DNA of 32,118 nucleotides. Source: Peduovirus P24B2. Positions 1 to 32,118 of the stretch are shown piece after piece (positions within the stretch are counted from its first letter, which is position 1; every line of letters begins with the position of its first letter). The position numbers were made by a program, and so were the translations under genes. The notes below the pieces were generated by a model. That model had not been told where the DNA came from, searched no databases, and saw nothing but the letters and a program-made list of their open reading frames with translations. The stretch lies in the sequence record NC_049387.1; one strand, given 5' to 3'.

Positions 1-19
1 GGCGAGGCGGAAAGCACTG
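1..19 (+). other. cos: cos cohesive-end region (P2-type)
   Basis: Window begins GGCGAGGCGGAAAGCAC, close to the P2 19-nt cohesive end as I remember it (GGCGAGGCGGGGAAAGCAC); lies immediately upstream of the leftward Q-P packaging operon as in P2. Recalled from memory, not searched. Confidence 0.45.
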
Positions 20-158
20 CGCGCTGGCGGTGGTGCTGATTTTATTTTTTCAGCGTCTGAGCGCGTCGTGAAGGCGTTTACTTGGCCTGCTGGGGCGTTG
101 GTGTGTCTGCGGGATTTTTTGTGCGGTGATGAGCGTGTGAGGGCGTGATGACGGGGTG

Positions 159-181
159 TAAAAAAGCCGCCCGCAGGCGGC
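159..181 (-). terminator. rho-independent terminator downstream of Q (minus strand)
   Basis: GC stem gccgcc(166-171)/ggcggc(176-181) with 4-nt loop; A-run 160-165 on plus strand gives a U-run on the minus-strand transcript just after the Q stop. Confidence 0.55.
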
Positions 182-186
182 GATGT

Positions 187-1221
187 TCAGTCGTTGTCAG
201 TGTCCAGTGAGTAGTTTTTAAAGCGGATGACTTCCTGACCGAGCCAGCCGTTTATTTCCCGAATCCTGTCCTGTAGCGGGATAAGCTCATTGCGGACAAA
301 GACCTTTGCCACTTTCTCAATATCACCCAGCGACCCGACGTTCTCCGGCTTGCCGCCCATCAACTGAAAGGGGATGCGGTGCGCGTCCAGCAGGTCAGCG
401 GCGCTGGCTTTTTTGATATTAAAAAAATCGTCCTTCGTCGCCACTTCACTGAGGGGGATAATTTTAATGCCGTCGGCTTTCCCCTGTGGGGCATAGAGAA
501 ACAGATTTTTAAAGTTGTTGCGGCCTTTCGACTTCACCATGTTTTCGCGGAGCATTTCGATATCGTTGCGATCCTGCACAGCATCAGTGACGTACATGAT
601 GTATCCGGCATGTGCGCCGTTTTCGTAATACTTGCGGCGGAACAGCGTGGCTGATTCATTCAGCCAGGCAGAGTTAAGGGCGCTGAGATATTCCGGCAGA
701 CCGTACAGCTCCTGATTAATATCCGGCTCCAGCAGGTGAAACACGGAGCCGGGCGCGAAAGGTGTCGGCTCATGGAAGGACGGCACCCACCAGTAAACAT
801 CCTCTTCCACGCCACGGCGGGTATATTTTGCCGGTGAGGTTTCCAGTCTGATGACCTTACCGGTGGTGCTGTAACGCTTTTCCAGAAACGCATTACCAAA
901 TACCAGAAAATCCAGCACAAAGCGGCTGAAATCCTGCTGGGACAGCCACGGGTGCGGGATAAACGTTGAAGCCAGAATATTACGTTTGACGTAAATCGGT
1001 GAGCTGTGATGTACGGCAGCACGCAGGCTTTTTGCCAGACCGGTAAAGCTGACCGGTGGCTCATACCATCTGCCGTTACTGATGCACTCGACGTAATCCA
1101 GAATGTCACGGCGGTCGAGTACCGGCACCGGCTCACCAAAGGTAAATGCCTCCATTTTCGGGGCGCTGGCGGTCATTGTTTTTGCCGCAGGTTGCGGTGT
1201 TTTCCCTTTTTTCTTGCTCAT
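187..1221 (-). CDS. Q: portal protein
   Basis: 344-aa ORF; length, N-terminus MSKKKGKTPQ and position next to cos match P2 gpQ; overlaps P stop by 1 nt (TGATG on minus strand). Confidence 0.9.
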   Translation of the reverse strand: MSKKKGKTPQPAAKTMTASAPKMEAFTFGEPVPVLDRRDILDYVECISNGRWYEPPVSFTGLAKSLRAAVHHSSPIYVKRNILASTFIPHPWLSQQDFSRFVLDFLVFGNAFLEKRYSTTGKVIRLETSPAKYTRRGVEEDVYWWVPSFHEPTPFAPGSVFHLLEPDINQELYGLPEYLSALNSAWLNESATLFRRKYYENGAHAGYIMYVTDAVQDRNDIEMLRENMVKSKGRNNFKNLFLYAPQGKADGIKIIPLSEVATKDDFFNIKKASAADLLDAHRIPFQLMGGKPENVGSLGDIEKVAKVFVRNELIPLQDRIREINGWLGQEVIRFKNYSLDTDND

Positions 1222-2993
1222 CAGTAAAACTCCAGAATGGTGGATGTCAGCGGGGTGCTGATACCGGCGGTGAGTGGCTCATTTAACAGGGCGTGCATGG
1301 TCGCCCAGGCGAGGTCGGCGTGGCTGGCTTCCTCGCTGCGGCTGGCCTCATAGGTGGCGCTGCGTCCGCTGCTGGTCATGGTCTTGCGGATAGCCATGAA
1401 CGAGCTGGTGATGTCGGTGGCGCTGACGTCATATTCCAGACAGCCACGGCGGATAACGTCTTTTGCCTTGAGCACCATTGCGGTTTTCATTTCCGGCGTG
1501 TAGCGGATATCGCGCGCGGCAGGATAGAACGAGCGCACGAGCTGGAACACGCCGACACCGAGGCCGGTGGCATCAATACCGATGTATTCGACGTTATATT
1601 TTTCGGTGAGTTTGCGGATGGATTCAGCCTGGGTGGCAAAGTCCATGCCTTTCCACTGGTGACGCTCAAGTATTCTGAATTTACCTCCGGCCACCACCGG
1701 CGGTGCCAGCACCACGCATCCGGCGCTGTCGCCACGGTGTGACGGGTCGTAACCAATCCATACCGGGCGGGAGCCGAACGGATTGGCGGCAAACGGCGCA
1801 TAGTCTTCCCATTCTTCCAGCGTGTCGACCATGCAGCGTTGCAGCTCCTCGAACGGGAACACCGACGCCTTGTCGTCAACAAATTCACACATGAACAGGT
1901 TTTTAAAATCGTCGGCGCTGTTTTCGCGTTTAAGCTGCTCAATGTCGAAGAGCGTGCAGCCGCCTTTCAGGGCGTCCTCAATGGTGACAATCTGCCGCCA
2001 CTGGCCGTCCGCACAGAGAAGCCCACCGGCAAGGGCGTTATGACTGACGTCGATTTCCACGCGTTCGGCGGCGCTGGCGCGTCCCCGGTTGAACAGTTCA
2101 CCCGACCAGAACGGGTAGGCGTCGTGCGCCAGCGTGGACGGGGTGGAGAAATAGGTCGAGCGCAGGTGACTCTGTGAGGCCATACCTGATGCCACCTTAC
2201 GCAGTACCTGAAAATTCGGGATCCAGAAAATCTCATCGACGTACAGGTCGCCGTTATGGCTCTGTGCGGTGTTGGAGTTGGTGCCGAGAAAAATCAGTTT
2301 TGCGCCATTATTGCCCAGGACAATCGGGTCACCGGTCAGGTCAACGTCAACCAGCCGGGCAAAGGCGATGATGTATTCGCGGAACACATACGCCTGCGTT
2401 TTACTGGCCGACAGAAAAATCTGGTTATGACCGGTTTTCAGGGCGCGCAGCAGCGCCTCGCGGGAAAAATAAAACGTCGCGCCAATCTGGCGGGATTTCA
2501 GGATATCGCGGATGCGGTGCTCAAGCCCGGCGCGATACCAGTGCAACTGATAGTCGAAAGACTGCTCAAAGAAAATCTGCTCCAGCTTTTCGATGGCCTC
2601 GTCACTGAAAAAATTCTTTTTCGGTTTGCGACGCCCGCCTTTGTTGCGGTTAGCGACGTTCGGATTAAGGTCTGCCTCGTTGCCGGTCTGACTGTAGCGG
2701 TTTACCCGTGCCAGTCGTTCAATCTGGCGTCCCAGCAGGTCAATTTCCTTGAAGTCACCGCCGGTTTTCTGCGGTTTGATGATGAGCTGGGTCAGTCGCG
2801 CTTCCAGACTCATTTCGACACGGCTGATGGGGGCAACGCTGTCCCAGCCGTCGCGCTGTTTCCAGCTCTGCACCGTCGGACGTTTCATCTGCAACATGGC
2901 GGCAATCTGCGGCACGGAAAACCCCTGCCAGTACAGCAGCGCCGCCTGACGACGCGGGTCGTGTAAAAGAGTGGTGTCTGTGGTGATGGTCAT
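1221..2993 (-). CDS. P: terminase large (ATPase) subunit
   Basis: ORF 1221..3023; start placed at internal Met (MTITTDTT...) to give about 590 aa as in P2 gpP; upstream of Q in the same leftward operon. Confidence 0.88.
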   Translation of the reverse strand: MTITTDTTLLHDPRRQAALLYWQGFSVPQIAAMLQMKRPTVQSWKQRDGWDSVAPISRVEMSLEARLTQLIIKPQKTGGDFKEIDLLGRQIERLARVNRYSQTGNEADLNPNVANRNKGGRRKPKKNFFSDEAIEKLEQIFFEQSFDYQLHWYRAGLEHRIRDILKSRQIGATFYFSREALLRALKTGHNQIFLSASKTQAYVFREYIIAFARLVDVDLTGDPIVLGNNGAKLIFLGTNSNTAQSHNGDLYVDEIFWIPNFQVLRKVASGMASQSHLRSTYFSTPSTLAHDAYPFWSGELFNRGRASAAERVEIDVSHNALAGGLLCADGQWRQIVTIEDALKGGCTLFDIEQLKRENSADDFKNLFMCEFVDDKASVFPFEELQRCMVDTLEEWEDYAPFAANPFGSRPVWIGYDPSHRGDSAGCVVLAPPVVAGGKFRILERHQWKGMDFATQAESIRKLTEKYNVEYIGIDATGLGVGVFQLVRSFYPAARDIRYTPEMKTAMVLKAKDVIRRGCLEYDVSATDITSSFMAIRKTMTSSGRSATYEASRSEEASHADLAWATMHALLNEPLTAGISTPLTSTILEFY

Positions 2994-3166
2994 GAATACC
3001 TCGCCGTGATGAATACACGGCAAGGCTACTGAGTCGCGCCCCGCGATTCGCTAAGGTGCTGTTGTGTCAGTGATAAGCCATCCGGGACTGATGGCGGAGG
3101 ATGCGCATCGTCGGGAAACTGATGCCGACATGTGACTCCTCTAATCACTATTCAGGACTCCTGACA

Positions 3167-4021
3167 ATGGCAAAAAAAGTCTCAAAATTCTTTCGTATCG
3201 GCGTTGAGGGTGACACCTGTGACGGGCGTGTCATCAGTGCGCAGGATATTCAGGAAATGGCCGAAACCTTTGACCCGCGAGTCTATGGTTGCCGCATTAA
3301 CCTGGAACATCTGCGCGGCATCCTGCCTGACGGTATTTTTAAGCGTTATGGCGATGTGGCCGAACTGAAGGCCGAAAAGATTGACGATGATTCGGCGCTG
3401 AAAGGCAAATGGGCGCTGTTTGCGAAAATCACCCCGACCGATGACCTTATCGCGATGAACAAGGCCGCGCAGAAGGTCTACACCTCAATGGAAATTCAGC
3501 CGAACTTTGCCAACACCGGCAAATGTTATCTGGTGGGTCTGGCCGTCACCGATGACCCGGCAAGCCTCGGCACGGAATACCTGGAATTCTGCCGCACGGC
3601 AAAACACAACCCCCTGAACCGCTTCAAATTAAGCCCTGAAAACCTGATTTCAGTGGCAACGCCTGTTGAGCTGGAATTTGAAGACCTGCCTGAAACCGTG
3701 TTCACCGCCCTGACCGAAAAGGTGAAATCCATTTTTGGCCGCAAACAGGCCAGCGATGACGCCCGTCTGAATGACGTGCATGAAGCGGTGACCGCTGTTG
3801 CTGAACATGTGCAGGAAAAACTGAGCGCCACTGAGCAGCGCCTCGCTGAGATGGAAAACGCCTTTTCCGCACTTAAGCAGGAGGTGACTGACAGGGCGGA
3901 TGAAACCAGCCAGGCATTCAGCCGCCTGAAAAACAGTCTCGACCACACCGAAAGTCTGACCCAGCAGCGCCGCAGCAAGGCCACCGGTGGTGGCGGTGAC
4001 GCCCTGATGACGAACTGCTGA
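3167..4021 (+). CDS. O: capsid scaffolding protein
   Basis: ORF 3101..4021; start placed at MAKKVSKFF (284 aa, P2 gpO length); divergent from P across a short intergenic region. Confidence 0.88.
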   Translation: MAKKVSKFFRIGVEGDTCDGRVISAQDIQEMAETFDPRVYGCRINLEHLRGILPDGIFKRYGDVAELKAEKIDDDSALKGKWALFAKITPTDDLIAMNKAAQKVYTSMEIQPNFANTGKCYLVGLAVTDDPASLGTEYLEFCRTAKHNPLNRFKLSPENLISVATPVELEFEDLPETVFTALTEKVKSIFGRKQASDDARLNDVHEAVTAVAEHVQEKLSATEQRLAEMENAFSALKQEVTDRADETSQAFSRLKNSLDHTESLTQQRRSKATGGGGDALMTNC

Positions 4022-4079
4022 CCGGCGTCAGTCAGTCCGGGAAAACCTTCACGATTAACCCTTAATTTCAGGAAAAACT

Positions 4080-5153
4080 ATGCGCCAGGAAACCCGCTTT
4101 AAATTTAATGCTTACCTGTCCCGTGTTGCCGAACTGAACGGCATCGACGCCGGTGATGTGTCGAAAAAATTCACCGTTGAACCGTCGGTCACCCAGACCC
4201 TGATGAGCACCATGCAGGAGTCCTCTGACTTTCTGACCCGCATCAATATTGTGCCGGTCAGCGAAATGAAAGGGGAAAAAATTGGCATCGGTGTCACCGG
4301 CTCCATCGCCAGCACCACCGACACCGCCGGTGGCACCGAGCGTCAGCCGAAGGACTTCTCGAAGCTGGCGTCAAACAAGTACGAATGCGACCAGATTAAC
4401 TTCGATTTTTATATCCGCTACAAAACGCTGGACCTGTGGGCGCGTTATCAGGATTTCCAGCTCCGTATCCGTAACGCCATTATCAAACGCCAGTCCCTTG
4501 ATTTCATCATGGCCGGTTTTAACGGTGTGAAGCGTGCAGAAACCTCTGACCGCAGCAGCAATCCGATGCTGCAGGATGTGGCGGTCGGCTGGCTGCAGAA
4601 ATACCGCAATGAAGCCCCGGCGCGCGTGATGAGCAAGGTTACTGACGAGGAAGGTCACACGACCTCTGAGGTCATCCGCGTGGGTAAGGGCGGTGATTAT
4701 GCCAGCCTCGATGCACTGGTGATGGATGCGACCAACAACCTGATTGAGCCGTGGTATCAGGAAGACCCTGACCTTGTGGTGATTGTGGGGCGTCAGCTAC
4801 TGGCGGACAAGTATTTCCCCATCGTTAACAAGGAGCAGGACAACAGCGAGATGCTGGCCGCTGACGTCATCATCAGCCAGAAACGCATCGGTAACCTGCC
4901 GGCGGTACGCGTCCCGTACTTCCCGGCGGATGCGATGCTCATCACGAAGCTGGAAAACCTGTCCATCTACTACATGGATGACAGCCATCGCCGCGTGATT
5001 GAGGAAAATCCGAAACTCGACCGCGTGGAGAACTACGAGTCAATGAACATTGATTACGTGGTGGAAGACTACGCCGCCGGTTGTCTGGTGGAAAAAATTA
5101 AGGTCGGTGATTTCTCCACACCGGCTAAGGCGACCGCAGAGCCGGGAGCGTAA
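4080..5153 (+). CDS. N: major capsid protein
   Basis: 357-aa ORF, P2 gpN length and N-terminus MRQETRFKFNAYLSRVAELNG; follows O. Confidence 0.92.
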   Translation: MRQETRFKFNAYLSRVAELNGIDAGDVSKKFTVEPSVTQTLMSTMQESSDFLTRINIVPVSEMKGEKIGIGVTGSIASTTDTAGGTERQPKDFSKLASNKYECDQINFDFYIRYKTLDLWARYQDFQLRIRNAIIKRQSLDFIMAGFNGVKRAETSDRSSNPMLQDVAVGWLQKYRNEAPARVMSKVTDEEGHTTSEVIRVGKGGDYASLDALVMDATNNLIEPWYQEDPDLVVIVGRQLLADKYFPIVNKEQDNSEMLAADVIISQKRIGNLPAVRVPYFPADAMLITKLENLSIYYMDDSHRRVIEENPKLDRVENYESMNIDYVVEDYAAGCLVEKIKVGDFSTPAKATAEPGA

Positions 5154-5156
5154 CCG

Positions 5157-5900
5157 ATGACGAGTCCCGCACAGCGCCACATGATGCGGGTCTCGGCAGC
5201 GATAACCGCGCAGCGGGAAGCCGCCCCGCTGCGACATGCAACTGTCTATGAGCAGATGCTGGTTAAGCTGGCCGCAGACCAGCGCACACTGAAAGCGATT
5301 TATTCAAAAGAGCTGAAGGCCGCGAAAAAACGCGAACTGCTGCCGTTCTGGTTGCCGTGGGTGAACGGCGTGCTGGACCAGGGCAAAGGTGCACAGGATG
5401 ACATTCTGATGACGGTCATGCTGTGGCGTCTGGATACCGGCGATATTGCCGGTGCGCTGGAGATTGCCCGTTATGCCCTGAAGTACGGTCTGACCATGCC
5501 GGGTAAACACCGACGCACCCCGCCGTACATGTTCACCGAGGAGGTGGCGCTCGCGGCCATGCGCGCTCACGCTGCCGGTGAGTCTGTGGATACCCGCCTG
5601 CTGACGGAGACCCTTGAACTGACCGCCACGGCTGACATGCCTGATGAAGTGCGCGCAAAGCTGCACAAAATCACCGGTCTGTTTCTGCGTGACGCTGGTG
5701 ATGCCGCAGGTGCGCTGGCGCACCTGCAACGTGCGACACAGCTCGACTGTCAGGCAGGCGTCAAAAAAGAGATTGAACGACTGGAGCGGGAACTGAAACC
5801 GAAGCCGGAGCCACAGCCAAAAGCGGCCACCCGCGCCCCGCGTAAGACCCGGAGTGCGACACCGGCAAAACGTGGACGCCCGAAAAAGAAAGCCAGTTAA
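5157..5900 (+). CDS. M: terminase small (endonuclease) subunit
   Basis: 247-aa ORF; P2 gpM length and position after N; basic Lys/Arg/Pro-rich C-terminal tail. Confidence 0.88.
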   Translation: MTSPAQRHMMRVSAAITAQREAAPLRHATVYEQMLVKLAADQRTLKAIYSKELKAAKKRELLPFWLPWVNGVLDQGKGAQDDILMTVMLWRLDTGDIAGALEIARYALKYGLTMPGKHRRTPPYMFTEEVALAAMRAHAAGESVDTRLLTETLELTATADMPDEVRAKLHKITGLFLRDAGDAAGALAHLQRATQLDCQAGVKKEIERLERELKPKPEPQPKAATRAPRKTRSATPAKRGRPKKKAS

Positions 5901-5999
5901 CAACCGAATGCGCCCCGCGCCAGGGCGGCACGCCGGTCAGTGAGGGTGAATCACCTGACACTGCACCGGCGTCCACCGCCCGACTTTTCAGAGGTAGTC

Positions 6000-6509
6000 A
6001 TGATGACGCTGATTATTCCGCGAAAGGAGGCTCCCGTGTCCGGTGAGGGTACGGTGGTCATCCCGCAACCGGCAGGCGACGAGCCGGTGATTAAAAACAC
6101 GTTCTTTTTTCCCGATATCGACCCGAAGCGCGTCCGGGAACGTATGCGCCTTGAGCAGACCGTCGCCCCCGCCCGTCTGCGTGAGGCCATCAAGTCAGGC
6201 ATGGCGGAGACGAATGCGGAGCTGTACGAGTACCGCGAACAGAAAATTGCCGCCGGTTTTACGCGTCTGGCGGACGTTCCGGCGGACGACATCGACGGTG
6301 AAAGCATCAAAGTTTTTTACTACGAGCGCGCCGTGTGTGCGATGGCGACCGCGTCGCTTTATGAGCGTTATCGCGGCGTGGATGCCAGTGCGAAAGGCGA
6401 CAAGAAGGCCGACAGCATTGACAGCACCATTGATGAGCTGTGGCGGGATATGCGCTGGGCAGTGGCGCGCATCCAGGGCAAGCCGCGCTGCATCGTGAGT
6501 CAAATCTGA
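6000..6509 (+). CDS. L: head completion/stabilization protein
   Basis: ORF 5940..6509; start placed at MMTLIIPRKEAP (169 aa as P2 gpL); stop overlaps the X start (ATGA). Confidence 0.85.
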   Translation: MMTLIIPRKEAPVSGEGTVVIPQPAGDEPVIKNTFFFPDIDPKRVRERMRLEQTVAPARLREAIKSGMAETNAELYEYREQKIAAGFTRLADVPADDIDGESIKVFYYERAVCAMATASLYERYRGVDASAKGDKKADSIDSTIDELWRDMRWAVARIQGKPRCIVSQI

Positions 6510-6712
6510 TGAAGACCTTTGCGCTACAGGGCGACACGCTCGACGCCATTTGTGTCCGGTATTACGGGCGCACTGAGGGCGTGGTTGAGACCGTGCTCGC
6601 CGCAAATCCGGGACTGGCTGAACTGGGTGCGGTGCTGCCACACGGCACCGCCGTCGAACTGCCCGACGTTCAGACCGCGCCCGTGGCTGAAACTGTCAAT
6701 CTGTGGGAGTAA
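6509..6712 (+). CDS. X: tail protein X
   Basis: 67-aa product MKTFALQGDTLDAICVRYYG... inside ORF 6440..6712; P2 gpX-like size and position. Confidence 0.8.
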   Translation: MKTFALQGDTLDAICVRYYGRTEGVVETVLAANPGLAELGAVLPHGTAVELPDVQTAPVAETVNLWE

Positions 6713-6715
6713 CGC

Positions 6716-6997
6716 ATGACAGCAGAAGAAAAAAGCGTCCTGTCGCTTTTCATGATTGGGGTGCTGATTGTTGTCGGCAAGGTGCTTGCCGGTGGTGAAC
6801 CCATCACCCCGCGTCTGTTTATCGGGCGCATGTTGCTCGGTGGTTTTGTCTCGATGGTTGCCGGTGTTGTTCTGGTGCAGTTTCCTGACCTGTCACTGCC
6901 TGCGGTGTGCGGCATCGGCTCCATGCTGGGTATCGCCGGTTATCAGGTGATTGAGATTGCCATTCAGCGCCGCTTTAAGGGCAGGGGGAAACCGTAA
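6716..6997 (+). CDS. Y: holin
   Basis: 93-aa ORF with hydrophobic transmembrane segments and charged C-terminus (RRFKGRGKP); first gene of the lysis cassette as P2 gpY. Confidence 0.85.
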   Translation: MTAEEKSVLSLFMIGVLIVVGKVLAGGEPITPRLFIGRMLLGGFVSMVAGVVLVQFPDLSLPAVCGIGSMLGIAGYQVIEIAIQRRFKGRGKP

Positions 6998-7494
6998 TGC
7001 CGGTCATTAACACGCATCAGAATATCGCCGCCTTTCTCGACATGCTGGCCGTGTCCGAAGGGACGGCAAACCATCCGCTGACGAAAAACCGGGGCTATGA
7101 CGTGATAGTCACCGGACTGGACGGGAAGCCGGAAATTTTCACCGACTACAGTGACCACCCGTTCGCGCATGGCCGACCGGCGAAGGTGTTTAACCGTCGC
7201 GGTGAAAAGTCCACGGCATCCGGTCGCTATCAGCAGCTTTACCTGTTCTGGCCGCACTACCGCAAACAGCTTGCCCTGCCGGATTTCAGTCCGTTGTCAC
7301 AGGACAGGCTCGCCATTCAGTTGATCCGCGAACGCGGTGCACTGGATGACATCCGGGCGGGACGCATTGAGCGCGCCATTTCACGCTGTCGCAATATCTG
7401 GGCGTCCCTGCCGGGTGCCGGTTACGGTCAGCGTGAGCATTCACTGGAAAAACTGGTCACCGTCTGGCGTACCGCCGGCGGCGTACCGGCTTAA
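6997..7494 (+). CDS. K: endolysin (phage lysozyme)
   Basis: 165-aa ORF immediately after the holin; matches P2 gpK in length and position. Confidence 0.88.
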   Translation: MPVINTHQNIAAFLDMLAVSEGTANHPLTKNRGYDVIVTGLDGKPEIFTDYSDHPFAHGRPAKVFNRRGEKSTASGRYQQLYLFWPHYRKQLALPDFSPLSQDRLAIQLIRERGALDDIRAGRIERAISRCRNIWASLPGAGYGQREHSLEKLVTVWRTAGGVPA

Positions 7495-7508
7495 ACGGAG
7501 TCAACACC

Positions 7509-7934
7509 ATGAAGAAATTATCCCTTTCACTGATGCTGAACGTGTCGCTGGCGCTGATGCTGGCACTGTCCCTGATTTACCCGCAGAGCGTGGCCGTCAG
7601 TTTTGTCGCCACCTGGGCGATTCTGGCGACGGTTATCTGTGTGGTTGCCGGTGGTGTCGGCGTGTATGCCACGGAGTATGTGCTGGAACGCTACGGGCGG
7701 GAGCTGCCGCCGGAATCGCTGGCCGTGAAGATTGTCACGTCGCTGTTTTTGCAGCCGGTGCCGTGGCGCAGACGGGCGGCGGCTCTGGTGGTGATGGTGG
7801 CGACATTTATCTCGCTGGTCGCCGCCGGATGGATTTTTACCGCGCTGATTTATCTTGTGGCGTCACTGTTTTTCCGGCTGATACGTAAAGCCTGTCGTCA
7901 GCGTCTTGAGGGGCGGGAATTATGTCAAAGCTGA
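7509..7934 (+). CDS. lysA: lysis regulator LysA (multi-pass membrane protein)
   Basis: 141-aa hydrophobic ORF after K; P2 LysA size and position. Confidence 0.8.
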   Translation: MKKLSLSLMLNVSLALMLALSLIYPQSVAVSFVATWAILATVICVVAGGVGVYATEYVLERYGRELPPESLAVKIVTSLFLQPVPWRRRAAALVVMVATFISLVAAGWIFTALIYLVASLFFRLIRKACRQRLEGRELCQS

Positions 7935-8347
7935 TGACTGTGCTGGTCGTGTTGTTATCGCTGGCGGTGGCGGGGCTGTTTCTGGCGAAGCATGAAAACG
8001 CCAGCCTGCGCGCCTCGCTGGACAGGGCGAACAACGTCGCCAGCGGGCAGCAGACGACCATCACCATGCTGAAAAATCAGCTTCATGTTGCCCTCACCAG
8101 AGCAGACAAAAACGAGCTGGCGCAGGTGGTACTGCGTCAGGAACTGGAGAACGCCGCGAAGCGTGAAGCACAGCGCGAGAAAACCATCACGAGGTTACTT
8201 AATGAAAACGAAGATTTTCGCCGCTGGTACGGCGCTGACCTGCCTGATGCTGTGCGCCGGTTGCACCAGCGCCCGGCCTGCACCGACGCCAGTGATTGTC
8301 GCCAACGCCTGCCCGAAAGTGAGCCTTTGCCCGATGCCGGGCAGTGA
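7922..8347 (+). CDS. lysB: Rz-like inner-membrane spanin LysB
   Basis: 141 aa; N-terminal transmembrane helix (LMTVLVVLLSLAVAGLFL) then charged coiled-coil-like periplasmic region; P2 LysB equivalent. Confidence 0.8.
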   Translation: MSKLMTVLVVLLSLAVAGLFLAKHENASLRASLDRANNVASGQQTTITMLKNQLHVALTRADKNELAQVVLRQELENAAKREAQREKTITRLLNENEDFRRWYGADLPDAVRRLHQRPACTDASDCRQRLPESEPLPDAGQ

Positions 8348-8492
8348 CCCGCAGAAGAACGGCGATTTAAGTGCCGATATCCGGCTGCTTGAGAACGCGC
8401 TGGCACGCTGTGCCAGCCAGGTAAAAATGATTAAACACTGTCAGGACGAAAACGATGCTCAAACCCGACAGCCTGCGCAGGGCGCTGACTGA
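8202..8492 (+). CDS. lysC: Rz1-like outer-membrane lipoprotein spanin LysC (embedded in lysB, +1 frame)
   Basis: 96-aa product MKTKIFAAGTALTCLMLCAGC... with lipobox LCAGC; starts inside lysB in a different frame and extends beyond it, as P2 lysC. Confidence 0.75.
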   Translation: MKTKIFAAGTALTCLMLCAGCTSARPAPTPVIVANACPKVSLCPMPGSDPQKNGDLSADIRLLENALARCASQVKMIKHCQDENDAQTRQPAQGAD

Positions 8493-8922
8493 TGCCGTCA
8501 CGGTGCTGAAAACCAGTCCCGAGATGCTGCGGATATTCGTGGATAACGGGAGTATTGCCTCCACGCTGGCGACGTCGCTGTCATTCGAAAAGCGTTACAC
8601 GCTCAATGTCATTGTGACCGACTTTACCGGTGATTTTGACCTGCTCATCGTGCCGGTGCTGGCGTGGCTGCGGGAAAATCAGCCCGACATCATGACCACC
8701 GACGAAGGCCAGAAAAAGGGCTTCACGTTTTATGCGGACATCAACAATGACAGCAGCTTTGATATCAGCATCAGCCTGATGCTGACCGAGCGCACGCTGG
8801 TCAGTGAGGTGGACGGCGCACTGCATGTGAAGAATATCCCGGAACCTCCGCCGCCGGAGCCGGTCATCCGCCCGATGGAGCTTTATATCAATGGCGAACT
8901 GGTGAGCAAGTGGGATGAATGA
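8455..8922 (+). CDS. R: tail completion protein R
   Basis: 155-aa ORF; size and order match P2 gpR. Confidence 0.85.
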   Translation: MLKPDSLRRALTDAVTVLKTSPEMLRIFVDNGSIASTLATSLSFEKRYTLNVIVTDFTGDFDLLIVPVLAWLRENQPDIMTTDEGQKKGFTFYADINNDSSFDISISLMLTERTLVSEVDGALHVKNIPEPPPPEPVIRPMELYINGELVSKWDE

Positions 8923-9367
8923 GTTTAAGCGTTTTGAAGACCGGCTGACCGGGCTGATTGAATCACTGTCACCATCAGGGCGTCGGCGACTGAGCACCGA
9001 ACTGGCGAAACATCTGCGGCAGAGTCAGCAGCGCCGGGTGATGGCACAGAAAGCCCCGGACGGCACACCCTACGCACCACGCCAGCAGCAGAGCGCCAGA
9101 AAAAAGACCGGTCGCGTTAAGCGAAAAATGTTTGCGAAACTTATTACCAGTCGTTTTTTGCATATCCGTGCCAGCCCGGAGCAGGCATCAATGGAATTTT
9201 ACGGCGGGAAGTCGCCGAAAATCGCCAGTGTGCATCAGTTTGGTCTGTCGGAAGAAAACCGGAAAGACGGTAAGAAAATTGATTATCCGGCGCGTCCTCT
9301 GCTCGGCTTTACCGGTGAGGATGTGCAGATGATTGAAGAGATTATCCTGGCTCACCTCGACCGTTAG
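8915..9367 (+). CDS. S: tail completion protein S
   Basis: 150-aa ORF overlapping the R 3' end; P2 gpS equivalent. Confidence 0.85.
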   Translation: MNEFKRFEDRLTGLIESLSPSGRRRLSTELAKHLRQSQQRRVMAQKAPDGTPYAPRQQQSARKKTGRVKRKMFAKLITSRFLHIRASPEQASMEFYGGKSPKIASVHQFGLSEENRKDGKKIDYPARPLLGFTGEDVQMIEEIILAHLDR

Positions 9368-9433
9368 TTGTGCCATTCCTGACACCTCATCGTCACATTG
9401 CCGCCGGTATGACCCGGCGGCATCCTTCCCGTT

Positions 9434-10069
9434 ATGAACACTCTCGCAAATATTCAGGAACTCGCGCGCGCACTGCGCAACATGATCCGCACCGGCATTA
9501 TCGTCGAAACCGACCTTAACGCCGGTCGCTGCCGTGTGCAGACCGGCGGCATGTGCACCGACTGGCTTCAGTGGCTGACCCATCGCGCAGGACGTTCGCA
9601 CACATGGTGGGCACCTTCCGTGGGGGAACAGGTGCTGATTCTGGCCGTGGGTGGTGAACTCGACACGGCGTTCGTTCTGCCGGGGATTTATTCCGGTGAT
9701 AACCCCGCGCCGTCTGCGTCGGCGGATGCCCTGCATATCCGTTTCCCTGACGGGGCGGTGATTGAGTATGAACCCGAAACCAGTGCACTCACGGTAAGCG
9801 GAATTAAAACGGCCAGCGTGACGGCTTCTGATTCTGTTACTGCCACCGTGCCGGTGGTCATGGTGAAAGCGTCAACCCGCATCACCCTGGACACACCGGA
9901 GGTGGTCTGCACCAACAGGCTGATTACCGGCACGCTGGAAGTGCAGAAGGGTGGAACGATGCACGGCAACATTGAACATACCGGTGGTGAACTCTCATCA
10001 AACGGTAAGGTACTGCATACCCATAAACACCCCGGCGACAGTGGCGGCACAACAGGGGGACCTCTATGA
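9434..10069 (+). CDS. V: baseplate spike/assembly protein V
   Basis: 211-aa ORF; P2 gpV size and position, followed by overlapping W. Confidence 0.88.
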   Translation: MNTLANIQELARALRNMIRTGIIVETDLNAGRCRVQTGGMCTDWLQWLTHRAGRSHTWWAPSVGEQVLILAVGGELDTAFVLPGIYSGDNPAPSASADALHIRFPDGAVIEYEPETSALTVSGIKTASVTASDSVTATVPVVMVKASTRITLDTPEVVCTNRLITGTLEVQKGGTMHGNIEHTGGELSSNGKVLHTHKHPGDSGGTTGGPL

Positions 10070-10413
10070 CTGCGCGTTATCTCGGAATGAATCGCAGTGA
10101 TGGCCTGACTGTCACTGACCTTGAGCATATCAGCCAGAGTATCGGCGATATCCTGCGCACACCGGTCGGCTCACGGGTGATGCGTCGTGATTACGGCTCG
10201 TTGCTGGCGTCAATGATTGACCAGCCGCAGACTCCGGCGCTTGAGTTGCAGATTAAGGTCGCCTGTTACATGGCAGTGCTGAAATGGGAACCCCGCGTCA
10301 CCCTGTCATCCGTCACCACGGCGCGCAGTTTTGACGGGCGAATGACGGTCACGTTAACCGGTCAGCACAACGACACCGGCCAGCCACTTTCGTTAACCAT
10401 CCCTGTGAGTTGA
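10066..10413 (+). CDS. W: baseplate wedge protein W
   Basis: 115-aa ORF; start overlaps the V stop; P2 gpW equivalent. Confidence 0.88.
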   Translation: MTARYLGMNRSDGLTVTDLEHISQSIGDILRTPVGSRVMRRDYGSLLASMIDQPQTPALELQIKVACYMAVLKWEPRVTLSSVTTARSFDGRMTVTLTGQHNDTGQPLSLTIPVS

Positions 10414-10417
10414 AACC

Positions 10418-11326
10418 ATGCCGATTATCGACCTGAACCAGCTACCCGCACCGGATGTGGTCGAGGAGCTGGACTTTGAAACCATTCTCGCCGAACGCAA
10501 GGCGACACTGATTTCCCTTTACCCGGAAGACCAGCAGGAGGCGGTCGCCCGTACCCTGACACTGGAATCCGAGCCTCTCGTCAAACTGCTGGAGGAAAAC
10601 GCTTATCGTGAGCTTATCTGGCGTCAGCGTGTGAATGAGGCCGCACGGGCGGTGATGCTGGCCTGTGCCGCCGGTAATGACCTTGATGTGATTGGTGCCA
10701 ATTACAACACCACACGCCTGATTATCACCCCGGCAGATGATTCGACCATCCCGCCGACACCGGCAGTGATGGAGTCTGACACCGATTATCGTCTGCGTAT
10801 TCAGCAGGCGTTTGAAGGTTTAAGCGTCGCCGGGTCGGTGGGGGCCTATCAGTATCATGGTCGCAGTGCTGACGGGCGTGTCGCGGATATCTCTGTCACC
10901 AGTCCGTCTCCGGCCTGCGTCACTATCTCCGTGCTGTCACGTGAAAATAACGGTGTCGCATCCGAAGACCTGCTGGCGGTGGTGCGTAACGCCCTGAATG
11001 GCGAGGACGTCAGACCGGTGGCCGACCGCGTGACCGTGCAGTCTGCCGCCATTGTTGAATACCAGATAAACGCCACGCTTTACCTTTACCCTGGTCCCGA
11101 AAGTGAACCCATCCGCGCGGCCGCCGTGAAAAAACTGGAAGCATACATCACGGCACAGCACCGGCTGGGGCGCGACATCCGTCTGTCTGCCATTTATGCC
11201 GCTTTGCATGTGGAAGGCGTGCAGCGTGTCGAACTGGCGGCACCACTGGCCGACATCGTGCTCAACAGTACGCAGGCGTCTTTCTGTACCGAATACCGCG
11301 TCGTGACCGGAGGCTCGGATGAGTGA
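10418..11326 (+). CDS. J: baseplate protein J
   Basis: 302-aa ORF; P2 gpJ size and order. Confidence 0.88.
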   Translation: MPIIDLNQLPAPDVVEELDFETILAERKATLISLYPEDQQEAVARTLTLESEPLVKLLEENAYRELIWRQRVNEAARAVMLACAAGNDLDVIGANYNTTRLIITPADDSTIPPTPAVMESDTDYRLRIQQAFEGLSVAGSVGAYQYHGRSADGRVADISVTSPSPACVTISVLSRENNGVASEDLLAVVRNALNGEDVRPVADRVTVQSAAIVEYQINATLYLYPGPESEPIRAAAVKKLEAYITAQHRLGRDIRLSAIYAALHVEGVQRVELAAPLADIVLNSTQASFCTEYRVVTGGSDE

Positions 11327-11849
11327 TTCGCGACTGCTGCCGACCGGCTCATCACCGCTTGAAGTTGCCGCCGCAAAAGCCTGTGCGGAAATTGAAAAAA
11401 CGCCGGTCAGGATTCGTGAACTGTGGAACCCGGATACCTGTCCGGCAAATCTGCTGCCGTGGCTGGCGTGGGCGTTTTCGGTCGACAGGTGGGATGAAAA
11501 GTGGCCGGAAGCGACAAAACGCGCCGTTATCCGCGATGCCTATTTCATCCACTGTCATAAAGGCACTATAGGTGCAATCCGGCGTGTGGTGGAGCCGCTC
11601 GGCTATCTCATTAATGTAAAGGAATGGTGGGAGACAAACGACCCGGCCGGAACCTTTCGCCTTGATATCGGTGTGCTGGAAAGCGGTATCACAGAGGAAA
11701 TGTATCTGGAAATGGAACGGCTGATTGCCGATGCCAAACCCGCAAGTCGCCACCTTATCGGTCTGAACATTATCCAGGACATTCCCGGCTGTCTGTATAC
11801 AGGCGGTGTGGTCTGTGATGGTGATGTTATTACTGTTTATCCCGGATAA
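11319..11849 (+). CDS. I: baseplate/tail protein I
   Basis: 176-aa ORF overlapping the J 3' end; P2 gpI equivalent. Confidence 0.88.
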   Translation: MSDSRLLPTGSSPLEVAAAKACAEIEKTPVRIRELWNPDTCPANLLPWLAWAFSVDRWDEKWPEATKRAVIRDAYFIHCHKGTIGAIRRVVEPLGYLINVKEWWETNDPAGTFRLDIGVLESGITEEMYLEMERLIADAKPASRHLIGLNIIQDIPGCLYTGGVVCDGDVITVYPG

Positions 11850-11859
11850 GTGAGAAACA

Positions 11860-14595
11860 ATGAGCACGAAATTTAAAACCGTTATCACTACTGCCGGAGC
11901 CGCAAAGCTGGCAGCCGCCACTGTCCCCGGCGGGAAAAAAGTAAACCTGTCTGCAATGGCCGTGGGTGATGGTAATGGCAAATTGCCGGTGCCGGATGCC
12001 GGTCAGACGAAACTGGTGCATGAGGTCTGGCGTCACGCTCTGAATAAAGTCAGCGTGGATAACAAGAATAAAAACTATATCGTGGCTGAACTGGTTGTAC
12101 CGCCCGAAGTGGGCGGCTTCTGGATGCGTGAGCTTGGTCTGTATGACGATGCCGGAACACTGATTGCGGTATCCAACATGGCAGAAAGCTATAAACCAGA
12201 ACTGGCTGAAGGCTCCGGACGTGCGCAGACCTGCCGCATGGTTATTATTCTCAGCAATGTGGCATCCGTTGAGCTGAGTATTGATGCCAGCACAGTGATG
12301 GCGACGCAGGATTACGTCGATGACAAAATCGCAGAGCATGAGCAGTCCCGCCGCCATCCTGACGCCACGCTGACAGAAAAAGGTTTTACTCAGTTAAGCA
12401 GTGCAACAAACAGCACCAGTGAAGAGCTGGCGGCAACGCCAAAAGCGGTCAAGGCAGCAAATGACAACGCAAATTCACGTCTGGCGAAAAATCAGAACGG
12501 TGCAGATATCCAGGATAAATCAGCTTTTCTGGACAATATTGGTGTTACCAGCCTGACGTTTATGAAAAACAACGGCGAAATGCCGGTTGATGCTGATCTC
12601 AATACATTTGGTCCAGTTAAGGCTTATGTGGGTGTCTGGTATAAATCCACATCCTCCAACGCAACACTGGAGAAAAATTTCCCTGAAGACGGTGCAGTCG
12701 GTGTTCTTGAGGTATTCAATGGCGGTAATTTTTCCGGAATGCAGCGTTATACCACCAGAACTGGCAATGTTTATATGCGTAATCTTTCTGGCACCTGGAA
12801 TGGCTCAGACGGTCCGTGGAGCTACTGGCGTCAGATTCAGTCTGCAACACGCCCCCTGAGCACAACTATTGACCTGAACACGCTAGGAGGCGCAGAGCAT
12901 CTTGGTTTATGGCGAAACAGTAGTGGCTCTATCGCTTCATTTGACCGCAACTATCCGGAAGAAGGAAGTTATGGTCAGGGATTCCTTGAAGTTCTTGAGG
13001 GTGGTGGGTACTCACGCACGCAACGCTATACGACCCGCCGTGGGAACGTATATGTTCGCTGCCTTTCTGCTACATGGAATGCACAGAACCCACAGTGGGA
13101 GCCGTGGTCAAGAGTAGGCCATCAGTCAGAATGTCGTTATTACGAAGGTGATTTGAATGATCTGACTTCGCCAGGCATTTACAGCGTTACAGGGAAGGCG
13201 TCAAACGGTCCAATGCAGGATACCGCTGGAGCGACACTGCTTGGAATACTGGAAGTAATCAGGCGTTTTGATGGTGTATCTGTCTGGCAGCGTTACACAA
13301 CCACAGGGAAATCAGAAACCACACAGGGGCGCACTTTTGAGCGCGTCTATGCCGGGAGCAAATGGACCGAATGGCGAGAAGTATATAACTCCTTTTCGTT
13401 GCCTCTGAATCTGGGCATCGGTGGCGCAGTGGCAAAACTATCCAGTCTGGACTGGCAGAGCTACGATTTTGTGCCGGGCAGTCTGATAGCCGTTAGGCTG
13501 GATAATATGACCAATATTCCCGACGGTATGGACTGGGGCGTCATTGATGGCAACCTGATAAACATCGCAGTTGGTCCGAGTGATGATTCCGGTACGGGGC
13601 GCTCAATGCATGTATGGCGCAGCACTGTAAGTAAAGCGAACTACCGATTTTTTATGGTGCGTATTTCAGGAAATCCGGGAAGCCGCACGATCACAGCAAG
13701 ACGAGTACCAATCATTGACGAAGCCCAGACATGGGGCGCGAAACAGACATTCAGTGCTGGCCTTTCTGGTGAACTGTCCGGCAATGCGGCGACAGCAACA
13801 AAGCTGAAAACAGCCCGTAAAATTAATAACGTTTCGTTTGATGGAACATCAGATATTAACCTGACGCCGAAAAATATTGGTGCATTTGCTTCAGGAAAAA
13901 CAGGAGACACCGTTGCGAATGATAAAGCCGTTGGGTGGAACTGGAGTAGCGGAGCCTATAACGCAACTACTGGTGGGGCATCAACGTTAATTCTTCATTT
14001 TAATATCGGTGAAGGAAGTTGTCCCGCCGCCCAGTTCCGCGTTAATTATAAGAACGGCGGTATTTTTTATCGTTCTGCTCGTGACGGTTACGGATTCGAG
14101 GCTGACTGGTCTGAGTTTTATACCACAACGCGAAAACCTACAGCGGGAGATGTCGGTGCACTGCCGTTATCTGGTGGTCAATTGAATGGTGCTCTGGGTA
14201 TAGGAACATCCAGTGCTCTTGGCGGTAATTCGATTGTTTTGGGTGATAATGACACGGGCTTTAAACAAAATGGTGATGGTAATCTGGATGTTTATGCTAA
14301 TAGCGTCCATATTATGCGCTTTGTCTCGGGAAGTATTCAAAGTAATAAAACCATAAATATTACGGGGCGTGTTAATCCCTCGGATTACGGTAACTTTGAT
14401 TCCCGCTATGTGAGAGATGTCAGACTTGGCACACGTGTTGTTCAGACCATGCAAAAAGGCGTGATGTATGAAAAATCAGGCCATGTAATCACGGGGCTTG
14501 GTATTGTCGGTGAAGTCGATGGTGATGACCCCGCAGTATTCAGACCAATACAAAAATACATCAATGGCACATGGTATAACGTTGCGCAGGTGTAA
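11860..14595 (+). CDS. H: tail fiber protein (mosaic, extended)
   Basis: 911-aa ORF, longer than the 669 aa I recall for P2 gpH; N-terminus is the virion-attachment region expected for P2 H; central and C-terminal parts are lower GC and contain three tandem repeats plus the motif ATATKLKTARKINNVSFDGTSDINLTPKNIGAF that I associate with conserved tail-fibre segments. Confidence 0.85.
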   Translation: MSTKFKTVITTAGAAKLAAATVPGGKKVNLSAMAVGDGNGKLPVPDAGQTKLVHEVWRHALNKVSVDNKNKNYIVAELVVPPEVGGFWMRELGLYDDAGTLIAVSNMAESYKPELAEGSGRAQTCRMVIILSNVASVELSIDASTVMATQDYVDDKIAEHEQSRRHPDATLTEKGFTQLSSATNSTSEELAATPKAVKAANDNANSRLAKNQNGADIQDKSAFLDNIGVTSLTFMKNNGEMPVDADLNTFGPVKAYVGVWYKSTSSNATLEKNFPEDGAVGVLEVFNGGNFSGMQRYTTRTGNVYMRNLSGTWNGSDGPWSYWRQIQSATRPLSTTIDLNTLGGAEHLGLWRNSSGSIASFDRNYPEEGSYGQGFLEVLEGGGYSRTQRYTTRRGNVYVRCLSATWNAQNPQWEPWSRVGHQSECRYYEGDLNDLTSPGIYSVTGKASNGPMQDTAGATLLGILEVIRRFDGVSVWQRYTTTGKSETTQGRTFERVYAGSKWTEWREVYNSFSLPLNLGIGGAVAKLSSLDWQSYDFVPGSLIAVRLDNMTNIPDGMDWGVIDGNLINIAVGPSDDSGTGRSMHVWRSTVSKANYRFFMVRISGNPGSRTITARRVPIIDEAQTWGAKQTFSAGLSGELSGNAATATKLKTARKINNVSFDGTSDINLTPKNIGAFASGKTGDTVANDKAVGWNWSSGAYNATTGGASTLILHFNIGEGSCPAAQFRVNYKNGGIFYRSARDGYGFEADWSEFYTTTRKPTAGDVGALPLSGGQLNGALGIGTSSALGGNSIVLGDNDTGFKQNGDGNLDVYANSVHIMRFVSGSIQSNKTINITGRVNPSDYGNFDSRYVRDVRLGTRVVQTMQKGVMYEKSGHVITGLGIVGEVDGDDPAVFRPIQKYINGTWYNVAQV
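12589..13390 (+). repeat. three tandem ~93-aa (~280-nt) protein repeats inside tail fiber H
   Basis: Repeat units start near 12589, 12865 and 13147; each has DLN(T/D)... then G-x-LEV... then QRYTT(R/T)... then W-x-x-W (compare GVLEVFNGGNFSGMQRYTTRTGNVYMRNLSGTW, GFLEVLEGGGYSRTQRYTTRRGNVYVRCLSATW, GILEVIRRFDGVSVWQRYTTTGKSE). Confidence 0.65.
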
Positions 14596-14598
14596 ATT

Positions 14599-15126
14599 AT
14601 GCAGCATTTAAAAAACATTAAGTCAGGTAATCCAAAAACAAAAGAACAATATCAGCTAACAAAGAATTTTGATGTTATCTGGTTATGGTCCGAAGACGGA
14701 AAAAACTGGTATGAGGAAGTAAGTAATTTTCAGCCAGACACAATAAAAATTGTTTACGACGAGAATAATATTATTGTCGCCATCACCAGAGATGCTTCAA
14801 CGCTTCATCCTGAAGGTTTTAGCGTTGTCGAGGTTCCTGATATTACCGCTAACCGACGTGCTGATGACTCAGGTAAATGGATGTTTAAGGATGGTGCCGT
14901 GATTAAGCGGATTTATACGGCAGACGAACAGCAGCAACTGGCAGAATCACAAAAGGCAACTTTACTTTCCGAAGCTGAATCCGTGATTTTGCCGCTGGAG
15001 CGCGCGGTCAGACTGAACATGGCAACAGATGAGGAGCGTAGCCGACTGGATGCATGGGAGCGTTACAGCGTTCTGGTCAGTCGTGTGGATCCTGCAAATC
15101 CTGAATGGCCGGAAATGCCGCAATAA
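14599..15126 (+). CDS. G: tail fiber assembly chaperone
   Basis: 175-aa ORF immediately downstream of H; position and size as P2 gpG; lower GC like the H distal part, consistent with co-transfer of fibre tip and its chaperone. Confidence 0.75.
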
Positions 15127-15347
15127 GTTGTATGATCTCTGGAGTGAGCAAACGTATCTATGGCACAGAGTAAAGCCTAATCTGACAGGCCGCTCTGTGT
15201 CTGGAGTAGATTTTAGTAAAGCATTATTTTATTAGTGCAAATTCTAATCAATACATTTTATGTATATGATATCCTGCAGACTTTAATGACTTGGTTTAGG
15301 CTAACCAGATAACACTGAAGGAATATTTTTGATAATTAAGGTGCGGT

Positions 15348-15941
15348 ATGTTTACTAAGCGACGATTAAAAAATATTAACTGGGAGGCAAGTTCAGTGAT
15401 TCTTGCTATGGTTCTCTTTGTTGGAAATATATTTTATACAAATCATCGTGATGATATAAGCATGGAGGCTGAGAGGGACAGTATCAGAACAATGTTTGCA
15501 TATGAAATCGCTAATAACCATCGCGCTCTCACTTTTCTTGATAAAACGAGATATATTGGCTTTGACGAAAATTCGGAGCATTTTGTTGGCGAGCCTTTTG
15601 CCATTAATGTCAAATCATTAGGGGGGCCTCGCTTACAGATTGCATTAAACCAGAGTGATAAAGTGTTTAAATCCTACTTCAGCGAATTAAGTAAGCTTGA
15701 TAAAGAGGATGTTACTCTTCTTATGGACTATTACCATGAGCAAAGCATCCTGCTGGAGCGTGTAAAATCTACGTTACAGAAGATGAAAAGTGGTAATGAT
15801 ATTAAAGTTGATATTGATGGTTACTTATTAGAAGAACACTTCATGAATGAGCTTAATCTTTCTAATATTTTGCTTAAACGCTATAGCCATTTGTTGTCAC
15901 AACACGCCAAAGAACATAAAACAAAAGATTTACATAATTGA
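15348..15941 (+). CDS. hypothetical membrane-anchored protein (moron at the Z/fun position)
   Basis: 197-aa ORF with SD-like AAGGTG 5 nt upstream of ATG; single N-terminal hydrophobic helix (SSVILAMVLFVGNIFY); strongly AT-rich compared with the flanking G and FI genes; no catalytic motif recognised. Confidence 0.6.
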   Translation: MFTKRRLKNINWEASSVILAMVLFVGNIFYTNHRDDISMEAERDSIRTMFAYEIANNHRALTFLDKTRYIGFDENSEHFVGEPFAINVKSLGGPRLQIALNQSDKVFKSYFSELSKLDKEDVTLLMDYYHEQSILLERVKSTLQKMKSGNDIKVDIDGYLLEEHFMNELNLSNILLKRYSHLLSQHAKEHKTKDLHN

Positions 15942-16147
15942 TAATCTGCTAATGGTTATTCATGGGGTAACTATGTTTTATATGTAATCCAACTCAGATG
16001 AATTATTGATTCTGGATAATAACCGCAGAGCGGCATATACCCTGACAGGCAAATGTCCGCTTCTTGTTCAAAGCAGACCGTCAGATTTGATAACTTTTGG
16101 GCTATGTAAATTGTCAGTCGGAAAATGAGTGAGTTCAAATCAGGACA

Positions 16148-16174
16148 GGCGGGCGAATTGCCCGCCTTTTCTTT
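16148..16174 (+). terminator. rho-independent terminator upstream of FI
   Basis: Perfect stem ggcgggc(16148-16154)/gcccgcc(16160-16166) with 5-nt loop gaatt, followed by TTTTCTTT. Confidence 0.6.
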
Positions 16175-16270
16175 ATCTGTTGTTTCATCCACTGACCAGC
16201 CAGGTCAAATAGCGTCTCATGCTCTGCACAACAGAAAATAGTTGCACCCATTAACCACGGAGTTAAACGG

Positions 16271-17461
16271 ATGAGTGACTATCATCACGGCGTGCAGGTG
16301 CTGGAGATTAACGACGGCACCCGCGTCATTTCCACCGTATCCACCGCCATTGTTGGCATGGTCTGCACGGCCAGCGATGCGGATGCGGAAACCTTCCCCG
16401 TCAATAAACCGGTGCTGATCACCAATGTGCAGAGCGCGATTGCAAAGGCCGGTAAAAAAGGCACGCTGGCGGCATCGTTGCAGGCCATCGCTGACCAGTC
16501 AAAACCGGTCACCGTTGTCGTGCGCGTGGAAGACGGCACCGGCGACGACGAAGAAACGAAACTCGCGCAGACCGTTTCCAATATCATCGGCACCACTGAC
16601 GAAAACGGTCAGTACACCGGACTGAAAGCCCTGATGGGCGCAGAGTCGGTTACCGGCGTTAAACCGCGCATTCTCGGCGTACCGGGACTGGACACCAAAG
16701 AGGTGGCGGTTGCACTGGCATCGGTATGCCAGGAACTGAATGCCTTCGGGTATATCAGCGCATGGGGCTGTAAAACCATTTCCGAGGCAAAAGCCTACCG
16801 TCAGAATTTCAGTCAGCGTGAGCTGATGGTCATCTGGCCGGATTTCCTTGCATGGGATACGGTCACCAGTACCACCGCCACCGCGTATGCCACCGCCCGT
16901 GCGCTGGGGCTGCGTGCCAAAATCGACCAGGAGCAGGGCTGGCATAAAACGCTGTCCAACGTCGGGGTAAACGGTGTTACCGGCATCAGCGCATCTGTAT
17001 TCTGGGATTTGCAGAAGTCTGGCACTGATGCTGACCTGCTGAACGAGGCAGGCGTCACAACGCTGGTTCGCCGCGACGGTTTCCGTTTCTGGGGTAACCG
17101 TACCTGCTCCGATGACCCACTTTTCCTCTTTGAAAGCTACACACGTACCGCGCAGGTACTGGCCGACACGATGGCTGAGGCGCACATGTGGGCTATTGAT
17201 AAGCCCATCACCGCAACGCTGATTCGCGACATCATTGATGGCATCAATGCCAAATTCCGCGAACTGAAAAACAACGGTTATATCGTGGATGGCACATGCT
17301 GGTTCAGTGAAGAAGCCAACGATGCGGAAACCCTCAAGGCCGGAAAACTGTATATCGACTACGACTATACACCGGTGCCTCCTCTCGAAAACCTGACCCT
17401 ACGCCAGCGTATTACTTCAAGATACCTGGCAAGTCTGGTCACCTCGGTTAACAGCAATTAA
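16271..17461 (+). CDS. FI: tail sheath protein
   Basis: 396-aa ORF; P2 gpFI size and N-terminus MSDYHHGVQVLEINDGTRVI. Confidence 0.92.
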   Translation: MSDYHHGVQVLEINDGTRVISTVSTAIVGMVCTASDADAETFPVNKPVLITNVQSAIAKAGKKGTLAASLQAIADQSKPVTVVVRVEDGTGDDEETKLAQTVSNIIGTTDENGQYTGLKALMGAESVTGVKPRILGVPGLDTKEVAVALASVCQELNAFGYISAWGCKTISEAKAYRQNFSQRELMVIWPDFLAWDTVTSTTATAYATARALGLRAKIDQEQGWHKTLSNVGVNGVTGISASVFWDLQKSGTDADLLNEAGVTTLVRRDGFRFWGNRTCSDDPLFLFESYTRTAQVLADTMAEAHMWAIDKPITATLIRDIIDGINAKFRELKNNGYIVDGTCWFSEEANDAETLKAGKLYIDYDYTPVPPLENLTLRQRITSRYLASLVTSVNSN

Positions 17462-17473
17462 GGAGCCTGACCG

Positions 17474-17992
17474 ATGGCAATGCCGCGCAAACTCAAGTTA
17501 ATGAACGTCTTTCTGAACGGCTACAGCTATCAGGGCGTTGCAAAGTCCGTCACGCTGCCAAAACTGACCCGTAAGCTCGAAAACTATCGCGGTGCGGGGA
17601 TGAACGGCAGCGCACCGGTAGACCTCGGCCTTGATGACGATGCGCTGTCAATGGAGTGGTCGCTCGGTGGCTTCCCGGATTCGGTTATCTGGGAGCTTTA
17701 CGCCGCAACCGGTGTGGATGCCGTGCCGATTCGTTTTGCAGGCTCTTACCAGCGCGACGATACCGGCGAAACGGTGGCCGTCGAAGTGGTCATGCGTGGA
17801 CGTCAGAAAGAAATCGACACCGGCGAGGGTAAACAGGGAGAAGACACCGAGTCGAAAATCTCCGTGGTCTGCACCTATTTCCGGCTGACGATGGACGGTA
17901 AGGAGCTGGTCGAAATCGACACCATCAACATGATTGAGAAGGTGAACGGCGTCGACCGGCTGGAGCAACACCGCCGCAATATCGGCCTGTGA
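17474..17992 (+). CDS. FII: tail tube protein
   Basis: 172-aa ORF immediately after the sheath gene; P2 gpFII equivalent. Confidence 0.92.
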   Translation: MAMPRKLKLMNVFLNGYSYQGVAKSVTLPKLTRKLENYRGAGMNGSAPVDLGLDDDALSMEWSLGGFPDSVIWELYAATGVDAVPIRFAGSYQRDDTGETVAVEVVMRGRQKEIDTGEGKQGEDTESKISVVCTYFRLTMDGKELVEIDTINMIEKVNGVDRLEQHRRNIGL

Positions 17993-18048
17993 TTTTCATC
18001 CGGTCAGCCTGGCTGACCGGTTAACCCCGATTCAGAAGTGAGAAAACC

Positions 18049-18324
18049 ATGAACAAAGAAAATGTGATTACCCTGGACAATCCGGTCAAGCGTGGTGAGC
18101 AGGTTATCGAACAGGTCACGCTGATGAAACCTAATGCCGGGACGCTGCGCGGTGTCAGTCTGGCTGCGGTCGCAAACTCCGAAGTCGATGCACTGATTAA
18201 GGTGCTGCCGCGCATGACGGCACCGATGCTGACCGAGCAGGAGGTCGCCGCGCTGGAACTGCCTGACCTTGTGGCGCTGGCCGGTAAGGTGGTCGGTTTT
18301 TTGTCTCCGAACTCGGTGCAGTGA
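18049..18324 (+). CDS. E: tail assembly chaperone E
   Basis: 91-aa ORF between the tube and tape-measure genes; slippery T-TTT-TTG heptamer at 18297-18303 near its 3' end. Confidence 0.85.
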   Translation: MNKENVITLDNPVKRGEQVIEQVTLMKPNAGTLRGVSLAAVANSEVDALIKVLPRMTAPMLTEQEVAALELPDLVALAGKVVGFLSPNSVQ

Positions 18325-18476
18325 CGTTTCCGAAAAATCTGTCGGTCGATGACCTGATGGCAGATGTGGCAGTGATATTTCACTGGCCGCCATCAGAACT
18401 GTATCCCATGAGCCTGACCGAACTCATCACATGGCGCGAAAAGGCGCTCCGGCGAAGCGGAAACACGAATGAGTAA
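18049..18476 (+). CDS. E+E': tail assembly chaperone E+E' (programmed -1 frameshift product)
   Basis: -1 shift at the TTTTTTG heptamer (18297-18303) opens a frame reading ...VTFPKNLSVDDLMADVAVIFHWPPSELYPMSLTELITWREKALRRSGNTNE to a TAA at 18474-18476; total 142 aa, as I recall for P2 E+E'. Confidence 0.7.
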
Positions 18477-20916
18477 CAATGTAAAATTACAGGTATTGCT
18501 CAGGGCTGTTGACCAGGCATCCCGCCCGTTTAAATCCATCCGTACAGCGAGCAAATCGCTGTCGGGGGATATCCGGGAAACACAAAAATCACTGCGCGAG
18601 CTGAACGGTCACGCATCCCGTATTGAGGGATTCCGCAAGACCAGTGCACAGCTCGCCGTGACTGGTCATGCACTTGAAAAGGCACGGCAGGAAGCCGAAG
18701 CCCTTGCCACACAGTTTAAAAACACCGAACGTCCGACCCGTGCTCAGGCGAAAGTGCTGGAATCCGCAAAGCGTGCGGCGGAGGACTTACAGGCGAAATA
18801 TAACCGCCTGACGGATTCCGTTAAACGCCAGCAACGGGAACTGGCCGTTGTGGGAATTAATACCCGCAATCTTGCACATGATGAGCAGGGACTGAAAAAC
18901 CGTATCAGTGAAACCACCGCACAACTTAACCGTCAGCGTGACGCGCTGGCGCGTGTCAGTGCGCAACAGGCAAAACTTAACGCAGTAAAACAGCGTTATC
19001 AGGCCGGAAAGGAACTGGCCGGAAATATGGCCTCGGTAGGCGCTGCCGGTGTGGGGATTGCGGCGGCGGGAACGATGGCCGGAGTTAAGCTGCTGATGCC
19101 CGGTTATGAGTTTGCGCAGAAAAACTCAGAATTGCAGGCCGTGCTAGGAGTGGCAAAAGACTCCGCCGAAATGACCGCACTCCGCAAGCAGGCGCGCCAG
19201 CTCGGCGACAATACCGCAGCCTCGGCAGATGATGCAGCCGGTGCACAGATTATCATTGCGAAAGCGGGTGGAGATGCTGCGGCTATTCAGGCGGCAACGC
19301 CGGTCACGCTGAATATGGCACTGGCGAATCAGCGGTCGATGGAAGAAAACGCGCAACTGTTGCTGGGGACTAAGGCATCCTTTCAACTGTCAAATGATGA
19401 TGTCAGCCATGTGGGCGACGTGTTGTCGGCAACGATGAATAAGTCGGCGGTTGATTTTCAGGGACTCAGTGATGCACTGACTTACCTCGGGCCGGTTGCG
19501 AGGACGGCAGGTGTAAGTCTTGAGCAGGCAGCAGCCATGACAGGTGTGCTGCATGACAATAACATCAGGGGGTCAATGGCGGGGACGGGTAGCAGTGCCG
19601 TTGTCACCCGATTACAGGCACCGACTGGAAAAGCATGGGATGCACTCAAAGAGCTTGGCGTTAAAACCTCGGACAAAAAGGGAAATATGCGTCCGTTGTT
19701 CACCATTCTGAAAGAGATTCAGGCCAGCTTTGATAAACACAAGCTGGGAACGTCTCAGAAGGGGGAATACCTTAAAACCATTTTTGGTGAGGAAGCCCTG
19801 AAATCAGCGAACGTTTTACTGGCAGCGGCAGCAAGCGGAAAACTGGATAAGCTGACCGCCACGCTGAAAGCCTCGGACGGTAAAACGGAAGAGCTGGTTA
19901 AAATCATGCAGGATAACCTCGGCGGTGACTTTAAGGAGTTTCAGTCCGCTTATGAGGCGGTGGGGACTGACCTGTTTGACCAGCAGGAAGGCGCACTGCG
20001 TAAGCTCACTCAGACGGCCACAAAGTATGTGTTAAAACTCGACGGCTGGATCCAGAAAAACAAATCACTGGCGTCAACCATCGGCCTCATTGTCGGTAGC
20101 GCGCTGGCGCTTACTGGCATCATCGGTGCCATTGGTCTTGTAGCCTGGCCGGTTATCACCGGCATCAATGCCATCATCGCGGCAGCAGGCGCAATGGGGG
20201 CAATCTTCACGACGGTTGGCAGTGCTGTTATGACGGCCATCGGGGCGATTAGCTGGCCGGTTGTGGCCGTGGTGGCCGCCATTGTCGCCGGGGCGTTGCT
20301 TATCCGTAAATACTGGGAGCCTGTCAGCGCATTCTTTGGCGGTGTGGTGGAAGGGCTGAAAGCGGCATTTGCGCCGGTGGGGGAACTGTTCACGCCACTT
20401 AAGCCGGTGTTTGACTGGCTGGGCGAAAAGTTACAGGCCGCGTGGCAGTGGTTTAAAAACCTGATTGCCCCGGTCAAAGCCACACAGGACACCCTGAACC
20501 GTTGCCGTGACACGGGCGTCATGTTCGGGCAGGCACTGGCTGACGCGCTGATGCTGCCGCTTAATGCGTTCAACAAACTGCGCAGCGGCATTGACTGGGT
20601 ACTGGAAAAGCTCGGGGTCATCAACAAAGAGTCAGACACACTTGACCAGACCGCCGCCAGAACTCATGCCGCCACGTATGGCACCGGTGGTTATATTCCG
20701 GCGACCAGCTCTTATGCAGGCTATCAGGCTTATCAGCCGGTCACGGCACCGGCTGGCCGCTCTTATGTAGACCAGAGTAAAAACGAATATCACATCAGCC
20801 TGACGGGTGGTACTGCGCCGGGGACACAGCTTGACCGCCAGTTACAGGATGCGCTCGAAAAATACGAGCGGGATAAACGTGCGCGCGCCCGTGCCAGCAT
20901 GATGCATGACGGTTAA
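18469..20916 (+). CDS. T: tail tape measure protein
   Basis: 815-aa ORF; coiled-coil N-terminal half and Gly/Ala-rich hydrophobic central segment typical of tape-measure proteins; P2 gpT position. Confidence 0.9.
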   Translation: MSNNVKLQVLLRAVDQASRPFKSIRTASKSLSGDIRETQKSLRELNGHASRIEGFRKTSAQLAVTGHALEKARQEAEALATQFKNTERPTRAQAKVLESAKRAAEDLQAKYNRLTDSVKRQQRELAVVGINTRNLAHDEQGLKNRISETTAQLNRQRDALARVSAQQAKLNAVKQRYQAGKELAGNMASVGAAGVGIAAAGTMAGVKLLMPGYEFAQKNSELQAVLGVAKDSAEMTALRKQARQLGDNTAASADDAAGAQIIIAKAGGDAAAIQAATPVTLNMALANQRSMEENAQLLLGTKASFQLSNDDVSHVGDVLSATMNKSAVDFQGLSDALTYLGPVARTAGVSLEQAAAMTGVLHDNNIRGSMAGTGSSAVVTRLQAPTGKAWDALKELGVKTSDKKGNMRPLFTILKEIQASFDKHKLGTSQKGEYLKTIFGEEALKSANVLLAAAASGKLDKLTATLKASDGKTEELVKIMQDNLGGDFKEFQSAYEAVGTDLFDQQEGALRKLTQTATKYVLKLDGWIQKNKSLASTIGLIVGSALALTGIIGAIGLVAWPVITGINAIIAAAGAMGAIFTTVGSAVMTAIGAISWPVVAVVAAIVAGALLIRKYWEPVSAFFGGVVEGLKAAFAPVGELFTPLKPVFDWLGEKLQAAWQWFKNLIAPVKATQDTLNRCRDTGVMFGQALADALMLPLNAFNKLRSGIDWVLEKLGVINKESDTLDQTAARTHAATYGTGGYIPATSSYAGYQAYQPVTAPAGRSYVDQSKNEYHISLTGGTAPGTQLDRQLQDALEKYERDKRARARASMMHDG

Positions 20917-20930
20917 GGAGGTGACGAAAA

Positions 20931-21410
20931 ATGATGCTCGCGTTAGGTATGTTTGTTTTTATGCGCCAGACGCTGCCACACCAGACCATGCAGCGTGAAT
21001 CAGATTATCGCTGGCCGTCAAATTCCCGTATCGGTAAACGGGATGCCTTTCAGTTTCTCGGTGTGGGTGAGGATAACATCACGCTTGCCGGTGTGCTTTA
21101 TCCCGAACTGACCGGCGGAAAGCTGACGATGACCACGCTCAGGCTGATGGCAGAGGAAGGTCGGGCGTGGCCGTTGCTGGATGGCACCGGCATGATTTAC
21201 GGCATGTATGTCATCAGCAGGGTGAGTGAAACAGGGAGTATTTTCTTTGCAGACGGCACACCCCGAAAAATTGATTTTACGCTGTCGCTCACCCGCGTTG
21301 ATGAATCACTGGCCGCGCTTTATGGCGATATCGGTAAACAGGCGGAATCGCTCATCGGTAAGGCTGGCAGTATGGCGACCAGATTCACAGGTATGACGGG
21401 GGCGGGATAA
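20931..21410 (+). CDS. U: tail protein U
   Basis: 159-aa ORF after T; P2 gpU equivalent. Confidence 0.88.
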   Translation: MMLALGMFVFMRQTLPHQTMQRESDYRWPSNSRIGKRDAFQFLGVGEDNITLAGVLYPELTGGKLTMTTLRLMAEEGRAWPLLDGTGMIYGMYVISRVSETGSIFFADGTPRKIDFTLSLTRVDESLAALYGDIGKQAESLIGKAGSMATRFTGMTGAG

Positions 21411-22573
21411 TGCTGGATGCACTGACATTTGATGCAGGCAGTACGCTGACGCCGGATTACATGCTGATGCTCGACAGCAGGGATATTACCGGCAATATCA
21501 GCGACCGTCTGATGAGCATGACCCTGACGGATAACCGGGGCTTTGAGGCTGACCAGCTTGATATTGAACTGGACGATGCCGACGGGCAGGTCGGGCTGCC
21601 GGTTCGTGGCGCTGTCCTGACGGTGTATATCGGCTGGAAAGGTTTTGCCCTGGTATGCAAAGGGAAATTTACCGTTGATGAGGTTGAACACCGGGGCGCA
21701 CCGGATGTGGTCACCATCCGCGCCCGGAGTGCAGATTTTCGCGGGACGCTCAATTCCCGCCGGGAAGGCTCATGGCATGACACCACGCTCGGTGCGATTG
21801 TTGAGGCGATAGCCTCCCGTAACAGGCTGGAAGCCAGTGTCGCGCCGTCACTGGCCAGAATTAAAATTCCGCACATCGACCAGTCGCAGGAGTCTGATGC
21901 AAAATTCCTGACCCGCCTTGCAGAACGCAACGGCGGTGAGGTGTCGGTAAAAATGGGAAAACTGTTGTTTCTCAAAGCGGGGCAGGGGGTGACGGCCAGC
22001 GGTAAAAAAATCCCGCATATTACCATCACCCGCAGTGACGGCGACCGCCATCATTTTGCGATTGCTGACCGTGGAGCCTATACCGGCGTAACAGCAAAGT
22101 GGTTACACACCAAAGACCCGAAACCGCAAAAGCGGAAGGTAAAACTGAAACGCAAAAAGAAAGAAAAACACCTGCGCGCACTGGAGCACCCGAAAGCGAA
22201 ACCGGTCAGGCAGAAGAAAGCGCCTAAAGTACCGGAAGCGCGCGAAGGTGAATACATGGCCGGTGAGGCTGATAACGTTTTTGCCCTGACTACGGTATAT
22301 GCCACGAAAGCGCAGGCCATGCGCGCCGCTCAGGCGAAGTGGGATAAACTGCAACGGGGCGTAGCGGAGTTCTCCATCAGCCTGGCTACCGGTCGGGCAG
22401 ATATTTACACGGAAACACCGGTTAAAGTGTCAGGCTTTAAGCGCGTCATAGACGAGCAGGACTGGACAATCACTAAGGTGACACATTTTCTGAATAATAG
22501 CGGCTTCACGACGTCCTTGGAGCTTGAGGTCAGGCTTTCTGATGTGGAGTACGAAACAGAAGATAATGAGTGA
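21410..22573 (+). CDS. D: tail protein D (late gene D)
   Basis: 387-aa ORF with internal Lys-rich segment (KRKVKLKRKKKEKH); P2 gpD size and position before ogr. Confidence 0.9.
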   Translation: MLDALTFDAGSTLTPDYMLMLDSRDITGNISDRLMSMTLTDNRGFEADQLDIELDDADGQVGLPVRGAVLTVYIGWKGFALVCKGKFTVDEVEHRGAPDVVTIRARSADFRGTLNSRREGSWHDTTLGAIVEAIASRNRLEASVAPSLARIKIPHIDQSQESDAKFLTRLAERNGGEVSVKMGKLLFLKAGQGVTASGKKIPHITITRSDGDRHHFAIADRGAYTGVTAKWLHTKDPKPQKRKVKLKRKKKEKHLRALEHPKAKPVRQKKAPKVPEAREGEYMAGEADNVFALTTVYATKAQAMRAAQAKWDKLQRGVAEFSISLATGRADIYTETPVKVSGFKRVIDEQDWTITKVTHFLNNSGFTTSLELEVRLSDVEYETEDNE

Positions 22574-22657
22574 TGTTTTTATTTTATCTGTTTGTTTTAT
22601 AAGGATAAATTAACTAAAATGGCACCATCAACAAAACCGGAAGAGGTGCTCGCGATG

Positions 22658-22873
22658 TTTCATTGTCCTTTATGCCAGCATGCCGCACATGCGCGTACAA
22701 GCCGCTATATCACTGACACGACAAAAGAGCGTTATCACCAGTGTCAGAACGTGAATTGCAGTGCCACGTTCATCACTTATGAGTCGGTACAGCGATACAT
22801 CGTGAAGCCGGGAGAAGTCCACGCCGTAAGGCCGCACCCGTTGCCGTCAGGGCAGCAAATTATGTGGATGTGA
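22658..22873 (+). CDS. ogr: late-gene transcriptional activator Ogr (C4 zinc finger)
   Basis: 72-aa product MFHCPLCQHAAHARTSRYITDTTKERYHQCQNVNCSATF... with CxxC...CxxxxC arrangement; start chosen inside ORF 22592..22873 to match the 72-aa Ogr length. Confidence 0.85.
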   Translation, partial: FHCPLCQHAAHARTSRYITDTTKERYHQCQNVNCSATFITYESVQRYIVKPGEVHAVRPHPLPSGQQIMWM

Positions 22874-22883
22874 TCACAAAAAT

Positions 22884-22909
22884 AGCCCCTCAGTTGAGGG
22901 GCTTTATTT
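22884..22909 (+). terminator. rho-independent terminator after ogr
   Basis: Stem agcccctc(22884-22891)/gaggggct(22896-22903), loop agtt, followed by a T-rich tract TTATTTA. Confidence 0.6.
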
Positions 22910-22910
22910 A

Positions 22911-23147
22911 TGGTCGATGTGGACGCTATGTGGACAGTGGTTGATATAAATCCATTTATATCATCAGGTTAGGTGCTTTTTTGTGACACCATCCCTGTCT
23001 TCCCCCACATGATGTGGGGGTTTTTTTTATCAATTACTTACATGCAATCAAAAGTAAAAACAGTCACTTATCGAAAGCTGTAAGGGTTTGGAGTGGTTTC
23101 AAAATTTCTTGAGTGTGGACACTATGTGGACACTCAGAGGGGGAAAT
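22911..23147. other. attP: attP region (arm-type repeats, IHF-consensus site, core candidate)
   Basis: Tandem ATGTGGAC repeats at 22917-22924 and 22928-22935, and TGTGGACA repeats at 23115-23122 and 23125-23132, flank the region; TATCAATTACTTA (23029-23041) matches the IHF consensus WATCAANNNNTTR; hairpin plus T8 at 23002-23028; abuts the int 3' end. Confidence 0.5.
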
Positions 23148-24128
23148 TTATAACGTCACTCCGCCTTTTAGTGGATTCAGAGCGACGGCATTTTGCAGGT
23201 AGTCAGGCGCAAGGTGCGCATAGGCCATCGTCTGCTGAATGCTCGCATGTCCCAGAATCTGTTGCAGTGCGATTATATTGCCCCCGTTCATCATGAAATG
23301 GCTTGCGAATGTATGCCGCAGGATGTGGGTTGCCTGATTGGGTGGTATATCAGGTTTCACTCTGCGTAAAATCCCGCAAAATTTCTCATAATCAACTTTG
23401 AATAATTTGGCGCTTGCCTCCTCTTTAACTTTTTTCTCCAGTTCCTCAGAAATCGGCACGGTTCGCTTTTTACCGTTTTTGGTTTTCAGGAAGGTAACCC
23501 TGCAATTTGTAATCTGTGCTGGTTTTAGCGTGGCAACTTCCGTCCATCTTCCTCCAGTGCTCAGACATAAAAGCGCGACAAGTAAGTCATCACCAGCCAA
23601 AACATTTAACAGTTTTTCGATTTCTGCTTTTTCCAGGAACGTCATTTCAGGGTTGGCCTCCGCCAGTGGCGGCAGTCCGTGAATTGGGTGTTGCCCGGAA
23701 AATTCATCCAATTGAATTAATTTTGTGAACATGCCGGATAATCGGTACATGTCACGGTTTATCGTTGCGGCACTGATACCATCACGTAGTCGTATGGAAC
23801 GATAATCCATCAAAGCCCTTTTGCTCATCCGGCTCACTGGTATATCACCTATGCCGCTGATGGTTTTGAGTAGATGATTAAACTCTTTTGTTCCATGCTC
23901 GTGGTTTTGCCCGTGATATTTCCACCAGATGTCCAGCAACTCACTCAAAGTTCGGCGGTCTGCTCGCTGGCCTCCCCATTCTTTCTGACTGGCATTGGCG
24001 ATTGTGTATCGCTCAAATGCTAGTGCTTCAGCTTTTCTTTCGAATTTCCTGCGGATGCGTTTTCCGTCGCGACCGCGAGGTCTAATGTCCACTTCATAGC
24101 GACCATCATCGAGCTTCTTAATTGCCAT
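23148..24128 (-). CDS. int: tyrosine integrase
   Basis: ORF 23148..24158; start placed at MAIKKLDDGRYEVDIRP; C-terminal region HxLRHTFAS...Y (catalytic-Tyr region) typical of tyrosine recombinases; P2 Int position downstream of C. Confidence 0.9.
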   Translation of the reverse strand: MAIKKLDDGRYEVDIRPRGRDGKRIRRKFERKAEALAFERYTIANASQKEWGGQRADRRTLSELLDIWWKYHGQNHEHGTKEFNHLLKTISGIGDIPVSRMSKRALMDYRSIRLRDGISAATINRDMYRLSGMFTKLIQLDEFSGQHPIHGLPPLAEANPEMTFLEKAEIEKLLNVLAGDDLLVALLCLSTGGRWTEVATLKPAQITNCRVTFLKTKNGKKRTVPISEELEKKVKEEASAKLFKVDYEKFCGILRRVKPDIPPNQATHILRHTFASHFMMNGGNIIALQQILGHASIQQTMAYAHLAPDYLQNAVALNPLKGGVTL

Positions 24129-24197
24129 AAGAAAGCCCTCCGGCGCTGTATTCACCATCTTGGTAGCAAATGGTGAAAATGTAATCTTTATATAGAG

Positions 24198-24491
24198 TTA
24201 GCCAATCCTTTTCGCGGAGTGGTTGGACTCTGTTGACTCTGGCCCAATGTGCGCGAGAGCCGGTGCGATTTGTCCTGCGTCCGGCGCGGTTTTATCTGTC
24301 ATAAGCCATAGAGCATATTTTTGGAATGTGGGATGCATAGTGATTTTTAGCAAAGCTGTGCCACCGGGTTCAAAGTTTCCTCCTTCATATTTTTTAAGTG
24401 TGCTTAGCGGTAACTCTATGATTTCACAGAATTTTGATTGGCTTAGCCCTTCAGCCTCACGCAAGGCCTTAATCTTTTCGCTTAATTTCAT
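24198..24491 (-). CDS. C: immunity repressor C
   Basis: 97-aa ORF with helix-turn-helix-like N-terminus and the segment GQIAPALAH that I recall from P2 C (99 aa); divergent from cox. Confidence 0.8.
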   Translation of the reverse strand: MKLSEKIKALREAEGLSQSKFCEIIELPLSTLKKYEGGNFEPGGTALLKITMHPTFQKYALWLMTDKTAPDAGQIAPALAHIGPESTESNHSAKRIG

Positions 24492-24627
24492 TTGACATGG
24501 TGCCTATATAGGGACTAAATTCCCTCAAAACTGGAACCTATATAGGTTCCATTGATTTGAGAATAAACCAGCGTCTAAACGGTTTTGAGTGGTTTAGAAA
24601 GGGCTGGATCCTATGAGGGTACCATAT
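24492..24627. promoter_or_regulatory. C/cox lysogeny-lysis switch region (candidate Pe/Pc promoters and operators)
   Basis: Consensus -35 TTGACA at 24492-24497 with a possible -10 CTAAAT at 24515-24520 (rightward, Pe-like); two copies of the palindrome CCTATATAGG at 24503-24512 and 24537-24546 (second inside an 18-bp perfect palindrome GGAACCTATATAGGTTCC, 24533-24550); motif GGTTTTGAGTGGTTT at 24581-24595. Confidence 0.5.
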
Positions 24628-24900
24628 ATGGACGCTGAAAATTATGTGATTCAGTATCCGCTTGATGCGGTTCATGTGGATAAATTTGCTGATTTATTAG
24701 GGAAGCCAAAGACAGCCGTCAGTGAAATGGTGAAGGCAAATAAATTACCAATTATTGAATTGCGTGATCCTTGCAAACCGAAGGCTCGTGCCGGTGAAAA
24801 ATGGGTTTTCATTCCTGAGTTTAATCGCGCTGTACGTGAGGCGTTTTATAACCGACCGGTTGAACAGCGTGATGCATGGCTTTTGTGGATGGGGTTGTGA
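24628..24900 (+). CDS. cox: Cox excisionase/repressor
   Basis: ORF 24613..24900; start placed at the second Met (MDAENYV, 90 aa) because of the better SD (GAGGG) and P2 Cox being about 91 aa; first gene of the rightward early operon. Confidence 0.75.
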   Translation: MDAENYVIQYPLDAVHVDKFADLLGKPKTAVSEMVKANKLPIIELRDPCKPKARAGEKWVFIPEFNRAVREAFYNRPVEQRDAWLLWMGL

Positions 24901-24902
24901 TT

Positions 24903-25073
24903 ATGAATGAGCCGCGTTGTATTGCTCAGTTACTGCGTAACGAAAGCCCCAGGGCGATTGACTTCACCATCACCCACGGGAAGGGGCGCAAGGGAATCAT
25001 TATCCGCACCAAAAAGCAGAGTCCGTTAAAGAAGGCTCTGACCTTTCTGAAAAGCCGGAGGGTATGGAAATGA
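24903..25073 (+). CDS. hypothetical protein (P2 early-region small ORF)
   Basis: 56-aa ORF between cox and B in the position of a small P2 early ORF; start chosen at MNEPRCIAQLL. Confidence 0.45.
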   Translation: MNEPRCIAQLLRNESPRAIDFTITHGKGRKGIIIRTKKQSPLKKALTFLKSRRVWK

Positions 25074-25570
25074 CAGTGATGACGCTTAATCTCGTTGAAA
25101 AACAGCCAGCAGCTATGCGCCGGATAATTGGTAAGCATCTTGCCGTCCCTCGCTGGCAGGATACATGTGATTATTATAATCAGATGATGGAGCGCGAACG
25201 GTTAACGGTTTGCTTTCATGCGCAGTTAAAACAGCGTCACGCAACGATGCGTTTTGAAGAAATGAACGACGTCGAACGTGAACGGCTGGTTTGTGCAATT
25301 GATGAACTGCGTGGGGCATTCTCAAAACGCCGTCAGGTTGGCGCAAGTGAGTATGCATATATTAGTTTTTTAACAGTCAGTCAGCGTCGTACTTTATTTA
25401 TGCATGCAGGATTGACTGAAAAAGAATTCAACCAGCCATACTGGCGAATTAATGAAGAATCATGTTACTGGCGTGATGCTTTATTCCGTGCATTACGTGA
25501 ATTATTCAGCCTGTTTGAGTACGCACCGACAATTCTGACGTCGGTAAAACCAGAGCAATATCTGCATTAA
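25064..25570 (+). CDS. B: replication protein B
   Basis: 168-aa ORF in the P2 gpB position (about 166 aa); exact start among the N-terminal Met codons uncertain. Confidence 0.8.
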   Translation: MEMTVMTLNLVEKQPAAMRRIIGKHLAVPRWQDTCDYYNQMMERERLTVCFHAQLKQRHATMRFEEMNDVERERLVCAIDELRGAFSKRRQVGASEYAYISFLTVSQRRTLFMHAGLTEKEFNQPYWRINEESCYWRDALFRALRELFSLFEYAPTILTSVKPEQYLH

Positions 25571-25633
25571 ATAATTAACCAGAGTTTTTAACGCACTTAA
25601 TCGTGCGGGGCTTCTTTTTGCCTGGAGAAAGTC

Positions 25634-25858
25634 ATGCATACAGTTTCTGAAAATCAGTGCGGTAAATACGCATTACTGCTGCAACAGGCCAGAACCGAAG
25701 CACAGGCCGACGCTGCGACGCGCTTTTCTTCTCATCTTGACGCCATGATTCGCCACATCACAAAGGCGGAGTTATCCCGCGTGGAGATAGTCGAGCTGCT
25801 CAGTCAGGAGTCGGAAAAATTTCACAACATCGGATTGTCTCGCGGGGAGGTGCTTTGA
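25634..25858 (+). CDS. hypothetical protein (P2 orf80-like)
   Basis: 74-aa ORF in the conserved run of small early ORFs between B and A. Confidence 0.6.
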
Positions 25859-26160
25859 TGTCCTGTTCTCATTCAGTTGTATTACTGAACAATGCCTTAA
25901 AAATCGCCGTTATGAAAAATGGCGATTTGTCTCTTATTCAACTTGGTCTTGATAAAGAAAAACGCGAAATAACTGAATCTGTTATCGCGATTTATCAGAG
26001 TGAATTAAACCTCCTGTCTGATGTGGTCAATTTACTTGTTAAACGCGCTGTATTTCACAAGCAAATTTCCTCCGTGGATGAACTGACGAAATTAACGACA
26101 GAAATCGCCAGCTATTGCGCTGATGAATTTAAAAAACTGAACGACAAAAGGAACTGGTAA
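25855..26160 (+). CDS. hypothetical protein (P2 orf81-like)
   Basis: 101-aa ORF, start overlapping the preceding stop (operon-like coupling). Confidence 0.6.
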
Positions 26161-26384
26161 TGCCGGACAACGTAGATTTTATTCAGGAACAACAGGCTGA
26201 ATTACTGGAGCGCCAGATTAACGCGGCAAGGGTAAAACATTGTGGTGCTTCTGCGCTGGTTTGCGAAGAGTGTGACGCGCCAATACCTGCTGCCCGTCGT
26301 GCGGCTTATCCGTCAGCCACGCGTTGTGTTTCCTGTCAGTCAGTCTTTGAAGCAAAAAACAAACATTACCGGAGAACGGCATGA
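26160..26384 (+). CDS. TraR/DksA-family C4 zinc-finger protein (P2 orf82-like)
   Basis: 74 aa with CxxC (CEEC) and CxxC (CVSC) pairs about 20 aa apart, typical of TraR/DksA C4 zinc fingers. Confidence 0.7.
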   Translation: MPDNVDFIQEQQAELLERQINAARVKHCGASALVCEECDAPIPAARRAAYPSATRCVSCQSVFEAKNKHYRRTA

Positions 26385-26656
26385 GTATTCGTATTGAAAT
26401 TGGCGAACGTTATGTCGTTACCAGTGACAGCTTTCAGTTTATTCTCCACGAGAAAAAGAGAGCTGAAAGCGGTAAAAATGCCGGTCAGGAATGGCTGGCG
26501 GTAGTTGGTTATTACCCGAAATTAAGCCAGCTCGTTTCCGGCCTGATGCATCACGATATTCTGACCGGAAGCGCAAAATCTTTTGCTGATTTAAACGCGC
26601 AGGTTGAGCAACTCAGCAAGCGTTGTTCAGAGGCTTTTGGCTCACATGGCCGTTAA
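26381..26656 (+). CDS. hypothetical protein (P2 orf83-like)
   Basis: 91-aa ORF, translationally coupled to neighbours, immediately upstream of A. Confidence 0.6.
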   Translation: MSIRIEIGERYVVTSDSFQFILHEKKRAESGKNAGQEWLAVVGYYPKLSQLVSGLMHHDILTGSAKSFADLNAQVEQLSKRCSEAFGSHGR

Positions 26657-28955
26657 AGCCTCCGGGCATTTTGTCCCTCCGTCAGCATTTGCCGCAGGCA
26701 CCGGTAAGACGTTTACCGGTGCTTATGCATGGAACGCGCCACGCGAGGCCGTCGGGCGCGAAAGACCCCTTACACGTGACGAGATGCGTCAGGTGCAAGG
26801 TGTTTTATCCACGATTAACCGCCTGCCTTACTTTTTGCGCTCGCTGTTTACTTCACGCTATGACTACATCCGGCGCAATAAAAGCCCGGTGCACGGGTTT
26901 TATTTCCTCACATCCACTTTTCAGCGTCGTTTGTGGCCGCGCATTGAGCGTGTGAATCAGCGCCATGAAATGAACACCGACGCGTCGTTGCTGTTTCTGG
27001 CAGAGCGTGAGCACTATGCGCGCCTGCCGGGAATGAATGACAAGGAGCTGAAAAAGTTTGCCGCCCGTATCTCATCGCAGCTTTTCATAATGTATGAGGA
27101 ACTCTGCGATGCCTGGGTGGATGCGCATGGCGAGAAAGAATCGCTGTTTACGGATGAGGCGCAGGCTCACCTGTATGGTCATGTTGCTGGCGCTGCACGT
27201 GCTTTCAATATTTCCCCGCTCTACTGGAAAAAATACCGTAAAGGGCAGATGACCACGAGGCAGGCATATTCTGCCATTGCCCGTCTGTTTAACGATGAGT
27301 GGTGGACTCATCAGCTTAAAGGCCAGCGTATGCGCTGGCATGAGGCGTTACTGATTGCTGTCGGGGAGGTCAATAAAGACCGTTCTCCTTATGCCAGTAA
27401 ACATGCCATTCGTGATGTGCGTGCGCGCCGCCAGGCAAATCTGGAATTTCTTAAATCGTGTGACCTTGAAAACAGGGAAACCGGCGAGCGCATCGACCTT
27501 ATCAGTAAGGTGATGGGCAGTATTTCTAATCCAGAAATTCGCCGGATGGAGCTGATGAACACCATCGCCGGTATTGAGCGTTACGCTGCCGCAGAGGGTG
27601 ATGTGGGGATGTTTATCACGCTGACCGCGCCGTCAAAGTATCACCCGACTCGTCAGGTCAGAAAAGGCGAAAGTAAAACCGTCCAGCTAAATCACGGCTG
27701 GAATGATGAGGCATTTAATCCAAAGGATGCGCAGCGTTATCTCTGCCGTATCTGGAGCCTGATGCGCACGGCATTCAAGGATAATGATTTACAGGCCTAC
27801 GGTTTGCGTGTTGTTGAACCACACCACGACGGAACGCCGCACTGGCATATGATGCTTTTTTGTAATCCACGCCAGCGTAACCAGATTATTGAAATCATGC
27901 GTCGCTACGCGCTCAAAGAGGATGGAGACGAAAGAGGAGCCGCGCGAAACCGTTTTCAGGCAAAACATCTTAACCGGGGCGGTGCTGCGGGGTATATCGC
28001 GAAATACATCTCAAAAAATATCGACGGCTATGCACTGGATGGTCAGCTCGATAATGATACCGGCAGACCGCTGAAAGATACTGCCGCGGCTGTTACCGCA
28101 TGGGCGTCAACGTGGCGCATCCCGCAATTTAAAACGGTTGGTCTGCCGACAATGGGGGCTTACCGTGAACTACGCAAATTGCCTCGCGGCGTCAGCATTG
28201 CTGATGAGTTTGACGAGCGCGTCGAGGCTGCACGCGCCGCTGCAGACAGTGGTGATTTTGCGTTGTATATCAGCGCGCAGGGCGGGGCAAATGTCCCGCG
28301 CGATTGTCAGACTGTCAGGGTCGCCCGTAGCCCGTCGGATGAAGTTAACGAGTACGAGGAAGAAGTCGAGAGAGTGGTCGGCATTTACGCGCCGCATCTC
28401 GGCGCGCGTCATATTCATATCACCAGAACCACGGACTGGCGCATTGTGCCGAAAGTGCCGGTCGTTGAGCCTTTGACTTTAAAAAGCGGCATCGCCGCGC
28501 CTCGGAGTCCTGTCAATAACTGTGGAAAGCTCACCGGTGGTGATACTTCGTCACCGGCTCCCACGCCTTCTGAACACGCCGCAGCAGTGCTTAATCTGGT
28601 AGATGACGGTGTTATTGAATGGAATGACCCGGTGGTCGTGAGGGCGCTCAGAGGCGCATTAAAATACGGCCTGAGAAGACCAAACCGTCAGCAAAGAAAC
28701 GGAATACCGTTAAAACCGCATGAAATAGCACCATCGGCCAGGCTGACCCGGTCAGAACGAATGCAAATTACCCGTATCCGTGTTGACCTTGCTCAGAACG
28801 GTATCAGGCCTCAGCGATGGGAGCTTGAGGCGCTGGCGCGTGGGGCGACCGTAAATTATGACGGGAAACAATTTACGTATCCGGTTGCTGATGAGTGGCC
28901 GGGATTTTTACAAACAGAAATTGTTTTTGGGATTAATAAGTTATCTCTAAGCTAA
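26646..28955 (+). CDS. A: replication initiation protein A (rolling-circle endonuclease)
   Basis: ORF 26604..28955; start placed at MAVKASGHFVPPSAFAAG as in P2 gpA; contains HWHMMLF and YIAKYISK-type segments consistent with HUH-type initiator motifs. Confidence 0.9.
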   Translation: MAVKASGHFVPPSAFAAGTGKTFTGAYAWNAPREAVGRERPLTRDEMRQVQGVLSTINRLPYFLRSLFTSRYDYIRRNKSPVHGFYFLTSTFQRRLWPRIERVNQRHEMNTDASLLFLAEREHYARLPGMNDKELKKFAARISSQLFIMYEELCDAWVDAHGEKESLFTDEAQAHLYGHVAGAARAFNISPLYWKKYRKGQMTTRQAYSAIARLFNDEWWTHQLKGQRMRWHEALLIAVGEVNKDRSPYASKHAIRDVRARRQANLEFLKSCDLENRETGERIDLISKVMGSISNPEIRRMELMNTIAGIERYAAAEGDVGMFITLTAPSKYHPTRQVRKGESKTVQLNHGWNDEAFNPKDAQRYLCRIWSLMRTAFKDNDLQAYGLRVVEPHHDGTPHWHMMLFCNPRQRNQIIEIMRRYALKEDGDERGAARNRFQAKHLNRGGAAGYIAKYISKNIDGYALDGQLDNDTGRPLKDTAAAVTAWASTWRIPQFKTVGLPTMGAYRELRKLPRGVSIADEFDERVEAARAAADSGDFALYISAQGGANVPRDCQTVRVARSPSDEVNEYEEEVERVVGIYAPHLGARHIHITRTTDWRIVPKVPVVEPLTLKSGIAAPRSPVNNCGKLTGGDTSSPAPTPSEHAAAVLNLVDDGVIEWNDPVVVRALRGALKYGLRRPNRQQRNGIPLKPHEIAPSARLTRSERMQITRIRVDLAQNGIRPQRWELEALARGATVNYDGKQFTYPVADEWPGFLQTEIVFGINKLSLS

Positions 28956-29077
28956 GACGCTCAAAGCAAGAGATTATTTTACTGTACGTAGCCATCTGGA
29001 ATTGTGGCTGTGTTAAAACGCTCGAGATTTTTTGGATATCCAGTTATACTCCGCTTAGAAATCATTCGGAGACTAAG

Positions 29078-30125
29078 ATGGCGGTAAAAGTTGTTGATCT
29101 TTTTTGCGGTGCTGGCGGTTTAACGCACGGCTTACATTTGGCCGGATTGGACGTTGTCGCAGGCATTGATTTAGAAGGTGAGTGTCGTGTTGCATACGAA
29201 AGCAATAATGATGCACTTTTTATTGAAAAAGATATATCTCTGGTGACAAAAGATGAAATCGAAAATCTTTTTGAAGGGGCAAGTGTTAAAGTATTGGCCG
29301 GATGTGCACCTTGTCAGCCATTTTCTAAATATACTCAGGGAAAAGATAAAAAAAATGATAAAAAGTGGCCGTTATTATATGAGTTTGAACGTTTAATAAA
29401 AGACACGAAACCAGAAATAGTTACAATGGAAAACGTTCCTGATGTGACAAAACATTCTGTCTATGATGATTTTTATAATACCTTAATAGCATTGGGTTAT
29501 TATGTTTGGGCAAATAAGATTGAATGTGTAGATTTTGAGGTTCCGCAAAACAGAGTGAGGCATGTATTACTCGCATCTAAATTTGCGCCGATTTCTCTGA
29601 TGAAACCACAAACATCGGTAAAGCTGACAGTTAGGGATTGCATTGGTAATTTACCTTCGATTGAAGCGGGACAAGCAGATCCAAAAGACCCTCTCCATAA
29701 GGCGAGTAGATTGAGTGAAATTAATCTCAAACGTATTCTACATTCAAAACCGGGGGGGGACATGGAGGGATTGGCCTGCTGAATTAATCGCTTCATGTCA
29801 TGCCAAGAAAAGTGGGCAGGGATATGCCAGTGTTTATGGTCGTATGTCTTGGGATAAACCGAGTCCAACGATAACTACACTTTGTTATGGTTTTGGTAAT
29901 GGACGTTTTGGTCATCCCGAGCAGCATCGTGCAATCTCACTTAGGGAAGCAGCATTACTTCAAACGTTTCCTGTTACATATTCATTTACCCAACCGGGCG
30001 AGCCGATCAAAATGAAAAATGTCGGGCGTATGATAGGTAATGCTGTTCCTGTAAACTTAGGTAAAGCGATTGGTCTTTCAATAGTACATCATTTGAAAGA
30101 GTTTCACCCCGCCGCTCTTAAATAA
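29078..30125 (+). pseudogene. DNA (cytosine-5) methyltransferase, Dcm-like, split by a frameshift in a G8 tract
   Basis: ORF 29078..29782 carries motif I (FCGAGG), motif IV (GCAPCQPFS), motif VI (ENV) and motif VIII (QNRVRH); ORF 29715..30125, in another frame, carries RMSWDKPSPTIT and motif X (GNAVPV); the frames meet at GGGGGGGG 29752-29759; SD GGAG upstream of the ATG; AT-rich. Confidence 0.8.
29752..29759 (+). repeat. homopolymeric G8 tract at the methyltransferase frameshift site
   Basis: cgggggggga read directly; loss of one G would fuse the two methyltransferase frames into a product of about 348 aa. Confidence 0.9.
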
Positions 30126-30823
30126 GCCTGAGTATCAAGATAAGTTTGTATATTTTCAAGGATGCAGTTGAGATAATGAAAAACTTCATCCTTCATTTCT
30201 GTTAGTGTATCAATAGATGTATCTCTGCCTTTGTTTCTAAATGATTCAGAACCATGAGCAAGGTCGTTTCTGGCCTTTTTTATTGGAAGTAAATTGCAAC
30301 CATTTCGCGTTATTTCTGAATCTGTATCTGCTGAGAAGCCATATTTTTCAGCGACTTCTCTAATTTTTCTAGCATCAACATTTCCAGAAAATAACGGATT
30401 TTTATTTGATTGGATAAGTTTTTTGTGAGCGTTTAGCCACTCTTTAAATATAACTTTTGCAATGTTCCCTTGTGAGAAATCTATTTTCCCATTTGGTGAT
30501 TGTAAACTATGAAATGCTACTCTTGTAAGGTTTTCATTTACAGTGTCTGCACATAATGATTCATTAGACATTAAAACATTATGAATGTCTTCTATTGCAT
30601 TGGAAATGGTTGCTTCAATGAGATTGTACAATATAATAAATGCATTAGCCTTTAAAATATGAGTCATGTCAATATCAATGGGTTGTTGTATAGGCGCATC
30701 GCTTGTATTCTCTTTATAGACTAGAGATGGTTTTTTGTTTATTAGTAACTGAATGAATGAGAAGTATTCATTAATATCTTGCATTCTTTCTTGGAAAAGA
30801 ATTTTACTTGTCATCTCCTCCAT
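30104..30823 (-). CDS. hypothetical protein, putative HEPN-like nuclease
   Basis: 239-aa ORF 10 bp downstream of the DUF262 gene on the same strand; C-terminal KKARNDLAHGSESF fits the R-x4-H(G) HEPN motif; very AT-rich; 3' end overlaps the methyltransferase 3' end by 22 nt (convergent). Confidence 0.5.
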   Translation of the reverse strand: MEEMTSKILFQERMQDINEYFSFIQLLINKKPSLVYKENTSDAPIQQPIDIDMTHILKANAFIILYNLIEATISNAIEDIHNVLMSNESLCADTVNENLTRVAFHSLQSPNGKIDFSQGNIAKVIFKEWLNAHKKLIQSNKNPLFSGNVDARKIREVAEKYGFSADTDSEITRNGCNLLPIKKARNDLAHGSESFRNKGRDTSIDTLTEMKDEVFHYLNCILENIQTYLDTQAYLRAAG

Positions 30824-30833
30824 TTACTTGGCC

Positions 30834-31979
30834 TCACTCCATATTTTCATCTTCATTTTCATCTTCGTCGACAATATTTTCTGGAATGTCTTTCCCAAGC
30901 AACTTGTTTTTTACATATTCAATGCGTGCTTTAACTTTGGGTTTAGAGTTGCTGGCATCTGAACGTGTGTGCGTGATAAACTCTTTCGAGTTGATCCAGT
31001 CATCAATATTTTTAGGAACTAAATTGGGTTCTTCCTCTAGTGCTAATGTTGCACCGACGGCAAGAGCTTCGAAACGAATCCTAGGAACAGTGGTGGCGTT
31101 TTTCACCTTTCTGAAACCATTTGGGAAATGTGTATTAATGAATTGGCACATTTTATGAAATTTTTCCGCCAGCATAGCTGCGTTTTCATCTGTATATTCG
31201 GCATTTTTACGTTTTAAATAGGTTGTAAGAAATTCATCAACGCTTTTTCTGAAATCAAGATATTCTTCAGTGTAGGCAAAGTAGCGTAGTGCCAATTCTG
31301 GATATTCAGAGCGACGTTTTCTTGCATCTCCCAAAGGACAGATGCTATGAAATAGAGGATCTTCGGAAATTTCATTGATAAATGCAAGGAATGGCCCATC
31401 ATGGCTACCTTGCCGTTGTTCCATTGTTGTTAGTTTTTTTCCGCCAGTATTCAGACGGTCAAAAATTTCCCTTCTTGTCTCTTCGTCACAATGTTCTGTA
31501 AGTTCAATCATTCGAATAGTTTTTCTATCAAAACGTAGGCGACGGGGAGTACTGAAATCAGAATATTTAAAACCATTGGCTGTGACTAATTTCTGCAGGC
31601 CTTCAAGAGTTAGTTTGTTATTGGTAAATTGGTGTAGGGTTCTTATTCGTTGGCTACCGTCAACAATTTCAAGTCTACCTTCATTTTCACCTGAACCAAT
31701 ATCGGCAACGAATATGTAAGGTATAGGAAGATTTAAAAGCAGAGATTCAATGAAACGGGATTTTTGCTTGTTGTTCCAGATAAACTCCCTTTGGTAGTCA
31801 GGTATAAAAAGCTCTGCCTCATCTTCTTCAAGACCATTCTGAAATTTGTCCACAATAACACTTATCGGGAACTCACGTATTTCATGGTCAGTGATTTTTT
31901 GCATTTCAACTATGCTTTGATCTAAAAGCTCCTTTTCTTCTTTAGTTTTTGGGGTATGTTCTGCTTTTTTTCTCGCCAT
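30834..31979 (-). CDS. DUF262 (ParB/sulfiredoxin-like, GmrSD N-terminal-type) domain protein
   Basis: 381-aa ORF with IPDYQREFIW and EIVDGSQRIRTL, matching the DUF262 hallmarks ([IL]PxFQRxYxW and DGQQR); no HNH/DUF1524-like C-terminal motif seen; acidic C-terminal tail DEDENEDENME; SD AGGA upstream; AT-rich. Confidence 0.7.
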   Translation of the reverse strand: MARKKAEHTPKTKEEKELLDQSIVEMQKITDHEIREFPISVIVDKFQNGLEEDEAELFIPDYQREFIWNNKQKSRFIESLLLNLPIPYIFVADIGSGENEGRLEIVDGSQRIRTLHQFTNNKLTLEGLQKLVTANGFKYSDFSTPRRLRFDRKTIRMIELTEHCDEETRREIFDRLNTGGKKLTTMEQRQGSHDGPFLAFINEISEDPLFHSICPLGDARKRRSEYPELALRYFAYTEEYLDFRKSVDEFLTTYLKRKNAEYTDENAAMLAEKFHKMCQFINTHFPNGFRKVKNATTVPRIRFEALAVGATLALEEEPNLVPKNIDDWINSKEFITHTRSDASNSKPKVKARIEYVKNKLLGKDIPENIVDEDENEDENME

Positions 31980-32118
31980 GAGCTTATTATCCTACTATGC
32001 GTGTGATTGCATTAAATTGCATGTTAAACAAAAGCATAATCTATATCAGTCAATCAGCCAGTGGCAAGGTGTTGTGATTACAATGCAACTGCATTAGAAC
32101 CGACTCATGAAGCGGGCG

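Follow-up and report, generated by a model that had tools for sequence, protein, structure and literature searches.

The characterised fibre closest to the one analysed here is that of Yersinia phage L-413C. According to Garcia et al. 2008, as summarised in PMC7460101, 207 N-terminal and 137 C-terminal amino acids of L-413C gpH are P2-like, with a mosaic middle derived from other enterobacterial fibres. On Y. pestis, both L-413C and P2 vir1 depend on the terminal GlcNAc in the outer core of the LPS (PMC3182234), and L-413C-type fibres grafted onto the R2 pyocin lead to killing of Y. pestis (Williams et al. 2008, as cited in PMC11464564). The T4 distal half-fibre has ten globular domains by EM (PMC3004832).

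We analyzed the tail fibre gene H of Peduovirus P24B2 (NC_049387.1) in a window of 32,118 nucleotides, where the gene order is V-W-J-I-H-G, as in P2. H is matched by PHROG 381, 'tail fiber protein' (E = 1.5e-204). The features of H and of the adjoining gene are as follows:

11860..14595, + strand: gene H, tail fibre protein of 911 aa, stop codon included (from the ORF list).
11860..12480, + strand: P2-type N-terminal baseplate-attachment part, aa 1-207 (Pfam and P2 H alignment).
12535..13923, + strand: block common to T-even gp37, aa 226-688, with the three predicted knobs and the fourth domain inside it (T6 gp37 alignment).
12589..12867, + strand: predicted knob unit 1 (R1), aa 244-336 (unit profile 245-336, 119 bits).
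12868..13149, + strand: predicted knob unit 2 (R2), aa 337-430 (unit profile 337-427, 121 bits).
13150..13434, + strand: predicted knob unit 3 (R3), aa 431 to about 521/525 (unit profile 431-521, 86 bits), the most diverged of the three.
13435..13734, + strand: fourth domain, aa 526-625, conserved with T-even gp37.
13747..13878, + strand: conserved 'GNAATATKLKTARKI..FDG..DI.LT' linker (the GNAATATKL linker), aa 630-673 (T6 gp37 alignment).
13873..14163, + strand: Mu S'-like / gp37_C domain, aa 672-768 (PDB and Pfam).
14167..14595, + strand: tip region at the C-terminus, aa 770-911, resembling P2 H and Mu S but without the 56-residue P2 segment.
14599..15126, + strand: gene G, tail fibre assembly chaperone of 175 aa (Pfam Caudo_TAP, PF02413, E = 3.3e-35).

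H belongs to the P2 gpH / tail-collar type: Pfam places PF12571 at aa 1-151 (E = 3.3e-57) followed by the fibre repeat PF03406 at aa 170-211 (E = 4.6e-21), the genes stand in the order I-H-G, and the chaperone is a Caudo_TAP protein. No Pfam model covers aa 212-678, while gp37_C matches aa 679-754 (E = 4.5e-5); an NCBIfam search returned no match for H, and a PDB sequence search nothing matching the repeats. Residues 672-768 correspond to residues 321-417 of Mu S' (PDB 8ju3; E = 3.6e-48), and the tip also matches Mu S (5yvq residues 426-503) and S16 gp37 (6f45). In Mu, S and S' are switched by DNA inversion; the ORF list around H and G contains no second, inverted fibre/chaperone gene pair. 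The GC fraction is 0.56–0.62 in the upstream baseplate genes, 0.51–0.53 at the H N-terminus, 0.44–0.52 in the repeat region, and 0.36–0.48 across the final third of H and gene G. The expectation that GC would fall after the N-terminal part is thus partly correct for the repeats; the real drop is that of the final third of H and of G.

P2 gpH (NP_046775, NC_001895) has 669 aa, which makes H of P24B2 242 aa longer, and it aligns solely to H residues 1-207 (84% identity, P2 residues 1-207) and 770-911 (51%, P2 residues 472-669), identity being about 79% over the last 73 residues of H. The middle of P2 H is an alanine/threonine-rich shaft different from the middle of P24B2 H, and the unit profile scores -2.3 bits on P2 H, i.e. 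it finds no knob units there. The distal tip of P2 H contains 56 extra residues that are absent from P24B2 H. Since P2 H can be aligned at the two ends alone, H is mosaic relative to P2. The original prediction had anticipated a protein about 240 aa longer than P2 gpH, with a P2-like first part and repeats that P2 H does not share, and all of this is borne out; its divergent tip holds as regards the missing 56-residue segment, but not as regards the last 73 residues.

This mosaic organization is not new, because L-413C gpH has the same one, as already published (Garcia et al. 2008, summarised in PMC7460101); in H, likewise, a P2-like N-terminal ~207 aa and C-terminal ~140 aa flank a non-P2 middle. 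L-413C gpH (NP_839867, 913 aa) is 82% identical overall to P24B2 H and displays the same architecture, its three knobs being arranged in the same order. The two proteins share about 99–100% identity over residues 1-240 and 620-911, whereas the block at aa 241-620 represents a different allele (51, 67 and 46% identity for knobs 1, 2 and 3, and 73% for domain 4) in which synonymous divergence is saturated; nucleotide identity to L-413C is back at 98–100% from nt ~13741. Gene G shares 94% identity with its P2 counterpart and 95% with that of L-413C, and is essentially P2's own chaperone.

Residues 244-525 of H form three tandem units of ~93 residues, with 22 invariant columns in the three-unit alignment and the motifs D-L-N, G..LEV, QRYTT and W..W. 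Number, length and motif pattern had been predicted, and the alignment columns match the pattern exactly; the interval assigned to the repeats, 12589-13390 (aa 244-510), has the correct start but ends too early, as the third unit runs ~30–45 nt further. Whole-protein self-BLAST of H yields the identity match alone, and significance was instead evaluated by segment-against-segment BLAST and Smith-Waterman shuffle tests. By these measures, R1 and R2 are 47% identical over 83 aa (E = 8e-28; z = 33.5, 0/1000 shuffles), R1 and R3 are 33% identical (E = 8e-5; z = 5.2, score reached by 0/1000 shuffles), and R2 and R3 are 26% identical (z = 3.2, score reached by 7/1000 shuffles). At the DNA level, TRF reports no tandem array in H, and none with a period near 280; the sole recurring DNA is a 17-nt stretch coding for QRYTT, at spacings of 279 and 267 nt and 76–88% identity. 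These results rule out a recent DNA-level tandem duplication of the slippage type; the triplication is therefore old and has been maintained at the protein level. That the triplication is ancient is also indicated by the order knob1-knob2-knob3, which is constant in 10/10 L-413C-type H proteins compared and kept in most other homologues examined, including T6 and JK23 gp37. The fourth domain (aa 526-625) and gp37_C (aa 679-754) were considered as candidate extra knobs, for which the unit profile and Smith-Waterman shuffles give no support in sequence; Smith-Waterman scores of the fourth domain against the knob units do not exceed the shuffle mean, and the unit profile has no match in it. The fourth domain has pLDDT values below 60 in both AF2 models, and the AF2 model of aa 515-775 (mean pLDDT 39) is too low in confidence to use.

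The fold of the repeats was evaluated from an AF2 prediction for aa 236-625, which was based on a 25-sequence alignment and represents a single chain rather than a trimer. The pLDDT is 80–90 over all three units (about 83–90 in unit 1), and in the DSSP assignment of each unit DLN is followed by a short helix, and the main strands number about five. The modelled units fit the description of a pyocin-type knob (~80–95 residues, an antiparallel beta-sheet of 5–6 strands, and variable loops). A Foldseek search of the PDB with the three-unit model retrieves the R1 pyocin fibre 6cl5 with E = 3e-6 and a probability of 1.0, along with the RBP towers of staphylococcal phages (5efv, 6v8i and 9euf), and the modelled units are significantly similar in structure to the solved Knob1/Knob2 of R1/R2 pyocins. 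Together with the pyocin fibres, the retrieved set covers every knob relative named by Buth et al. 2018, i.e. 5EFV, 5M9F and T4 gp34, deposited as 5NXF (PMC6116203). Taken as a whole, the three-domain model gives low TM-scores (0.2–0.36), because the relative domain orientation is arbitrary. Based on the model, each ~93-residue unit is predicted to be a small antiparallel beta-sheet 'knob' like those of the R1/R2 pyocin fibres, so that structure prediction, proposed as a check on the repeats, supports them. Proteins 98–99% identical to the repeat region of H carry the NCBI name 'pyocin knob domain-containing protein'. The family is large: at E ≤ 1e-3, a three-unit profile matches 637 cluster representatives, with 1–6 copies per protein and in many different tail-fibre contexts, and 73 viral models match at E ≤ 1e-3. 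Most gp37 genes of Tequatrovirus contain the module, as do 367 of 5,426 complete E. coli genomes.

A counterpart of the middle of H is found in T-even gp37. Residues 226-688 of H are 52% identical to T6 gp37 residues 105-562 over 465 aa (E = 7e-167), and at least 80% of the knob region is held by 223 phage records, mostly Tequatrovirus gp37 at 53–60%. In T6 gp37 (YP_010067397, 994 aa), three knobs at residues 124-402 and the following domain are collinear with H, as expected of a T-even gp37 shaft module. Horizontal acquisition of the middle of H, as originally predicted, is supported by this homology and by the match of aa 672-768 to Mu S'. The GNAATATKL linker is common to both proteins (66% identity to T6 gp37 residues 63-106), but precedes the knobs in gp37 and follows them in H; from its sequence and position, it is a likely recombination joint. 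The N-terminus of T6 gp37, which attaches to gp36, and its C-terminal half, with the tip that binds the gp38 adhesin, are unlike H. The gp37 deletions from PP01 experimental evolution were considered as functional evidence and dropped, bp 1980-2650 being outside the knob module.

To describe the allelic variation, ten otherwise near-identical L-413C-type H genes were compared. The mean pairwise amino acid identity is 79, 83 and 74% in knobs 1, 2 and 3, versus 98–99% in aa 1-207 and 626-770, and dS is about 0.3–1.7 or saturated in the knobs, versus 0.00–0.16 in the flanks. The knob dN/dS of 0.09–0.18 rules out positive selection inside the knobs; variability is slightly higher in predicted loops (mean entropy 1.01 versus 0.82 bits, p = 0.024), which is a weak effect. 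Nucleotide identity shifts in blocks at about nt 12535, 13150–13250, 13430 and 13740, and knob 1 of P24B2 is 66% identical to T-even gp37 versus 51% to L-413C knob 1. This pattern points to cassette exchange of old alleles: saturated synonymous divergence, purifying selection and breakpoints between the knobs suggest that whole knobs are swapped by recombination, from a pool common to T-even phages.

Based on these observations, we consider it likely that H is an L-413C-type mosaic fibre of a P2-like E. coli phage or prophage, in which three knob beads lie in a block shared with T-even phages and are exchanged as cassettes. The fibre consists, in order, of a P2-type N-terminal baseplate adaptor, a gp37-shared block of ~460 residues, the GNAATATKL linker, a Mu S'-like domain, and a P2/Mu S-like tip. 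In the trimer, one unit from each of the three chains would combine to form one globular bead on the shaft, resembling the 'beads' that EM shows in the distal half-fibre of T4. Packing of the sheets around the three-fold axis would help the chains register and fold, and the variable loops would point outward. The beads, which account for ~240 additional residues compared with P2 H, would chiefly set the length and stiffness of the fibre. The C-terminal tip would make the primary contact with the receptor, to which the knob loops may add a secondary and weaker one with sugars. The strong allelic diversity of the knobs fits poorly with a purely structural role.

A more direct part in recognition, which we regard as a lesser possibility, is that the knobs are putative lateral carbohydrate-binding modules (for LPS outer core or O-antigen) that set host range together with the tip, and that exchange of a single knob retunes specificity. 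Polymorphism is highest in the knobs of fibres that are otherwise 98–100% identical, the knobs are exchanged one by one, and L-413C H and P24B2 H differ almost solely in the knob block. The pyocins offer a parallel, in that R-pyocin fibres are most diverse in Knob2 and in the C-terminal domain; Buth et al. suggest a pair of binding sites separated by about 100 Å, and also note knob-like domains among the fibres and tailspikes that bind saccharides (PMC6116203). Nevertheless, the low dN/dS indicates no positive selection within alleles, the loop bias of the variation is slight, and L-413C, with knobs, and P2 vir1, without them, need the same GlcNAc on Y. pestis; moreover, recombination with a divergent gene pool could give the same pattern without selection. 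A bolder proposal, which we consider speculative, is that the knobs are independent lateral recognition modules, for glycans or immune sensors, exchanged singly between P2-like prophages and virulent T-even phages, and would constitute a combinatorial host-range or immune-evasion system separate from the tip.

The original prediction had instead proposed that a receptor-binding module, comprising the tip and a matching G and including the repeats, was exchanged horizontally, resulting in a receptor unlike that of P2. The middle 560 residues of H are indeed foreign to P2 H, the 56-residue P2 segment is missing from the tip, and the killing of Y. pestis by R2 pyocin with L-413C-type fibres, reported by Williams et al. 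2008 as cited in PMC11464564, would agree with such an exchange. However, the 94% identity of G to P2 G speaks against a chaperone that was replaced along with the tip, and the final 73 residues of H remain close to P2 H. The repeats are located in the shaft, 250–650 residues from the C-terminus, and are neither adjacent to the receptor-binding tip nor part of it. The critical receptor residue on Y. pestis is common to L-413C and P2 vir1 (PMC3182234), which argues against a different receptor. Taken together, we find this proposal improbable.

Knob diversity might also reflect escape from bacterial immune systems that sense the fibre knobs, rather than receptor choice, which we judge to be very unlikely. 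To our knowledge, no defence system senses P2-type or T-even fibres at knob domains. A 2026 preprint reports that side-tail-fibre knob variation in Pseudomonas Migulavirinae phages alters sensitivity to type II Thoeris, and that spontaneous Thoeris escapers map to Knob2 (bioRxiv 10.64898/2026.06.04.730250). The H knobs show the same allele-level diversity under purifying selection, but the phages and host of the preprint differ, and the knobs are only distantly related. Finally, although R2/R3 similarity is weak and no DNA-level repeat is detectable, a chance or low-complexity resemblance without structural meaning is refuted by the R1/R2 and R1/R3 statistics, the 22 invariant columns, the unit order kept across the ten H proteins of the L-413C type and in most of the further homologues examined, two T-even gp37 proteins included, the breadth of 637 protein clusters, and a confident fold prediction repeated three times.

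The repeat finding is real but ordinary: P24B2 H is one more allele of a well-populated, already described fibre type. Outside a ~1.2-kb block (nt ~12535–13740), P24B2 H and L-413C H are nearly the same, so that they constitute natural allele pairs in which the knob cassette is the sole variable, and thereby provide a simple test of the role of shaft knobs in host range, adsorption or immune sensing. That role concerns R-pyocins, P2-like phages and T-even phages alike, and bears on the engineering of retargeted pyocins and phages.

Compared with the known systems that contain such domains, the knobs of H are ~18–22% identical to those of the Pseudomonas R1/R2 pyocin fibres (PDB 6CL5, 6CL6 and 6CU2; Buth et al. 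2018, Salazar et al. 2019), where two knobs are present instead of three and the C-terminus is a lectin foot rather than a Mu S/P2-like domain. The 'tower' of the Staphylococcus RBPs (phi11 gp45 5EFV, 80alpha 6V8I, phi812 9EUF and K gp144 5M9F) has tandem knob-like domains at 11–16% identity, in a context unlike that of H, since these are baseplate proteins of Gram-positive siphophages and myophages. The Mu tail fibre S / S' (PDB 5YVQ, 8JU3), in contrast to H, is by sequence without the three-knob block.

The tail fibre gene H (11860-14595, plus strand) encodes a protein of 911 residues, in which nucleotides 12589-13390, or residues 244-510, had been predicted to carry three consecutive, homologous units of about 93 residues. 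Segment-wise BLAST delimits three such units, here called knobs 1-3 (R1-R3):

H aa 244-336, R1
H aa 337-430, R2
H aa 431 to ~521/525, R3

The units lie within the predicted range, except that R3 extends slightly past its end, and their homology is highly significant: R1 and R2 are 47% identical across 83 residues (E=8e-28), R1 and R3 33% identical (E=8e-5), and R2 and R3 26% identical, with Smith-Waterman z-scores of 33.5, 5.2 and 3.2, respectively, against a background of 1000 shuffles. The predicted pattern DLN / G-x-LEV / QRYTT / W-x-x-W is present among the 22 invariant columns of the three-unit alignment (D-L-N, G..LEV, QRYTT and W..W included). In the DNA itself the units form no tandem repeat: all that recurs is a 17-nt stretch coding for QRYTT, spaced 279 and 267 nt apart, so the triplication is old.

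An AlphaFold2 model of H residues 236-625, based on an alignment of 25 sequences, has pLDDT values of 80-90 throughout the three units and predicts for each a short helix after DLN, followed by about five strands. In a Foldseek search of the PDB, the model matches the R1 pyocin fibre 6cl5 (E=3e-6, probability 1.0) as well as the tandem "tower" domains found in receptor-binding proteins of staphylococcal phages. The matched structures include pyocin fibres and every Knob1/Knob2 relative listed by Buth et al. 2018 (PMC6116203).

Structural relatives of the H knob model, with scores
6eu4, Acinetobacter phage tailspike, 10.7
9euf, phi812 receptor-binding protein, 10.2
6cu2, R2 pyocin fibre, 9.5
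6cl6, R2 pyocin fibre, 8.8
5efv, phi11 host-recognition device, 8.3
9b45, Pa193 tail fibre, 7.8
5m9f, phage K gp144, 7.1
5nxh, T4 gp34, 6.9
8ju3, Mu S' fibre, 6.3

Searched against 1.84 billion proteins, a profile of the three units retrieves 637 cluster representatives (E<=1e-3), each with between one and six copies of the unit; in 50 of these, the flanking domains include P2-type N-termini, intramolecular chaperone domains, collagen repeats, Gp34_trimer and gp37_C. In a viral structure library, 73 models match (E<=1e-3), and nearly all the named ones are tail-fibre or other tail proteins. The T4 distal half-fibre displays about ten globular beads in EM (PMC3004832), and three of these could plausibly be the gp37 units at residues 124-402.

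As predicted, H is a mosaic relative to P2. P2 gpH (NC_001895, 669 aa) aligns solely to residues 1-207 (84%) and 770-911 (51%), and the unit profile finds no repeats in it (-2.3 bits). Horizontal acquisition of the middle is borne out by the T6 gp37-like block among the following parts:

H aa 1-151, PF12571 (Pfam)
H aa 170-211, PF03406 (Pfam)
H aa 226-688, 52% identical to T6 gp37 residues 105-562
H aa 630-673, "GNAATATKLKTARKI..FDG" linker, located upstream of the knobs in T6 gp37 (residues 63-106)
H aa 672-768, near-identical to Mu S' in PDB 8ju3 (E=3.6e-48)
H aa 785-858, resembling the S16 gp37 needle
H aa 836-910, resembling Mu S in 5yvq

The tip was expected to be divergent and the chaperone G to have been exchanged to match it. 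The tip is indeed altered, lacking a 56-residue segment of P2 H while the rest aligns, but its last 73 residues are P2's own (~79% identity), and so is G (94%). The exchange thus touches the shaft and some of the distal tip, leaving the chaperone and the extreme C-terminus unaffected. Nor do the repeats belong to the receptor-binding module; they are shaft knobs instead.

We compared ten mosaic H genes of the type found in Yersinia phage L-413C, segment by segment.

Mean pairwise amino-acid identity among ten L-413C-type H genes
H aa 1-207, 98%
H aa 208-243, 88%
Knob 1, 79%
Knob 2, 83%
Knob 3, 74%
H aa 526-625, 92%
H aa 626-770, 99%
H aa 771-911, 88%

Relative to the window, synonymous divergence amounts to 0.00-0.16 for residues 1-207 and 626-770, and ~0.3-1.7 or saturated for the knobs, where dN/dS is 0.09-0.18; knob diversity reflects imported old alleles rather than fast local evolution. 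The exchange pattern varies by knob: in phage 569R9, identity is 91-93% for knobs 1-2 and 77% for knob 3, and in YpM_50 it is 76-80% and 95%, respectively. Nucleotide identity changes stepwise near nt 12535, 13150-13250, 13430 and 13740. All ten proteins have the knobs in the order 1-2-3, as do most of the other homologues that were compared, two T-even gp37 proteins among them. Taken together, our analyses establish knob domain identity, tandem arrangement, mosaic joints and cassette exchange in H, with knob-by-knob exchange a modest, testable lead.

Two further regions of H are variable. Directly upstream of knob 1, a short patch at 12445-12535 (H aa ~196-243) is 73-84% identical to YpM_22, P2SIDE7, P2_2H1 and phage 899, and 97-100% to other phages; it marks a further recombination joint. 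The fibre tip (14167-14595, H aa 770-911), too, has two or more alleles among H genes of the knob type: in P2_4E6b, P2SIDE7 and P2_2H1 (H of 919 aa) this segment is only 76-77% identical to that of the window, with a higher dN/dS of 0.42-0.45.

We propose that one unit from each of three H chains would form a trimeric bead in the shaft, and that the beads may lengthen and stiffen the fibre and aid register of the chains, while primary LPS contact would fall to the C-terminal tip folded with G. This model is consistent with the binding of Y. pestis cells by L-413C gpH (PMC7460101) and with the need for the terminal GlcNAc of the LPS outer core shared by L-413C and the knob-less P2 vir1 (PMC3182234). 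Two other readings would account for knob diversity better than a pure scaffold. The knobs might bind glycans as secondary sites, a role proposed for pyocin Knob2 (PMC6116203), or their diversity might stem from evading immune sensors that recognise knob domains, a link reported for the side-fibre knobs of Pseudomonas phages and type II Thoeris (2026 preprint, bioRxiv 10.64898/2026.06.04.730250). Knob variability is only weakly biased to predicted loops.

Gene order around H follows P2 (S, V, W, J, I, H, G, then FI), and the whole window is collinear with P2-like phages, its first 25 kb being 96-97% identical to E. coli prophages and Peduovirus isolates. Further loci are as follows:

15348-15941, plus strand, 197-aa ORF between G and FI (GC 0.33-0.39)
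29078-29782, plus strand, 234-aa C5 cytosine DNA methylase
30104-31979, minus strand, gene pair at the position of P2 old/tin

The 197-aa ORF stands where P2 has its Z/fun moron and may serve in lysogenic conversion or defence. Its match is to PHROG 3829, a family of unknown function (E=6e-137); Pfam, NCBIfam and PADLOC give no significant match, only NCBIfam noise below threshold (E=0.02). In this slot the E. coli E1 prophage carries the same gene, and phage P2_4E6b an ORF of equal length. The methylase covers positions 2-164 of 324 of its Pfam profile and may be short or truncated. The gene pair encodes a 381-aa GmrSD_N/DUF262 protein (PADLOC NsnA 4.9e-55, PD-T4-2_A 9e-35) and a 239-aa HEPN protein (PF18737, 7.6e-18), and from these matches looks like a PD-T4-2-like anti-phage module.

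The H architecture, its domain family and near-identical alleles are already known from the literature and databases. At least 80% of the H-G segment is carried by 25 phage records; the knob block occurs in 367 of 5,426 complete E. coli genomes, in one of them (strain E1) at 99.9% identity, and proteins 98-99% identical to the knob region are labelled "pyocin knob domain-containing protein" at NCBI. The window has no orf30 (9367-9434) between S (8915-9367) and V (9434-10069), where P2 carries this 786-nt gene on the reverse strand; L-413C likewise lacks it. According to the summary of Garcia et al. 2008 in PMC7460101, L-413C gpH is P2-like in its N-terminal 207 and C-terminal 137 residues, with a middle pieced together from other enterobacterial fibres in mosaic fashion. 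The 913-aa L-413C protein is 82% identical overall to the window H and essentially identical at residues 1-240 and 620-911. Knob 1 of the window is nearer to T-even gp37 (66% to JK23, 62% to T6) than to knob 1 of L-413C (51%).

Follow-up and report, generated by a model that had tools for sequence, protein, structure and literature searches.

Between the tail-fiber assembly gene G and the tail sheath gene FI, the P2-like phage Peduovirus P24B2 carries what its sequence limits identify as one self-contained mobile cassette of about 0.86 kb, composed of a 5′ regulatory block, a single gene, and a 3′ tail. We predict that the gene encodes an inner-membrane protein with one transmembrane helix and a large periplasmic domain. 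The best reading of its function, which we hold tentatively, is that, in the lysogen, the product acts at the level of the envelope to exclude a narrow set of invaders. The window analyzed (the whole 32,118-nucleotide stretch of record NC_049387.1) is a complete P2-like genome. Coordinates of the features discussed below are collected in Table 1.

Table 1. Features of the window in and around the interval between G and FI.
Feature	Position	Strand	Evidence and remarks
Tail-fiber assembly gene G (left conserved flank)	14599..15126	+	Pfam Caudo_TAP 3.3e-35; 3′ end is exactly that of P2 G
Backbone hairpin at the left junction, then an interrupted U tract (UAGAUUUUAG)	15157..15205	+	RNA fold; stem conserved in P2
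Cargo cassette, replacing ~2.1 kb of P2	~15200..16056	+	P2 homology break, Pantoea match, and GC
Conserved upstream block with -10-like TATGAT (15265-15270)	15242..15275	+	Kept in Pantoea loci L014 and L015
Shine-Dalgarno AAGGTG	15338..15343	+	4 nt upstream of the ATG; AAGGAG/AAGGTG in relatives
CDS, 197 aa, orphan family (phrog_3829; PGAP "lysogenic conversion protein")	15348..15941	+	PHROG match, dN/dS, start codon kept in all lineages
Transmembrane helix, codons 12-32, motif NWEAxSVxxAMxLFxxN near-invariant	15381..15443	+	Hydropathy, AF2, dN/dS
Predicted periplasmic all-helical domain, codons 33-197	15444..15938	+	AF2 with alignment A4; positive-inside rule
Intrinsic terminator, hairpin and T-run	16147..16176	+	Conserved P2 backbone
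P_F late-promoter region, activator site to transcription start	16178..16247 (approximate)	+	P2 annotation mapped by alignment
Tail sheath gene FI (right conserved flank)	16271..17461	+	Pfam Phage_sheath_1 5.1e-33

The annotation of P2 places the G-FI interval at the Z/fun position, as the initial annotation had it, and the interval contains a single sizeable open reading frame (ORF), the 197-amino-acid frame on the plus strand that had been singled out there. The description of this as a cargo site of P2-like phages also proved sound: the fun locus is the second defense-enriched hotspot of these phages and has been validated experimentally, with three validated systems (Vassallo 2022, PMC9519451), none of which is related to the protein described here. 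GC content is 0.32-0.38 over positions 15100-16150, and 0.32-0.37 in the insert itself, compared with 0.50-0.59 on both sides and about 0.55 in the backbone, which bears out the AT-richness reported earlier. In an alignment with reference P2, homology stops at about 15199 and returns at about 16057. The corresponding 2.1 kb in P2 contains the annotated V-operon terminator and fun(Z), which encodes a 528 amino acid protein on the opposite strand. An unrelated Pantoea island (L014) is homologous to the window at the nucleotide level from about 15240 to about 16084. Because these limits are nearly the same as those found against P2, we interpret the insert as a single mobile cassette in which the gene is flanked by approximately 110 bp on its 5′ side and approximately 120-140 bp on its 3′ side. 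Repeats at the junctions were not significant on their own as evidence of a recombination site, and an Rfam scan returned chance-level matches only.

The full cassette occurs in 201 of 5,426 complete E. coli genomes (~4%), always on the chromosome, and 11 deposited records of P2-like phages have it as well. A match to the interval's conserved part is present in 1,018 E. coli genomes, 201 with the cassette and about 800 without it, and the cassette is therefore dispensable. It is present or absent in otherwise collinear genomes and deviates from them in base composition, as expected of a moron. In the comparison across P2-like phages at this locus that the initial annotation had proposed, drawn here from IMG/VR, the gene occupies the identical slot between G and FI in 29 of 30 loci, with invariant spacing (225 and 333 nt).

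We considered whether the gene could be a receptor-masking partner tied to tail-fiber type and rejected this. The same H/G module is found with other cargo, in AC1 a different H accompanies the cassette, and G of 75-95% identity lies beside cassettes that are 94-99% identical. Cargo and fiber type are separable, and the gene is thus not a fiber accessory. A functional link to the cargo of the other hotspot was likewise set aside, since the cargo there differs (a TIR system in AC1, GmrSD_N and HEPN in the window).

Pairwise dN/dS over the whole gene is 0.10-0.14 with synonymous sites near saturation, and the values are lowest in codons 10-32, the transmembrane helix (0.06-0.09). These ratios indicate that the ORF is a real protein-coding gene under strong purifying selection and, because they are lowest in the helix, that the helix is apparently more than a passive anchor. 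The Shine-Dalgarno sequence reported in the initial annotation is present, and its form is kept in relatives (Table 1). The SIDE7 and AC1 records annotate a 181 amino acid product from an internal GTG preceded by GGGAGG. That start was ruled out in a codon-level comparison of seven lineages. The upstream start codon is kept in all of them, the GTG is changed to GTA, GTC, or GTT outside E. coli, and in four of the other six a synonymous GAG>GAA change breaks GGGAGG. Given that the upstream start is conserved and the GTG and GGGAGG are not, we consider the 181 amino acid annotations to be wrong. Truncated and IS-adjacent copies of the gene also exist.

The product has one hydrophobic segment at residues ~12-32, detected by hydropathy and modeled as a helix by AF2, in agreement with the single N-terminal transmembrane helix described earlier; a single helix is found throughout the family. 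The Kyte-Doolittle 19-residue maximum is borderline in the window protein (1.54) and ranges from 1.6 to 2.3 in relatives. The full-length members examined have a common architecture that consists of a basic N-terminus, one NWEAxSVxxAMxLF helix, and a helical domain. Residues R47, N57, and L117 are invariant across the family, and A51, E53, I54, Y110, Y128, Y129, and F165 are near-invariant. Among 31 family members the N-terminal net charge is +1 to +7 and the flank that follows the helix is acidic or neutral. Based on the positive-inside rule across the family, we predict a type-II (N-in/C-out) single-pass inner-membrane protein whose large domain is periplasmic. The initial annotation had described a soluble, largely helical domain; the AF2 model retains its all-helical character, and we predict that it is located in the periplasm, not the cytoplasm.

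A shallow alignment (A1) yielded an unusable AF2 model (pLDDT 53). With alignment A4, which adds distant members, pLDDT rose to 83.8 and pTM was 0.72. The model has a continuous helix (residues 12-66) that passes from the membrane into a stalk, then a less confident loop (67-91), and the stalk packs with helices 92-100, 105-116, 119-148, and 151-178. Foldseek searches against the PDB and BFVD gave no significant neighbor (E >= 0.07, TM-score <= 0.5). The best matches are generic four-helix bundles, including Tsr/Tar periplasmic domains, OspC, and designed bundles. The chemoreceptors Tsr/Tar (TarH/4HB_MCP) are the best fold neighbors in the PDB, at non-significant scores (Foldseek E 0.19-0.8, TM-score 0.25-0.47), and have a periplasmic bundle that is continuous with an N-in transmembrane helix, as modeled for the window protein. 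Unlike chemoreceptors, the window protein has no Pfam TarH/4HB_MCP match, second transmembrane helix, or signaling domain.

The protein matches phrog_3829 over its full length (HMM E 5.7e-137, residues 1-197 of 197), a family annotated as "unknown function". An exhaustive search with the family profile recovered only 29 clusters among 1.84 billion representative proteins, the complete ones 165-218 amino acids long, and all named family members come from Enterobacterales genera. Recent PGAP annotation uses the name "lysogenic conversion protein", which is uninformative; we found no HMM or publication behind it, and its origin is untraced. Single-sequence searches of Pfam, NCBIfam, PADLOC, and the PDB gave no match, in PADLOC-DB v2 not one at E<=10, and a PDB profile search was empty. 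Among 32 family members, member-by-member Pfam scans were empty as well, and the PADLOC models produced no consistent match, only scattered chance matches to single members. None of the PHROGs of known exclusion function match the protein, and no similarity to envelope-modifying families was found. The initial annotation, which could assign no motif, is upheld by these searches, and they point to no structural or housekeeping family. The family is already catalogued, under a PHROG and a PGAP name, but it has no assigned function, and we detected no relative whose function is known.

In every locus outside E. coli the gene stands alone and lies in accessory DNA. In Pantoea ananatis and Kosakonia it follows the alpha primase of P4-like satellites, and a further Pantoea copy is in an AlpA island. 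A Salmonella lambdoid prophage has the gene at its end, beside a C5-methylase and DUF4928, and a Salmonella conjugative element has it between tra genes. A Pectobacterium siphovirus prophage encodes it within the tail module, on the strand opposite the tail genes. In a Dickeya ICE region it is beside SIR2 plus DUF87 and ArdC, and in a Proteus mirabilis island it is beside a membrane protein with a putAbiC domain and an HD/dGTPase-like protein. Plasmids also carry it (IncFII; ParB/TraM). At least six kinds of mobile element carry the gene as solitary cargo, and several times it adjoins recognizable defense genes.

The conserved upstream block is common to the window and the two Pantoea loci, whose surrounding genes differ from those of the window, and from sequence it is a putative promoter belonging to the gene itself. 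No convincing -35 was found for its TATGAT element, and the sigma-70 scan did not call the block. In E. coli EECO1006 an IS1 is inserted directly 3′ of it. The scan did report one promoter-like site (ATAACA-16-GATAAT, 15309-15336). We do not take it for the main promoter, since it would place the start of the transcript on the Shine-Dalgarno sequence and is interrupted in Pantoea by 46 inserted bp. The scan yielded no sigma-70 promoter that we consider convincing, which leaves expression in the lysogen a supposition.

The hairpin at the left junction (deltaG -24.2 kcal/mol, z -4.0 by RNA folding) is strong but was not recognized as a canonical terminator in the terminator scan; it may end some of the transcripts of the late V-G operon. 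Downstream, the initial annotation had the moron ending in an intrinsic terminator. The hairpin and T-run are real (9-bp GC-rich stem, deltaG -20.1 kcal/mol, z -3.9), but they are not part of the moron, because they are conserved in P2 itself, directly upstream of the annotated P_F activator site. As for signals of its own, then, the gene travels with the TATGAT block, which has no good -35, and the terminator in use belongs to the backbone. That terminator is the first canonical one downstream of both G and the cargo gene; the left-junction hairpin aside, read-through from the late operon into the cargo gene is therefore plausible.

Published phage-resistance data bear on the gene indirectly. 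It is absent from the 21 systems recovered by T4, lambda-vir, and T7 selection from 71 E. coli strains, in a library whose coverage of the gene is not established (PMC9519451). Four P2-like isolates have been lysogenized in E. coli C and compared against a panel of lambda, T4, P1, 186, T7, CLB_P2, LF82_P8, and AL505_P2, which did not include T5 (Rousset 2022, PMC9122126). Both AC1 and SIDE7 carry the cassette. AC1 alone was named as protective, against lambda and LF82_P8, a phenotype that was reproduced by cloning the TIR system it carries at the other hotspot (PMC9122126). The gene is not discussed in that study, and from its silence we infer that the SIDE7 lysogen gave no protection against the panel (PMC9122126). 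That no protection is attributable to the gene in AC1 or SIDE7 lysogens is an indirect negative, for those eight phages only.

We infer that the protein is made in the lysogen and excludes incoming phage, and possibly other mobile DNA, most likely between adsorption and cytoplasmic entry. In the mechanism we propose, the protein would be anchored in the inner membrane of the lysogen, with the conserved helix running as a stalk into the periplasmic bundle. Helix and bundle would bind one of two kinds of partner: a component of the host inner membrane or periplasm on which incoming genomes depend, or proteins that the invader ejects. This binding would block DNA entry after adsorption. A periplasm-facing domain, as predicted, would fit exclusion at the entry step, and the restriction of named members to Enterobacterales fits dependence on a lineage-specific envelope partner. 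The occurrence of the gene as solitary cargo in a validated defense hotspot and in accessory slots of many elements favors exclusion, to a degree that leaves us cautious. Weighing against exclusion, our searches turned up no known exclusion or defense protein that is homologous or significantly similar in fold, and guilt by association is an imperfect guide at hotspots, where non-defense cargo is carried too.

That non-defense cargo leads to a doubtful reading, which we nevertheless treat as a serious rival because no phage phenotype has been seen: lysogenic conversion in which the periplasm-facing protein alters host envelope physiology (stress tolerance, surface polysaccharide processing, colonization, or virulence) and gives a benefit independent of phage. 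The PGAP name would suit this, although it has no traceable experimental basis, as would the toxins, partition systems, and receptor-binding modules that P2 hotspots also contain, and the published lysogens, whose phage phenotypes are not attributable to the gene (PMC9122126). Some copies adjoin Lom/Ail, MFS transporters, or hemolysin-type genes instead of defense genes. The protein has no similarity to any envelope-modifying family, however, and its presence in satellites, conjugative elements, and islands with SIR2/HerA-like, putAbiC, and HD proteins is a pattern commoner for conflict genes. The family might instead act by single-protein abortive infection, in which the bundle or helix senses infection and the protein oligomerizes and depolarizes or permeabilizes the inner membrane, which kills the cell before phage release. 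The highly conserved helix, with polar N11, E13, S16, and N27, would suit helix-helix oligomerization, membrane effectors are common in defense systems (Rousset 2022), and the Proteus relative adjoins a putAbiC-domain protein. We think this unlikely: a single helix and a large domain outside the cytoplasm would have little access to intracellular infection cues, a sensor partner was never found beside the gene in the loci examined, and there is no hint of toxicity, with intact copies stably kept in lysogens. The outward-facing domain, the lack of a partner gene, and the narrow taxonomic range lead us to favor exclusion over abortive infection that senses the cytoplasm.

A role in the lytic cycle is improbable in our judgment. 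The gene would be co-transcribed with the late V-G operon and would act late in infection instead of in the lysogen, for example to tune lysis or to protect the infected cell or its progeny. It has the orientation of the late operon, the P2 V-operon terminator is missing here so that transcription from G first meets a canonical terminator beyond the cassette, and the sigma-70 scan found no strong promoter for the gene itself. Against this, some late transcription may already end at the left-junction hairpin, most genomes that match the conserved interval do without the cassette (it is in 201 of 1,018), and the Pectobacterium copy is on the strand opposite the tail genes. A lytic-cycle role is also disfavored by the presence of the family on plasmids and conjugative elements, in satellites, and in islands that are not phage, since a late function of P2 would be meaningless there.

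Among known systems, P2 Fun(Z), a lysogenic-conversion gene that excludes T5, resembles the cargo gene in its G-FI slot, its non-essential nature, and its AT-richness. It differs in that it encodes 528 amino acids on the opposite strand, whereas the window gene encodes 197 and is co-directional with the late genes, and hhalign of the family profile (A4) against Fun(Z) found no homology (probability 0.07%, E 0.7). HK97 gp15, a superinfection-exclusion moron of the tail gene cluster, is likewise a single small membrane-protein gene that lies among tail genes, is co-directional with late transcription, and is dispensable. It is only 62 amino acids long and has its own annotated terminator, in contrast to a predicted 165 amino acid extracytoplasmic domain and a backbone terminator here, and hhalign again found no homology (probability 0.4%). 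Lactococcal Sie2009-type and T4 Sp/Imm-type proteins are injection blockers encoded by solitary phage or prophage genes, with an N-terminal membrane anchor and the bulk of the protein outside the cytoplasm. The likeness of the window protein to them is one of description (predicted anchor and extracytoplasmic bulk, solitary gene), and we propose them as its possible mechanistic class by analogy. With the defense systems of the P2 hotspots (the PD-T4/PD-T7/PD-lambda series, Old, Tin, and PARIS, among others) the gene has its genomic niche in common and no consistent PADLOC match.

About one in five sequenced E. coli has a P2-like prophage, and ~4% of complete genomes have the cassette. The P2 hotspots are known to be full of comparable candidates. 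Unusual in this one are a helix that is the most constrained part of the protein, an orphan fold, and a spread over phages, satellites, and conjugative elements; with at least six kinds of element involved, the 0.86-kb cassette is a clean one-gene test case. Should no activity against phages emerge, the gene would still be instructive, as a case against guilt by association at defense hotspots. A bolder extension of the exclusion reading, which we regard as a long shot, is that the family forms a new single-protein class of "DNA-entry gatekeeper" on many mobile elements, in which the helix docks on a conserved Enterobacterales inner-membrane component and the periplasmic bundle intercepts DNA-delivery machinery, so that both phage injection and conjugative entry are excluded. 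One mechanism would then span superinfection exclusion and entry exclusion. If the exclusion role itself is right, the gene would represent a new family within a known kind, the single-pass membrane exclusion proteins of prophages. It would add a protein family to envelope-level immunity, would point to the host or phage component that is targeted, and would be relevant to the prediction of host range for phage therapy in E. coli.

The full-length reading frame of the cargo gene, the putative defence gene between G and FI, encodes a 197 aa protein with a predicted N-terminal transmembrane helix. In the deposited records of P2 SIDE7 (OU784746) and P2_AC1 (OV192280), the gene is annotated from an internal GTG (1770-2315 in both), giving a 181 aa product from which the basic N-terminal segment and half of the membrane helix are missing. 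Codon-level comparison shows that this internal start is wrong. Annotations on 40 E. coli contigs give truncated forms of 99 aa (P0077 and P0079, in the cluster of the cargo protein, P0001), suggesting that the gene is decaying in some lineages. In E. coli EECO1006 (locus L020), an IS1 element (1711-2408) lies about 90 bp upstream of the gene, at the equivalent of window position ~15273 and directly after the conserved TATGAT box; this position cuts the gene off from its putative promoter and from any late-operon read-through.

Short repeats occur on both sides of the cargo (window 15179-15197 and 16026-16087), including CTGACAGGC, present at both junctions, and GCCGCTCTG, which is inverted at the right end. 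Another of them is an imperfect inverted repeat of 19 nt in the backbone. These short repeats, about as numerous as expected by chance, are possible substrates for cargo swapping by short homology. The neighboring tail-fibre module H/G recombines independently of the cargo; the 3′ part of H and gene G (GC 0.42-0.44) are AT-richer than the backbone, and the H protein of P2 itself has 669 aa.

Features of the window and loci with relatives of the cargo gene
Feature	Location	Strand	Size, identity or basis
Tail-fibre gene H	window 11860-14595		911 aa
C5 cytosine DNA methylase ORF and overlapping ORF	window 29078-30125	+	Pfam and PADLOC methylase models
Defence-like gene pair, old/tin-position hotspot	window 30104-31979	-	381 aa and 239 aa
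Proteus mirabilis ATCC 29906 locus with cargo relative	L005 2712-7591		30% identity
Cargo-family gene, P4-like satellite, Kosakonia	L004 7001-7591		61-62% identity (range with L010)
Cargo-family gene, P4-like satellite, Pantoea ananatis	L010 5402-6001		61-62% identity (range with L004)

The window carries defence-like genes at the old/tin position, where an AT-rich pair (GC 0.34-0.38) encodes a 381 aa GmrSD_N/DUF262 protein, with PADLOC matches to NsnA (5.7e-55) and PD-T4-2_A (9.6e-35), and a HEPN_MAE_28990 protein of 239 aa. The methylase ORF is only 234 aa long and aligns with the N-terminal portion of the models, roughly half to two-thirds of their length; the second ORF (29715-30125), which overlaps it, may be the rest of a frameshifted or split methylase gene.

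Distant members of the cargo family (P0045, P0050, and P0054) have a C-x4-C pair inside an acidic tail at the C-terminal end, and the window protein contains no cysteine. The pair is compatible with a periplasmic disulfide in these relatives, and so with the predicted outward topology. The Proteus relative adjoins two genes, one for a multi-pass putAbiC-domain protein of 471 aa and one for a 510 aa HD/dGTPase-like protein, with ahpCF next to the group; the locus resembles a small, as yet uncharacterised island of defence genes.

In the satellites, the gene is placed between the alpha primase and the end of the element. A 2026 survey reported that near-identical defence genes are almost never exchanged between P2-like helpers and P4-like satellites. 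The satellite copies make this one cargo family common to P2-like helpers and P4-like satellites.

Follow-up and report, generated by a model that had tools for sequence, protein, structure and literature searches.

Tandem 10-bp repeats shared by the attP P′ arm and the lysogeny switch of a P2-like phage as predicted recognition boxes of its own Cox protein

What does it mean for a temperate phage to carry the same short sequence beside its attachment site and within its switch region? The window considered here is a 32,118-bp stretch of DNA (all positions given are those of the window unless another genome is named) from a P2-like phage that is ~99% identical to Yersinia phage L-413C and also to many E. 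coli and Salmonella prophages, with the gene order D, ogr, attP, int (minus strand), C (minus strand), switch and cox (plus strand). An earlier note on this DNA had picked out two plus-strand 16-mers, GGGTTTGGAGTGGTTT at 23084-23099 in attP and CGGTTTTGAGTGGTTT at 24580-24595 in the switch, proposing that they represent a Cox box of lineage-specific sequence acting at both sites. The two are present as described, identical at 14 of 16 positions with mismatches at positions 1 and 7, the attP copy being flanked by the core hairpin (23002-23020) on one side and by the int-proximal arm repeats TGTGGACACTATGTGGACA (23114-23132) on the other, while the switch copy has the CCTATATAGG palindromes (24503-12 and 24537-46) to its left and cox to its right. 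The motif is most likely part of a set of recognition boxes, to which binding is predicted, for the Cox protein of this phage at both the switch and attP. That one protein couples the switch to excision is textbook knowledge for P2 and the finding is therefore not surprising; a dual-site Cox operator is already known in P2 and WΦ and what differs here is the sequence.

Taken alone, the resemblance of the two 16-mers is suggestive only. In 15 of 400 dinucleotide-preserving shuffles of the 274-bp attP and 136-bp switch intergenic regions the best 16-mer match between the two was at least 14, so that the match by itself (p~0.04) is modest evidence, weak and slightly above chance. Copies scattered through the genome, which the earlier note had named as counting against a Cox box, were not found in the window, where GGTTTNGAGTGGTTT with up to two mismatches matched only the known pair (two matches versus 0.30 expected), with two or more matches seen in 3 of 100 shuffles of the window. 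When viral contigs were scanned with GGTTTNGAGTGGTTT the matches listed came mostly from unrelated contigs, as is expected by chance for 14 specified bases. The periodic core GGTTT-N5-GGTTT is found three times in the window (0.1 expected), two of which are the motif copies. The third (GGTTTTCTGCGGTTT, 2763-2777) lies within a 600-aa minus-strand ORF (1221-3023) without the flanking purines and is probably due to chance. Most close relatives have GGGTTTGGAGCGGTTT as the attP copy, which agrees with the switch copy at 13 of 16 positions. The shuffles, the third occurrence in coding sequence and the lower identity in most relatives all speak for chance similarity between two A/T- and G-rich intergenic regions that have no common function.

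The picture sharpens when both sites are read in 10-bp register. The switch then reads AAACGGTTTT / GAGTGGTTTA / GAAAGGGCTG / GATCC (24577-24611), with boxes S1-S3 occupying 24577-24606, and the 10-bp direct-repeat unit, RRNGGTTTN, is present as two boxes at attP (A1 and A2) and three at the switch (Table 1). The Cox-box reading of the earlier note stood up to this analysis while its single box did not, the original 16-mer being ~1.5 units of a 10-bp tandem direct repeat. At both sites GGTTT-N5-GGTTT forms direct repeats about one helical turn apart, as expected of a Cox operator. Near-perfect tandem repeats are seen at S1/S2 in two relatives, as AAACGGTTTC/AAACGGTTTA followed by GTAAGGGTTG in L076 and as the 10-bp units AAGCGGTTTT/AAGCGGTTTG followed by TAAGGGGTTG in L079. 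At attP, A2 reads GAGCGGTTTC in most relatives and the units homologous to A1 vary together with the Cox helix. The end of A2 is 10-13 nt from the P′ arm-type Int sites; the Cox site of P2 likewise abuts the P′ arm.

Table 1. Features of the attP and switch regions of the window
Feature	Position	Strand	Sequence	Basis or remark
ogr-proximal (P) arm-type Int sites	22918..22936	+	TGTGGACGCTATGTGGACA	repeat TGTGGACnCTATGTGGACA also at 23114
Second IHF-consensus site	22959-22971			1 mismatch to WATCAANNNNTTR
attP core region	22985..23027 (right boundary putative)	.	hairpin CCCCCACATGATGTGGGGG + T run	comparison of phage attP with host-side prophage junction
IHF-consensus site	23028..23040	+	TATCAATTACTTA	0 mismatches to WATCAANNNNTTR; kept in all WΦ-type attP
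attP box A1 (candidate)	23081..23090	+	TAAGGGTTTG	first 10-bp unit of attP copy; in block diverging from WΦ
attP box A2 (candidate)	23091..23100	+	GAGTGGTTTC	second unit, 10 bp after A1
int-proximal (P′) arm-type Int sites	23114..23132	+	TGTGGACACTATGTGGACA	direct repeat of P-arm copy
int, tyrosine integrase	23148..24158	-		Pfam Int_N + Phage_integrase
C immunity repressor	24198..24491	-		HTH_3; 56% identical to WΦ C
Pe promoter and presumed C operators	24492..24550	+	TTGACA 24492-97, TAAATT 24516-21	promoter scan and palindromes
Presumed C operators (palindromes)	24503-12 and 24537-46		CCTATATAGG	around Pe -10; sequence unrelated to motif
Switch box S1 (candidate)	24577..24586	+	AAACGGTTTT	first unit of array; aligns with WΦ repeat copy 1, CCTAGAAAGGACAGG
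Switch box S2 (candidate)	24587..24596	+	GAGTGGTTTA	same as A2 across GAGTGGTTT
Switch box S3 (candidate)	24597..24611	+	GAAAGGGCTG + conserved GATCC	degenerate third unit; aligns with WΦ repeat copy 2, CCTAGAAGGGACTGG
cox, 90 aa	24628..24900	+		recognition helix G25-P41 = GKPKTAVSEMVKANKLP

The product of cox matches Pfam Phage_Cox (PF10743, E=1e-23, 83.4 bits against a gathering cutoff of 27.5) and the P2 Cox structure 4LHF over residues 11-90 (E=3.8e-20). In L-413C the gene is annotated from an ATG equivalent to 24613 (95 aa); since relatives have stops within those five codons (24613-24627) and their products are 90 aa throughout, translation probably begins at the ATG at 24628, behind GAGGG, with S1-S3 lying 22-51 nt upstream of it. 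On the minus strand no conserved -35/-10 pair was seen by inspection of several lineages, and a consensus promoter scan returned Pe and did not recognise Pc, so that overlap of the boxes with Pc is proposed by positional analogy with P2. Directly 3′ of the boxes CTGGATC (24604-24610; the GATC is a Dam site) is kept in nearly all WΦ-family lineages despite the variation of the boxes themselves and may belong to the Cox module or serve as a Pc element or methylation site. In several lineages (L073, L085, L086, L099, L100 and others) the CTGGATC box module is separated from cox by insertions of 0.5-2 kb that carry extra ORFs, and there the boxes remain beside C and Pe rather than beside cox. The window and L-413C (L002) differ by three substitutions within 50 bp, at 24503, 24520 and 24549, the L-413C changes being GGTGCC->GGTGAC, TAAATT->TAAACT and GGTTCC->GGTTAC, all in the operator palindromes or the Pe -10. 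L-413C is a clear-plaque mutant (PMC3448106), with which these substitutions fit, and the operators of the window are presumably intact and wild-type.

On the attP side, comparison of phage attP with the host-side junction of prophages places the start of identity at GACACCATCCC, and the core is identical to that of WΦ (PMC3448106). The P and P′ arms have the layout of the Int P/P′ arm sites in the annotation of P2. At prophage junctions the core and int stay together with the boxes and arm sites, as excision requires. The IHF-consensus site at 23028..23040 does not overlap the 16-mer. Between this site and the boxes the stretch AAAACAGnnACTTAnnnAAAGCTG (23057-23082) is kept in all WΦ-type attP whatever the Cox type, and CAGTCACTTA is similar to CAATTACTTA, a part of the IHF-consensus site that lies 34 nt upstream. 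The motif was also tried as a binding site for other proteins and rejected as an IHF site, matches to WATCAANNNNTTR being found at 22959 and 23028 only, and as an arm-type Int site, the TGTGGAC repeats being separate from it.

Comparison with WΦ, the closest relative among the known Cox systems, localises the difference between the two phages. From ogr through the P arm and core, and again throughout int, identity is 95-100%, and the motif lies in one of only two divergent islands. The first (57-70% identity) is confined to 23040-23120 and comprises a ~65-bp attP block that includes the motif, while the second (42-78% identity) runs from C through the switch and the first half of cox, encoding only C and the DNA-binding half of Cox; across the second half of cox identity returns to 95-100%. 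The two phages share the same attP core and arms, the C-terminal half of Cox is identical and Int is 98% identical, though the adjoining attP block differs. The Cox recognition helix of the window differs from that of WΦ at K28E, S32V, E33K and A37E, the box core is GGTTT in the window and GGGAC in WΦ, and the two best boxes are adjacent (10 bp) in the window but 20 bp apart in WΦ.

WΦ has a shared element of its own in the same two places, the 11-mer AAGGGACTGGA being present in both the attP block and the switch. In the WΦ locus (L001) it is found at 820-840 and 2333-2346, adjoining the P′ arm sites, and it matches the WΦ Pe-Pc Cox repeat better than does the pair of TAAGAAAAC copies at WΦ 794-818. 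By a secondary account that cites Ahlgren-Berg et al. (2009), WΦ Cox recognises a 12-nt imperfect direct repeat in the Pe-Pc region (PMC5009727). The WΦ-type Cox repeat CCTAGAA(A/G)GGAC, with copies 20 bp apart, was confirmed in WΦ and is not present in the window, where the aligned positions read TCTAAACGGTTT and TTTAGAAAGGGC. Apart from the operators, the only WΦ Pe-Pc repeat of the 12-nt kind is CCTAGAAAGGACAGG/CCTAGAAGGGACTGG, 20 bp apart, and this aligns with S1 and S3. The 2009 work of Ahlgren-Berg et al. on WΦ Cox reportedly pointed to a 9-bp repeat in WΦ attP, which we take to be the two copies of TAAGAAAAC; these are core-proximal to the boxes proposed here and count against the proposed box placement.

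The conservation of Int bears directly on whether the motif might be a site for a host factor (IHF, Fis or similar) or for Int that is needed in both regions. IHF sites are present in the P2 attP arms and the two IHF-consensus matches of the window, at 22959 and 23028, are nearby. The motif itself, however, has no match to WATCAANNNNTTR, the switch contains no IHF match and the TGTGGAC repeats, which are the arm-type Int sites, lie apart from the motif; moreover, a host-factor site should not vary with immunity type while Int (98% identical) and the host remain constant. We therefore regard a host-factor or Int site as extremely unlikely. With Int so conserved, and a host factor having no cause to track immunity type, the candidates left are C and Cox.

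To compare sequences beyond WΦ, Cox loci were taken from IMG/VR, together with 30 loci sampled at one genome per species in Escherichia, Citrobacter, Kosakonia, Serratia, Photorhabdus, Xenorhabdus, Salmonella and others. Most IMG/VR prophage loci end at the int stop, without attP, and the attP side came from the genome-contig loci. Taking one lineage per distinct Cox helix gave 27 lineages, in each of which the 42 nt upstream of the int-proximal arm site were compared with the 66-nt switch block. Own attP-switch pairs matched at a mean of 10.2 of 12 positions versus 8.9 of 12 for cross-phage pairs, with none of 50,000 permutations as high, a p-value that, like that of the whole-region version of the test (1 in 20,000), overstates independence as the lineages are phylogenetically related. 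Own pairs also exceeded cross pairs in the 15 lineages whose helices differ at four or more residues. In ~19 of 29 lineages the best own-own 14-mer preceded the first int-proximal arm site by 4-27 nt in attP and, in the switch, lay at a distance of 63-116 nt from the C start. Exact own-own matches were seen in L101 (ATAAGCAGTTACAAG, 15 of 15), L098 (GAAGCGGCTACA, 12 of 12) and L085 (GAACGTTTTCAAA, 13 of 13), and the own-own matches of L041 and L045 were weak. Even so, this recurrence of own-own matching with unrelated sequences is hard to account for in another way. Own-attP/own-switch matching at the same positions, with different sequences in many lineages, and the location of the motif block in one of the two islands divergent from WΦ both speak against chance similarity, which the 27-lineage own-versus-cross permutation strongly disfavours and which we consider highly improbable.

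The boxes also track the Cox helix. Helices of the type ..EM[VI]KA[NRK]KLP are paired with the box A[AG]NGGTTT, ..MIEKNKLP with GA[AG]CCGTTT[CT]AAA and the WΦ helix ..KMVKENKLP with AAGGGAC, while the more distant helices ..MVD.GKLP and ..MIEDGKLP are paired with TAAGCnnnT units at a spacing of 10-11 bp. The Cox positions that vary (28, 32, 33 and 36) are equivalent to T25, R29, R30 and D33 of P2 Cox, of which T25 and D33 have been proposed as specificity residues and R29 and R30 studied as DNA-contacting (PMC3936717). Together the co-divergence of the attP block with the DNA-binding half of Cox, the own-own matching and the tracking of the helix back the proposal of a dual-site Cox box with a lineage-specific sequence.

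Binding of the boxes by the C repressor, for example coupling immunity to int expression or to attP function, has to be weighed at this point as C covaries with the divergent island too, being 56% identical to the C of WΦ, and the C-type repressors of P2-like phages are repeat-binding proteins (PMC1904268). The operators presumed for C, however, are the CCTATATAGG palindromes around the Pe -10, which are unrelated to the motif. In a rank regression across 34 loci, attP-box identity depended on Cox-helix identity with a beta of 0.43 and on C identity with a beta of -0.07, and restricting the regression to the 16 loci with Int at least 80% identical gave 0.47 for the helix and 0.04 for C. Two loci separate C type from box type. 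In L063 C is different (66%) and the operators are different, yet the helix is nearly identical and the attP block is the same, while in L087 C is similar (83%) and the operators are similar, yet both helix and boxes differ. On these comparisons of sequence, it is with the Cox recognition helix that the shared sequence changes and not with C; the motif was rejected as a C operator, given the palindromes and a beta for C of ~0, and binding by C is accordingly very unlikely.

Besides their phasing, their positions and their covariation with the Cox helix, the repeats of the window have homology to known Cox targets that is apparent from sequence comparison. The RefSeq record of P2 (NC_001895) gives the order Int P arm, IHF, core, Cox protein_bind (24399-24472 of that record), Int P′ arm and int, with the Pc hexamers placed 18-43 nt before the cox ATG, such that the A boxes, between core and P′ arm, and the S boxes, upstream of cox, occupy the positions of the annotated Cox site and of Pc in P2. 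The two phages thus share a Phage_Cox-family protein, as shown by the 4LHF match, and sites both between core and P′ arm and upstream of cox. P2 cox-boxes, TTAAA(G/C)NC(A/C), are found at Pc, at attP and at PLL of P4 as tandem direct repeats 10-11 bp apart (PMC3936717) and the boxes of the window are likewise tandem, but of different sequence. The earlier note had seen no likeness to the P2 cox-box and this was borne out, with TTAAASNCM (up to one mismatch, both strands) having no match in the P′ arm or the switch and a single match at 22907, in the ogr terminator. The motif was thus rejected as a P2-type cox-box, and the lack of such a box at either site fits a different Cox specificity. Each P2 site has at least six boxes, those of P2 attP face both ways and P2 Cox is said to need more than four boxes to bend DNA (PMC3936717), whereas the window shows only two recognisable boxes at attP and three at the switch, all in one orientation. 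The small number of boxes per site compared with P2 counts against the Cox reading. The recombination directionality factors 186 Apl and lambda Xis belong to another protein family and bind other sequences, but like the Cox of the window are small winged-helix proteins acting on direct repeats one helical turn apart. Lambda Xis has no switch role. 186 Apl, in contrast, binds at att as well as between the switch promoters (PMC7498355).

A further comparison comes from P4-like satellites. In P4 (L234) the 'ori type 2 repeats' at 9176-9205, upstream of vis/PLL, read CTTAAAGTCA/TTTAAAGCCA/CTTAAAGC and are three tandem 10-bp P2 cox-boxes. Among 79 P4-like satellites (Vis 97-99% identical) a ~45-bp segment ~130-175 nt upstream of the vis ATG (L235-L314) behaves as a cassette between near-identical flanks, with three versions, V1 in 32 satellites, V2 in 25 and V3 in 18. 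When reverse-complemented, V1 aligned best with the Pc/cox-box region of P2 (score 19, null maximum 13.5), while V2 and V3, both of which end in ..CTGGA, aligned best with the S1-S3-CTGGA module of the WΦ-family phage L085, CAGCCGCTAGAACGTTTTCAAACGGTTTAGAAGGGGCTGGA (scores 19.5 and 19, null maximum 14-15, none of 200 shuffles as high). Against the boxes of the window itself the cassettes scored 11, which is background level. The likeness of V2 and V3 to the L085 module supports the reading of the whole module upstream of cox, including CTGGA, as a putative Cox-response element, a support that extends to the module and not to the exact sequence of the window. The satellite cassettes may accordingly be helper-type-specific Cox response elements, as the alignments suggest; the samples of helper Cox and satellite loci (80 loci each) have only two genomes in common. 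A literature search found no paper on swappable cox-box cassettes in P4-like satellites.

The cassettes are also relevant to whether the motif might act in RNA. Leftward transcription of C and int could place both copies on one mRNA, the switch copy in its 5′ leader, provided that Pc starts rightward of 24595, and the attP copy in its 3′ UTR, 48-64 nt beyond the int stop. They would then serve a common RNA-binding factor or a processing signal. In keeping with this the copies have the same orientation and flank the C-int transcription unit, and a promoter scan that did not recognise Pc sets no limit to the leader. The covarying island, however, encodes no RNA-binding factor, and the satellite cassettes lie upstream of a promoter rather than in a shared mRNA. 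A 10-bp period, a place next to the Int arm sites and homology to the Cox DNA site in the P2 annotation all point to recognition of DNA, and an element acting at the RNA level has in our judgement only a minimal probability.

If the boxes are the sites of Cox, their arrangement suggests how the protein would act. The arrays are head-to-tail direct repeats with a 10-bp period and would offer one Cox box per helical turn to a 90-aa winged-helix protein that would be both repressor of the lysogenic promoter Pc and excision directionality factor. Cox expressed from Pe would oligomerise head-to-tail on the S boxes directly upstream of cox, bending or wrapping the DNA, and occupancy of these boxes would switch off leftward transcription of C and int from Pc, committing the phage to lysis. 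On the A boxes, with the core on one side and the P′ arm-type Int sites on the other, Cox would bend or remodel the P′ arm such that integration is disfavoured and excision from the int-proximal prophage junction favoured. For the binding by Cox as for its effects on Pc and on recombination, the argument is by analogy with P2, WΦ and 186.

A predicted recognition sequence can in this way be assigned to an uncharacterised Cox type. Of 5,426 complete E. coli genomes, 527 carry the attP block (at an identity of at least 95%) and 420 carry the switch. L-413C, which carries this Cox type, is used in plague diagnostics. The comparative data are more useful than the motif itself; the family-wide covariation of helix and box and the satellite cassettes are the more novel by-products of the analysis. 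The natural helix/box pairs, which fall into at least six classes among enterobacterial P2-like phages, provide a data set for the DNA-recognition code of winged-helix directionality factors of the Cox type and predict which residues and bases to swap. A broader reading, which we hold tentatively and with a little less than even confidence, is that Cox specificity is a modular and fast-diversifying system of which the motif is one allele, with three unlinked pieces (the Cox helix, the boxes that precede cox and a ~30-bp block of the attP P′ arm) changing together, and that satellites track this system and Cox specificity sets the pairing of helper and satellite. The satellite cassettes suggest a testable basis for the helper specificity of P4-like elements and, were the broader reading true, Cox specificity would decide which helper wakes which satellite.

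Follow-up and report, generated by a model that had tools for sequence, protein, structure and literature searches.

The attachment site of Peduovirus P24B2 between ogr and int, with strand exchange in the 3′ end of cpxP/CpxQ just upstream of its terminator

Gene neighbourhood and layout of the ogr-int interval

The window, i.e., the entire stretch of 32,118 nucleotides of Peduovirus P24B2 DNA (NC_049387.1) that was analysed, contains a 273-bp spacer between ogr and int, while the repressor gene C and cox (24613-24900) are located beyond int. Cox and Ogr match their own Pfam families. The features of this region are as follows, with coordinates referring to the window.

22655-22873, plus strand: ogr, encoding the late-gene activator, left neighbour of attP (Pfam Ogr_Delta, 1e-21; annotated as ogr in L-413C and WΦ)
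22884-22903, plus strand, with a hairpin that reads on both strands: intrinsic terminator of ogr and the late operon (terminator scan; homologue of an annotated P2 terminator)
22917-22936, plus strand: P arm with two putative arm-type Int sites, (A)TGTGGAC (repeats; homologue of the ‘Int P arm’ feature of P2; tgTGGaCa, PMC3448106)
22959-22971, plus strand: IHF-like site of the P arm, TATCATCAGGTTA, with one mismatch (homologue of the annotated IHF site of P2, at the same 30-bp offset)
22985-23031, plus strand: 47-bp block of identity between attP and attB, GACACCATCCCTGTCTTCCCCCACATGATGTGGGGGTTTTTTTTATC, the core in the wide sense (present as an unoccupied site in at least 4,400 E. coli genomes; both prophage junctions; identical in WΦ and L-413C)
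22986-23008, plus strand: segment that must hold the core-type Int sites and the strand-exchange (overlap) region (the only stretch common to both SCU-171 junctions; invariant in 26 of 26 related sites)
23002-23028, plus strand: phage copy of the cpxP terminator and CpxQ 3′ end (identical to the E. coli cpxP terminator; 8-bp stem, 3-nt loop, T8)
23028-23040, plus strand: exact match to the IHF consensus, TATCAATTACTTA, adjoining the core, a candidate H′-like site (match to WATCAANNNNTTR; first four bases within the identity block)
About 23060-23070, plus strand: second conserved P′ motif, CAGTCACTTA (ACAG-N2-ACTTA), a candidate protein box (~30 bp past the T-run)
23085-23104, plus strand: candidate boxes for Cox, the excision/directionality factor, with GGTTT twice at a 10-bp period (GGTTTNGAGTGGTTT at 23085-23099)
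23113-23132, plus strand: P′ arm with two putative arm-type Int sites, TGTGGACA, at 23114 and 23125 (repeats; corresponds to the ‘Int P′ arm’ feature of P2)
23148-24128, minus strand: int, encoding a heterobivalent tyrosine integrase (Pfam Int_N and Phage_integrase)
24581-24595, plus strand: partner copy of the Cox-box candidate, GGTTTNGAGTGGTTT, in the early control region upstream of cox

The segment that spans ogr, the spacer, int and C (22600-24200) exhibits 99.4% identity to Yersinia phage L-413C and 96% identity to coliphage WΦ, and many other Peduovirus genomes are likewise 96% identical to it. The interval between ogr and int is almost certainly the attP of a P2-like (Peduovirus) phage with the integration specificity of WΦ and L-413C. 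An attP annotation is absent from the L-413C and WΦ records and is present in the reference P2 record (AF063097), where ogr and a terminator are followed by the annotated Int P arm, the IHF feature, the attP core, Cox and an Int P′ arm that overlaps the end of int. The order proposed for the window is the same.

Overall, the integrase of the window and P2 Int share 52% identity; over the first ~45 residues, which constitute the arm-binding domain, identity reaches ~80%, while the core-binding region has diverged much further. The presence in the two phages of shared arm sites together with different cores is consistent with this pattern. The longest int open reading frame (23148-24158, 336 aa) begins ten codons upstream of the conserved MAIKKLDD start, which is the int start in the P2, L-413C and WΦ annotations, and the true int gene is probably 23148-24128.

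Read from ogr towards int, the proposed attachment site would begin with the ogr terminator and the arm-type pair of Int sites of the P arm, followed by the IHF site that corresponds to that of P2 and by the core; beyond the core would come the cpxP terminator in its phage copy, a further IHF-consensus site, the Cox boxes, the P′ pair of arm-type Int sites and the int stop codon. The N-terminal domain of Int would contact the arm repeats and its central domain the core, with the arms being bent by IHF. The assignment of a given protein to a given motif, as well as the exact positions of cleavage, is deduced from sequence and is accordingly worded as a prediction below.

Arm-type repeats on both sides of the core

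The heptamer TGTGGAC occurs five times in the 32-kb window, and four of these copies, at 22918, 22929, 23114 and 23125, are on the plus strand of the ogr-int spacer. They form two 19-nt units (22918-22936 and 23114-23132) that are 95% alike and that each contain two copies spaced 11 bp apart. When the window was simulated with a first-order Markov model, neither arrangement was reproduced: a cluster of four copies on one strand within 250 bp arose in 0 of 5,000 simulations, and even a single pair with 11-bp spacing in 0 of 2,000. The consensus of the arm sites of P2-type phages has been reported as tgTGGaCa (Nilsson et al. 2011, PMC3448106), and at least two direct repeats of this sequence are present on each side of the core in the window. 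A preliminary description of this DNA had noted paired direct repeats on each side, with coordinates that are right to within one base, and had placed their copies about one helical turn apart, in line with the 11 bp measured in both pairs; its suggestion that these repeats are integrase arm-type sites agrees with the published consensus, and they are regarded here as putative binding sites for the N-terminal domain of Int.

The bacterial attachment site between cpxP and fieF

Of 5,426 complete E. coli genomes that were searched with the 273-bp spacer, none contains it in full, and 4,493 contain part of it, mostly as a match of exactly 47 bp that corresponds to positions 22985-23031 of the window. 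In E. coli, this 47-bp block lies between cpxP and fieF, 24 bp past the cpxP stop codon, and the empty site was recognized in at least 4,400 of the 5,426 genomes. Lysogens produce two longer spacer matches, i.e., 22875-23031 and 22985-23147, and both types of junction were found, one with the order cpxP, core, P′ arm and int, and the other with the order ogr, P arm, core and fieF. A 127-nt probe for the fieF-side junction was covered over at least 80% of its length in 786 genomes. The corresponding 127-nt probe for the cpxP side, which covers the L-413C-type P′ arm only and does not extend to WΦ-type prophages, was covered to at least 80% in 530 genomes. A prophage therefore occupies the cpxP-fieF site in at least 786, or at least 14% (approximately one in seven), of the complete E. 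coli genomes.

The identity of the site, its attB and both of its junctions are established directly by these matches. The search of bacterial genomes that the preliminary description had recommended for its 23000-23030 segment thus returns attB, the target being cpxP with its 3′UTR-derived small RNA CpxQ, and the prophage junctions map inside the interval it had delimited, at 22985-23031. It has previously been reported that WΦ and L-413C share a single attB coordinate in MG1655 and have identical cores (Nilsson et al. 2011, PMC3448106). The attP site and the class of its mechanism are therefore already known, and the P2-type mechanism of integration is left unchanged by the present results; what is gained for annotation is that the attP, attB and junctions of Peduovirus P24B2 are now fixed.

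In E. coli GN02461 (locus L095, 151-343), a copy of IS200C is inserted directly after the T-run of the cpxP terminator; a mobile element of a second type thus also targets the terminator hairpin in this strain.

The identity block as the 3′ end of CpxQ

The hairpin in the spacer is formed by the stem CCCCCACA/TGTGGGGG at 23002-23020, with eight base pairs (23002-23009 with 23013-23020) and a 3-nt loop, followed by T8 at 23021-23028. Its RNA fold has a free energy of -19.7 kcal/mol (z = -2.6), and the terminator scan calls it on the plus strand, in addition to the ogr terminator at 22884-22903. The preliminary description had correctly read this element at 23002-23028 as a plus-strand terminator distinct from the one that follows ogr, while its 7-bp stem is one pair short. 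The E. coli sequence past the cpxP stop codon reads TAAACCCTG TTTTCCTTGCCATA GACACCATCCCTGTCTTCCCCCACATGATGTGGGGGTTTTTTTT ATC..., and the hairpin with its T8 is, as judged from this identity, the cpxP terminator.

CpxQ, which was named in 2012 and characterised in 2016, is part of the envelope-stress response. Its 5′ end is taken here to lie at the processing site near the cpxP stop codon (full length ~58-60 nt), following Chao and Vogel 2016. The identity block corresponds to the last 44 nt of CpxQ plus three further bases; in the 14 nt upstream of these 44 nt the phage differs from the host, and full-length CpxQ is absent from the phage. CpxQ is an Hfq-dependent small RNA of ~60 nt that is processed from the cpxP 3′UTR, nearly all of which it spans (PMC9438474, PMC4817254). 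Following integration, cpxP/CpxQ would end in the hairpin and T-run supplied by the phage and would thereby remain intact, while the original hairpin of the host would end up downstream of ogr, in front of fieF. This corresponds to the earlier proposal that a terminator copy carried by the phage is often a sign that integration targets a host gene at its 3′ end, which the phage then rebuilds; the gene in question is cpxP/CpxQ.

It may be asked whether the CpxQ fragment also serves the phage itself, either as a second terminator that keeps late transcription out of int or as a shortened CpxQ-like RNA that disturbs the envelope-stress response. The fragment does constitute a complete and strong terminator on the ogr strand, directly past the ogr terminator, and 44 of the ~58-60 nt of CpxQ are present in it, among them those of the Hfq-type 3′ end. 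Such a function is nevertheless considered very unlikely: no promoter-like site was found upstream of the fragment in 22000-23000, the 5′ 14 nt of CpxQ are missing, the CyaR piece carried by P2 is incomplete and inverted, so that an independent role would not be shared by the whole family, and reconstitution of the target gene fully accounts for the phage copy.

The published attB of WΦ and L-413C consequently coincides with the small RNA CpxQ. Full-text searches of the searchable literature returned no paper that links the WΦ/L-413C attB, or prophage integration, with CpxQ or cpxP. A forward-strand CpxQ family in Rfam gave no match in either the phage copy of the window or the E. coli cpxP 3′UTR. 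The Rfam model RF02628 (Hrs1, Erwinia Hfq-regulated sRNA 1) produces sub-threshold matches on the reverse strand of the cpxP 3′UTR/CpxQ, with 44.5 bits in E. coli (locus L004, 2472-2544, minus strand) and 31.8 bits in the phage copy (window 22962-23028, minus strand), and may correspond to CpxQ modelled on the opposite strand.

Strand exchange to the left of the hairpin

Two lysogens, strains 120899 and SCU-171, carry alleles from which the point of exchange within the identity block can be located. Some empty sites of E. coli possess a G-to-T variant at 23020 (G4T9 instead of G5T8), while G5T8 is found in all phage genomes of the TGTGGAC type that were examined. The G4T9 variant was observed in 11 lysogens at the fieF-side junction and in none at the cpxP-side junction, the probe for the latter being confined to the L-413C-type P′ flank. 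In strain 120899, a WΦ-type lysogen for which both junctions could be read, the cpxP side carries G5T8, the phage allele, and the fieF side G4T9, the host variant; position 23020 therefore lies to the right of the crossover. For a phage of the window type itself, this is the only usable polymorphic position, and it is located in a homopolymer run.

A related prophage in E. coli SCU-171 provides a finer resolution. Its cpxP-side junction reads CCCCCACGTGACGTGGGGGTCTTTTTTTTCAACG, while the fieF-side junction is native, CCCCCACATGATGTGGGGGTTTTTTTTATCC, and the two differ at five window positions, i.e., 23009, 23013, 23022, 23029 and 23030. At each of the five, the cpxP-side junction carries the phage allele and the fieF-side junction the native one, from which it follows that the crossover is to the left of 23009. 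The sole sequence common to both SCU-171 junctions is ACACCATCCCTGTCTTCCCCCAC (22986-23008). The SCU-171 element is a relative of the phage in the window: the attL closest to its own is that of the IMG/VR locus L057 (92.8% identical to the SCU-171 attL), whose Int is 65% identical to that of the window. The element itself (loci L178, 1-500, and L179, 8650-8830) is a lambdoid prophage of ~47 kb, with a Q antiterminator, a lambda-like head and tail and gpJ, which carries a P2-type int/C/cox module and P2-like arm repeats and occupies the same cpxP-fieF site. The cpxP/CpxQ terminator at this site is altered, with a G-C pair in place of an A-T pair in the stem and a U-tail that is interrupted by a C.

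Comparison with other lineages leads to the same segment. In other phage lineages, identity with the host begins only at CACC (22987), and CACCATCCCTGTCTT is invariant in 26 related attP or junction sequences, which come from Escherichia and ten further genera (11 in all). The hairpins of the same 26 sequences vary in a compensatory manner, by A-T to T-A or A-T to G-C replacements or by wholly different stems. When the geometry of the P2 P arm is transferred to the window, the centre of the P2 core falls near 22990.

The preliminary description had put forward the hairpin with its T8 as a core candidate, and a crossover within the hairpin was weighed seriously because the spacing on the P′ side matches that of P2. 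In such an arrangement, the arms CCCCCA and TGGGGG would be inverted core-type Int sites that flank a 7-bp overlap, CATGATG (23008-23014). A dyad with a 7-bp spacer is the classical shape of a tyrosine-recombinase core, the P2 core also has a CCC...GGG dyad, and the P′ repeats are at +103 and +114 from the hairpin centre, near the ~+100 and ~+110 of P2. However, the innermost stem positions of SCU-171 (23009 and 23013) carry phage alleles on the cpxP side and host alleles on the fieF side, which is impossible inside an overlap region; hairpin sequences vary widely among the Int relatives, whereas CACCATCCCTGTCTT is invariant; and the P-side spacing relative to P2 puts the core centre near 22990. 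A crossover in the hairpin loop was rejected on the allele segregation of SCU-171 and is deemed highly improbable. The hairpin does lie inside the identity block, but the alleles of 120899 and SCU-171 place the crossover to its left, at or before 23008.

The crossover is consequently located within 22986-23008, inside CpxQ and just upstream of the terminator. Strands would be exchanged here with the identical sequence in the cpxP 3′UTR of E. coli. Since allele segregation puts the exchange to the left of the hairpin, the latter is a replacement of the gene end that is supplied by the phage, and not the crossover point. As strand exchange occurs upstream of the terminator, the terminator of cpxP/CpxQ in lysogens is phage DNA, and some related prophages install an altered terminator.

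Predicted IHF-type sites on both sides of the crossover

The alignment of the window with P2 is confined to the terminator, the P arm and the IHF region (window 22884-22963, 78% identity). Both the P2 sequence TTTCAATTTATTG, which is located in the annotated IHF feature, and TATCATCAGGTTA in the window (22959-22971) begin at a distance of 30 bp from the first base of the proximal arm repeat, and both are preceded by the same AAATCC(A/T)TTTAT motif. In phage ev239, an exact IHF consensus is found at the same offset. The site at 22959-22971, which was missing from the preliminary description, is regarded as homologous to the P2 site that is annotated as bound by IHF, a prediction based on sequence and spacing. 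The IHF region of the P arm also contains a perfect, A/T-rich 10-nt palindrome, TGATATAAAT/ATTTATATCA (22942-22963), and its P2 counterpart, GAAATAAATCCTTTTATTTC, is palindromic too.

The second IHF-type site is at 23028-23040. It is indeed an exact match to the consensus, as had been noted, but starts one base to the left of the 23029-23041 initially assigned to it. Its first base is the last T of the terminator and its first four bases, TATC, are fixed by identity with the host, past which the host attB diverges. The site starts ~30 bp from a crossover taken at ~22990-23000, which leaves room for Int on the core. We take this distance of ~+30 from the crossover to resemble that of the lambda H′ site. 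Among 26 related attP or attL sequences, 24 have no or one mismatch to the IHF consensus at the equivalent position, while the four free (N4) positions of the same 26 sites are occupied by 13 different tetranucleotides and the flanks are randomised. Retention of the specified bases together with variation of the free bases points to selection for a factor that is common to hosts of many genera, for which IHF is the obvious candidate, and binding of IHF at 23028-23040 is on this pattern the somewhat favoured prediction. A second IHF-like site adjoining the core is preserved throughout the family.

There is, however, a considerable chance that 23028-23040 is not an IHF site at all, that the P-arm site is the only one, and that the motif is either fortuitous or a target of Cox, Int or Fis. 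The window contains two exact matches to WATCAANNNNTTR where 1.37 are expected, so that the match by itself is not above chance, and the TATC is accounted for by host identity. P2 has only one annotated IHF site, which lies across the core from the equivalent of 23028-23040. Furthermore, conservation also covers an AC in places that the IHF consensus does not specify, and ACAG-N2-ACTTA, a similar motif, is found again 30 bp further along, a pattern more suggestive of a repeated box for some protein. These points have to be set against the retention of CAA...TTA in 24 of the 26 sites, even though the corresponding integrases span 59-100% identity to the query and the Cox types differ, and against the randomised N positions and flanks, which point to a conserved host factor.

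The ACAG-N2-ACTTA motif, at about 23060-23070 in the window, was matched as a regular expression in 19 of the 26 relatives, in 17 of them at an offset of 27-31 nt past the T-run. It resembles the right half of the IHF-consensus site.

Candidate Cox boxes between the core and the P′ arm

In the window, the 15-nt sequence GGTTTNGAGTGGTTT occurs at 23085-23099 and at 24581-24595 only, where 0.3 occurrences are expected at up to two mismatches. WΦ possesses a different box, CCTA(T/G)AAGGGACTGGA, which is common to the same two places. Cox of phage P2 binds both the switch region and attP, in the latter case between the core and the P′ arm (PMC3936717). Since the pair of boxes mirrors this arrangement, 23085-23104, on which the preliminary description was silent, is likely to be a site for the directionality factor Cox.

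Comparison with related and classical attachment sites

The attP sites of WΦ and L-413C are the nearest counterparts of that in the window: the 47-bp core and the arm repeats are identical, the attB is in the same cpxP-fieF intergenic region, and the int genes are 96-99% identical at the DNA level. The IHF-consensus motif is TATCAATTACTTA in L-413C, as in the window, and TATCAATCACTTA in WΦ. The middle of the P′ arm (23041-23110), including the candidate Cox boxes, is L-413C-like and unlike that of WΦ, to which attP as a whole is 89% identical.

P2 shares with the window the arm consensus, the 30-bp spacing between the proximal P repeat and the IHF site, which is predicted in the case of the window, and a homologous Int N-terminal domain. 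It differs in its core, which comprises 27 bp at the end of CyaR in inverted orientation, and also in its attB and its Cox boxes. The second IHF-consensus site adjoining the core, which is present in the window, is lacking in P2. Moreover, the P′ side of the window is ~20 bp longer, with 185 bp between the proximal repeats as compared to 163 bp in P2, and this side is not a simple copy of that of P2.

The lambda attP, with its IHF sites H1, H2 and H′, Xis and a heterobivalent integrase, resembles the proposed site in that one integrase bridges arm and core sites, IHF bends both arms and a directionality factor binds between the core and one arm. The lambda integrase is, however, a distant tyrosine-recombinase relative, the arm and core sequences are different, and Cox doubles as a repressor of the lysis-lysogeny switch. 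The identity block is also much longer than that of lambda because it rebuilds a gene end.

In this last respect, the window is more akin to phage 186, which integrates in the gene for tRNA-Ile, and to Fels-2 and SopEΦ, which integrate in ssrA, in each case with a replacement copy (PMC3448106). In these phages, as in the window, the identity block extends from the crossover to the 3′ end of an RNA gene that is restored with phage sequence. The targets of the 186 and Fels-2/SopEΦ type are tRNA, tmRNA and small-RNA genes, while that of the window is CpxQ, a small RNA derived from an mRNA 3′UTR.

Relatives in other genera and small-RNA 3′ ends as landing sites

A scan of GTDB species representatives based on Int detected relatives (59-100% identical) at the cpxP 3′UTR in ten other genera, represented by Kosakonia, Citrobacter, Yokenella, Serratia, Yersinia aldovae, Pseudocitrobacter, Rosenbergiella, Acerihabitans, Brenneria and Xenorhabdus (loci L098-L111, L131 and L133). 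When species-representative genomes were scanned for exact occurrences of the cpxP-side junction GATGTGGGGKTTTTTTTTATCANNNNACTTA, no match was obtained. The IMG/VR loci recovered with Int mostly end at the int stop codon, and approximately 8 of 80 reach the att region. A matching attB had not been found in the Yersinia genomes available to Nilsson et al. in 2011 (PMC3448106). The Y. aldovae junction combines the conserved left core with a different hairpin.

The 27-bp attP core of P2 (locus L003, 357-383) is the reverse complement of the 3′-terminal 27 nt of CyaR, and the Rfam CyaR_RyeE match in E. coli ST69 (100.7 bits; locus L180, 401-490) overlaps the match to the P2 core. With P2 in CyaR and the WΦ/L-413C group in CpxQ, two specificities of the phage family are directed at the 3′ termini of small RNAs that depend on Hfq, the orientation relative to int being opposite in the two.

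A broader, speculative reading, which is considered rather improbable in its entirety, would hold that integrases of the P2 family systematically land in the 3′ ends of Hfq-dependent small RNAs, that heterologous prophages rewrite such 3′ ends, since the prophage supplies a new terminator, that lysogeny could in this way tune the non-coding arm of the Cpx response, and that the core-adjoining IHF-consensus site, which is found in ten genera and is absent from P2, is a lineage-specific addition to the intasome. The hot spot concerned is occupied in at least 14% of the complete E. coli genomes, and the response that would be tuned is the one to envelope stress. SCU-171 would represent an instance of such rewriting, its CpxQ ending with a stem strengthened by a G-C pair and with an interrupted U-tail.

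Follow-up and report, generated by a model that had tools for sequence, protein, structure and literature searches.

Operators have been located for three C repressors of the P2 family, i.e. those of P2, P2 Hy dis and Wphi (PMC1904268). The P2 operator consists of two 8-bp half-sites which lie 22 bp apart from centre to centre and flank the -10 hexamer, and that of P2 Hy dis of two 8-bp half-sites which lie 26 bp apart and flank the -35 hexamer (PMC1904268). The half-sites of Wphi, located by mutagenesis, EMSA and SPR, are 10 bp long, lie 34 bp apart and flank the -10 (PMC1904268, PMC1904263); the C repressor of this phage belongs to immunity class III (PMC1904263, PMC1904268). Mutation of one half-site left repression intact in both Wphi and P2, and repression was lost when both were mutated (PMC1904268). 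Wphi also tolerated deletions of 6 and 10 bp in vivo (PMC1904263). The C protein of P2 forms a symmetric dimer resembling proteins that bind palindromes. It superimposes on the N-terminal domain of P22 c2, with the recognition helices 26 A apart in both, and the authors of the structure had to assume specific contacts for one helix and non-specific ones for the other (PMC2995052).

The window analysed here, i.e. the whole stretch of 32,118 nucleotides of Peduovirus P24B2 (NC_049387.1), contains int(-), C(-), cox(+), orf78 and B, continuing to A. This is the gene order of P2, with C and cox diverging around a short control region, and the same order is annotated in L-413C, KC618326 and RefSeq E. 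coli sequences. The C protein has a single HTH domain (Pfam HTH_3), matched the P2 C structure (PDB 2XCJ/2L49) with E=2e-21 over residues 3-97 and is annotated as 'immunity repressor' in AY251033. It aligned without gaps with Wphi C (56% identity over 97 aa) and with small terminal indels with P2 C, and a C-terminal block, GQIAPALAH, is conserved. An earlier reading made from the sequence only had suggested that the repressor specificity may differ from that of P2 and had proposed an alignment of C with the P2 and 186 repressors as a check. The alignment with P2 C agreed with this suggestion: identity to P2 C was 43%, and the recognition helix reads LSTLKKYEG in the window and YGTLSYYES in P2. 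Cluster names for C, which were checked for an immunity-class label, gave only the generic 'helix-turn-helix'.

The Cox protein matched Pfam PF10743 (E=1e-23), and the cox DNA is 87% identical to that of Wphi. An ORF-finder ATG at 24613 was considered as the cox start and rejected; this ATG is absent in Wphi, and the Wphi and P37 homologues start at the ATG aligned to 24628. The cox gene is also annotated with 273 nt in KC618326, MN016939 and RefSeq E. coli sequences, and by these alignments the most likely start is therefore the one given in Table 1.

The 801-bp switch region was 99.5% identical to that of Yersinia phage L-413C, 99.6% identical to those of Salmonella phage FSL SP-004 and vB_YpM_50, and 99.8-99.9% identical to those of R18C, 'phage P2' of E. 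coli O157:H43 T22, MET_P1_103_31 and P2_AC1. The C protein is 100% identical in the near-identical phages, including gpC of L-413C, R18C and FSL SP-004. The switch region was also found in 420 of 5426 complete E. coli genomes, always on the chromosome and in all but one at an identity of at least 99%; one of these genomes is that of E. coli ATCC 8739. This immunity type is thus present in about 8% of the complete E. coli genomes. Judged by these comparisons, the region is an int-C-cox switch, from which the early genes of a P2-like phage are controlled, and its immunity type is a known and very common one, i.e. that of L-413C, which differs from those of P2 and Wphi.

Table 1. Features of the int-C-cox control region (positions in the window)
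Feature	Position	Strand	Remarks
int	23148-24158	-	ORF
C, immunity repressor	24198-24491	-	97 aa, HTH, P2 C family
Pe -35, TTGACA	24492-24497	+	directly adjoins the C start codon
O1, putative operator site	24500-24515	.	core CCTATATAGG at 24503-24512; equivalent in position to Wphi O1
Pe -10, TAAATT	24516-24521	+	predicted start near 24528, inferred
Predicted stem-loop, 5' end of the Pe transcript	24524-24561	+	O2 palindrome plus CUCAAA/UUUGAG
O2, putative operator site	24532-24551	.	core CCTATATAGG at 24537-24546; about +5 to +24 of Pe; equivalent in position to Wphi O2
Candidate Pc region	24551-24579	-	weak matches only
cox, first gene of the early operon	24628-24900	+	90 aa, Phage_Cox

The coordinates that the sequence-only reading had assigned to TTGACA, to both copies of the 10-bp palindrome and to the longer palindrome GGAACCTATATAGGTTCC were all found to be correct on re-check. 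Its placement of the first palindrome inside the promoter spacer was likewise confirmed, the spacer between TTGACA and TAAATT being 18 bp long. The overlap with the -35 announced in its title was not found; the O1 core lies within the spacer, starts 5 bp past TTGACA and ends 3 bp before the -10. The perfect palindrome of 18 bp (24533-24550) described around the second copy is present, but its full perfect extent is 20 bp (TGGAACCTATATAGGTTCCA), or 24 bp if one mismatched pair is allowed. The O1 core can also be extended to a dyad, GTgCCTATATAGGgAC, which is symmetric at 14 of 16 positions. Location of both copies on the same face of the DNA holds only approximately, as 34 bp corresponds to 3.24 turns and the spacing is 29 or 32 bp in close relatives.

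With one mismatch at most, CCTATATAGG had no match in the 32 kb other than these two, the expectation being 0.33, and three of 100 shuffled windows reached two matches anywhere when one mismatch was allowed. When two mismatches were allowed, no excess beyond chance was observed across the 32-kb window, i.e. no distal copies of the kind used for looping in phage 186.

Pe matches the consensus at 10 of 12 positions and was the sole promoter-like site detected by a promoter scan of 24100-25000. The arrangement CAT-TTGACA is also present in Wphi, P37 and SW3, whose TATATT aligns with the TAAATT of the window, and the Pe -35 given in the GenBank record of P2 shares bases with the start codon of C. 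The position of Pe is homologous to that of Pe in Wphi and P2, and promoter activity has been shown for the Pe fragment of HQ103, a near-identical phage (PMC10321612). For Pc, a relaxed scan of the minus strand gave two candidates, TTTAGA-17-ATCAAT (24579-74 / 24556-51) and an extended -10, TGgTTTATT (24570-62), and the best consensus matches reached only 7/12. The candidate region was chosen also by analogy with P2, where Pc is annotated 38-43 bp before cox. In HQ103, Pc was reported to be non-functional (PMC10321612).

Compared with the operators described, the geometry of the two palindromes is that of Wphi: the half-sites are identical 10-mers, 34 bp apart, on either side of the -10. Counted from the first base of TTGACA, the repeats start at 11 and 45 bp in the window and at 12 and 46 bp in Wphi, and in both phages TTGACA adjoins the C start codon, so that the sites lie on either side of the Pe -10 at offsets agreeing to within 1 bp. 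As the offsets match, the -10 hexamers align and the same logic is annotated in P2, the palindromes are taken as positional equivalents of Wphi O1 and O2. The Wphi sites, TATTGGTGAC, are nevertheless non-palindromic direct repeats, whereas the sites of the window are dyad-symmetric, so that a direct and an inverted arrangement are indistinguishable; the recognition helix also differs, being LGTVKNYES in Wphi.

P2 shares with the window a homologous C protein, the gene order and two half-sites flanking the Pe -10, and presumably also the convergent logic of Pe and Pc. The statement in the sequence-only reading that P2 C recognises direct repeats with a shorter spacing agrees with the two 8-bp repeats lying 22 bp apart (PMC1904268). 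These repeats, GTTTAGAT, are asymmetric, whereas the sites of the window are symmetric, 10 bp long and 34 bp apart. P2 Hy dis likewise has a small repressor of the C family and two half-sites at Pe, but according to the published description these flank the -35 and differ in spacing and sequence. The lambdoid (434, P22 c2) and 186 CI operators resemble the window in having dyad-symmetric sites of 14-20 bp for HTH dimers. Unlike those repressors, however, the C protein of the window is without a C-terminal domain for oligomerisation or cleavage, the sites number only two, instead of an OR1-3 array or distal sites, and conservation is on the inner 10 bp and not on the outer arms. A switch of the 186 CI or lambda CI type, with a two-domain repressor of about 190-240 aa and multiple inverted-repeat plus distal sites, was considered and rejected, the C protein having 97 aa and a single HTH and the sites being two. 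The non-palindromic direct repeats stressed for P2, Wphi and Hy dis were not found in the window, where the sites are dyads symmetric at 14/16 and 20/20 positions; non-palindromic half-sites are here treated as a property of the three phages studied rather than as defining the family.

Records of near-identical phages were compared base by base with the window over the 801 positions. R18C differed at two of these, and both changes fell into the palindromes, i.e. 24511 G>T in the 10-mer of O1 and 24537 C>T in that of O2; the chance of one change in each 10-mer is about 3e-4. R18C, isolated as a plaque former, is described as virulent/lytic by its authors, who also apply the word 'lytic' to Wphi (PMC6823313). 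The temperate phage L-413 is the parent of L-413C, a lytic mutant with clear plaques (PMC2893161, PMC3448106). Compared with the window, L-413C showed an unchanged C gene and four differences, three of them in the control region: 24503 C>A in the O1 core, 24520 T>C in the -10 and 24549 C>A in the right arm of O2, outside the 10-mer. The fourth was P51L in Cox. The chance that at least three of four changes fall within 59 bp is about 1.5e-3, the three observed lying within 24503-24549. Of the four substitutions that R18C and L-413C carry in the operator, three affect outer core positions, i.e. position 1 (twice) and position 9. The change 24503 C>A in L-413C also alters AGG, which lies 11 nt upstream of the C start codon on the minus strand and is a possible Shine-Dalgarno sequence of C. 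Creation of new promoters by the changes in L-413C and R18C was considered and dropped, since by inspection no better -10 or -35 arises.

Neither site was changed in the other six distinct phage records. In HQ103 the palindromes are intact and C carries a 7-bp deletion. Full-length C of the window class, provided in trans, blocks plaque formation by HQ103 (PMC10321612).

Repressor-insensitive virulent mutants are known as lambda vir and P2 vir, and their classic signature is a changed operator with an intact repressor gene. L-413C and R18C resemble such operator-virulent mutants in that the C gene is intact and both sites carry point changes. The requirement for both sites in the repression of Wphi matches these double changes.

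Homologues of C with 59-86% identity were collected in one scan of species-representative genomes and in one of IMG/VR. Prophages of Enterobacter hormaechei and Dryocola, with C proteins 61% and 73% identical to that of the window and the helix STLKKYE, have a different cox and different flanks. Both of their sites, one in the promoter spacer and the other just past the -10, retain CCTATATAGG or CCCATATAGG, and the spacing is 29 bp. Five IMG/VR classes with the helix STLxKYE showed CCTAWWTAGG at both sites, 32 bp apart, often within dyads of 12-24 bp such as CTCCTAATTAGGAG and GCCTATATAGGC. In one of these classes (L077) the O2 site, CCTATATGGG, is the reverse complement of the O1 site, CCCATATAGG. 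Conservation thus does not extend to orientation, which would be expected of sites that are each read by a symmetric dimer. In a hand-compiled set of 18 sites from E. hormaechei, Dryocola and IMG/VR, C1, C2, A4 and T7 were invariant, and G9 and G10 were present in 17. Other helices were accompanied by other repeats, i.e. direct repeats resembling TTGGTGAC in Wphi and SW3 (LGTVKNYE) and TTAATGAC / GTCATTAA in P37 (LGTLKNYE). Since the spacing is 29, 32 or 34 bp, helical phasing does not appear to be critical, in agreement with the deletions tolerated by Wphi (PMC1904263). Dyad symmetry was significant in 11 of 22 operator regions surveyed, at the O2 position in 10 of these, which suggests that dyad-symmetric sites are common among switches of the C type.

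It is thus very probable that the C immunity repressor of a P2-like phage of the L-413C type uses the two palindromes as its operator sites, O1 and O2. A two-site operator for C, possibly with an immunity other than that of P2, had been the central proposal of the sequence-only reading, and the Wphi geometry, the lytic variants and the conservation across genera all argue for it.

Among other explanations, the O2 palindrome might serve mainly to let the Pe transcript form a hairpin at its 5' end, or the Pc/C leader to do so, with a stabilising or attenuating function, the 10-mer in O1 being incidental. The stem-loop predicted for the Pe transcript has -16.4 kcal/mol (z=-5.5) and shows a terminator-like pattern with the tail TTGATTTG. 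Hairpins enclosing O2 were also predicted in Wphi (-11.1) and P37 (-16.1), where they are formed by the flanking arms CAAAAGG/CCTTTTG and not by O2 itself. In SW3, however, the hairpin is weak (z=-0.5), folding of an alignment of four classes gave almost no covariation, and an Rfam scan of 24100-25000 at E<=1 gave no match. A hairpin also leaves unexplained why an identical 10-mer is present in the spacer and why the core is kept at both sites in relatives without the outer stem, and the change 24537 C>T in R18C still permits a U-G pair in the RNA made from Pe. An RNA hairpin is therefore improbable as a replacement for the operator. It is possible that a hairpin has been layered on O2 as an additional role, and it could account for part of the length of the O2 palindrome.

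Binding of a protein other than C, i.e. Cox, H-NS or IHF, is a slightly less probable explanation still. In HQ103, a near-identical phage, fragments carrying Pe and Pc are bound by H-NS, which silences Pe at 21 C (PMC10321612), so that a further protein also acts on this AT-rich region, and the TATATA centre of the palindromes is AT-rich and flexible. The signal from variants and conservation, though, lies on the G/C bases (CC/GG) and not on the AT core, and the motif co-varies with the recognition helix of C, whereas the E. hormaechei and Dryocola loci retain the motif despite a wholly different cox. Directionality factors of the Cox type (Apl) recognise direct repeats arranged in tandem at intervals of about one helical turn (PMC7498355), and no such repeats were seen at the palindromes. 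That two short, AT-rich palindromes without function came to lie side by side by chance can be regarded as extremely improbable. Palindromes of 10 bp are not rare as such; 19 were counted in the window, and a third related one, CCATATATGG, lies 85 bp downstream. An identical pair within 60 bp was, however, obtained in none of 300 first-order Markov simulations, the O2 palindrome is the only one of at least 14 bp in the 32-kb window, the placement is that of Wphi O1 and O2, and the motif is kept across genera.

With O1 and O2 as the operator of C, the switch might operate as follows. Pe would read rightward into cox-orf78-B-A, with O1 filling the spacer and O2 covering the start of the transcript. 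By analogy with P2 and Wphi, C dimers would occupy O1 and O2, bend the DNA as the C proteins of those phages do, and keep RNA polymerase off Pe. Silencing of cox-B-A would maintain lysogeny and confer immunity to superinfecting phages of the same class. Mutation of a single site would be tolerated, and loss of both would give a repressor-insensitive, i.e. virulent, phage. As the C start codon adjoins the Pe -35, the Pc transcript must cross O2 and O1 leftward. By occupying the same sites, C might stimulate its own synthesis through silencing of the convergent Pe and limit it at high occupancy. Such autoregulation through O1 and O2 is a conjecture by analogy, the Pc candidates being weak; for P2, positive and negative autoregulation have been described (PMC3448106). 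Given the symmetric sites and their flexible centre, it is plausible that both helices of the C dimer bind specifically. As the sites are symmetric, the model of one specific helix is not needed for the operator of the window.

The type of switch, its gene content, the operator plan of two half-sites and the immunity class of L-413C are already known, and the operator proposed here leaves the known logic of the P2 switch unchanged. A full-text literature search for CCTATATAGG returned only papers on the eukaryotic CArG box and unrelated ones. A search for operator changes in L-413C returned nothing relevant; these and the repeated 10-mers may already be noted in the primary literature on P2 immunity, the Wphi switch or the L-413C genome. 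No description of the operator of the window class, of its motif or of the operator changes in R18C and L-413C was found in the accessible literature. The new aspect is a modest twist, i.e. apparently dyad-symmetric sites for a repressor of the P2 type, which has been described as binding non-palindromic direct repeats.

Phage L-413C, which has the same immunity type, is used worldwide in the diagnosis of plague. The operator would offer a simple molecular explanation for the lytic growth of L-413C and R18C despite an intact repressor gene, and it points to bases that could be altered for making virulent derivatives or restoring temperance. A C repressor with symmetric sites would also be a convenient system for the puzzle posed by the crystal structure of P2 C, i.e. 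a symmetric dimer on asymmetric DNA, and the classes sharing the core CCTAWWTAGG, with differing flanks and spacing, form a natural series for studying the evolution of immunity specificities.

The base just outside the core was T/A where the residue equivalent to Ser35 of P2 C is A, S or G, and A or G where it is K. In P2, the residue at this position was proposed to make base contacts (PMC2995052). The association between flanking base and residue is suggestive and phylogenetically confounded. Taken together, the observations allow a tentative reading, which we consider a serious possibility rather than the probable case: dyad-symmetric operators of 16-20 bp would be common, and perhaps ancestral, for C repressors of the P2 family, and the recognition of direct repeats in P2, Wphi and Hy dis would be a degenerate special case. 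The sub-family with the helix STLxKYE would read CCTAWWTAGG, immunity specificity would be set by the spacing and by flanks co-varying with the Ser35 position, and L-413C and R18C would represent natural operator-virulent mutants.

Among the 420 resident E. coli prophages, 315 were identical to the window over 24489-24553, 407 over the -35 and O1, and 415 over O2 with its flanks (24528-24557). As the whole region is at least 99% identical in these prophages, this conservation is only weak evidence for the function of the sites. TAAATC replaced TAAATT at the Pe -10 in 80 of the 420, which are probably clonal and are given here as an observation rather than a statistic. Three of the prophages that were not identical over 24489-24553 were sampled and carried changes in the -10, i.e. 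TAAATC in two and TAAACC in one. A fourth variant, sampled in the search for TAAATC, was changed at position 24498. Changes of this kind in the Pe -10 should cripple lytic transcription. The lytic plaque formers varied in the palindromes or in C, and the resident prophages sampled varied mostly (three of four) in the Pe -10.

Both palindromes read as operator sites of the C repressor, O1 and O2, were hit by point substitutions when the lytic phages L-413C and R18C were compared with the window, and the C gene of each phage was identical to that of the window. R18C differed at only two positions in 801 bp, one in each 10-mer. On sequence grounds, L-413C and R18C look like natural operator-virulent mutants; no published account of them as such was found. 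L-413C is also a phage used in plague diagnosis.

The -10 element of the early promoter Pe varied in resident prophages. The sequence TAAATT was replaced by TAAATC (window 24520-24521; sampled variants L012-L014) in 80 of the 420 E. coli prophages with this immunity type, a change which removes the most conserved -10 base, and one genome sampled carried TAAACC. The palindromes were unchanged in the prophages with an altered -10 element. Clonal descent is probable for these prophages, and they may be unable to enter lytic growth.

Orientation of the two sites was apparent in relatives. In the IMG/VR locus 2597489912_000002, where C is 86% identical, O1 (CCCATATAGG) and O2 (CCTATATGGG) are exact reverse complements, i.e. 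a single asymmetric site is present in both orientations. The sites of phage P37, TTAATGAC and GTCATTAA, are likewise mutually inverted.

A third perfect 10-bp palindrome shares the composition CC-(A/T)6-GG with the operator core, but its centre is out of register. Its sequence overlaps the ATG of cox at 24628. P37 and Wphi lack this palindrome, which may represent either a weak third site or chance. For cox, the ORF finder chose a start at 24613 (95 aa); the ATG at 24628 (90 aa) is favoured both by the alignment with Wphi and P37 and by the majority of database annotations. Between O2 and cox (24552-24600), TAAAC-type motifs recur and TTTGAG is present in two copies, these repeats being candidate Cox-binding boxes or elements of the lysogenic promoter Pc. 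A G>A polymorphism at 24573, found in the near-identical phages HQ103 and FSL SP-004 and in many prophages, falls within the same interval. The stem predicted for the early transcript of the window is the O2 palindrome itself, whereas in Wphi (about 1665-1700 of its locus, L002) and P37 (L008) the hairpin arms CAAAAGG/CCTTTTG flank O2, which lies in the loop. Upstream of C, O1 contributes a minus-strand AGG, followed 4 nt later by an out-of-frame ATG that begins a 9-codon ORF (MSNEIKRKD). This ATG is probably without significance, because it is missing from Wphi.

Features of the window, with coordinates
Feature	Coordinates	Strand	Remarks
Positions differing in L-413C / R18C	24503, 24511, 24520, 24537, 24549		
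Out-of-frame ATG	24496-24498	minus	7 nt upstream of C start
Predicted stable stem-loop	24524-24561	+	extreme 5' end of early transcript
TAAAC-type motif AATAAACC	24562		
TAAAC-type motif TCTAAACG	24574		
TAAAC-type motif GGTTTAGAA	24591		inverted
Proposed cox ribosome-binding site, GAGGG	24616-20		for ATG 24628 start
Third palindrome CCATATATGG	24622-24631		85 bp downstream of O2
ORF, 197 aa	15348-15941		between tail-fibre genes and FI
Truncated C-5 cytosine methylase	within 29078-31979		234 aa, N-terminal half only
GmrSD_N/DUF262 protein	within 29078-31979		381 aa; best PADLOC hits NsnA, PD-T4-2_A
HEPN protein, MAE_28990-like	within 29078-31979		239 aa

The 197-aa ORF occupies the Z/fun cargo position of P2 and gave no match in Pfam or PADLOC. 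Three genes lie beyond gene A in the 'TO' cargo region, and two of them, the GmrSD_N/DUF262 and HEPN genes, form an opposite-strand pair. The position is a known P2 hotspot, and its cargo here is probably a module for anti-phage defence.

Follow-up and report, generated by a model that had tools for sequence, protein, structure and literature searches.

The region between replication gene A and the cos/portal gene Q of phage P24B2 carries a low-GC cassette of three genes in place of the genes found there in phage P2. The evidence supports this interval as a variable cargo slot of P2-like phages. The cassette encodes a C5 DNA cytosine methyltransferase, a DUF262/ParB-fold protein, and a HEPN-family protein. 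With a probability of roughly 70%, this module is expressed from the prophage as a defence against phages, in which the methyltransferase marks DNA, the DUF262 protein reads the mark, and the HEPN protein cuts RNA. This is the best-supported reading, the site being a published P2 defence hotspot (Vassallo 2022; Rousset 2022), and it agrees with the host-benefiting role proposed in a preliminary description of this DNA. Positions given here refer to the window, which is the whole stretch of 32,118 nucleotides that was analysed.

The cassette extends from 28907 to 32089 and is 3,183 bp in length. In a blastn comparison of the window with P2, identity is 92-97% up to position 28906. This position corresponds to P2 position 30294, which is 25 bp ahead of the P2 gene A stop. 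Homology to P2 returns only at 32090..32118 (plus strand), beside cos. This right swap boundary is a 29-nucleotide stretch immediately left of cos with 86% identity to P2 33546-33574. The preliminary description had placed the start of the island at 28956; the swap begins about 50 bp further left, within the 3'-terminal part of gene A, and the last ~16 codons and stop of that gene (28907..28955, plus strand) are not homologous to P2 by blastn. A diverged cassette in L004 has a breakpoint identical to that of the window, at P2 position 30294. The exchange itself was described correctly, with homology broken from 28906 to 32090 and none of P2 orf91, tin, or old present in the window by comparison with P2.

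The GC content of the cassette is 0.372, while that of the remainder of the genome is 0.529. Gene A has a GC content of 0.536, and GC3 is 0.25-0.30 in the cassette versus 0.54 in gene A. The lowest value among the other 3,183-bp stretches of the window is 0.433, above that of the cassette. The AT-rich character noted earlier relative to gene A was confirmed by this computation, which rules out a uniform GC profile. The composition indicates that the cassette is foreign and was acquired horizontally.

The flanks of the cassette, gene A and the cos/portal gene Q, are conserved, and different contents lie between them in P2, Wphi, and related E. coli prophages. The contents of this site also differ among P2/186-like prophages of Klebsiella and Citrobacter. 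In related prophages, the cassette is bordered by the gene for the replication endonuclease on one side and that for the portal on the other. The notion of a conserved insertion point with variable, non-core cargo is upheld by these comparisons. The cassette resembles other P2 hotspot #1 (old/tin) cargo in its position between the replication endonuclease gene A and cos/portal, its size of about 3 kb, its low GC, and a main operon that runs leftward from near cos as old-tin does. Kept flanks, variable content, and atypical composition were all found at the gene A-cos/Q position.

Cargo of this kind has already been catalogued at P2 hotspot #1, and neither the hotspot nor the cargo type is new. 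The three-gene set is absent from the systems tested by Rousset et al. 2022 and Vassallo et al. 2022. The allele (WP_021560113, WP_001533788, and WP_227170932) does not appear in the part of the Rousset et al. 2022 list that was considered. Among 5,426 complete genomes of E. coli, only 3 carry it. A nucleotide search of 50,697 phage records with the cargo returned no match; the gene A flank is matched by 84 deposited phages, and the cargo by none of them. Relatives came to light only at the protein level, in Moraxella prophages.

As described previously, the methyltransferase gene (29078..30125, plus strand) is convergent with the DUF262 gene (30834..31979, minus strand) and the HEPN gene (30104..30823, minus strand). 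According to the ORF coordinates, the methyltransferase and HEPN genes overlap at their 3' ends by 22 bp (30104..30125). L001 and Klebsiella L018 have an overlap identical to this one. A terminator scan found no terminator between these two genes, and its overall count was equal to the shuffled-sequence expectation. The intergenic leader of the methyltransferase (28956..29077, plus strand) contains a weak sigma70-like site at 29022-29050. The region upstream of the DUF262-HEPN operon (31980..32089, minus strand) is specific to the cassette, P2 homology being absent until 32090, and contains a sigma70-like site at 32067..32038. The P2 old-tin mRNA starts at the corresponding place, near cosR. 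These promoter-like sites are suggestive only, because their count in the scan shows no excess over shuffled sequence.

Both halves of the methyltransferase, encoded by ORFs 29078..29782 and 29715..30125, match PF00145 (E values of 1e-37 and 4e-13). The gene is not intact; the window copy is split by a +1 frameshift at a run of eight G (29752-29759, plus strand). A run of seven restores the frame and the conserved KPGGTWRDW motif. The intact ortholog is WP_001533788, which is 348 amino acids in length and is present in L001 and L003. The label "Dcm-like" holds at the level of the general dcm superfamily (TIGR00675), which is the only such model that the protein passes. It does not hold for the E. 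coli Dcm subfamily (NF007772), for which the protein scores 20 bits against a cut-off of 710 bits. The methylase of the Vibrio triad was also compared with the orphan methylase VchM (RCCGGY), and identity of the two was rejected; the catalytic cysteine of VchM is C109, that of the triad protein is at approximately residue 80, and the distributions of the two differ.

The DUF262/ParB-fold protein is 381 amino acids in length and matches DUF262/GmrSD_N with 99.1 bits (cut-off 33.2). Its N-terminal domain is of the NTPase type (motifs DYQRE and DGSQR), its C-terminal domain is helical, and its tail is acidic; it has no nuclease domain. NCBIfam contains no model for this protein or for the HEPN protein. 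Searches of solved structures by sequence returned nothing significant for either one, and fold searches were therefore run on predicted models. On its predicted model, the DUF262 protein is similar to the modification-sensing NTPases BrxU, SspE, and DndI, with BrxU and SspE as the closest structural relatives. The PADLOC profile for NsnA matches it near full-length (E value of 4.9e-55, profile positions 41-377 of 385). The profile for PD-T4-2_A also matches (E value of 9.2e-35, profile positions 55-357 of 363), although NsnA scores better.

The HEPN_MAE_28990-family protein is 239 amino acids in length and is a predicted RNase effector. It matches PF18737 with 65.9 bits (cut-off 26.8). Its Rx4H motif is R185-N-D-L-A-H190, with neither R185 nor H190 varying among 12 diverse homologs. 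The predicted model supports a HEPN fold for this putative effector. No match to the PADLOC defence models was found for this protein, even at E values up to 10, a point against the defence reading. In the searchable literature, the family is found only in a 2013 computational paper (Anantharaman 2013).

The MAE_28990 HEPN operon noted in that paper is exactly the same triad, in which a MAE_28990 HEPN protein with an Rx4-6H motif is adjacent to ParB-fold and methylase genes. It occupies one table line there, with a generic model of a second line behind restriction-modification (R-M). To that entry, the present analysis adds a quantified linkage, carriage in a prophage hotspot, a methylase-less clade, rearranged gene orders, and a frameshift polymorphism.

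By profile tests, the module is neither PD-T4-2 nor Menshen nor GmrSD. PD-T4-2 is a DUF262 and HEPN pair from ECOR65 that defends both its native strain and K-12 against T4 (Vassallo 2022), and it serves as a precedent for the defence reading. Compared through PADLOC profiles and system size, PD-T4-2 shares the two-protein architecture, and its DUF262 component is homologous over the full length. The HEPN protein of the window, however, has no PD-T4-2_B match, and PD-T4-2 is 1.54 kb in total with no methylase, whereas the DUF262-HEPN pair of the window is 1.88 kb with a methylase attached. Menshen (NsnABC; Millman 2022; Bell et al. NAR 2025) shares the near full-length NsnA-type DUF262 protein. 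The ParB-DUF262 portion of NsnA together with its C-terminal DNA-binding domain has been proposed to sense phage DNA. Unlike Menshen, the cassette lacks the NsnB ABC ATPase and the NsnC inPIN effector, with a HEPN gene directly downstream and a methylase attached. GmrSD, BrxU, and SspE share the DUF262 NTPase domain with a DGQQR-type motif (DGSQR in the window). They differ in their C-terminal DUF1524 His-Me/HNH nuclease domain, which the window protein does not have; its predicted executor is the separate HEPN RNase. The cassette also differs from classical type II R-M in having no recognised DNase fold and in having partners that stay intact where the methylase is absent.

By genome comparisons, the methylase, DUF262, and HEPN genes are one conserved module. 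The earlier account of a methylase beside a DUF262/HEPN operon had all three genes in place, but the methylase belongs to the module and is not a separate neighbour. The triad is present in Vibrio, Thalassotalea, Cytophagales, Lentisphaeria, Rikenellaceae, cyanobacteria, and Moraxella prophages, and its gene order is sometimes changed. DUF262 is directly upstream of HEPN in 78 of the 80 species-representative loci. An orthologous methylase (E value of about 1e-150) adjoins the pair in 32 of the 80. In most linked loci the methylase is convergent, while Vampirovibrio, Lentisphaeria, and Rikenellaceae have a co-directional MTase-DUF262-HEPN order. In the survey, the module spans at least five phyla and is carried by no fewer than two unrelated families of temperate phage. 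Its temperate-phage carriers have E. coli, Klebsiella, Citrobacter, and Moraxella as hosts, and in the non-P2 prophages of Moraxella it lies beside the CI repressor. Non-prophage chromosomal sites are also occupied, in Vibrio cholerae, Thalassotalea, and one metagenomic bacterium.

Comparison of these loci shows that the methylase is dispensable in nature. At least 26 cyanobacterial species, which form one monophyletic clade, have an intact DUF262 and HEPN pair with no methylase, and in them the pair lies between housekeeping genes. A precise deletion of about 1.1 kb in Aphanizomenon L041, relative to its sister L057, removes the methylase only and leaves the pair intact. In two of eight near-identical E. 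coli copies, the methylase is frameshifted while its DUF262 and HEPN partners are intact. The neighbours of the methylase-less pairs were checked for another methylase family, and none was found; these neighbours are housekeeping genes except in Alcanivorax L092. The Alcanivorax L092 pair is flanked by two very large uncharacterised ORFs.

Three points of the following scheme are inferred: that the module is active in defence, the direction in which methylation is sensed, and RNA as the target. The methyltransferase would mark resident DNA with 5-methylcytosine (5mC). The DUF262 protein, as a ParB/sulfiredoxin-fold NTPase with a helical DNA-binding domain, would survey DNA and read the 5mC mark. 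On meeting foreign DNA, it would license the HEPN RNase, which would then cut RNA and stop the infection. The whole system would be R-M-like with an RNase as its executing arm. In a module of this sort, a sensor that has BrxU, SspE, and NsnA as relatives would couple a DNA mark to an effector predicted to cut RNA. The value of the cassette is that it is a clean, compact (3.2 kb), and E. coli-native example of a widespread predicted-defence triad. The cyanobacterial clade, the L041 deletion, and the frameshifted copies fit poorly with a classical logic in which unmethylated DNA triggers killing, unless other methylases compensate or the specificity of the sensor has changed. The methylase is, on these comparisons, not a strict antidote.

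If the G8 run is real, phage P24B2 expresses the sensor and effector pair without the methylase. It is about an even call whether the frameshift is instead a sequencing or assembly miscall, with an intact G7 methylase in the actual phage. Among the eight near-identical E. coli copies, the tract is G6 in one, G7 in six, and G8 in one. Both short-read Logan contigs are among the G7 copies, and the G6 copy comes from one finished genome, with the gene annotated as "frameshifted" by RefSeq. The window differs from its closest prophage over 15 kb by 130 substitutions and two indels, and the indel other than the frameshift likewise falls within a G run, in cos. A miscall is made less probable by the assembly being otherwise free of homopolymer indels. 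It is also made less probable by the nature of G7-G8 runs, which are genuine slippage hotspots. In a host with McrBC or Mrr, a 5mC methylase would be selected against. The G8 tract is the sole G or C run of seven or more in the window.

An unlikely alternative to the marking and reading scheme is a type IV-like, modification-dependent defence. The DUF262-HEPN pair would sense phage-specific DNA modifications (compare GmrSD, BrxU, and possibly PD-T4-2 against T4), and the methylase would have no role in telling self from non-self but would be a phage anti-restriction or epigenetic accessory. A Vibrio locus of DUF262, DUF262/DndB, and HEPN_MAE_28990 was labelled "Type-IV restriction" (Rousset 2022), and BrxU and SspE are the nearest structural relatives of the sensor. 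PD-T4-2 works without a methylase, and pairs lacking one persist stably in many cyanobacteria and also where the clean deletion removed it. Linkage of an orthologous methylase across at least five phyla despite reordering is, however, hard to explain without functional coupling, and a sensor attacking 5mC would be self-destructive beside a 5mC methylase.

Rather doubtful is an SspE-like arrangement, in which binding of DUF262 to methylated resident sites is required to stimulate the NTPase and arm the effector, so that the methylase is an activator and not an antidote. Against this stand the methylase-less cyanobacterial pairs, which are argued to be still functional because both ORFs are intact and conserved clade-wide. 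More doubtful still is a selfish addiction or stabilisation module of the R-M or toxin-antitoxin style that punishes prophage loss, with an incidental anti-phage benefit. A methylase and effector that are convergent with overlapping 3' ends are typical of R-M modules, HEPN proteins are often toxins, and the module recurs on temperate phages; but repeated loss of the methylase beside an intact effector pair should not be tolerated by an addiction module, and the triad also occupies non-mobile chromosomal sites. The least probable reading makes the G tract a programmed switch for phase variation, by which the methylase, together with a methylome or defence, would go on and off. G6, G7, and G8 do occur in copies with 99.9-100% identity over the cassette, although the two deviant lengths may be homopolymer miscalls. 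The tract merely encodes a conserved Pro-Gly-Gly and is shorter than most known contingency tracts. Synonymous codons interrupt it in the alleles of Klebsiella, Vibrio, L004, and L023, which argues that it is not maintained by selection.

Within the preferred reading of a marking, reading, and cutting module, a more specific proposal is made tentatively. The triad may be an uncharacterised class of immunity in which a nuclease-less ParB/DUF262 NTPase reads DNA methylation and controls a HEPN RNase. Loss of the methylase by deletion or G-tract slippage might then yield a PD-T4-2-like pair with a changed C-terminal reading domain. The natural variants (the cyanobacterial clade, L041 and L057, and the G6, G7, and G8 alleles) are ready genetic contrasts with and without the methylase. 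From such contrasts, it could be learned in what way a DUF262 sensor reads DNA modification, a question common to Menshen, Dazbog, and PD-T4-2. C-terminal-domain differences between methylase-linked and methylase-less DUF262 lineages are Y236F, P299T, R302K, A305S, and N344S. The preferred reading is supported by the alignment columns, five in number, that separate these lineages. All of these columns fall within motifs of the C-terminal domain (VPRIRFEA, residues 298-305, and SDASNS, residues 340-345), and the NTPase domain contains none.

The cassette occupies positions 28907-32089 of the window, which is a complete P2-like genome, cos to cos, beginning with GGCGAGGCGGAAAGCAC and finishing just left of cos. 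Identity to P2 is 92-97% as far as position 28906. In P2, the corresponding position precedes the gene A stop codon by 25 bp; the swap therefore takes in the final ~16 codons of the gene. P2 identity returns only over the 29 bp adjoining cos (32090-32118), and the cassette takes the place of P2 orf91, tin, and old. The GC content of the cassette is 0.372, compared with 0.536 for gene A and 0.529 for the rest of the genome; the minimum among other 3,183-bp stretches of the window is 0.433. GC3 is 0.25-0.30 in the cassette and 0.54 in gene A. The preliminary description had placed an AT-rich cargo island at the tin/old position, swapped in at a conserved insertion point. The computed GC contrast and the breaks in P2 homology confirm the AT-rich swap, and both the observation and its interpretation as cargo hold overall.

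The ORF list and Pfam scan identify three genes, in agreement with the gene content first described at 28956-32000. A C5 DNA methyltransferase is encoded at 29078..30125 on the plus strand. Convergent with it on the minus strand is a HEPN_MAE_28990 gene (30104..30823), and upstream of the latter, also on the minus strand, is a DUF262/GmrSD_N gene (30834..31979). The DUF262 and HEPN genes are spaced by 10 nt. The 3' ends of the methyltransferase and HEPN genes share 22 bp, and a terminator scan of the window found no terminator between them. Positions 30840-30875 encode the acidic C-terminal tail of the DUF262 protein (…DEDENEDENME) in short GAAGAT/GAAAAT repeats. The length of this tail is polymorphic in frame among near-identical copies, where a 6-bp indel at 30856 gives proteins of 379, 381, or 383 aa.

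The insertion point, by cos and between the replication endonuclease and portal genes, is an anti-phage hotspot of P2-like prophages (Vassallo et al. 2022; Rousset et al. 2022). The cargo type is already catalogued there, one entry holding proteins of the recovered ~75%-identical variant (WP_000124986 and WP_000279422). The triad is absent from the systems tested in the same two studies, and main-text literature searches found the HEPN family only in a 2013 computational survey. The cassette of the window is a new, rare allele of this cargo type. At the nucleotide level it has no match in deposited phage genomes; it is present at 99.9-100% identity in 3 of 5,426 complete E. coli genomes, and the ~75% variant in four of the same set. 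The inspected E. coli copies (H1-H4) all lie within a P2-like prophage, and integration adjoins cpxP wherever the prophage end is in view. In P2/186-like prophages of Klebsiella and Citrobacter the triad is likewise located between gene A and the portal gene, with HEPN identities of 85% and 59%, respectively. In the ~75% variant at locus L004, a DUF3850 (orf91-like) gene and a small ORF still separate gene A from the triad (7078-7766). Both are missing from the window (compare P2 orf91), which indicates that the hotspot is itself modular on its left side.

The three genes also occur together at ordinary chromosomal sites. Next to distant HEPN homologs in Vibrio cholerae, Thalassotalea, and one metagenomic bacterium, DUF262 precedes HEPN, the stop of the one overlapping the start of the other, and a methylase of 350-355 aa is convergent with the pair. 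In a survey of 80 species-representative genomes, scored with HMMs made from the module's own proteins, DUF262 is directly upstream of HEPN at 78 of the 80 loci, the remaining two being at contig ends. An orthologous methylase is adjacent at 32 of the 80. It is mostly convergent, and co-directional (MTase, DUF262, HEPN) in Vampirovibrio, Lentisphaeria, and Rikenellaceae. Nine prophage records of Moraxella catarrhalis carry the full triad (DUF262 45% and HEPN 29% identical to the window proteins; methylase matching the module's own profile at E 5e-168). These prophages are not of the P2 type: in them the cassette adjoins a CI/LexA-type repressor. Since the linkage outlasts rearrangement across phyla, it indicates that the methylase, DUF262, and HEPN are functionally coupled. 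A one-line note of Anantharaman et al. agrees with the three-gene linkage.

The methylase is dispensable in nature. An NJ tree of DUF262 proteins contains 26 loci that lack the methylase although DUF262 and HEPN are intact and there is room for it on either side. One cyanobacterial clade holds 24 of them, and also the edge-of-contig loci that are not scorable for the methylase. Eight methylase-less loci were inspected and have housekeeping neighbours and no other methylase, with the exception of Alcanivorax sp. S6407 (L092, 1480-11700), where the pair without a C5 methylase lies between two very large ORFs of 1,376 and 1,327 aa. Synteny between Aphanizomenon L041 and Dolichospermum L057 extends to either side of the module (96% and 89.5% identity), and a precise ~1.1-kb deletion in L041 takes out the methylase alone. 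DUF262 is reduced to its N-terminal ~176 residues at about 14 Microcoleus-type loci; at L027, L031, L033, L035, L036, L038, L042, L053, L066, L082, and L098 it is followed by an intact HEPN and no methylase. Such loci represent either decay of the module or a minimal variant, a ParB domain plus HEPN, that many species have kept. The opposite decay, DUF262 split with the methylase intact, is seen at L088 and L010. In a classical R-M pair, loss of the methylase is lethal. The methylase-less pairs, the L041 deletion, and decay in both directions thus set the module apart from such a pair.

The module does not qualify as a classical type II R-M system, and membership tests against named DUF262 systems also failed. 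It fails the component B profile of PD-T4-2 and adds a methylase, it has neither the NsnB nor the NsnC of Menshen, and it is without the nuclease domain of GmrSD, BrxU, and SspE. The module belongs to the MAE_28990-HEPN/ParB/methylase operon, a grouping described by computation, and is here the cargo of the established P2 hotspot. New here are the recognition of the three genes as one module, the natural dispensability of the methylase, a polymorphic G-tract, and these explicit tests.

Beyond the observed domain identities, catalytic motifs (Rx4H of HEPN; DYQRE and DGSQR of DUF262), gene linkage, and methylase dispensability, a mechanism may be proposed. The DUF262 protein would be an NTP-dependent DNA sensor, as SspE and BrxU have been shown to be and NsnA is proposed to be, and would control the HEPN protein as an RNase effector. 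The methylase would lay down a 5mC self-mark read by the sensor. Five alignment columns separate methylase-linked from methylase-less DUF262 proteins (Y236F, P299T, R302K, A305S, N344S). All five are in motifs of the C-terminal domain and none is in the NTPase domain. This fits a C-terminal reader altered upon methylase loss, though weakly, because the split is essentially a single phylogenetic event. Competing with the self-mark sensor are type IV-like sensing of phage modifications with no role for the methylase, SspE-like activation through the self-mark, and an addiction module. The methylase itself passes the general dcm superfamily model and fails the E. coli Dcm subfamily, and those of its relatives whose structures are solved are ordinary C5 enzymes. 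A connection with VchM was weighed and then dropped.

A G8 run (29752-29759), the sole G or C run of at least 7 in the genome, splits the methylase of the window. A G7 run would restore KPGGTWRDW, a motif kept in all orthologs. Among eight near-identical copies, six have G7 (two being short-read contigs), one has G6 (a finished genome, annotated "frameshifted"), and one, the window, has G8. A 15-kb comparison of the window with its closest prophage shows 130 substitutions and only two indels, each in a G run, one being the G8 tract and the other a deficit of two Gs within cos. For G8, a miscall and true slippage are about equally probable, and programmed phase variation is unlikely. In other alleles the same Pro-Gly-Gly is encoded by alternative codons that break the run, so there is no selection to keep the tract.

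The cohesive end at positions 1-17 is GGCGAGGCGGAAAGCAC (17 nt), and that of P2 and all related prophages examined is GGCGAGGCGGGGAAAGCAC. The 2-G deficit reflects either faulty assembly at the end of the genome or genuine variation in cos. The interval from the DUF262 start to cos (31995-32100) contains several repeats with TGCAT; GATTGCATTAA is common to P2, and CTGCATTAGAACCG is similar to GTGCATTAAAACCG of P2. The repeats may serve in cos recognition or regulation and have outlasted the cargo swap, in which case the right boundary would be less sharp than blast suggests. A second low-GC dip (about 0.35) contains a 197-aa ORF (15348-15941, plus strand) with a hydrophobic N-terminal segment and no match in Pfam or PADLOC. 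It occupies the P2 Z/fun position ('hotspot #2' of Vassallo 2022), with the tail-fibre assembly gene (14599..15126) on one side and the sheath gene (16271..) on the other, and may represent a second cargo or defence gene.

Follow-up and report, generated by a model that had tools for sequence, protein, structure and literature searches.

Gene neighbourhoods and protein divergence indicate co-inheritance, in prophages as well as across bacterial phyla, of a C5 cytosine DNA methyltransferase, a DUF262/ParBDB protein and an MAE_28990-type HEPN protein. One copy of this cassette lies in the window analysed here, the whole 32,118-nucleotide sequence of Peduovirus P24B2 (NC_049387.1). In our estimate the odds are about even that the cassette is a restriction-modification (R-M)-like defence system, composed of a methylase, a DUF262 sensor and an HEPN RNase and carried as cargo in the P2 hotspot between the gpA and portal genes. 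The initial annotation of this DNA had proposed a two-gene operon. The operon itself stands, but the functional unit is larger, and the convergent methyltransferase gene is a conserved third member. Because the unit has three genes, its likely logic shifts from GmrSD-like targeting of modified DNA to something resembling R-M.

Genes and position of the cassette

The arrangement of the DUF262 and HEPN genes marks them as one operon (Table 1). As annotated, the two reading frames of 381 and 239 amino acids lie ten nucleotides apart on the same strand. In related loci the two genes mostly overlap by ~4 bp or are separated by a few nucleotides. Within the annotated motifs (IPDYQREFIW, DGSQR and ARNDLAHG), the segments QREFIW, DGSQR and RNDLAH translate at the sites listed. 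The pair was also correctly described as AT-rich, with a GC content of 0.33-0.39 versus 0.52-0.60 across most of the window. The number of promoter and terminator sites found by scanning did not exceed that in shuffled sequence. The region upstream of the operon contains a weak sigma-70-like site (32067..32038, 9/12 matches), in a count of sites that is not above the shuffled expectation.

Table 1. Features of the cassette and its surroundings in the window; L001 is a locus used for comparison.
Feature	Position	Strand	Remarks
P2 gpA-like replication endonuclease	26604..28955	+	left boundary of the cargo hotspot; from ORF list
C5 cytosine DNA methyltransferase gene	29078..30125	+	split here into frames 29078..29782 and 29715..30125
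Poly-G tract (G8)	29752..29759	+	cause of the frameshift; one extra G relative to L001 (alignment)
3' overlap of methyltransferase and HEPN genes	30104..30125	.	22 bp, convergent ends; from ORF coordinates
HEPN gene	30104..30823	-	239 aa, MAE_28990 family
Rx4H catalytic motif R185-N-D-L-A-H190 of HEPN protein	30254..30271	-	from translation
Intergenic spacer between DUF262 and HEPN genes	30824..30833	-	10 nt, holds a GAGG ribosome-binding site
DUF262 gene	30834..31979	-	381 aa; ParB-like DUF262, helical C-terminal domain (NsnA-type 'ParBDB') and acidic tail
DGSQR, NTP-binding motif of DUF262	31647..31661	-	from translation; GmrSD counterpart DGQQR
QRxxxW motif of DUF262 (QREFIW)	31776..31793	-	from translation
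Upstream non-coding region of the DUF262-HEPN operon	31980..32118	-	extends to the portal gene in L001

The 381-amino-acid protein is DUF262/ParB-like, as had been proposed. It matches GmrSD_N/DUF262 (PF03235, E=4.7e-28) above the Pfam gathering cut-off, and its structure model is most similar to BrxU and SspE. The best PADLOC model is NsnA (E=4.9e-55, positions 41-377 of 385), which scores higher than PD-T4-2_A (PDLC04027, E=9.2e-35, model positions 55-357 of 363). The SspE and HEC-05/06 models match only ~30-70 N-terminal residues. Residues Q63, R64 and W68 of the QRxxxW motif, which was named in the analysis of Menshen (NAR 2025, gkaf357), are invariant among homologs, and so are D107, G108, S109, Q110 and R111. 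A DUF1524/HNH domain, already noted as missing, is absent in searches of Pfam (E<=1) and PADLOC. We predict that this protein is an NTP-dependent DNA sensor.

The 239-amino-acid protein had been called HEPN-like from its motif, described as its only recognisable feature. The call was right, but the whole domain is recognisable: HEPN_MAE_28990 (PF18737) matches over the full length (E=7.6e-18, 65.9 bits versus a cut-off of 26.8), and PF18735 matches as well. The structure model has an HEPN fold, and its top matches include HepT toxins. Residues R185, N186, L188, A189, H190 and G191 are invariant in 26 homologs with identities down to 38%. No PADLOC model, PD-T4-2_B included, matches this protein at E<=1. 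It is a predicted RNase effector, and an HEPN subunit that supplies the effector function in trans is the most plausible arrangement.

Both frames of the methyltransferase match Pfam DNA_methylase (PF00145; E=1.2e-37 for the first and 4.1e-13 for the second). DrmMII and MTase_II are the best PADLOC models, with DrmMII matching the two halves at 6.7e-54 and 4.2e-32. The gene is intact and encodes 348 amino acids in near-identical copies; RefSeq lists the intact protein (WP_001533788) in loci L001 and L004 and labels the gene 'frameshifted' in L003. The length of the G tract varies among six near-identical copies (four with G7, one with G6 and one, the window, with G8). E. coli 181.1 and 2023CK-01509 have G7 and an in-frame methylase, and 2015C-4136CT1 has G6. 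The frame is lost in the window and in one of the five other near-identical copies, and the DUF262 and HEPN proteins stay identical. Because the G8 tract puts the methyltransferase out of frame, the window copy represents either a methylase-OFF state or a sequencing or mutational error. Comparison with solved methylase structures gave only generic matches (the DNMT1 C-terminal region, M.HaeIII and M.HhaI), from which no specificity can be inferred.

The position of the cassette is that of P2 cargo. RefSeq annotates a 'replication endonuclease' directly upstream in loci L001-L004, and identical copies of the pair in E. coli chromosomes lie in the interval from the P2 replication endonuclease gene to the portal gene, the tin/old hotspot to which the pair had been assigned. 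DUF262 is nowhere mentioned in the 2022 paper of Rousset and colleagues.

Conservation and exchange of modules

We compared 160 related loci from many phyla, 80 from species-representative genomes and 80 from viral contigs in IMG/VR. The HEPN gene follows the DUF262 gene in 78 of the 80 genome loci (the other two are truncated contigs) and in all 80 viral loci. Among assessable loci, 64 of 71 from genomes and 74 of 75 from viral contigs have an orthologous methyltransferase gene next to the pair (90-99%). The convergent, mostly overlapping layout of the methyltransferase and HEPN genes recurs in 59 genome loci and 72 viral loci. The three proteins co-diverge (Mantel r 0.87-0.92, p=0.001). Judged by ORF length, 138 of 164 loci have intact copies of all three genes; tblastn counts are not reliable for a protein as divergent as HEPN. 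The cassette is present in at least 235 species-representative genomes and at least 116 viral contigs, and PADLOC models miss it as a system. Microcystis aeruginosa, the source of the MAE_28990 prototype, is among the 160 loci.

The methyltransferase is also found with other partners. In viral contigs, 21 of the 80 best methyltransferase orthologs are without the pair. In 16 of these 21, the convergent slot holds a GHKL-ATPase/nuclease (PADLOC REase_II, E about 1e-94 to 1e-96), and in one (L245) it holds a DISARM DrmD/DrmA helicase. The methyltransferases from the pair and GHKL/DISARM contexts are interleaved, with amino-acid identities of 92% and 87% across contexts, and the target-recognition region is equally identical. 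In two related phages (L195 and L208), the flanks and the methyltransferase are common and the middle module differs, a clean cassette swap. These comparisons indicate that the DUF262-HEPN operon takes the slot beside the methyltransferase that predicted restriction modules use elsewhere. The target-recognition region is conserved to the same degree as the catalytic motifs, which implies a single methyltransferase specificity.

The pair occurs without the methyltransferase in only 1 of 75 viral loci and 5 of 71 genome loci, compared with 21 of 78 loci that have the methyltransferase and not the pair. The methyltransferase alone is thus commoner than the pair alone, an asymmetry typical of R-M. 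In the five genome loci the pair is intact with no adjacent C5 methyltransferase. Pair-only genomes include cyanobacteria such as Aphanizomenon FACHB-1287. For example, ~1.1 kb containing the methyltransferase gene is cleanly absent from an Aphanizomenon locus (L064) relative to a Dolichospermum locus (L060), and the pairs of the two are 91-97% identical. In Neisseria weixii, the methyltransferase is frameshifted and the pair is intact. Because intact pairs occur with a broken or absent methyltransferase, there is no support for strict lethality of 'R without M', except in the case of a trans-acting methylase with the same specificity. Should the methylase target be CCWGG, host Dcm would account for the tolerance of OFF alleles. 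Divergence of the DUF262 C-terminal region where the methylase differs or is absent gave residuals of only about -1.6 SD.

Relation to known systems

The initial annotation did not recognise the pair as any named, characterised system. That view needs revision on two counts. An MAE_28990-type operon of 'ParB nuclease + HEPN + DNA methylase' is listed in Table 1 of Anantharaman et al. (2013, Biol Direct 8:15), and the window cassette has the same HEPN family (PF18737) with its Rx4H motif, the ParB-like DUF262 partner and the DNA methylase. That description consists of one computational entry in a table and a generic, PrrC-like proposal, with no experiments, system name, or analysis of the methylase or of module swaps, whereas the window copy is prophage-borne in E. 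coli and has its methylase out of frame. Full-text literature searches for DUF262 with HEPN, with or without the methyltransferase, and for MAE_28990 found no experimental study of the triad.

The second is PD-T4-2 of E. coli ECOR65, a pair annotated 'DUF262, HEPN' and validated against T4, including by deletion in the native strain (Vassallo et al. 2022, Nat Microbiol). Both are two-gene operons with DUF262 first and HEPN second, and both belong to the same E. coli mobile gene pool. By HMMs and the authors' HHpred table, on which our comparison rests, the window DUF262 protein matches PD-T4-2_A over nearly its full length, but the HEPN protein shares with PD-T4-2B only PF18735 and PF18737, the families reported for PD-T4-2B by HHpred (Vassallo et al. 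2022). PD-T4-2 is 1,540 bp, encodes an HEPN protein of ~165 amino acids and was cloned without a methylase, whereas the window HEPN protein has 239 amino acids and is linked to a methyltransferase. Searches of a phage collection with the window DUF262 and HEPN proteins and a Klebsiella-phage homolog returned related pairs, none of them recognised by PADLOC as PD-T4-2_B. The preprint on DARNA mentions PD-T4-2, but DARNA is PD-T7-3, which has a different architecture.

Other DUF262 systems share single components with the cassette. For Menshen (NsnABC; Millman 2022; NAR 2025, gkaf357), coupling of a DNA sensor with an RNase effector has also been proposed, and the window DUF262 protein has the NsnA architecture (ParB-DUF262 plus ParBDB). 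However, we rejected assignment to Menshen, because the NsnB ABC ATPase and NsnC (inPIN + BECR) are both missing; HEPN is the only downstream gene, and the methyltransferase, P2 gpA and portal genes mark the limits of the cassette. GmrSD, BrxU and SspE share the N-terminal DUF262 fold, QRxxxW and DGxQR (DGSQR in the window), and SspE shows by precedent that such a module can read a self-applied DNA modification. The window protein falls outside this group in having no DUF1524/HNH nuclease domain; its effector is a separate HEPN protein, and DNA modification falls to a linked C5 methyltransferase, not to a phosphorothioation system. Dazbog was set aside, as no Dzb model (DzbA or DzbB) is among the PADLOC matches of either protein.

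Several systems resemble the cassette from the methyltransferase side. GHKL-ATPase Type II R-M and DISARM class 2 have the orthologous methyltransferase (55-92% identity), the same target-recognition region and a partner in the same convergent position, but in place of DUF262-HEPN they carry a GHKL/nuclease enzyme or the set of DISARM helicase genes. The cassette is not DISARM class 2, since it has a DrmMII-type methylase but no Drm helicase or DUF1998 genes. Among the features of classical Type II R-M, the methyltransferase is present and the pair occupies the restriction-enzyme slot, but there is no recognisable DNase domain and loci with a broken methyltransferase and an intact pair occur. 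Lastly, in PrrC-EcoprrI too, an HEPN RNase is genetically coupled to a machinery that tells self from non-self by DNA methylation. PrrC fuses an ABC ATPase to HEPN and is guarded by the full HsdMSR enzyme, whereas the window cassette has no separate restriction endonuclease.

Possible mechanisms

We postulate that a single, conserved target sequence in resident DNA receives 5-methylcytosine from the methyltransferase. The DUF262/ParBDB protein might act as an NTP-dependent DNA sensor, in the way that SspE, BrxU and NsnA do through their N-terminal and middle domains, and would read the presence or absence of the methyltransferase mark. The trigger could be unmethylated DNA, taken as non-self, or there could be an SspE-style need for the self mark. 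On DNA in the wrong modification state, the sensor would activate HEPN, most likely with the two proteins in a complex. RNA (tRNA or mRNA) would then be cleaved by the Rx4H site, and translation and phage growth would stop. The position in the P2 hotspot and the protection against T4 by the related PD-T4-2 argue for a role in defence. That PD-T4-2 works from a clone without a methylase argues against the R-M-like model. We offer only tentatively its boldest form, an R-M system whose restriction arm does not cut DNA and in which a ParB-like NTPase reads a 5-methylcytosine self mark and foreign DNA turns on an HEPN RNase. To our knowledge, no R-M system with an RNase effector has been demonstrated.

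An unlikely alternative, though the best of the rivals, is a two-layer system as in Anantharaman et al. (2013), in which DUF262 is the DNA-cutting partner of the methylase and HEPN is a PrrC-like second line of defence that the R-M proteins hold in check until a phage disables them. Those authors name the partner a 'ParB nuclease' and propose PrrC-like control, and the pair stands where other loci have a predicted restriction enzyme. In addition, the PADLOC REase_II model PDLC03418 weakly matches the DUF262 domain (E=8.9e-7), and the C-terminal domain of the DUF262 protein contains an invariant cluster, H337/D341/N344. However, a review assigns DNA cutting or nicking by GmrSD, BrxU and SspE to DUF1524, which is absent here, and describes DUF262 of these enzymes as an NTP-binding and -hydrolysing module that, in SspE, senses DNA modification. 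The C-terminal domain matches no nuclease family and is aligned by PADLOC with the DNA-binding ParBDB of NsnA.

It is more doubtful that the pair is a stand-alone, PD-T4-2-like sensor and effector that detects phage DNA or a phage-specific modification in the manner of Type IV systems or Dazbog. The methyltransferase would then be an independent passenger, which might protect the DNA of the element from host restriction. PD-T4-2 and a P2-family Klebsiella phage do have DUF262 and HEPN pairs without a methylase, the pair stays intact where the methyltransferase is broken or absent, and DUF262 enzymes of the GmrSD family target modified DNA. But adjacency of 90-99% across phyla, the conserved convergent 3' overlap, co-divergence (r=0.92) and the slot that the pair shares with restriction modules around the same methyltransferase are not expected of a passenger.

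A toxin-antitoxin or addiction module, with HEPN as toxin and DUF262 as antitoxin or regulator, which stabilises the prophage without defending against phage, is very improbable: numerous HEPN proteins serve as the toxin in two-gene modules (HEPN-MNT is an example), HepT is among the top structural matches and the two genes are tightly coupled for translation, but DUF262 is the more conserved protein (mean pairwise identity 55% versus 36.5% for HEPN) and, in contrast to typical antitoxins, has retained every NTPase motif, and the related PD-T4-2 defends against phage in its native strain.

The window cassette is a further member of a type whose gene arrangement was recognised computationally in 2013 and is similar to that of the validated PD-T4-2. 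DUF262-only defence systems (PD-T4-2, Menshen and Dazbog) have been validated, and the cassette is a tractable E. coli/P2 version of such defence with a built-in handle. This handle is a dedicated methyltransferase that is naturally ON or OFF (G7 versus G6 or G8) and elsewhere is paired with conventional restriction modules. Thus, what the DUF262 sensor reads and how the RNase is controlled should be directly testable. If the R-M-like reading with an RNase effector is correct, epigenetic discrimination of self from non-self would be linked with RNA cleavage and an arrest of translation. A system of this design could be effective even against phages with hypermodified, restriction-resistant DNA, and this could explain how PD-T4-2 stops T4.

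The DUF262-HEPN pair and its convergent methyltransferase

The initial annotation described a two-gene unit, and its reading frames, their 10-nt spacing and the QREFIW, DGSQR and RNDLAH motifs are borne out by the sequence and its translation. It missed a third gene, for a C5 cytosine methyltransferase, which is convergent to the HEPN gene and overlaps its 3' end by 22 bp (see the table). The low GC content claimed for the pair also holds (0.33-0.39, versus 0.52-0.60 over most of the window), and the sequence of the 10-nt gap contains a GAGG ribosome-binding site. Pfam supports both domain calls, matching the 381-aa protein to GmrSD_N/DUF262 (PF03235, E=4.7e-28) and the 239-aa protein to HEPN_MAE_28990 (PF18737, E=7.6e-18) and HEPN_RiboL-PSP (PF18735, E=7.6e-7). 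The PF18737 match covers the full length of the protein, and R-x4-H-G is thus not its sole recognisable feature, as had been thought.

Coordinates of features in the window and in related loci
Feature	Position	Strand	Locus or basis
DUF262 ORF, 381 aa	30834..31979	-	window; ORF listing
Acidic C-terminal tail of DUF262 protein	30834..30866		window
HEPN ORF, 239 aa	30104..30823	-	window; ORF listing
C5 cytosine methyltransferase, split in two frames	29078..30125	+	window; ORF listing, Pfam
Homopolymer with one extra G, in methyltransferase gene	29752..29759		window; alignment to near-identical copy
Tail-fibre assembly gene (Caudo_TAP)	14599..15126		window
197-aa ORF	15348..15941	+	window
396-aa ORF	16271..17461		window
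Intact methyltransferase	6079..7125		L001, E. coli chromosome
Examples from loci where methyltransferase orthologs have other partners	5239..7530; 5016..5411; 5061..7840		L195; L207; L245 (viral contigs, among L195-L246)
Klebsiella phage ST16-OXA48phi5.4 pair	3426..5329		L086
Escherichia phage vB_EcoM-689R6 pair	3423..5134		L087
Alcanivorax sp. S6407 region	1688..11824		L024

As the annotation held, Pfam finds no DUF1524 domain in either protein of the pair. The sole recognisable nuclease of the cassette is the HEPN protein, whose RNxLAHG motif is invariant among homologs. The DUF262 protein retains the NTPase motifs QRxxxW, DGSQR and FDRLNxGG, and its end-to-end PADLOC alignment is to NsnA. 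It ends in an acidic tail (DEDENEDENME); most aligned homologs have a tail that is acidic yet otherwise variable, which could be a partner-docking element or an autoinhibitory, DNA-mimicking one.

The methyltransferase is split into two frames because of one extra G in a homopolymer. Among six near-identical copies (the window, L001, L003 and L004 from E. coli chromosomes, and loci L088 and L089), the tract is G7, and in frame, in four, G6 in one (labelled 'frameshifted' by RefSeq) and G8 in the window, so that out-of-frame alleles occur in both directions (-1 and +1). All six copies encode identical DUF262 and HEPN proteins. The varying tract length could reflect either phase variation of the methylase by slipped-strand mispairing or an assembly error in the homopolymer. 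The G run is encoded by conserved P-G-G codons, and most orthologs interrupt it with synonymous codons. For the C-terminal third of the intact enzyme (residues 245-335), the best solved-structure match is eukaryotic DNMT1 (E about 4e-21), with bacterial M.HaeIII and M.HhaI ranking behind it.

Conservation and genomic position

The region is present at >=99.9% identity in three E. coli chromosomes and as a ~75% version in four (7 of 5,426 complete genomes), and a C5 cytosine methyltransferase is annotated beside the pair in every copy. For four copies (L001-L004) we inspected the neighbouring genes: the cassette is bordered by the P2 replication endonuclease gene on one side and the portal gene on the other, and its position is the tin/old hotspot, as proposed initially. 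At the Z/fun position, P2's second cargo hotspot, there is a 197-aa ORF in a 35%-GC patch, between a tail-fibre assembly gene and a 396-aa ORF that, from its position, is presumably the sheath gene. Pfam and PADLOC scans gave zero matches for the 197-aa ORF, and it is therefore an unknown cargo gene.

Beyond E. coli, we used an alignment of DUF262 homologs to scan a single genome from each species. The resulting 80 loci belong to Gamma-, Beta-, Alpha-, Delta- and Epsilonproteobacteria, many Cyanobacteria, Cytophagales, Pirellulaceae and Lentisphaerae. HEPN is directly 3' of DUF262 in 78 of them (the remaining two are truncated) and in 80/80 IMG/VR viral contigs. An orthologous methyltransferase is beside the pair in 64 of 71 assessable genome loci (59 convergent downstream) and 74 of 75 assessable contigs (72 convergent downstream); the full triad also occurs in Moraxella catarrhalis prophages Mcat24-32. 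All three genes are intact in 138/164 loci and co-diverge (Mantel r=0.87-0.92), with a mean pairwise identity of 55% among the DUF262 proteins, 57% among the methyltransferases and 36.5% among the HEPN proteins. Because the methyltransferase is conserved in its target-recognition region to the same degree as in its catalytic motifs, its sequence suggests that the methyltransferases of triads share one specificity.

Relation to described systems

The initial annotation did not recognise the pair as any named, characterised system; its kind was in fact noted in 2013 and partly validated in 2022 through PD-T4-2. Since the cassette has all three defining features of the ParB + HEPN + DNA methylase kind of Anantharaman et al. 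2013, it belongs to that computationally described kind. PD-T4-2 ('DUF262, HEPN', from ECOR65) is an experimentally validated anti-T4 defence, including by deletion in the native strain, and its B protein matches PF18735 and PF18737. PADLOC matches the DUF262 protein of the window to PD-T4-2_A (E=9.2e-35) but the HEPN protein to none of its models, and PD-T4-2 is shorter and has no methylase. PD-T4-2 is a sister architecture and, by available models, not the same family. Membership in Menshen, GmrSD/BrxU/SspE, Dazbog and DISARM was each ruled out by Pfam and PADLOC, a required component being missing. The feature is real, and our literature search turned up no experimental work on the triad; the cassette belongs to a known kind whose mechanism is still unexplored.

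Two other phages also encode DUF262 proteins. In Klebsiella phage ST16-OXA48phi5.4 (Peduoviridae), a methylase-less, PD-T4-2-like pair occupies the other P2 hotspot, between tail-fibre and tail genes; its 407-aa DUF262 protein (NsnA, 1.5e-61; PD-T4-2_A, 1.6e-34) is partnered by a 220-aa RiboL-PSP-HEPN protein. In Escherichia phage vB_EcoM-689R6, directly after an integrase and beside icd, the gene for a 350-aa DUF262 protein precedes one for a 216-aa protein that neither Pfam nor PADLOC matches, and this may be another DUF262 + unknown-effector pair.

A restriction-module slot

We also searched viral contigs with the methyltransferase. Of its best 80 orthologs, 57 belong to complete triads, 21 lack the DUF262-HEPN pair and 2 are truncated. 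At 16 of these 21 loci the same convergent slot holds a 660-780-aa protein that combines a GHKL ATPase domain with an SduA_C-like region. PADLOC scores this protein, at E of about 1e-94 to 1e-96, as a restriction enzyme of Type II, and at some loci a Vsr (mismatch endonuclease) gene accompanies it; a DISARM DrmD/DrmA helicase takes its place at one other locus. Methyltransferases from the DUF262-HEPN and GHKL contexts are interleaved, with cross-context identity up to 92%, and their target-recognition regions are as similar between contexts as within them. Two contigs, L195 and L208, correspond in their left flank, in the methyltransferase (83.5% DNA identity) and in their right flank (86.5%), and between these one has the GHKL enzyme and the other HEPN and DUF262, a difference that amounts to a cassette swap. 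Orphans, too, are distributed much as in R-M systems: the methyltransferase lacks the pair at 21/78 loci, and the pair lacks the methyltransferase at 1/75 viral and 5/71 genome loci. Because of the shared slot, the swap and this orphan pattern, we read DUF262-HEPN as the putative restriction-equivalent arm of an R-M-like system.

In the most likely order of events, the methylase would mark resident DNA, the DUF262/ParBDB protein would carry out an NTP-dependent readout of the modification state, and HEPN would then be released or activated to cleave RNA. The trigger might be unmethylated DNA, taken as non-self, or there might be an SspE-like need for the self mark. NsnA has been proposed to be a DNA sensor, and its C-terminal 'ParBDB' domain shares homology with the middle domains of SspE and GmrSD, which bind DNA.

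The window, one other E. coli copy and Neisseria weixii each have an out-of-frame methylase beside an intact pair, and the five genome loci noted above have no C5 methylase. Aphanizomenon flos-aquae is missing exactly the ~1.1-kb methylase segment of its relative Dolichospermum circinale, and its DUF262 and HEPN ORFs are intact (97% and 91% amino-acid identity between the two). Since intact pairs persist where the methylase is broken or absent, the pair is apparently not obligately lethal without a methylase in cis. One of the five loci that lack a C5 methylase is that of Alcanivorax sp. S6407, where the pair seems to form part of another kind of methylase-based system, flanked by an MmeI/Eco57I-type N6 methyltransferase of 1,376 aa and a helicase-domain protein of 1,328 aa.

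What our analysis adds to the described kind is comparative evidence that DUF262-HEPN sits in a restriction-module slot beside a methylase of probably single specificity.

Follow-up and report, generated by a model that had tools for sequence, protein, structure and literature searches.

An isolated +1 frameshift at an apparently accidental homopolymer hot spot in the C5-cytosine methyltransferase gene of a HEPN/DUF262 cassette of Peduovirus P24B2

Phasevarions of Helicobacter, Campylobacter, Neisseria and Haemophilus involve poly-G tracts in restriction-modification genes. These tracts are longer than the one described here, are conserved among strains, and are found in both the ON and the OFF state at high frequency. 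Operons that combine a MAE_28990-family HEPN protein, a ParB (DUF262) protein and a DNA methylase are known from computational description only (Anantharaman et al. 2013, PMC3710099). PD-T4-2, which comprises a DUF262 protein and a HEPN (PF18735) protein, has validated activity against T4, in K-12 as well as in its native strain, and several systems of the screen that yielded it sit at the P2 hotspot between gpA and portal (PMC9519451). The hotspot itself has been described as a defense hotspot between these two genes (PMC9519451, PMC9122126). In Menshen (NsnABC), the NsnB ATPase and the inPIN-nuclease effector NsnC are both required (PMC12065111).

Here, we analyzed a 32,118-nucleotide stretch of DNA from Peduovirus P24B2 (NC_049387.1), referred to in its entirety as the window, in which a C5-cytosine DNA methyltransferase gene is frameshifted. 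We conclude that this is an isolated frameshift at a seemingly accidental G7 hot spot, in a gene of a known kind and within a cassette of a known kind. The case carries a caution, in that a homopolymer frameshift seen in a single record mimics a contingency switch until it is set against the population and against orthologues. Both comparisons point to an ordinary null allele or an error.

The methyltransferase gene (29078..30125, + strand) carries a +1 frameshift at a G8 homopolymer (29752..29759, + strand), where the sequence reads GGGGGGGG and the Pro-Gly-Gly codons CCG GGG GGG are joined by one surplus G, the wild-type tract being G7. The first-pass annotation had proposed that this run splits the gene into two frames, and the two ORFs, 29078..29782 and 29715..30125 (136 aa), do overlap at the G run. 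The N-terminal frame (29078..29782, + strand; 234 aa; VUD38046.1 in the source record) encodes motifs I, IV, VI and VIII and reaches into the variable region, then continues through 7 out-of-frame codons to a TGA at 29780-29782 and ends in PGGDMEGLAC. The C-terminal part of the gene lies in the other frame (29760..30125, + strand) and holds motifs IX (RMSWDKPSPTIT) and X (GNAVP), which G8 throws out of frame. Substitution of G7 for G8 joins both frames into a single 348-aa ORF; tract length sets the reading frame, with G7 in frame and G6 and G8 out of frame. The 234-aa product lacks motifs IX and X and should therefore be an inactive, truncated methyltransferase.

The G7-repaired protein matched Pfam PF00145 over aa 4-336 (E = 1.8e-54; 185.8 bits, cut-off 22) and TIGR00675 of the dcm superfamily (125.8 bits, cut-off 100.65). 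Its motifs follow the canonical order: I at aa 9-14, IV (PCQ) at 78-80, VI (ENV) at 118-120, VIII (QNRVR) at 157-161, IX at 255-266 and X (GNAVP) at 320-324. The PGG encoded by the tract occupies aa 225-227, in the variable region that separates motif VIII from motif IX, which agrees with the earlier claim that a complete and ordered motif set is split inside the target-recognition region. A PDB sequence search with the repaired protein gave DNMT1 and M.HaeIII as the best matches (E about 1e-17 to 1e-21), and among PDB sequences only such distant relatives, and no close solved or characterized one, were found. Among other phages, Moraxella phages Mcat24-32 (KR093648-KR093656) encode an intact methyltransferase with 59% identity to the repaired protein, and Escherichia phage PhiR44_1 (PV340563.1), which is P2-like and was grown on E. 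coli C, encodes an intact one with 56%. A weak sigma-70-like promoter match (29022..29050, + strand; a consensus match only) precedes the methyltransferase start, in a region where the number of sigma-70-like sites is not above shuffle expectation, and GGAG is found 7 nt ahead of the ATG. In dinucleotide-preserving shuffles of the window, 67 of 100 had at least as many G7 matches as the window itself; it is thus the frameshift that is notable and not the length of the run.

In order to place the tract in its population, the exact predicted product of each tract length was looked up in a 15-billion-protein collection. This collection calls genes itself, listing, for instance, the G6 product of CP027550 although RefSeq marks it as a pseudogene, and off-frame copies are therefore not hidden by annotators' pseudogene handling. 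The number of contigs with the exact product was 410 for G7, one for G8 (P24B2) and one for G6 (E. coli CP027550), and these counts may contain one strain from more than one source; the exact products of G4, G5, G9, G10 and G11 were absent from the collection. The single ORF of about 348 aa that had been predicted upon removal of one G is thus a protein that exists in exactly that form on 410 public contigs. At the DNA level, the repaired gene is identical to the gene annotated as WP_001533788.1 in two complete E. coli genomes, and four near-identical copies of the gene differ at the tract only. A scan anchored on both flanks, with tract length left free, recovered three further copies in metagenome and viral contigs, all of them G7, and a tract-flank pattern scan of species-representative genome contigs gave no match. 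Ten partial proteins from fragmented assemblies were also fetched, and all eight that span the tract read PGGTW.

A search with the product of the C-terminal fragment added three further off-length contigs. Two of them (L035 and L036) have G5 together with five other one- or two-base homopolymer deletions each, and the third (L034, a 2.6-kb contig) has G6 and no further indel. As an internal control we used the A8 run of the same gene (29348..29355, + strand; encoding KDKKND), which is intact in P24B2. A7 variants of this run occur on two contigs, and the one examined (L037) has six homopolymer deletions in 5.7 kb. The A8 run is retained as A8 in the alleles of 89% and 86% identity; it is longer than the wild-type G7 run and no more variable. 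In total, off-frame tract lengths make up about 0.5%, and roughly 1% at most, of copies. The off-frame copies are mostly noise, with the G run no worse than the A8 run, and the G8 of P24B2 is the sole +1 length on record.

Conservation of the tract was then considered apart from conservation of the protein. The motif PGGTW[RK]DWP is conserved at the protein level and the homopolymer is not. The codons for Pro-Gly-Gly are CCT GGA GGT in the allele with 89% protein identity, CCC GGA GGT in the 86% allele, CCA GGA GGG in that of about 81%, CCT GGG GGA in the 80% allele and CCT GGT GGT in the 73% allele. Among 36 orthologues from viral contigs that have the motif, 21 codon combinations for Pro-Gly-Gly were seen; the G run is three or shorter in 34 of the 36, and G7 is found only in two contigs of P24B2's exact allele. 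CCG GGG GGG is thereby confined to the P24B2-type allele when set against the five other alleles and those 34 orthologues. The G7 run owes its existence solely to the codons, CCG GGG GGG, that this allele happens to use for the conserved Pro-Gly-Gly. A tract selected for switching would be conserved, so its absence elsewhere suggests an accident of codon choice. From the codon comparison, the G7 run would be an accidental mutational hot spot and not a maintained on/off switch.

These two comparisons bear directly on programmed phase variation, in which the G tract would reversibly toggle the methyltransferase and perhaps manage a conflict with the DUF262 and HEPN proteins. The tract is indeed a homopolymer within an ORF, G5, G6, G7 and G8 are all present in public data, and any such run is able to slip and revert at some low rate. 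We nevertheless regard this reading as very improbable, given that the off-frame lengths fall mostly in contigs rich in homopolymer deletions, that the A8 run varies at the same low level, and that the tract is missing from all other alleles and orthologues despite the conserved protein motif. For a contingency tract, a wild-type length of 7 is also short compared with the known examples, and E. coli possesses mismatch repair. The first-pass annotation's phase-variable switch accordingly finds no support in either the counts of G7, G8 and G6 contigs or the distribution of the homopolymer. Its further suggestion, of a conflict or toggle between the methyltransferase and the DUF262 module, fares no better. 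The intact methyltransferase is a constant partner of intact HEPN and DUF262 genes, and this constant co-occurrence argues against either arrangement. Of the contigs that encode a gpA identical to that of the window, 24 were read and all 24 have the same cassette genes; the 348-aa methyltransferase stood beside the HEPN and DUF262 genes in all three places displayed. Programmed ribosomal or transcriptional frameshifting at G8 was dismissed, since G8 occurs in one record only.

Long-term decay, by which the methyltransferase would be a pseudogene heading for loss, was another option that had been offered. The gene is frameshifted, and the G6 copy of CP027550 lies in a prophage (NZ_CP027550.1, 3662500-3698000) in which not only the methyltransferase (G7 to G6) but also the tape-measure gene (G5 to G4, corresponding to window position 18564) has lost a base. 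In P24B2, however, a second lesion is absent and the rest of the gene is 100% identical to the intact allele. Over the 9.1 kb around the gene (window 22985-32118; 9,134 bp), the sequence differs from the natural prophage of CP059907 by one base, which is the tract. Defense pseudogenes are in addition rare in P2-like prophages (2026 survey, PMC13586616). Decay is, on this evidence, the least probable of the readings that we considered, and scarcely to be credited for P24B2. For CP027550 itself, the alternative of a noisy assembly was considered and found not to be firm, in that the adjoining 50 kb of chromosome contain no frameshifted core gene, and both losses may reflect true decay of this prophage. 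In that event, a null methyltransferase leaves a lysogen viable while its HEPN and DUF262 genes are intact.

There remains the question of whether the extra G is a mutation or a consensus error. The window is the temperate phage P2_4B2, which corresponds to LR595873 (supplement of Mathieu et al. 2020, PMC6969025) and was spontaneously released from an infant-gut E. coli isolate, plaque-purified, amplified, sequenced by Illumina MiSeq and assembled with SPAdes (PMC6969025). That the phage is truly G7 with an intact gene, and that the extra G arose as a homopolymer error in sequencing or assembly, is unlikely in our judgment, yet it is the alternative to which we give the most weight. SPAdes was run with --only-assembler, hence with no read error correction (PMC6969025), the other copies examined outside noisy assemblies are all G7 except for two G6, and the cos end of the P24B2 record is garbled. 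On the other side, the data are Illumina MiSeq with no long reads, and the homopolymer errors in noisy public contigs are deletions only, whereas P24B2 has an insertion. The assembly is also clean elsewhere. Identity to natural prophages is 99.88-100% across window 11410-23031, and the closest two are gap-free, one (L027) being identical over 10,767 bp and the other (L025) having one mismatch in 11,622 bp. Over about 20.7 kb compared with the closest natural relatives, which includes A8, T8 and several A7/T7 runs, the tract is the sole indel; this lack of any other indel makes a genuine extra G in the sequenced stock more likely.

The cos end was examined as a separate matter. Window 1-17 holds a cos overhang of GGCGAGGCGGAAAGCAC (17 nt), whereas the overhang is GGCGAGGCGGGGAAAGCAC (19 nt) in the P2 reference and in all 29 related loci; the difference includes GG in the P24B2 record and GGGG in 29 of 29 relatives. 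Two sibling records of the same study were compared, of which P2_4E6b is garbled in the same 19 nt in a different manner and P2_4A7b is canonical. The aberrant cos end is probably an artefact of physical genome ends. We rejected it as a sign of G-run errors in the record, the anomaly being limited to the 19-nt end and the sibling being garbled otherwise. A phage-specific protein search for an independent assembly of P2_4B2 returned natural prophages only. From the otherwise indel-free comparison, we infer that G8 is probably real in the sequenced stock and not a consensus error. The artefact that the first-pass annotation listed among its options keeps some weight from the nearly uniform G7 elsewhere, and a real mutation is preferred given the otherwise indel-free assembly.

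The reading that we favor, with moderate confidence, is a single +1 slippage (G7 to G8) in the P2_4B2 isolate, recent and isolated, and not a switch. The natural state of the methyltransferase is intact with a G7 run, and under this proposal one slip would have shifted the frame in P2_4B2 to yield the 234-aa product. Strain 4B2, the donor, may already have had the slip in its prophage, or a single-plaque bottleneck may have fixed it. Given E. coli frameshift rates, the chance that a +1 slip of a G7 run is fixed neutrally in one plaque purification is small, so that a real mutation implies either a pre-existing null allele in the donor or some selection. A null allele in the donor prophage is plausible because about 0.5% of public copies are off-frame. 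Of the options originally set out for this locus, a one-off slip or an artefact is what is left, and switch, decay and toggle are unsupported.

Selection in the laboratory would provide another route to a real mutation. Genes for m5C methylases are poorly tolerated in mcrBC+ K-12, and an m5C-marked phage could have been restricted by a K-12 indicator (through McrBC, McrA or Mrr), such that slip mutants with a null methyltransferase displaced the wild type. For loss of function, the G7 run offers the easiest target in the gene. The indicator MAC1403 differs from MG1655 solely in its replaced hsdR, and P2_4B2 passed through plaque purification and amplification (PMC6969025). MG1655 itself (NC_000913.3, 4574000-4594000) has mcrC, mcrB and mrr beside hsdR, and MAC1403 should still possess McrBC, McrA and Mrr. 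However, the text of PMC6969025 does not name the indicator, MAC1403 or strain C, that was used for P2_4B2, and the target sequence of the methyltransferase has no lead from any close solved or characterized relative. Nor is there a sign of avoidance in nature: K-12-type mcrB occurs in about 11% of complete E. coli genomes, in none of the three genomes with the P24B2-type allele (three only, which gives no power) and in one of only four genomes with an intact related allele of 77% nucleotide identity. We consider this explanation improbable. If it were true, the accidental G7 run would have given the phage a way out of methyl-dependent restriction, and isolation on such strains would bias phage collections against m5C-modifying phages.

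MAC1403 has been described as being without DNA restriction activity (PMC6969025). A "restrictionless" indicator that has methyl-dependent restriction genes could skew recovery toward certain temperate phages and certain alleles. In the study that used MAC1403, m5C or otherwise methylated phages could be under-recovered or selected for loss of the methylase.

The methyltransferase gene forms the first part of a three-gene cassette (29078-31979). The cassette lies between the P2 gpA replication endonuclease gene (26646..28955, + strand), which marks the left border of the defense hotspot, and the cos end of the window; portal and terminase are at window 1-1500, and in prophage relatives the gene order is gpA-cassette-portal. 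Every allele examined has the cassette between gpA and portal, in P2- or 186-like prophages from records named Escherichia, Shigella, Klebsiella and Erwinia. A heavily degraded P2 remnant (L016; GCA_019840975.1, JAINEL010000039.1), in which the integrase abuts a truncated gpA and most structural genes are gone, still holds an intact three-gene cassette of the 73% allele. The G+C content of the cassette is 33-40%, compared with 51% for the window and 53% for gpA, and this low value is consistent with horizontally acquired mobile cargo.

The first-pass annotation had placed the methyltransferase beside a DUF262 module. The module is indeed nearby, with the qualification that the direct neighbor is a HEPN gene and DUF262 comes next after it. 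The HEPN gene (30104..30823, - strand) encodes a 239-aa protein of the MAE_28990 family with an RNDLAH (Rx4H) motif, which matched PF18737 (E = 7.6e-18; 65.9 bits) and PF18735 (E = 7.6e-07; 29.6 bits, cut-off 28.4) and no PADLOC model. It is convergent with the methyltransferase gene, the 3' ends overlapping by 22 nt (30104-30125). A 22-nt 3' overlap is also present in the 89%, 86% and 80% alleles (L010-L013, L018), and the 73% allele (L014) has a 29-nt gap. The DUF262/GmrSD_N (ParB-like) gene (30834..31979, - strand) encodes a 381-aa protein with a DGSQR motif that matched PF03235 (E = 4.7e-28). The GmrSD_N domain (aa 52-190) was the only one found, with no DUF1524 nuclease domain detected in the 381 aa. 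Among PADLOC models, this protein matched NsnA best (4.9e-55) and also PD-T4-2_A (9.2e-35). The exact HEPN protein is found on 278 contigs and the exact DUF262 protein on 221.

Loci of DUF262 relatives were collected by an alignment-based scan of viral contigs (n = 59). A HEPN gene is adjacent in 53 of these, and 48 have a convergent C5-methyltransferase as well. Of the 11 loci without a methyltransferase, three are truncated at a contig end, a further four encode a very distantly related DUF262 protein, and the remaining four are DUF262+HEPN pairs (L082, L083, L089 and L092; DUF262 identity 34-41%, HEPN adjacent), for which no C5-methyltransferase of the P24B2 family was found within 5 kb. 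This two-gene form suggests that the DUF262+HEPN pair can exist without the methylase. The full C5-methyltransferase/MAE_28990 HEPN/DUF262 cassette is abundant in P2/186-like prophages of Enterobacterales. As a working model, judged from domain content, the methyltransferase would mark self DNA, the DUF262 protein would sense DNA status and the HEPN protein would act as effector. Methyltransferase-null copies with intact partners (P2_4B2, CP027550 and the G6 contig L034), if real, suggest that, as an antidote, the methyltransferase is dispensable.

In comparison with known systems, the P24B2 methyltransferase resembles the poly-G methyltransferases of phasevarions in having a G run within its ORF whose length sets the reading frame. 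Unlike the phasevarion tracts, the P24B2 tract is allele-specific and its off-frame copies amount to about 1% or less. The NsnA match of the DUF262 protein brings Menshen to mind, and that assignment was rejected: NsnB and NsnC are absent, the next genes being the 239-aa HEPN gene and then the convergent methyltransferase. With GmrSD, BrxU and SspE, which are type IV-like enzymes, the DUF262 protein shares the N-terminal GmrSD_N domain and the DGxQR motif; a GmrSD-like assignment was also rejected, as no DUF1524 domain was detected in the protein. The effector of the P24B2 module is likely the separate HEPN protein. The DUF262 and HEPN pairing recalls that of PD-T4-2. The DUF262 protein of P24B2 matches PD-T4-2_A (PDLC04027) over aa 59-356 against positions 55-357 of the 363-position profile, and the HEPN protein passes the PF18735 cut-off. 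On the other hand, no PADLOC model matches the P24B2 HEPN protein, the DUF262 protein scores higher against NsnA than against PD-T4-2_A, and PD-T4-2 has been described by its DUF262 and HEPN proteins with a methyltransferase unmentioned, whereas the P24B2 cassette has a tightly linked C5-methyltransferase. The same three families as in the operons of Anantharaman et al. (PF18737, PF03235 and PF00145) are adjacent in P24B2, with the difference that the P24B2 copy of the methylase is frameshifted. The methyltransferase-HEPN-DUF262 cassette is a known association, and it is located at a known P2 defense hotspot.
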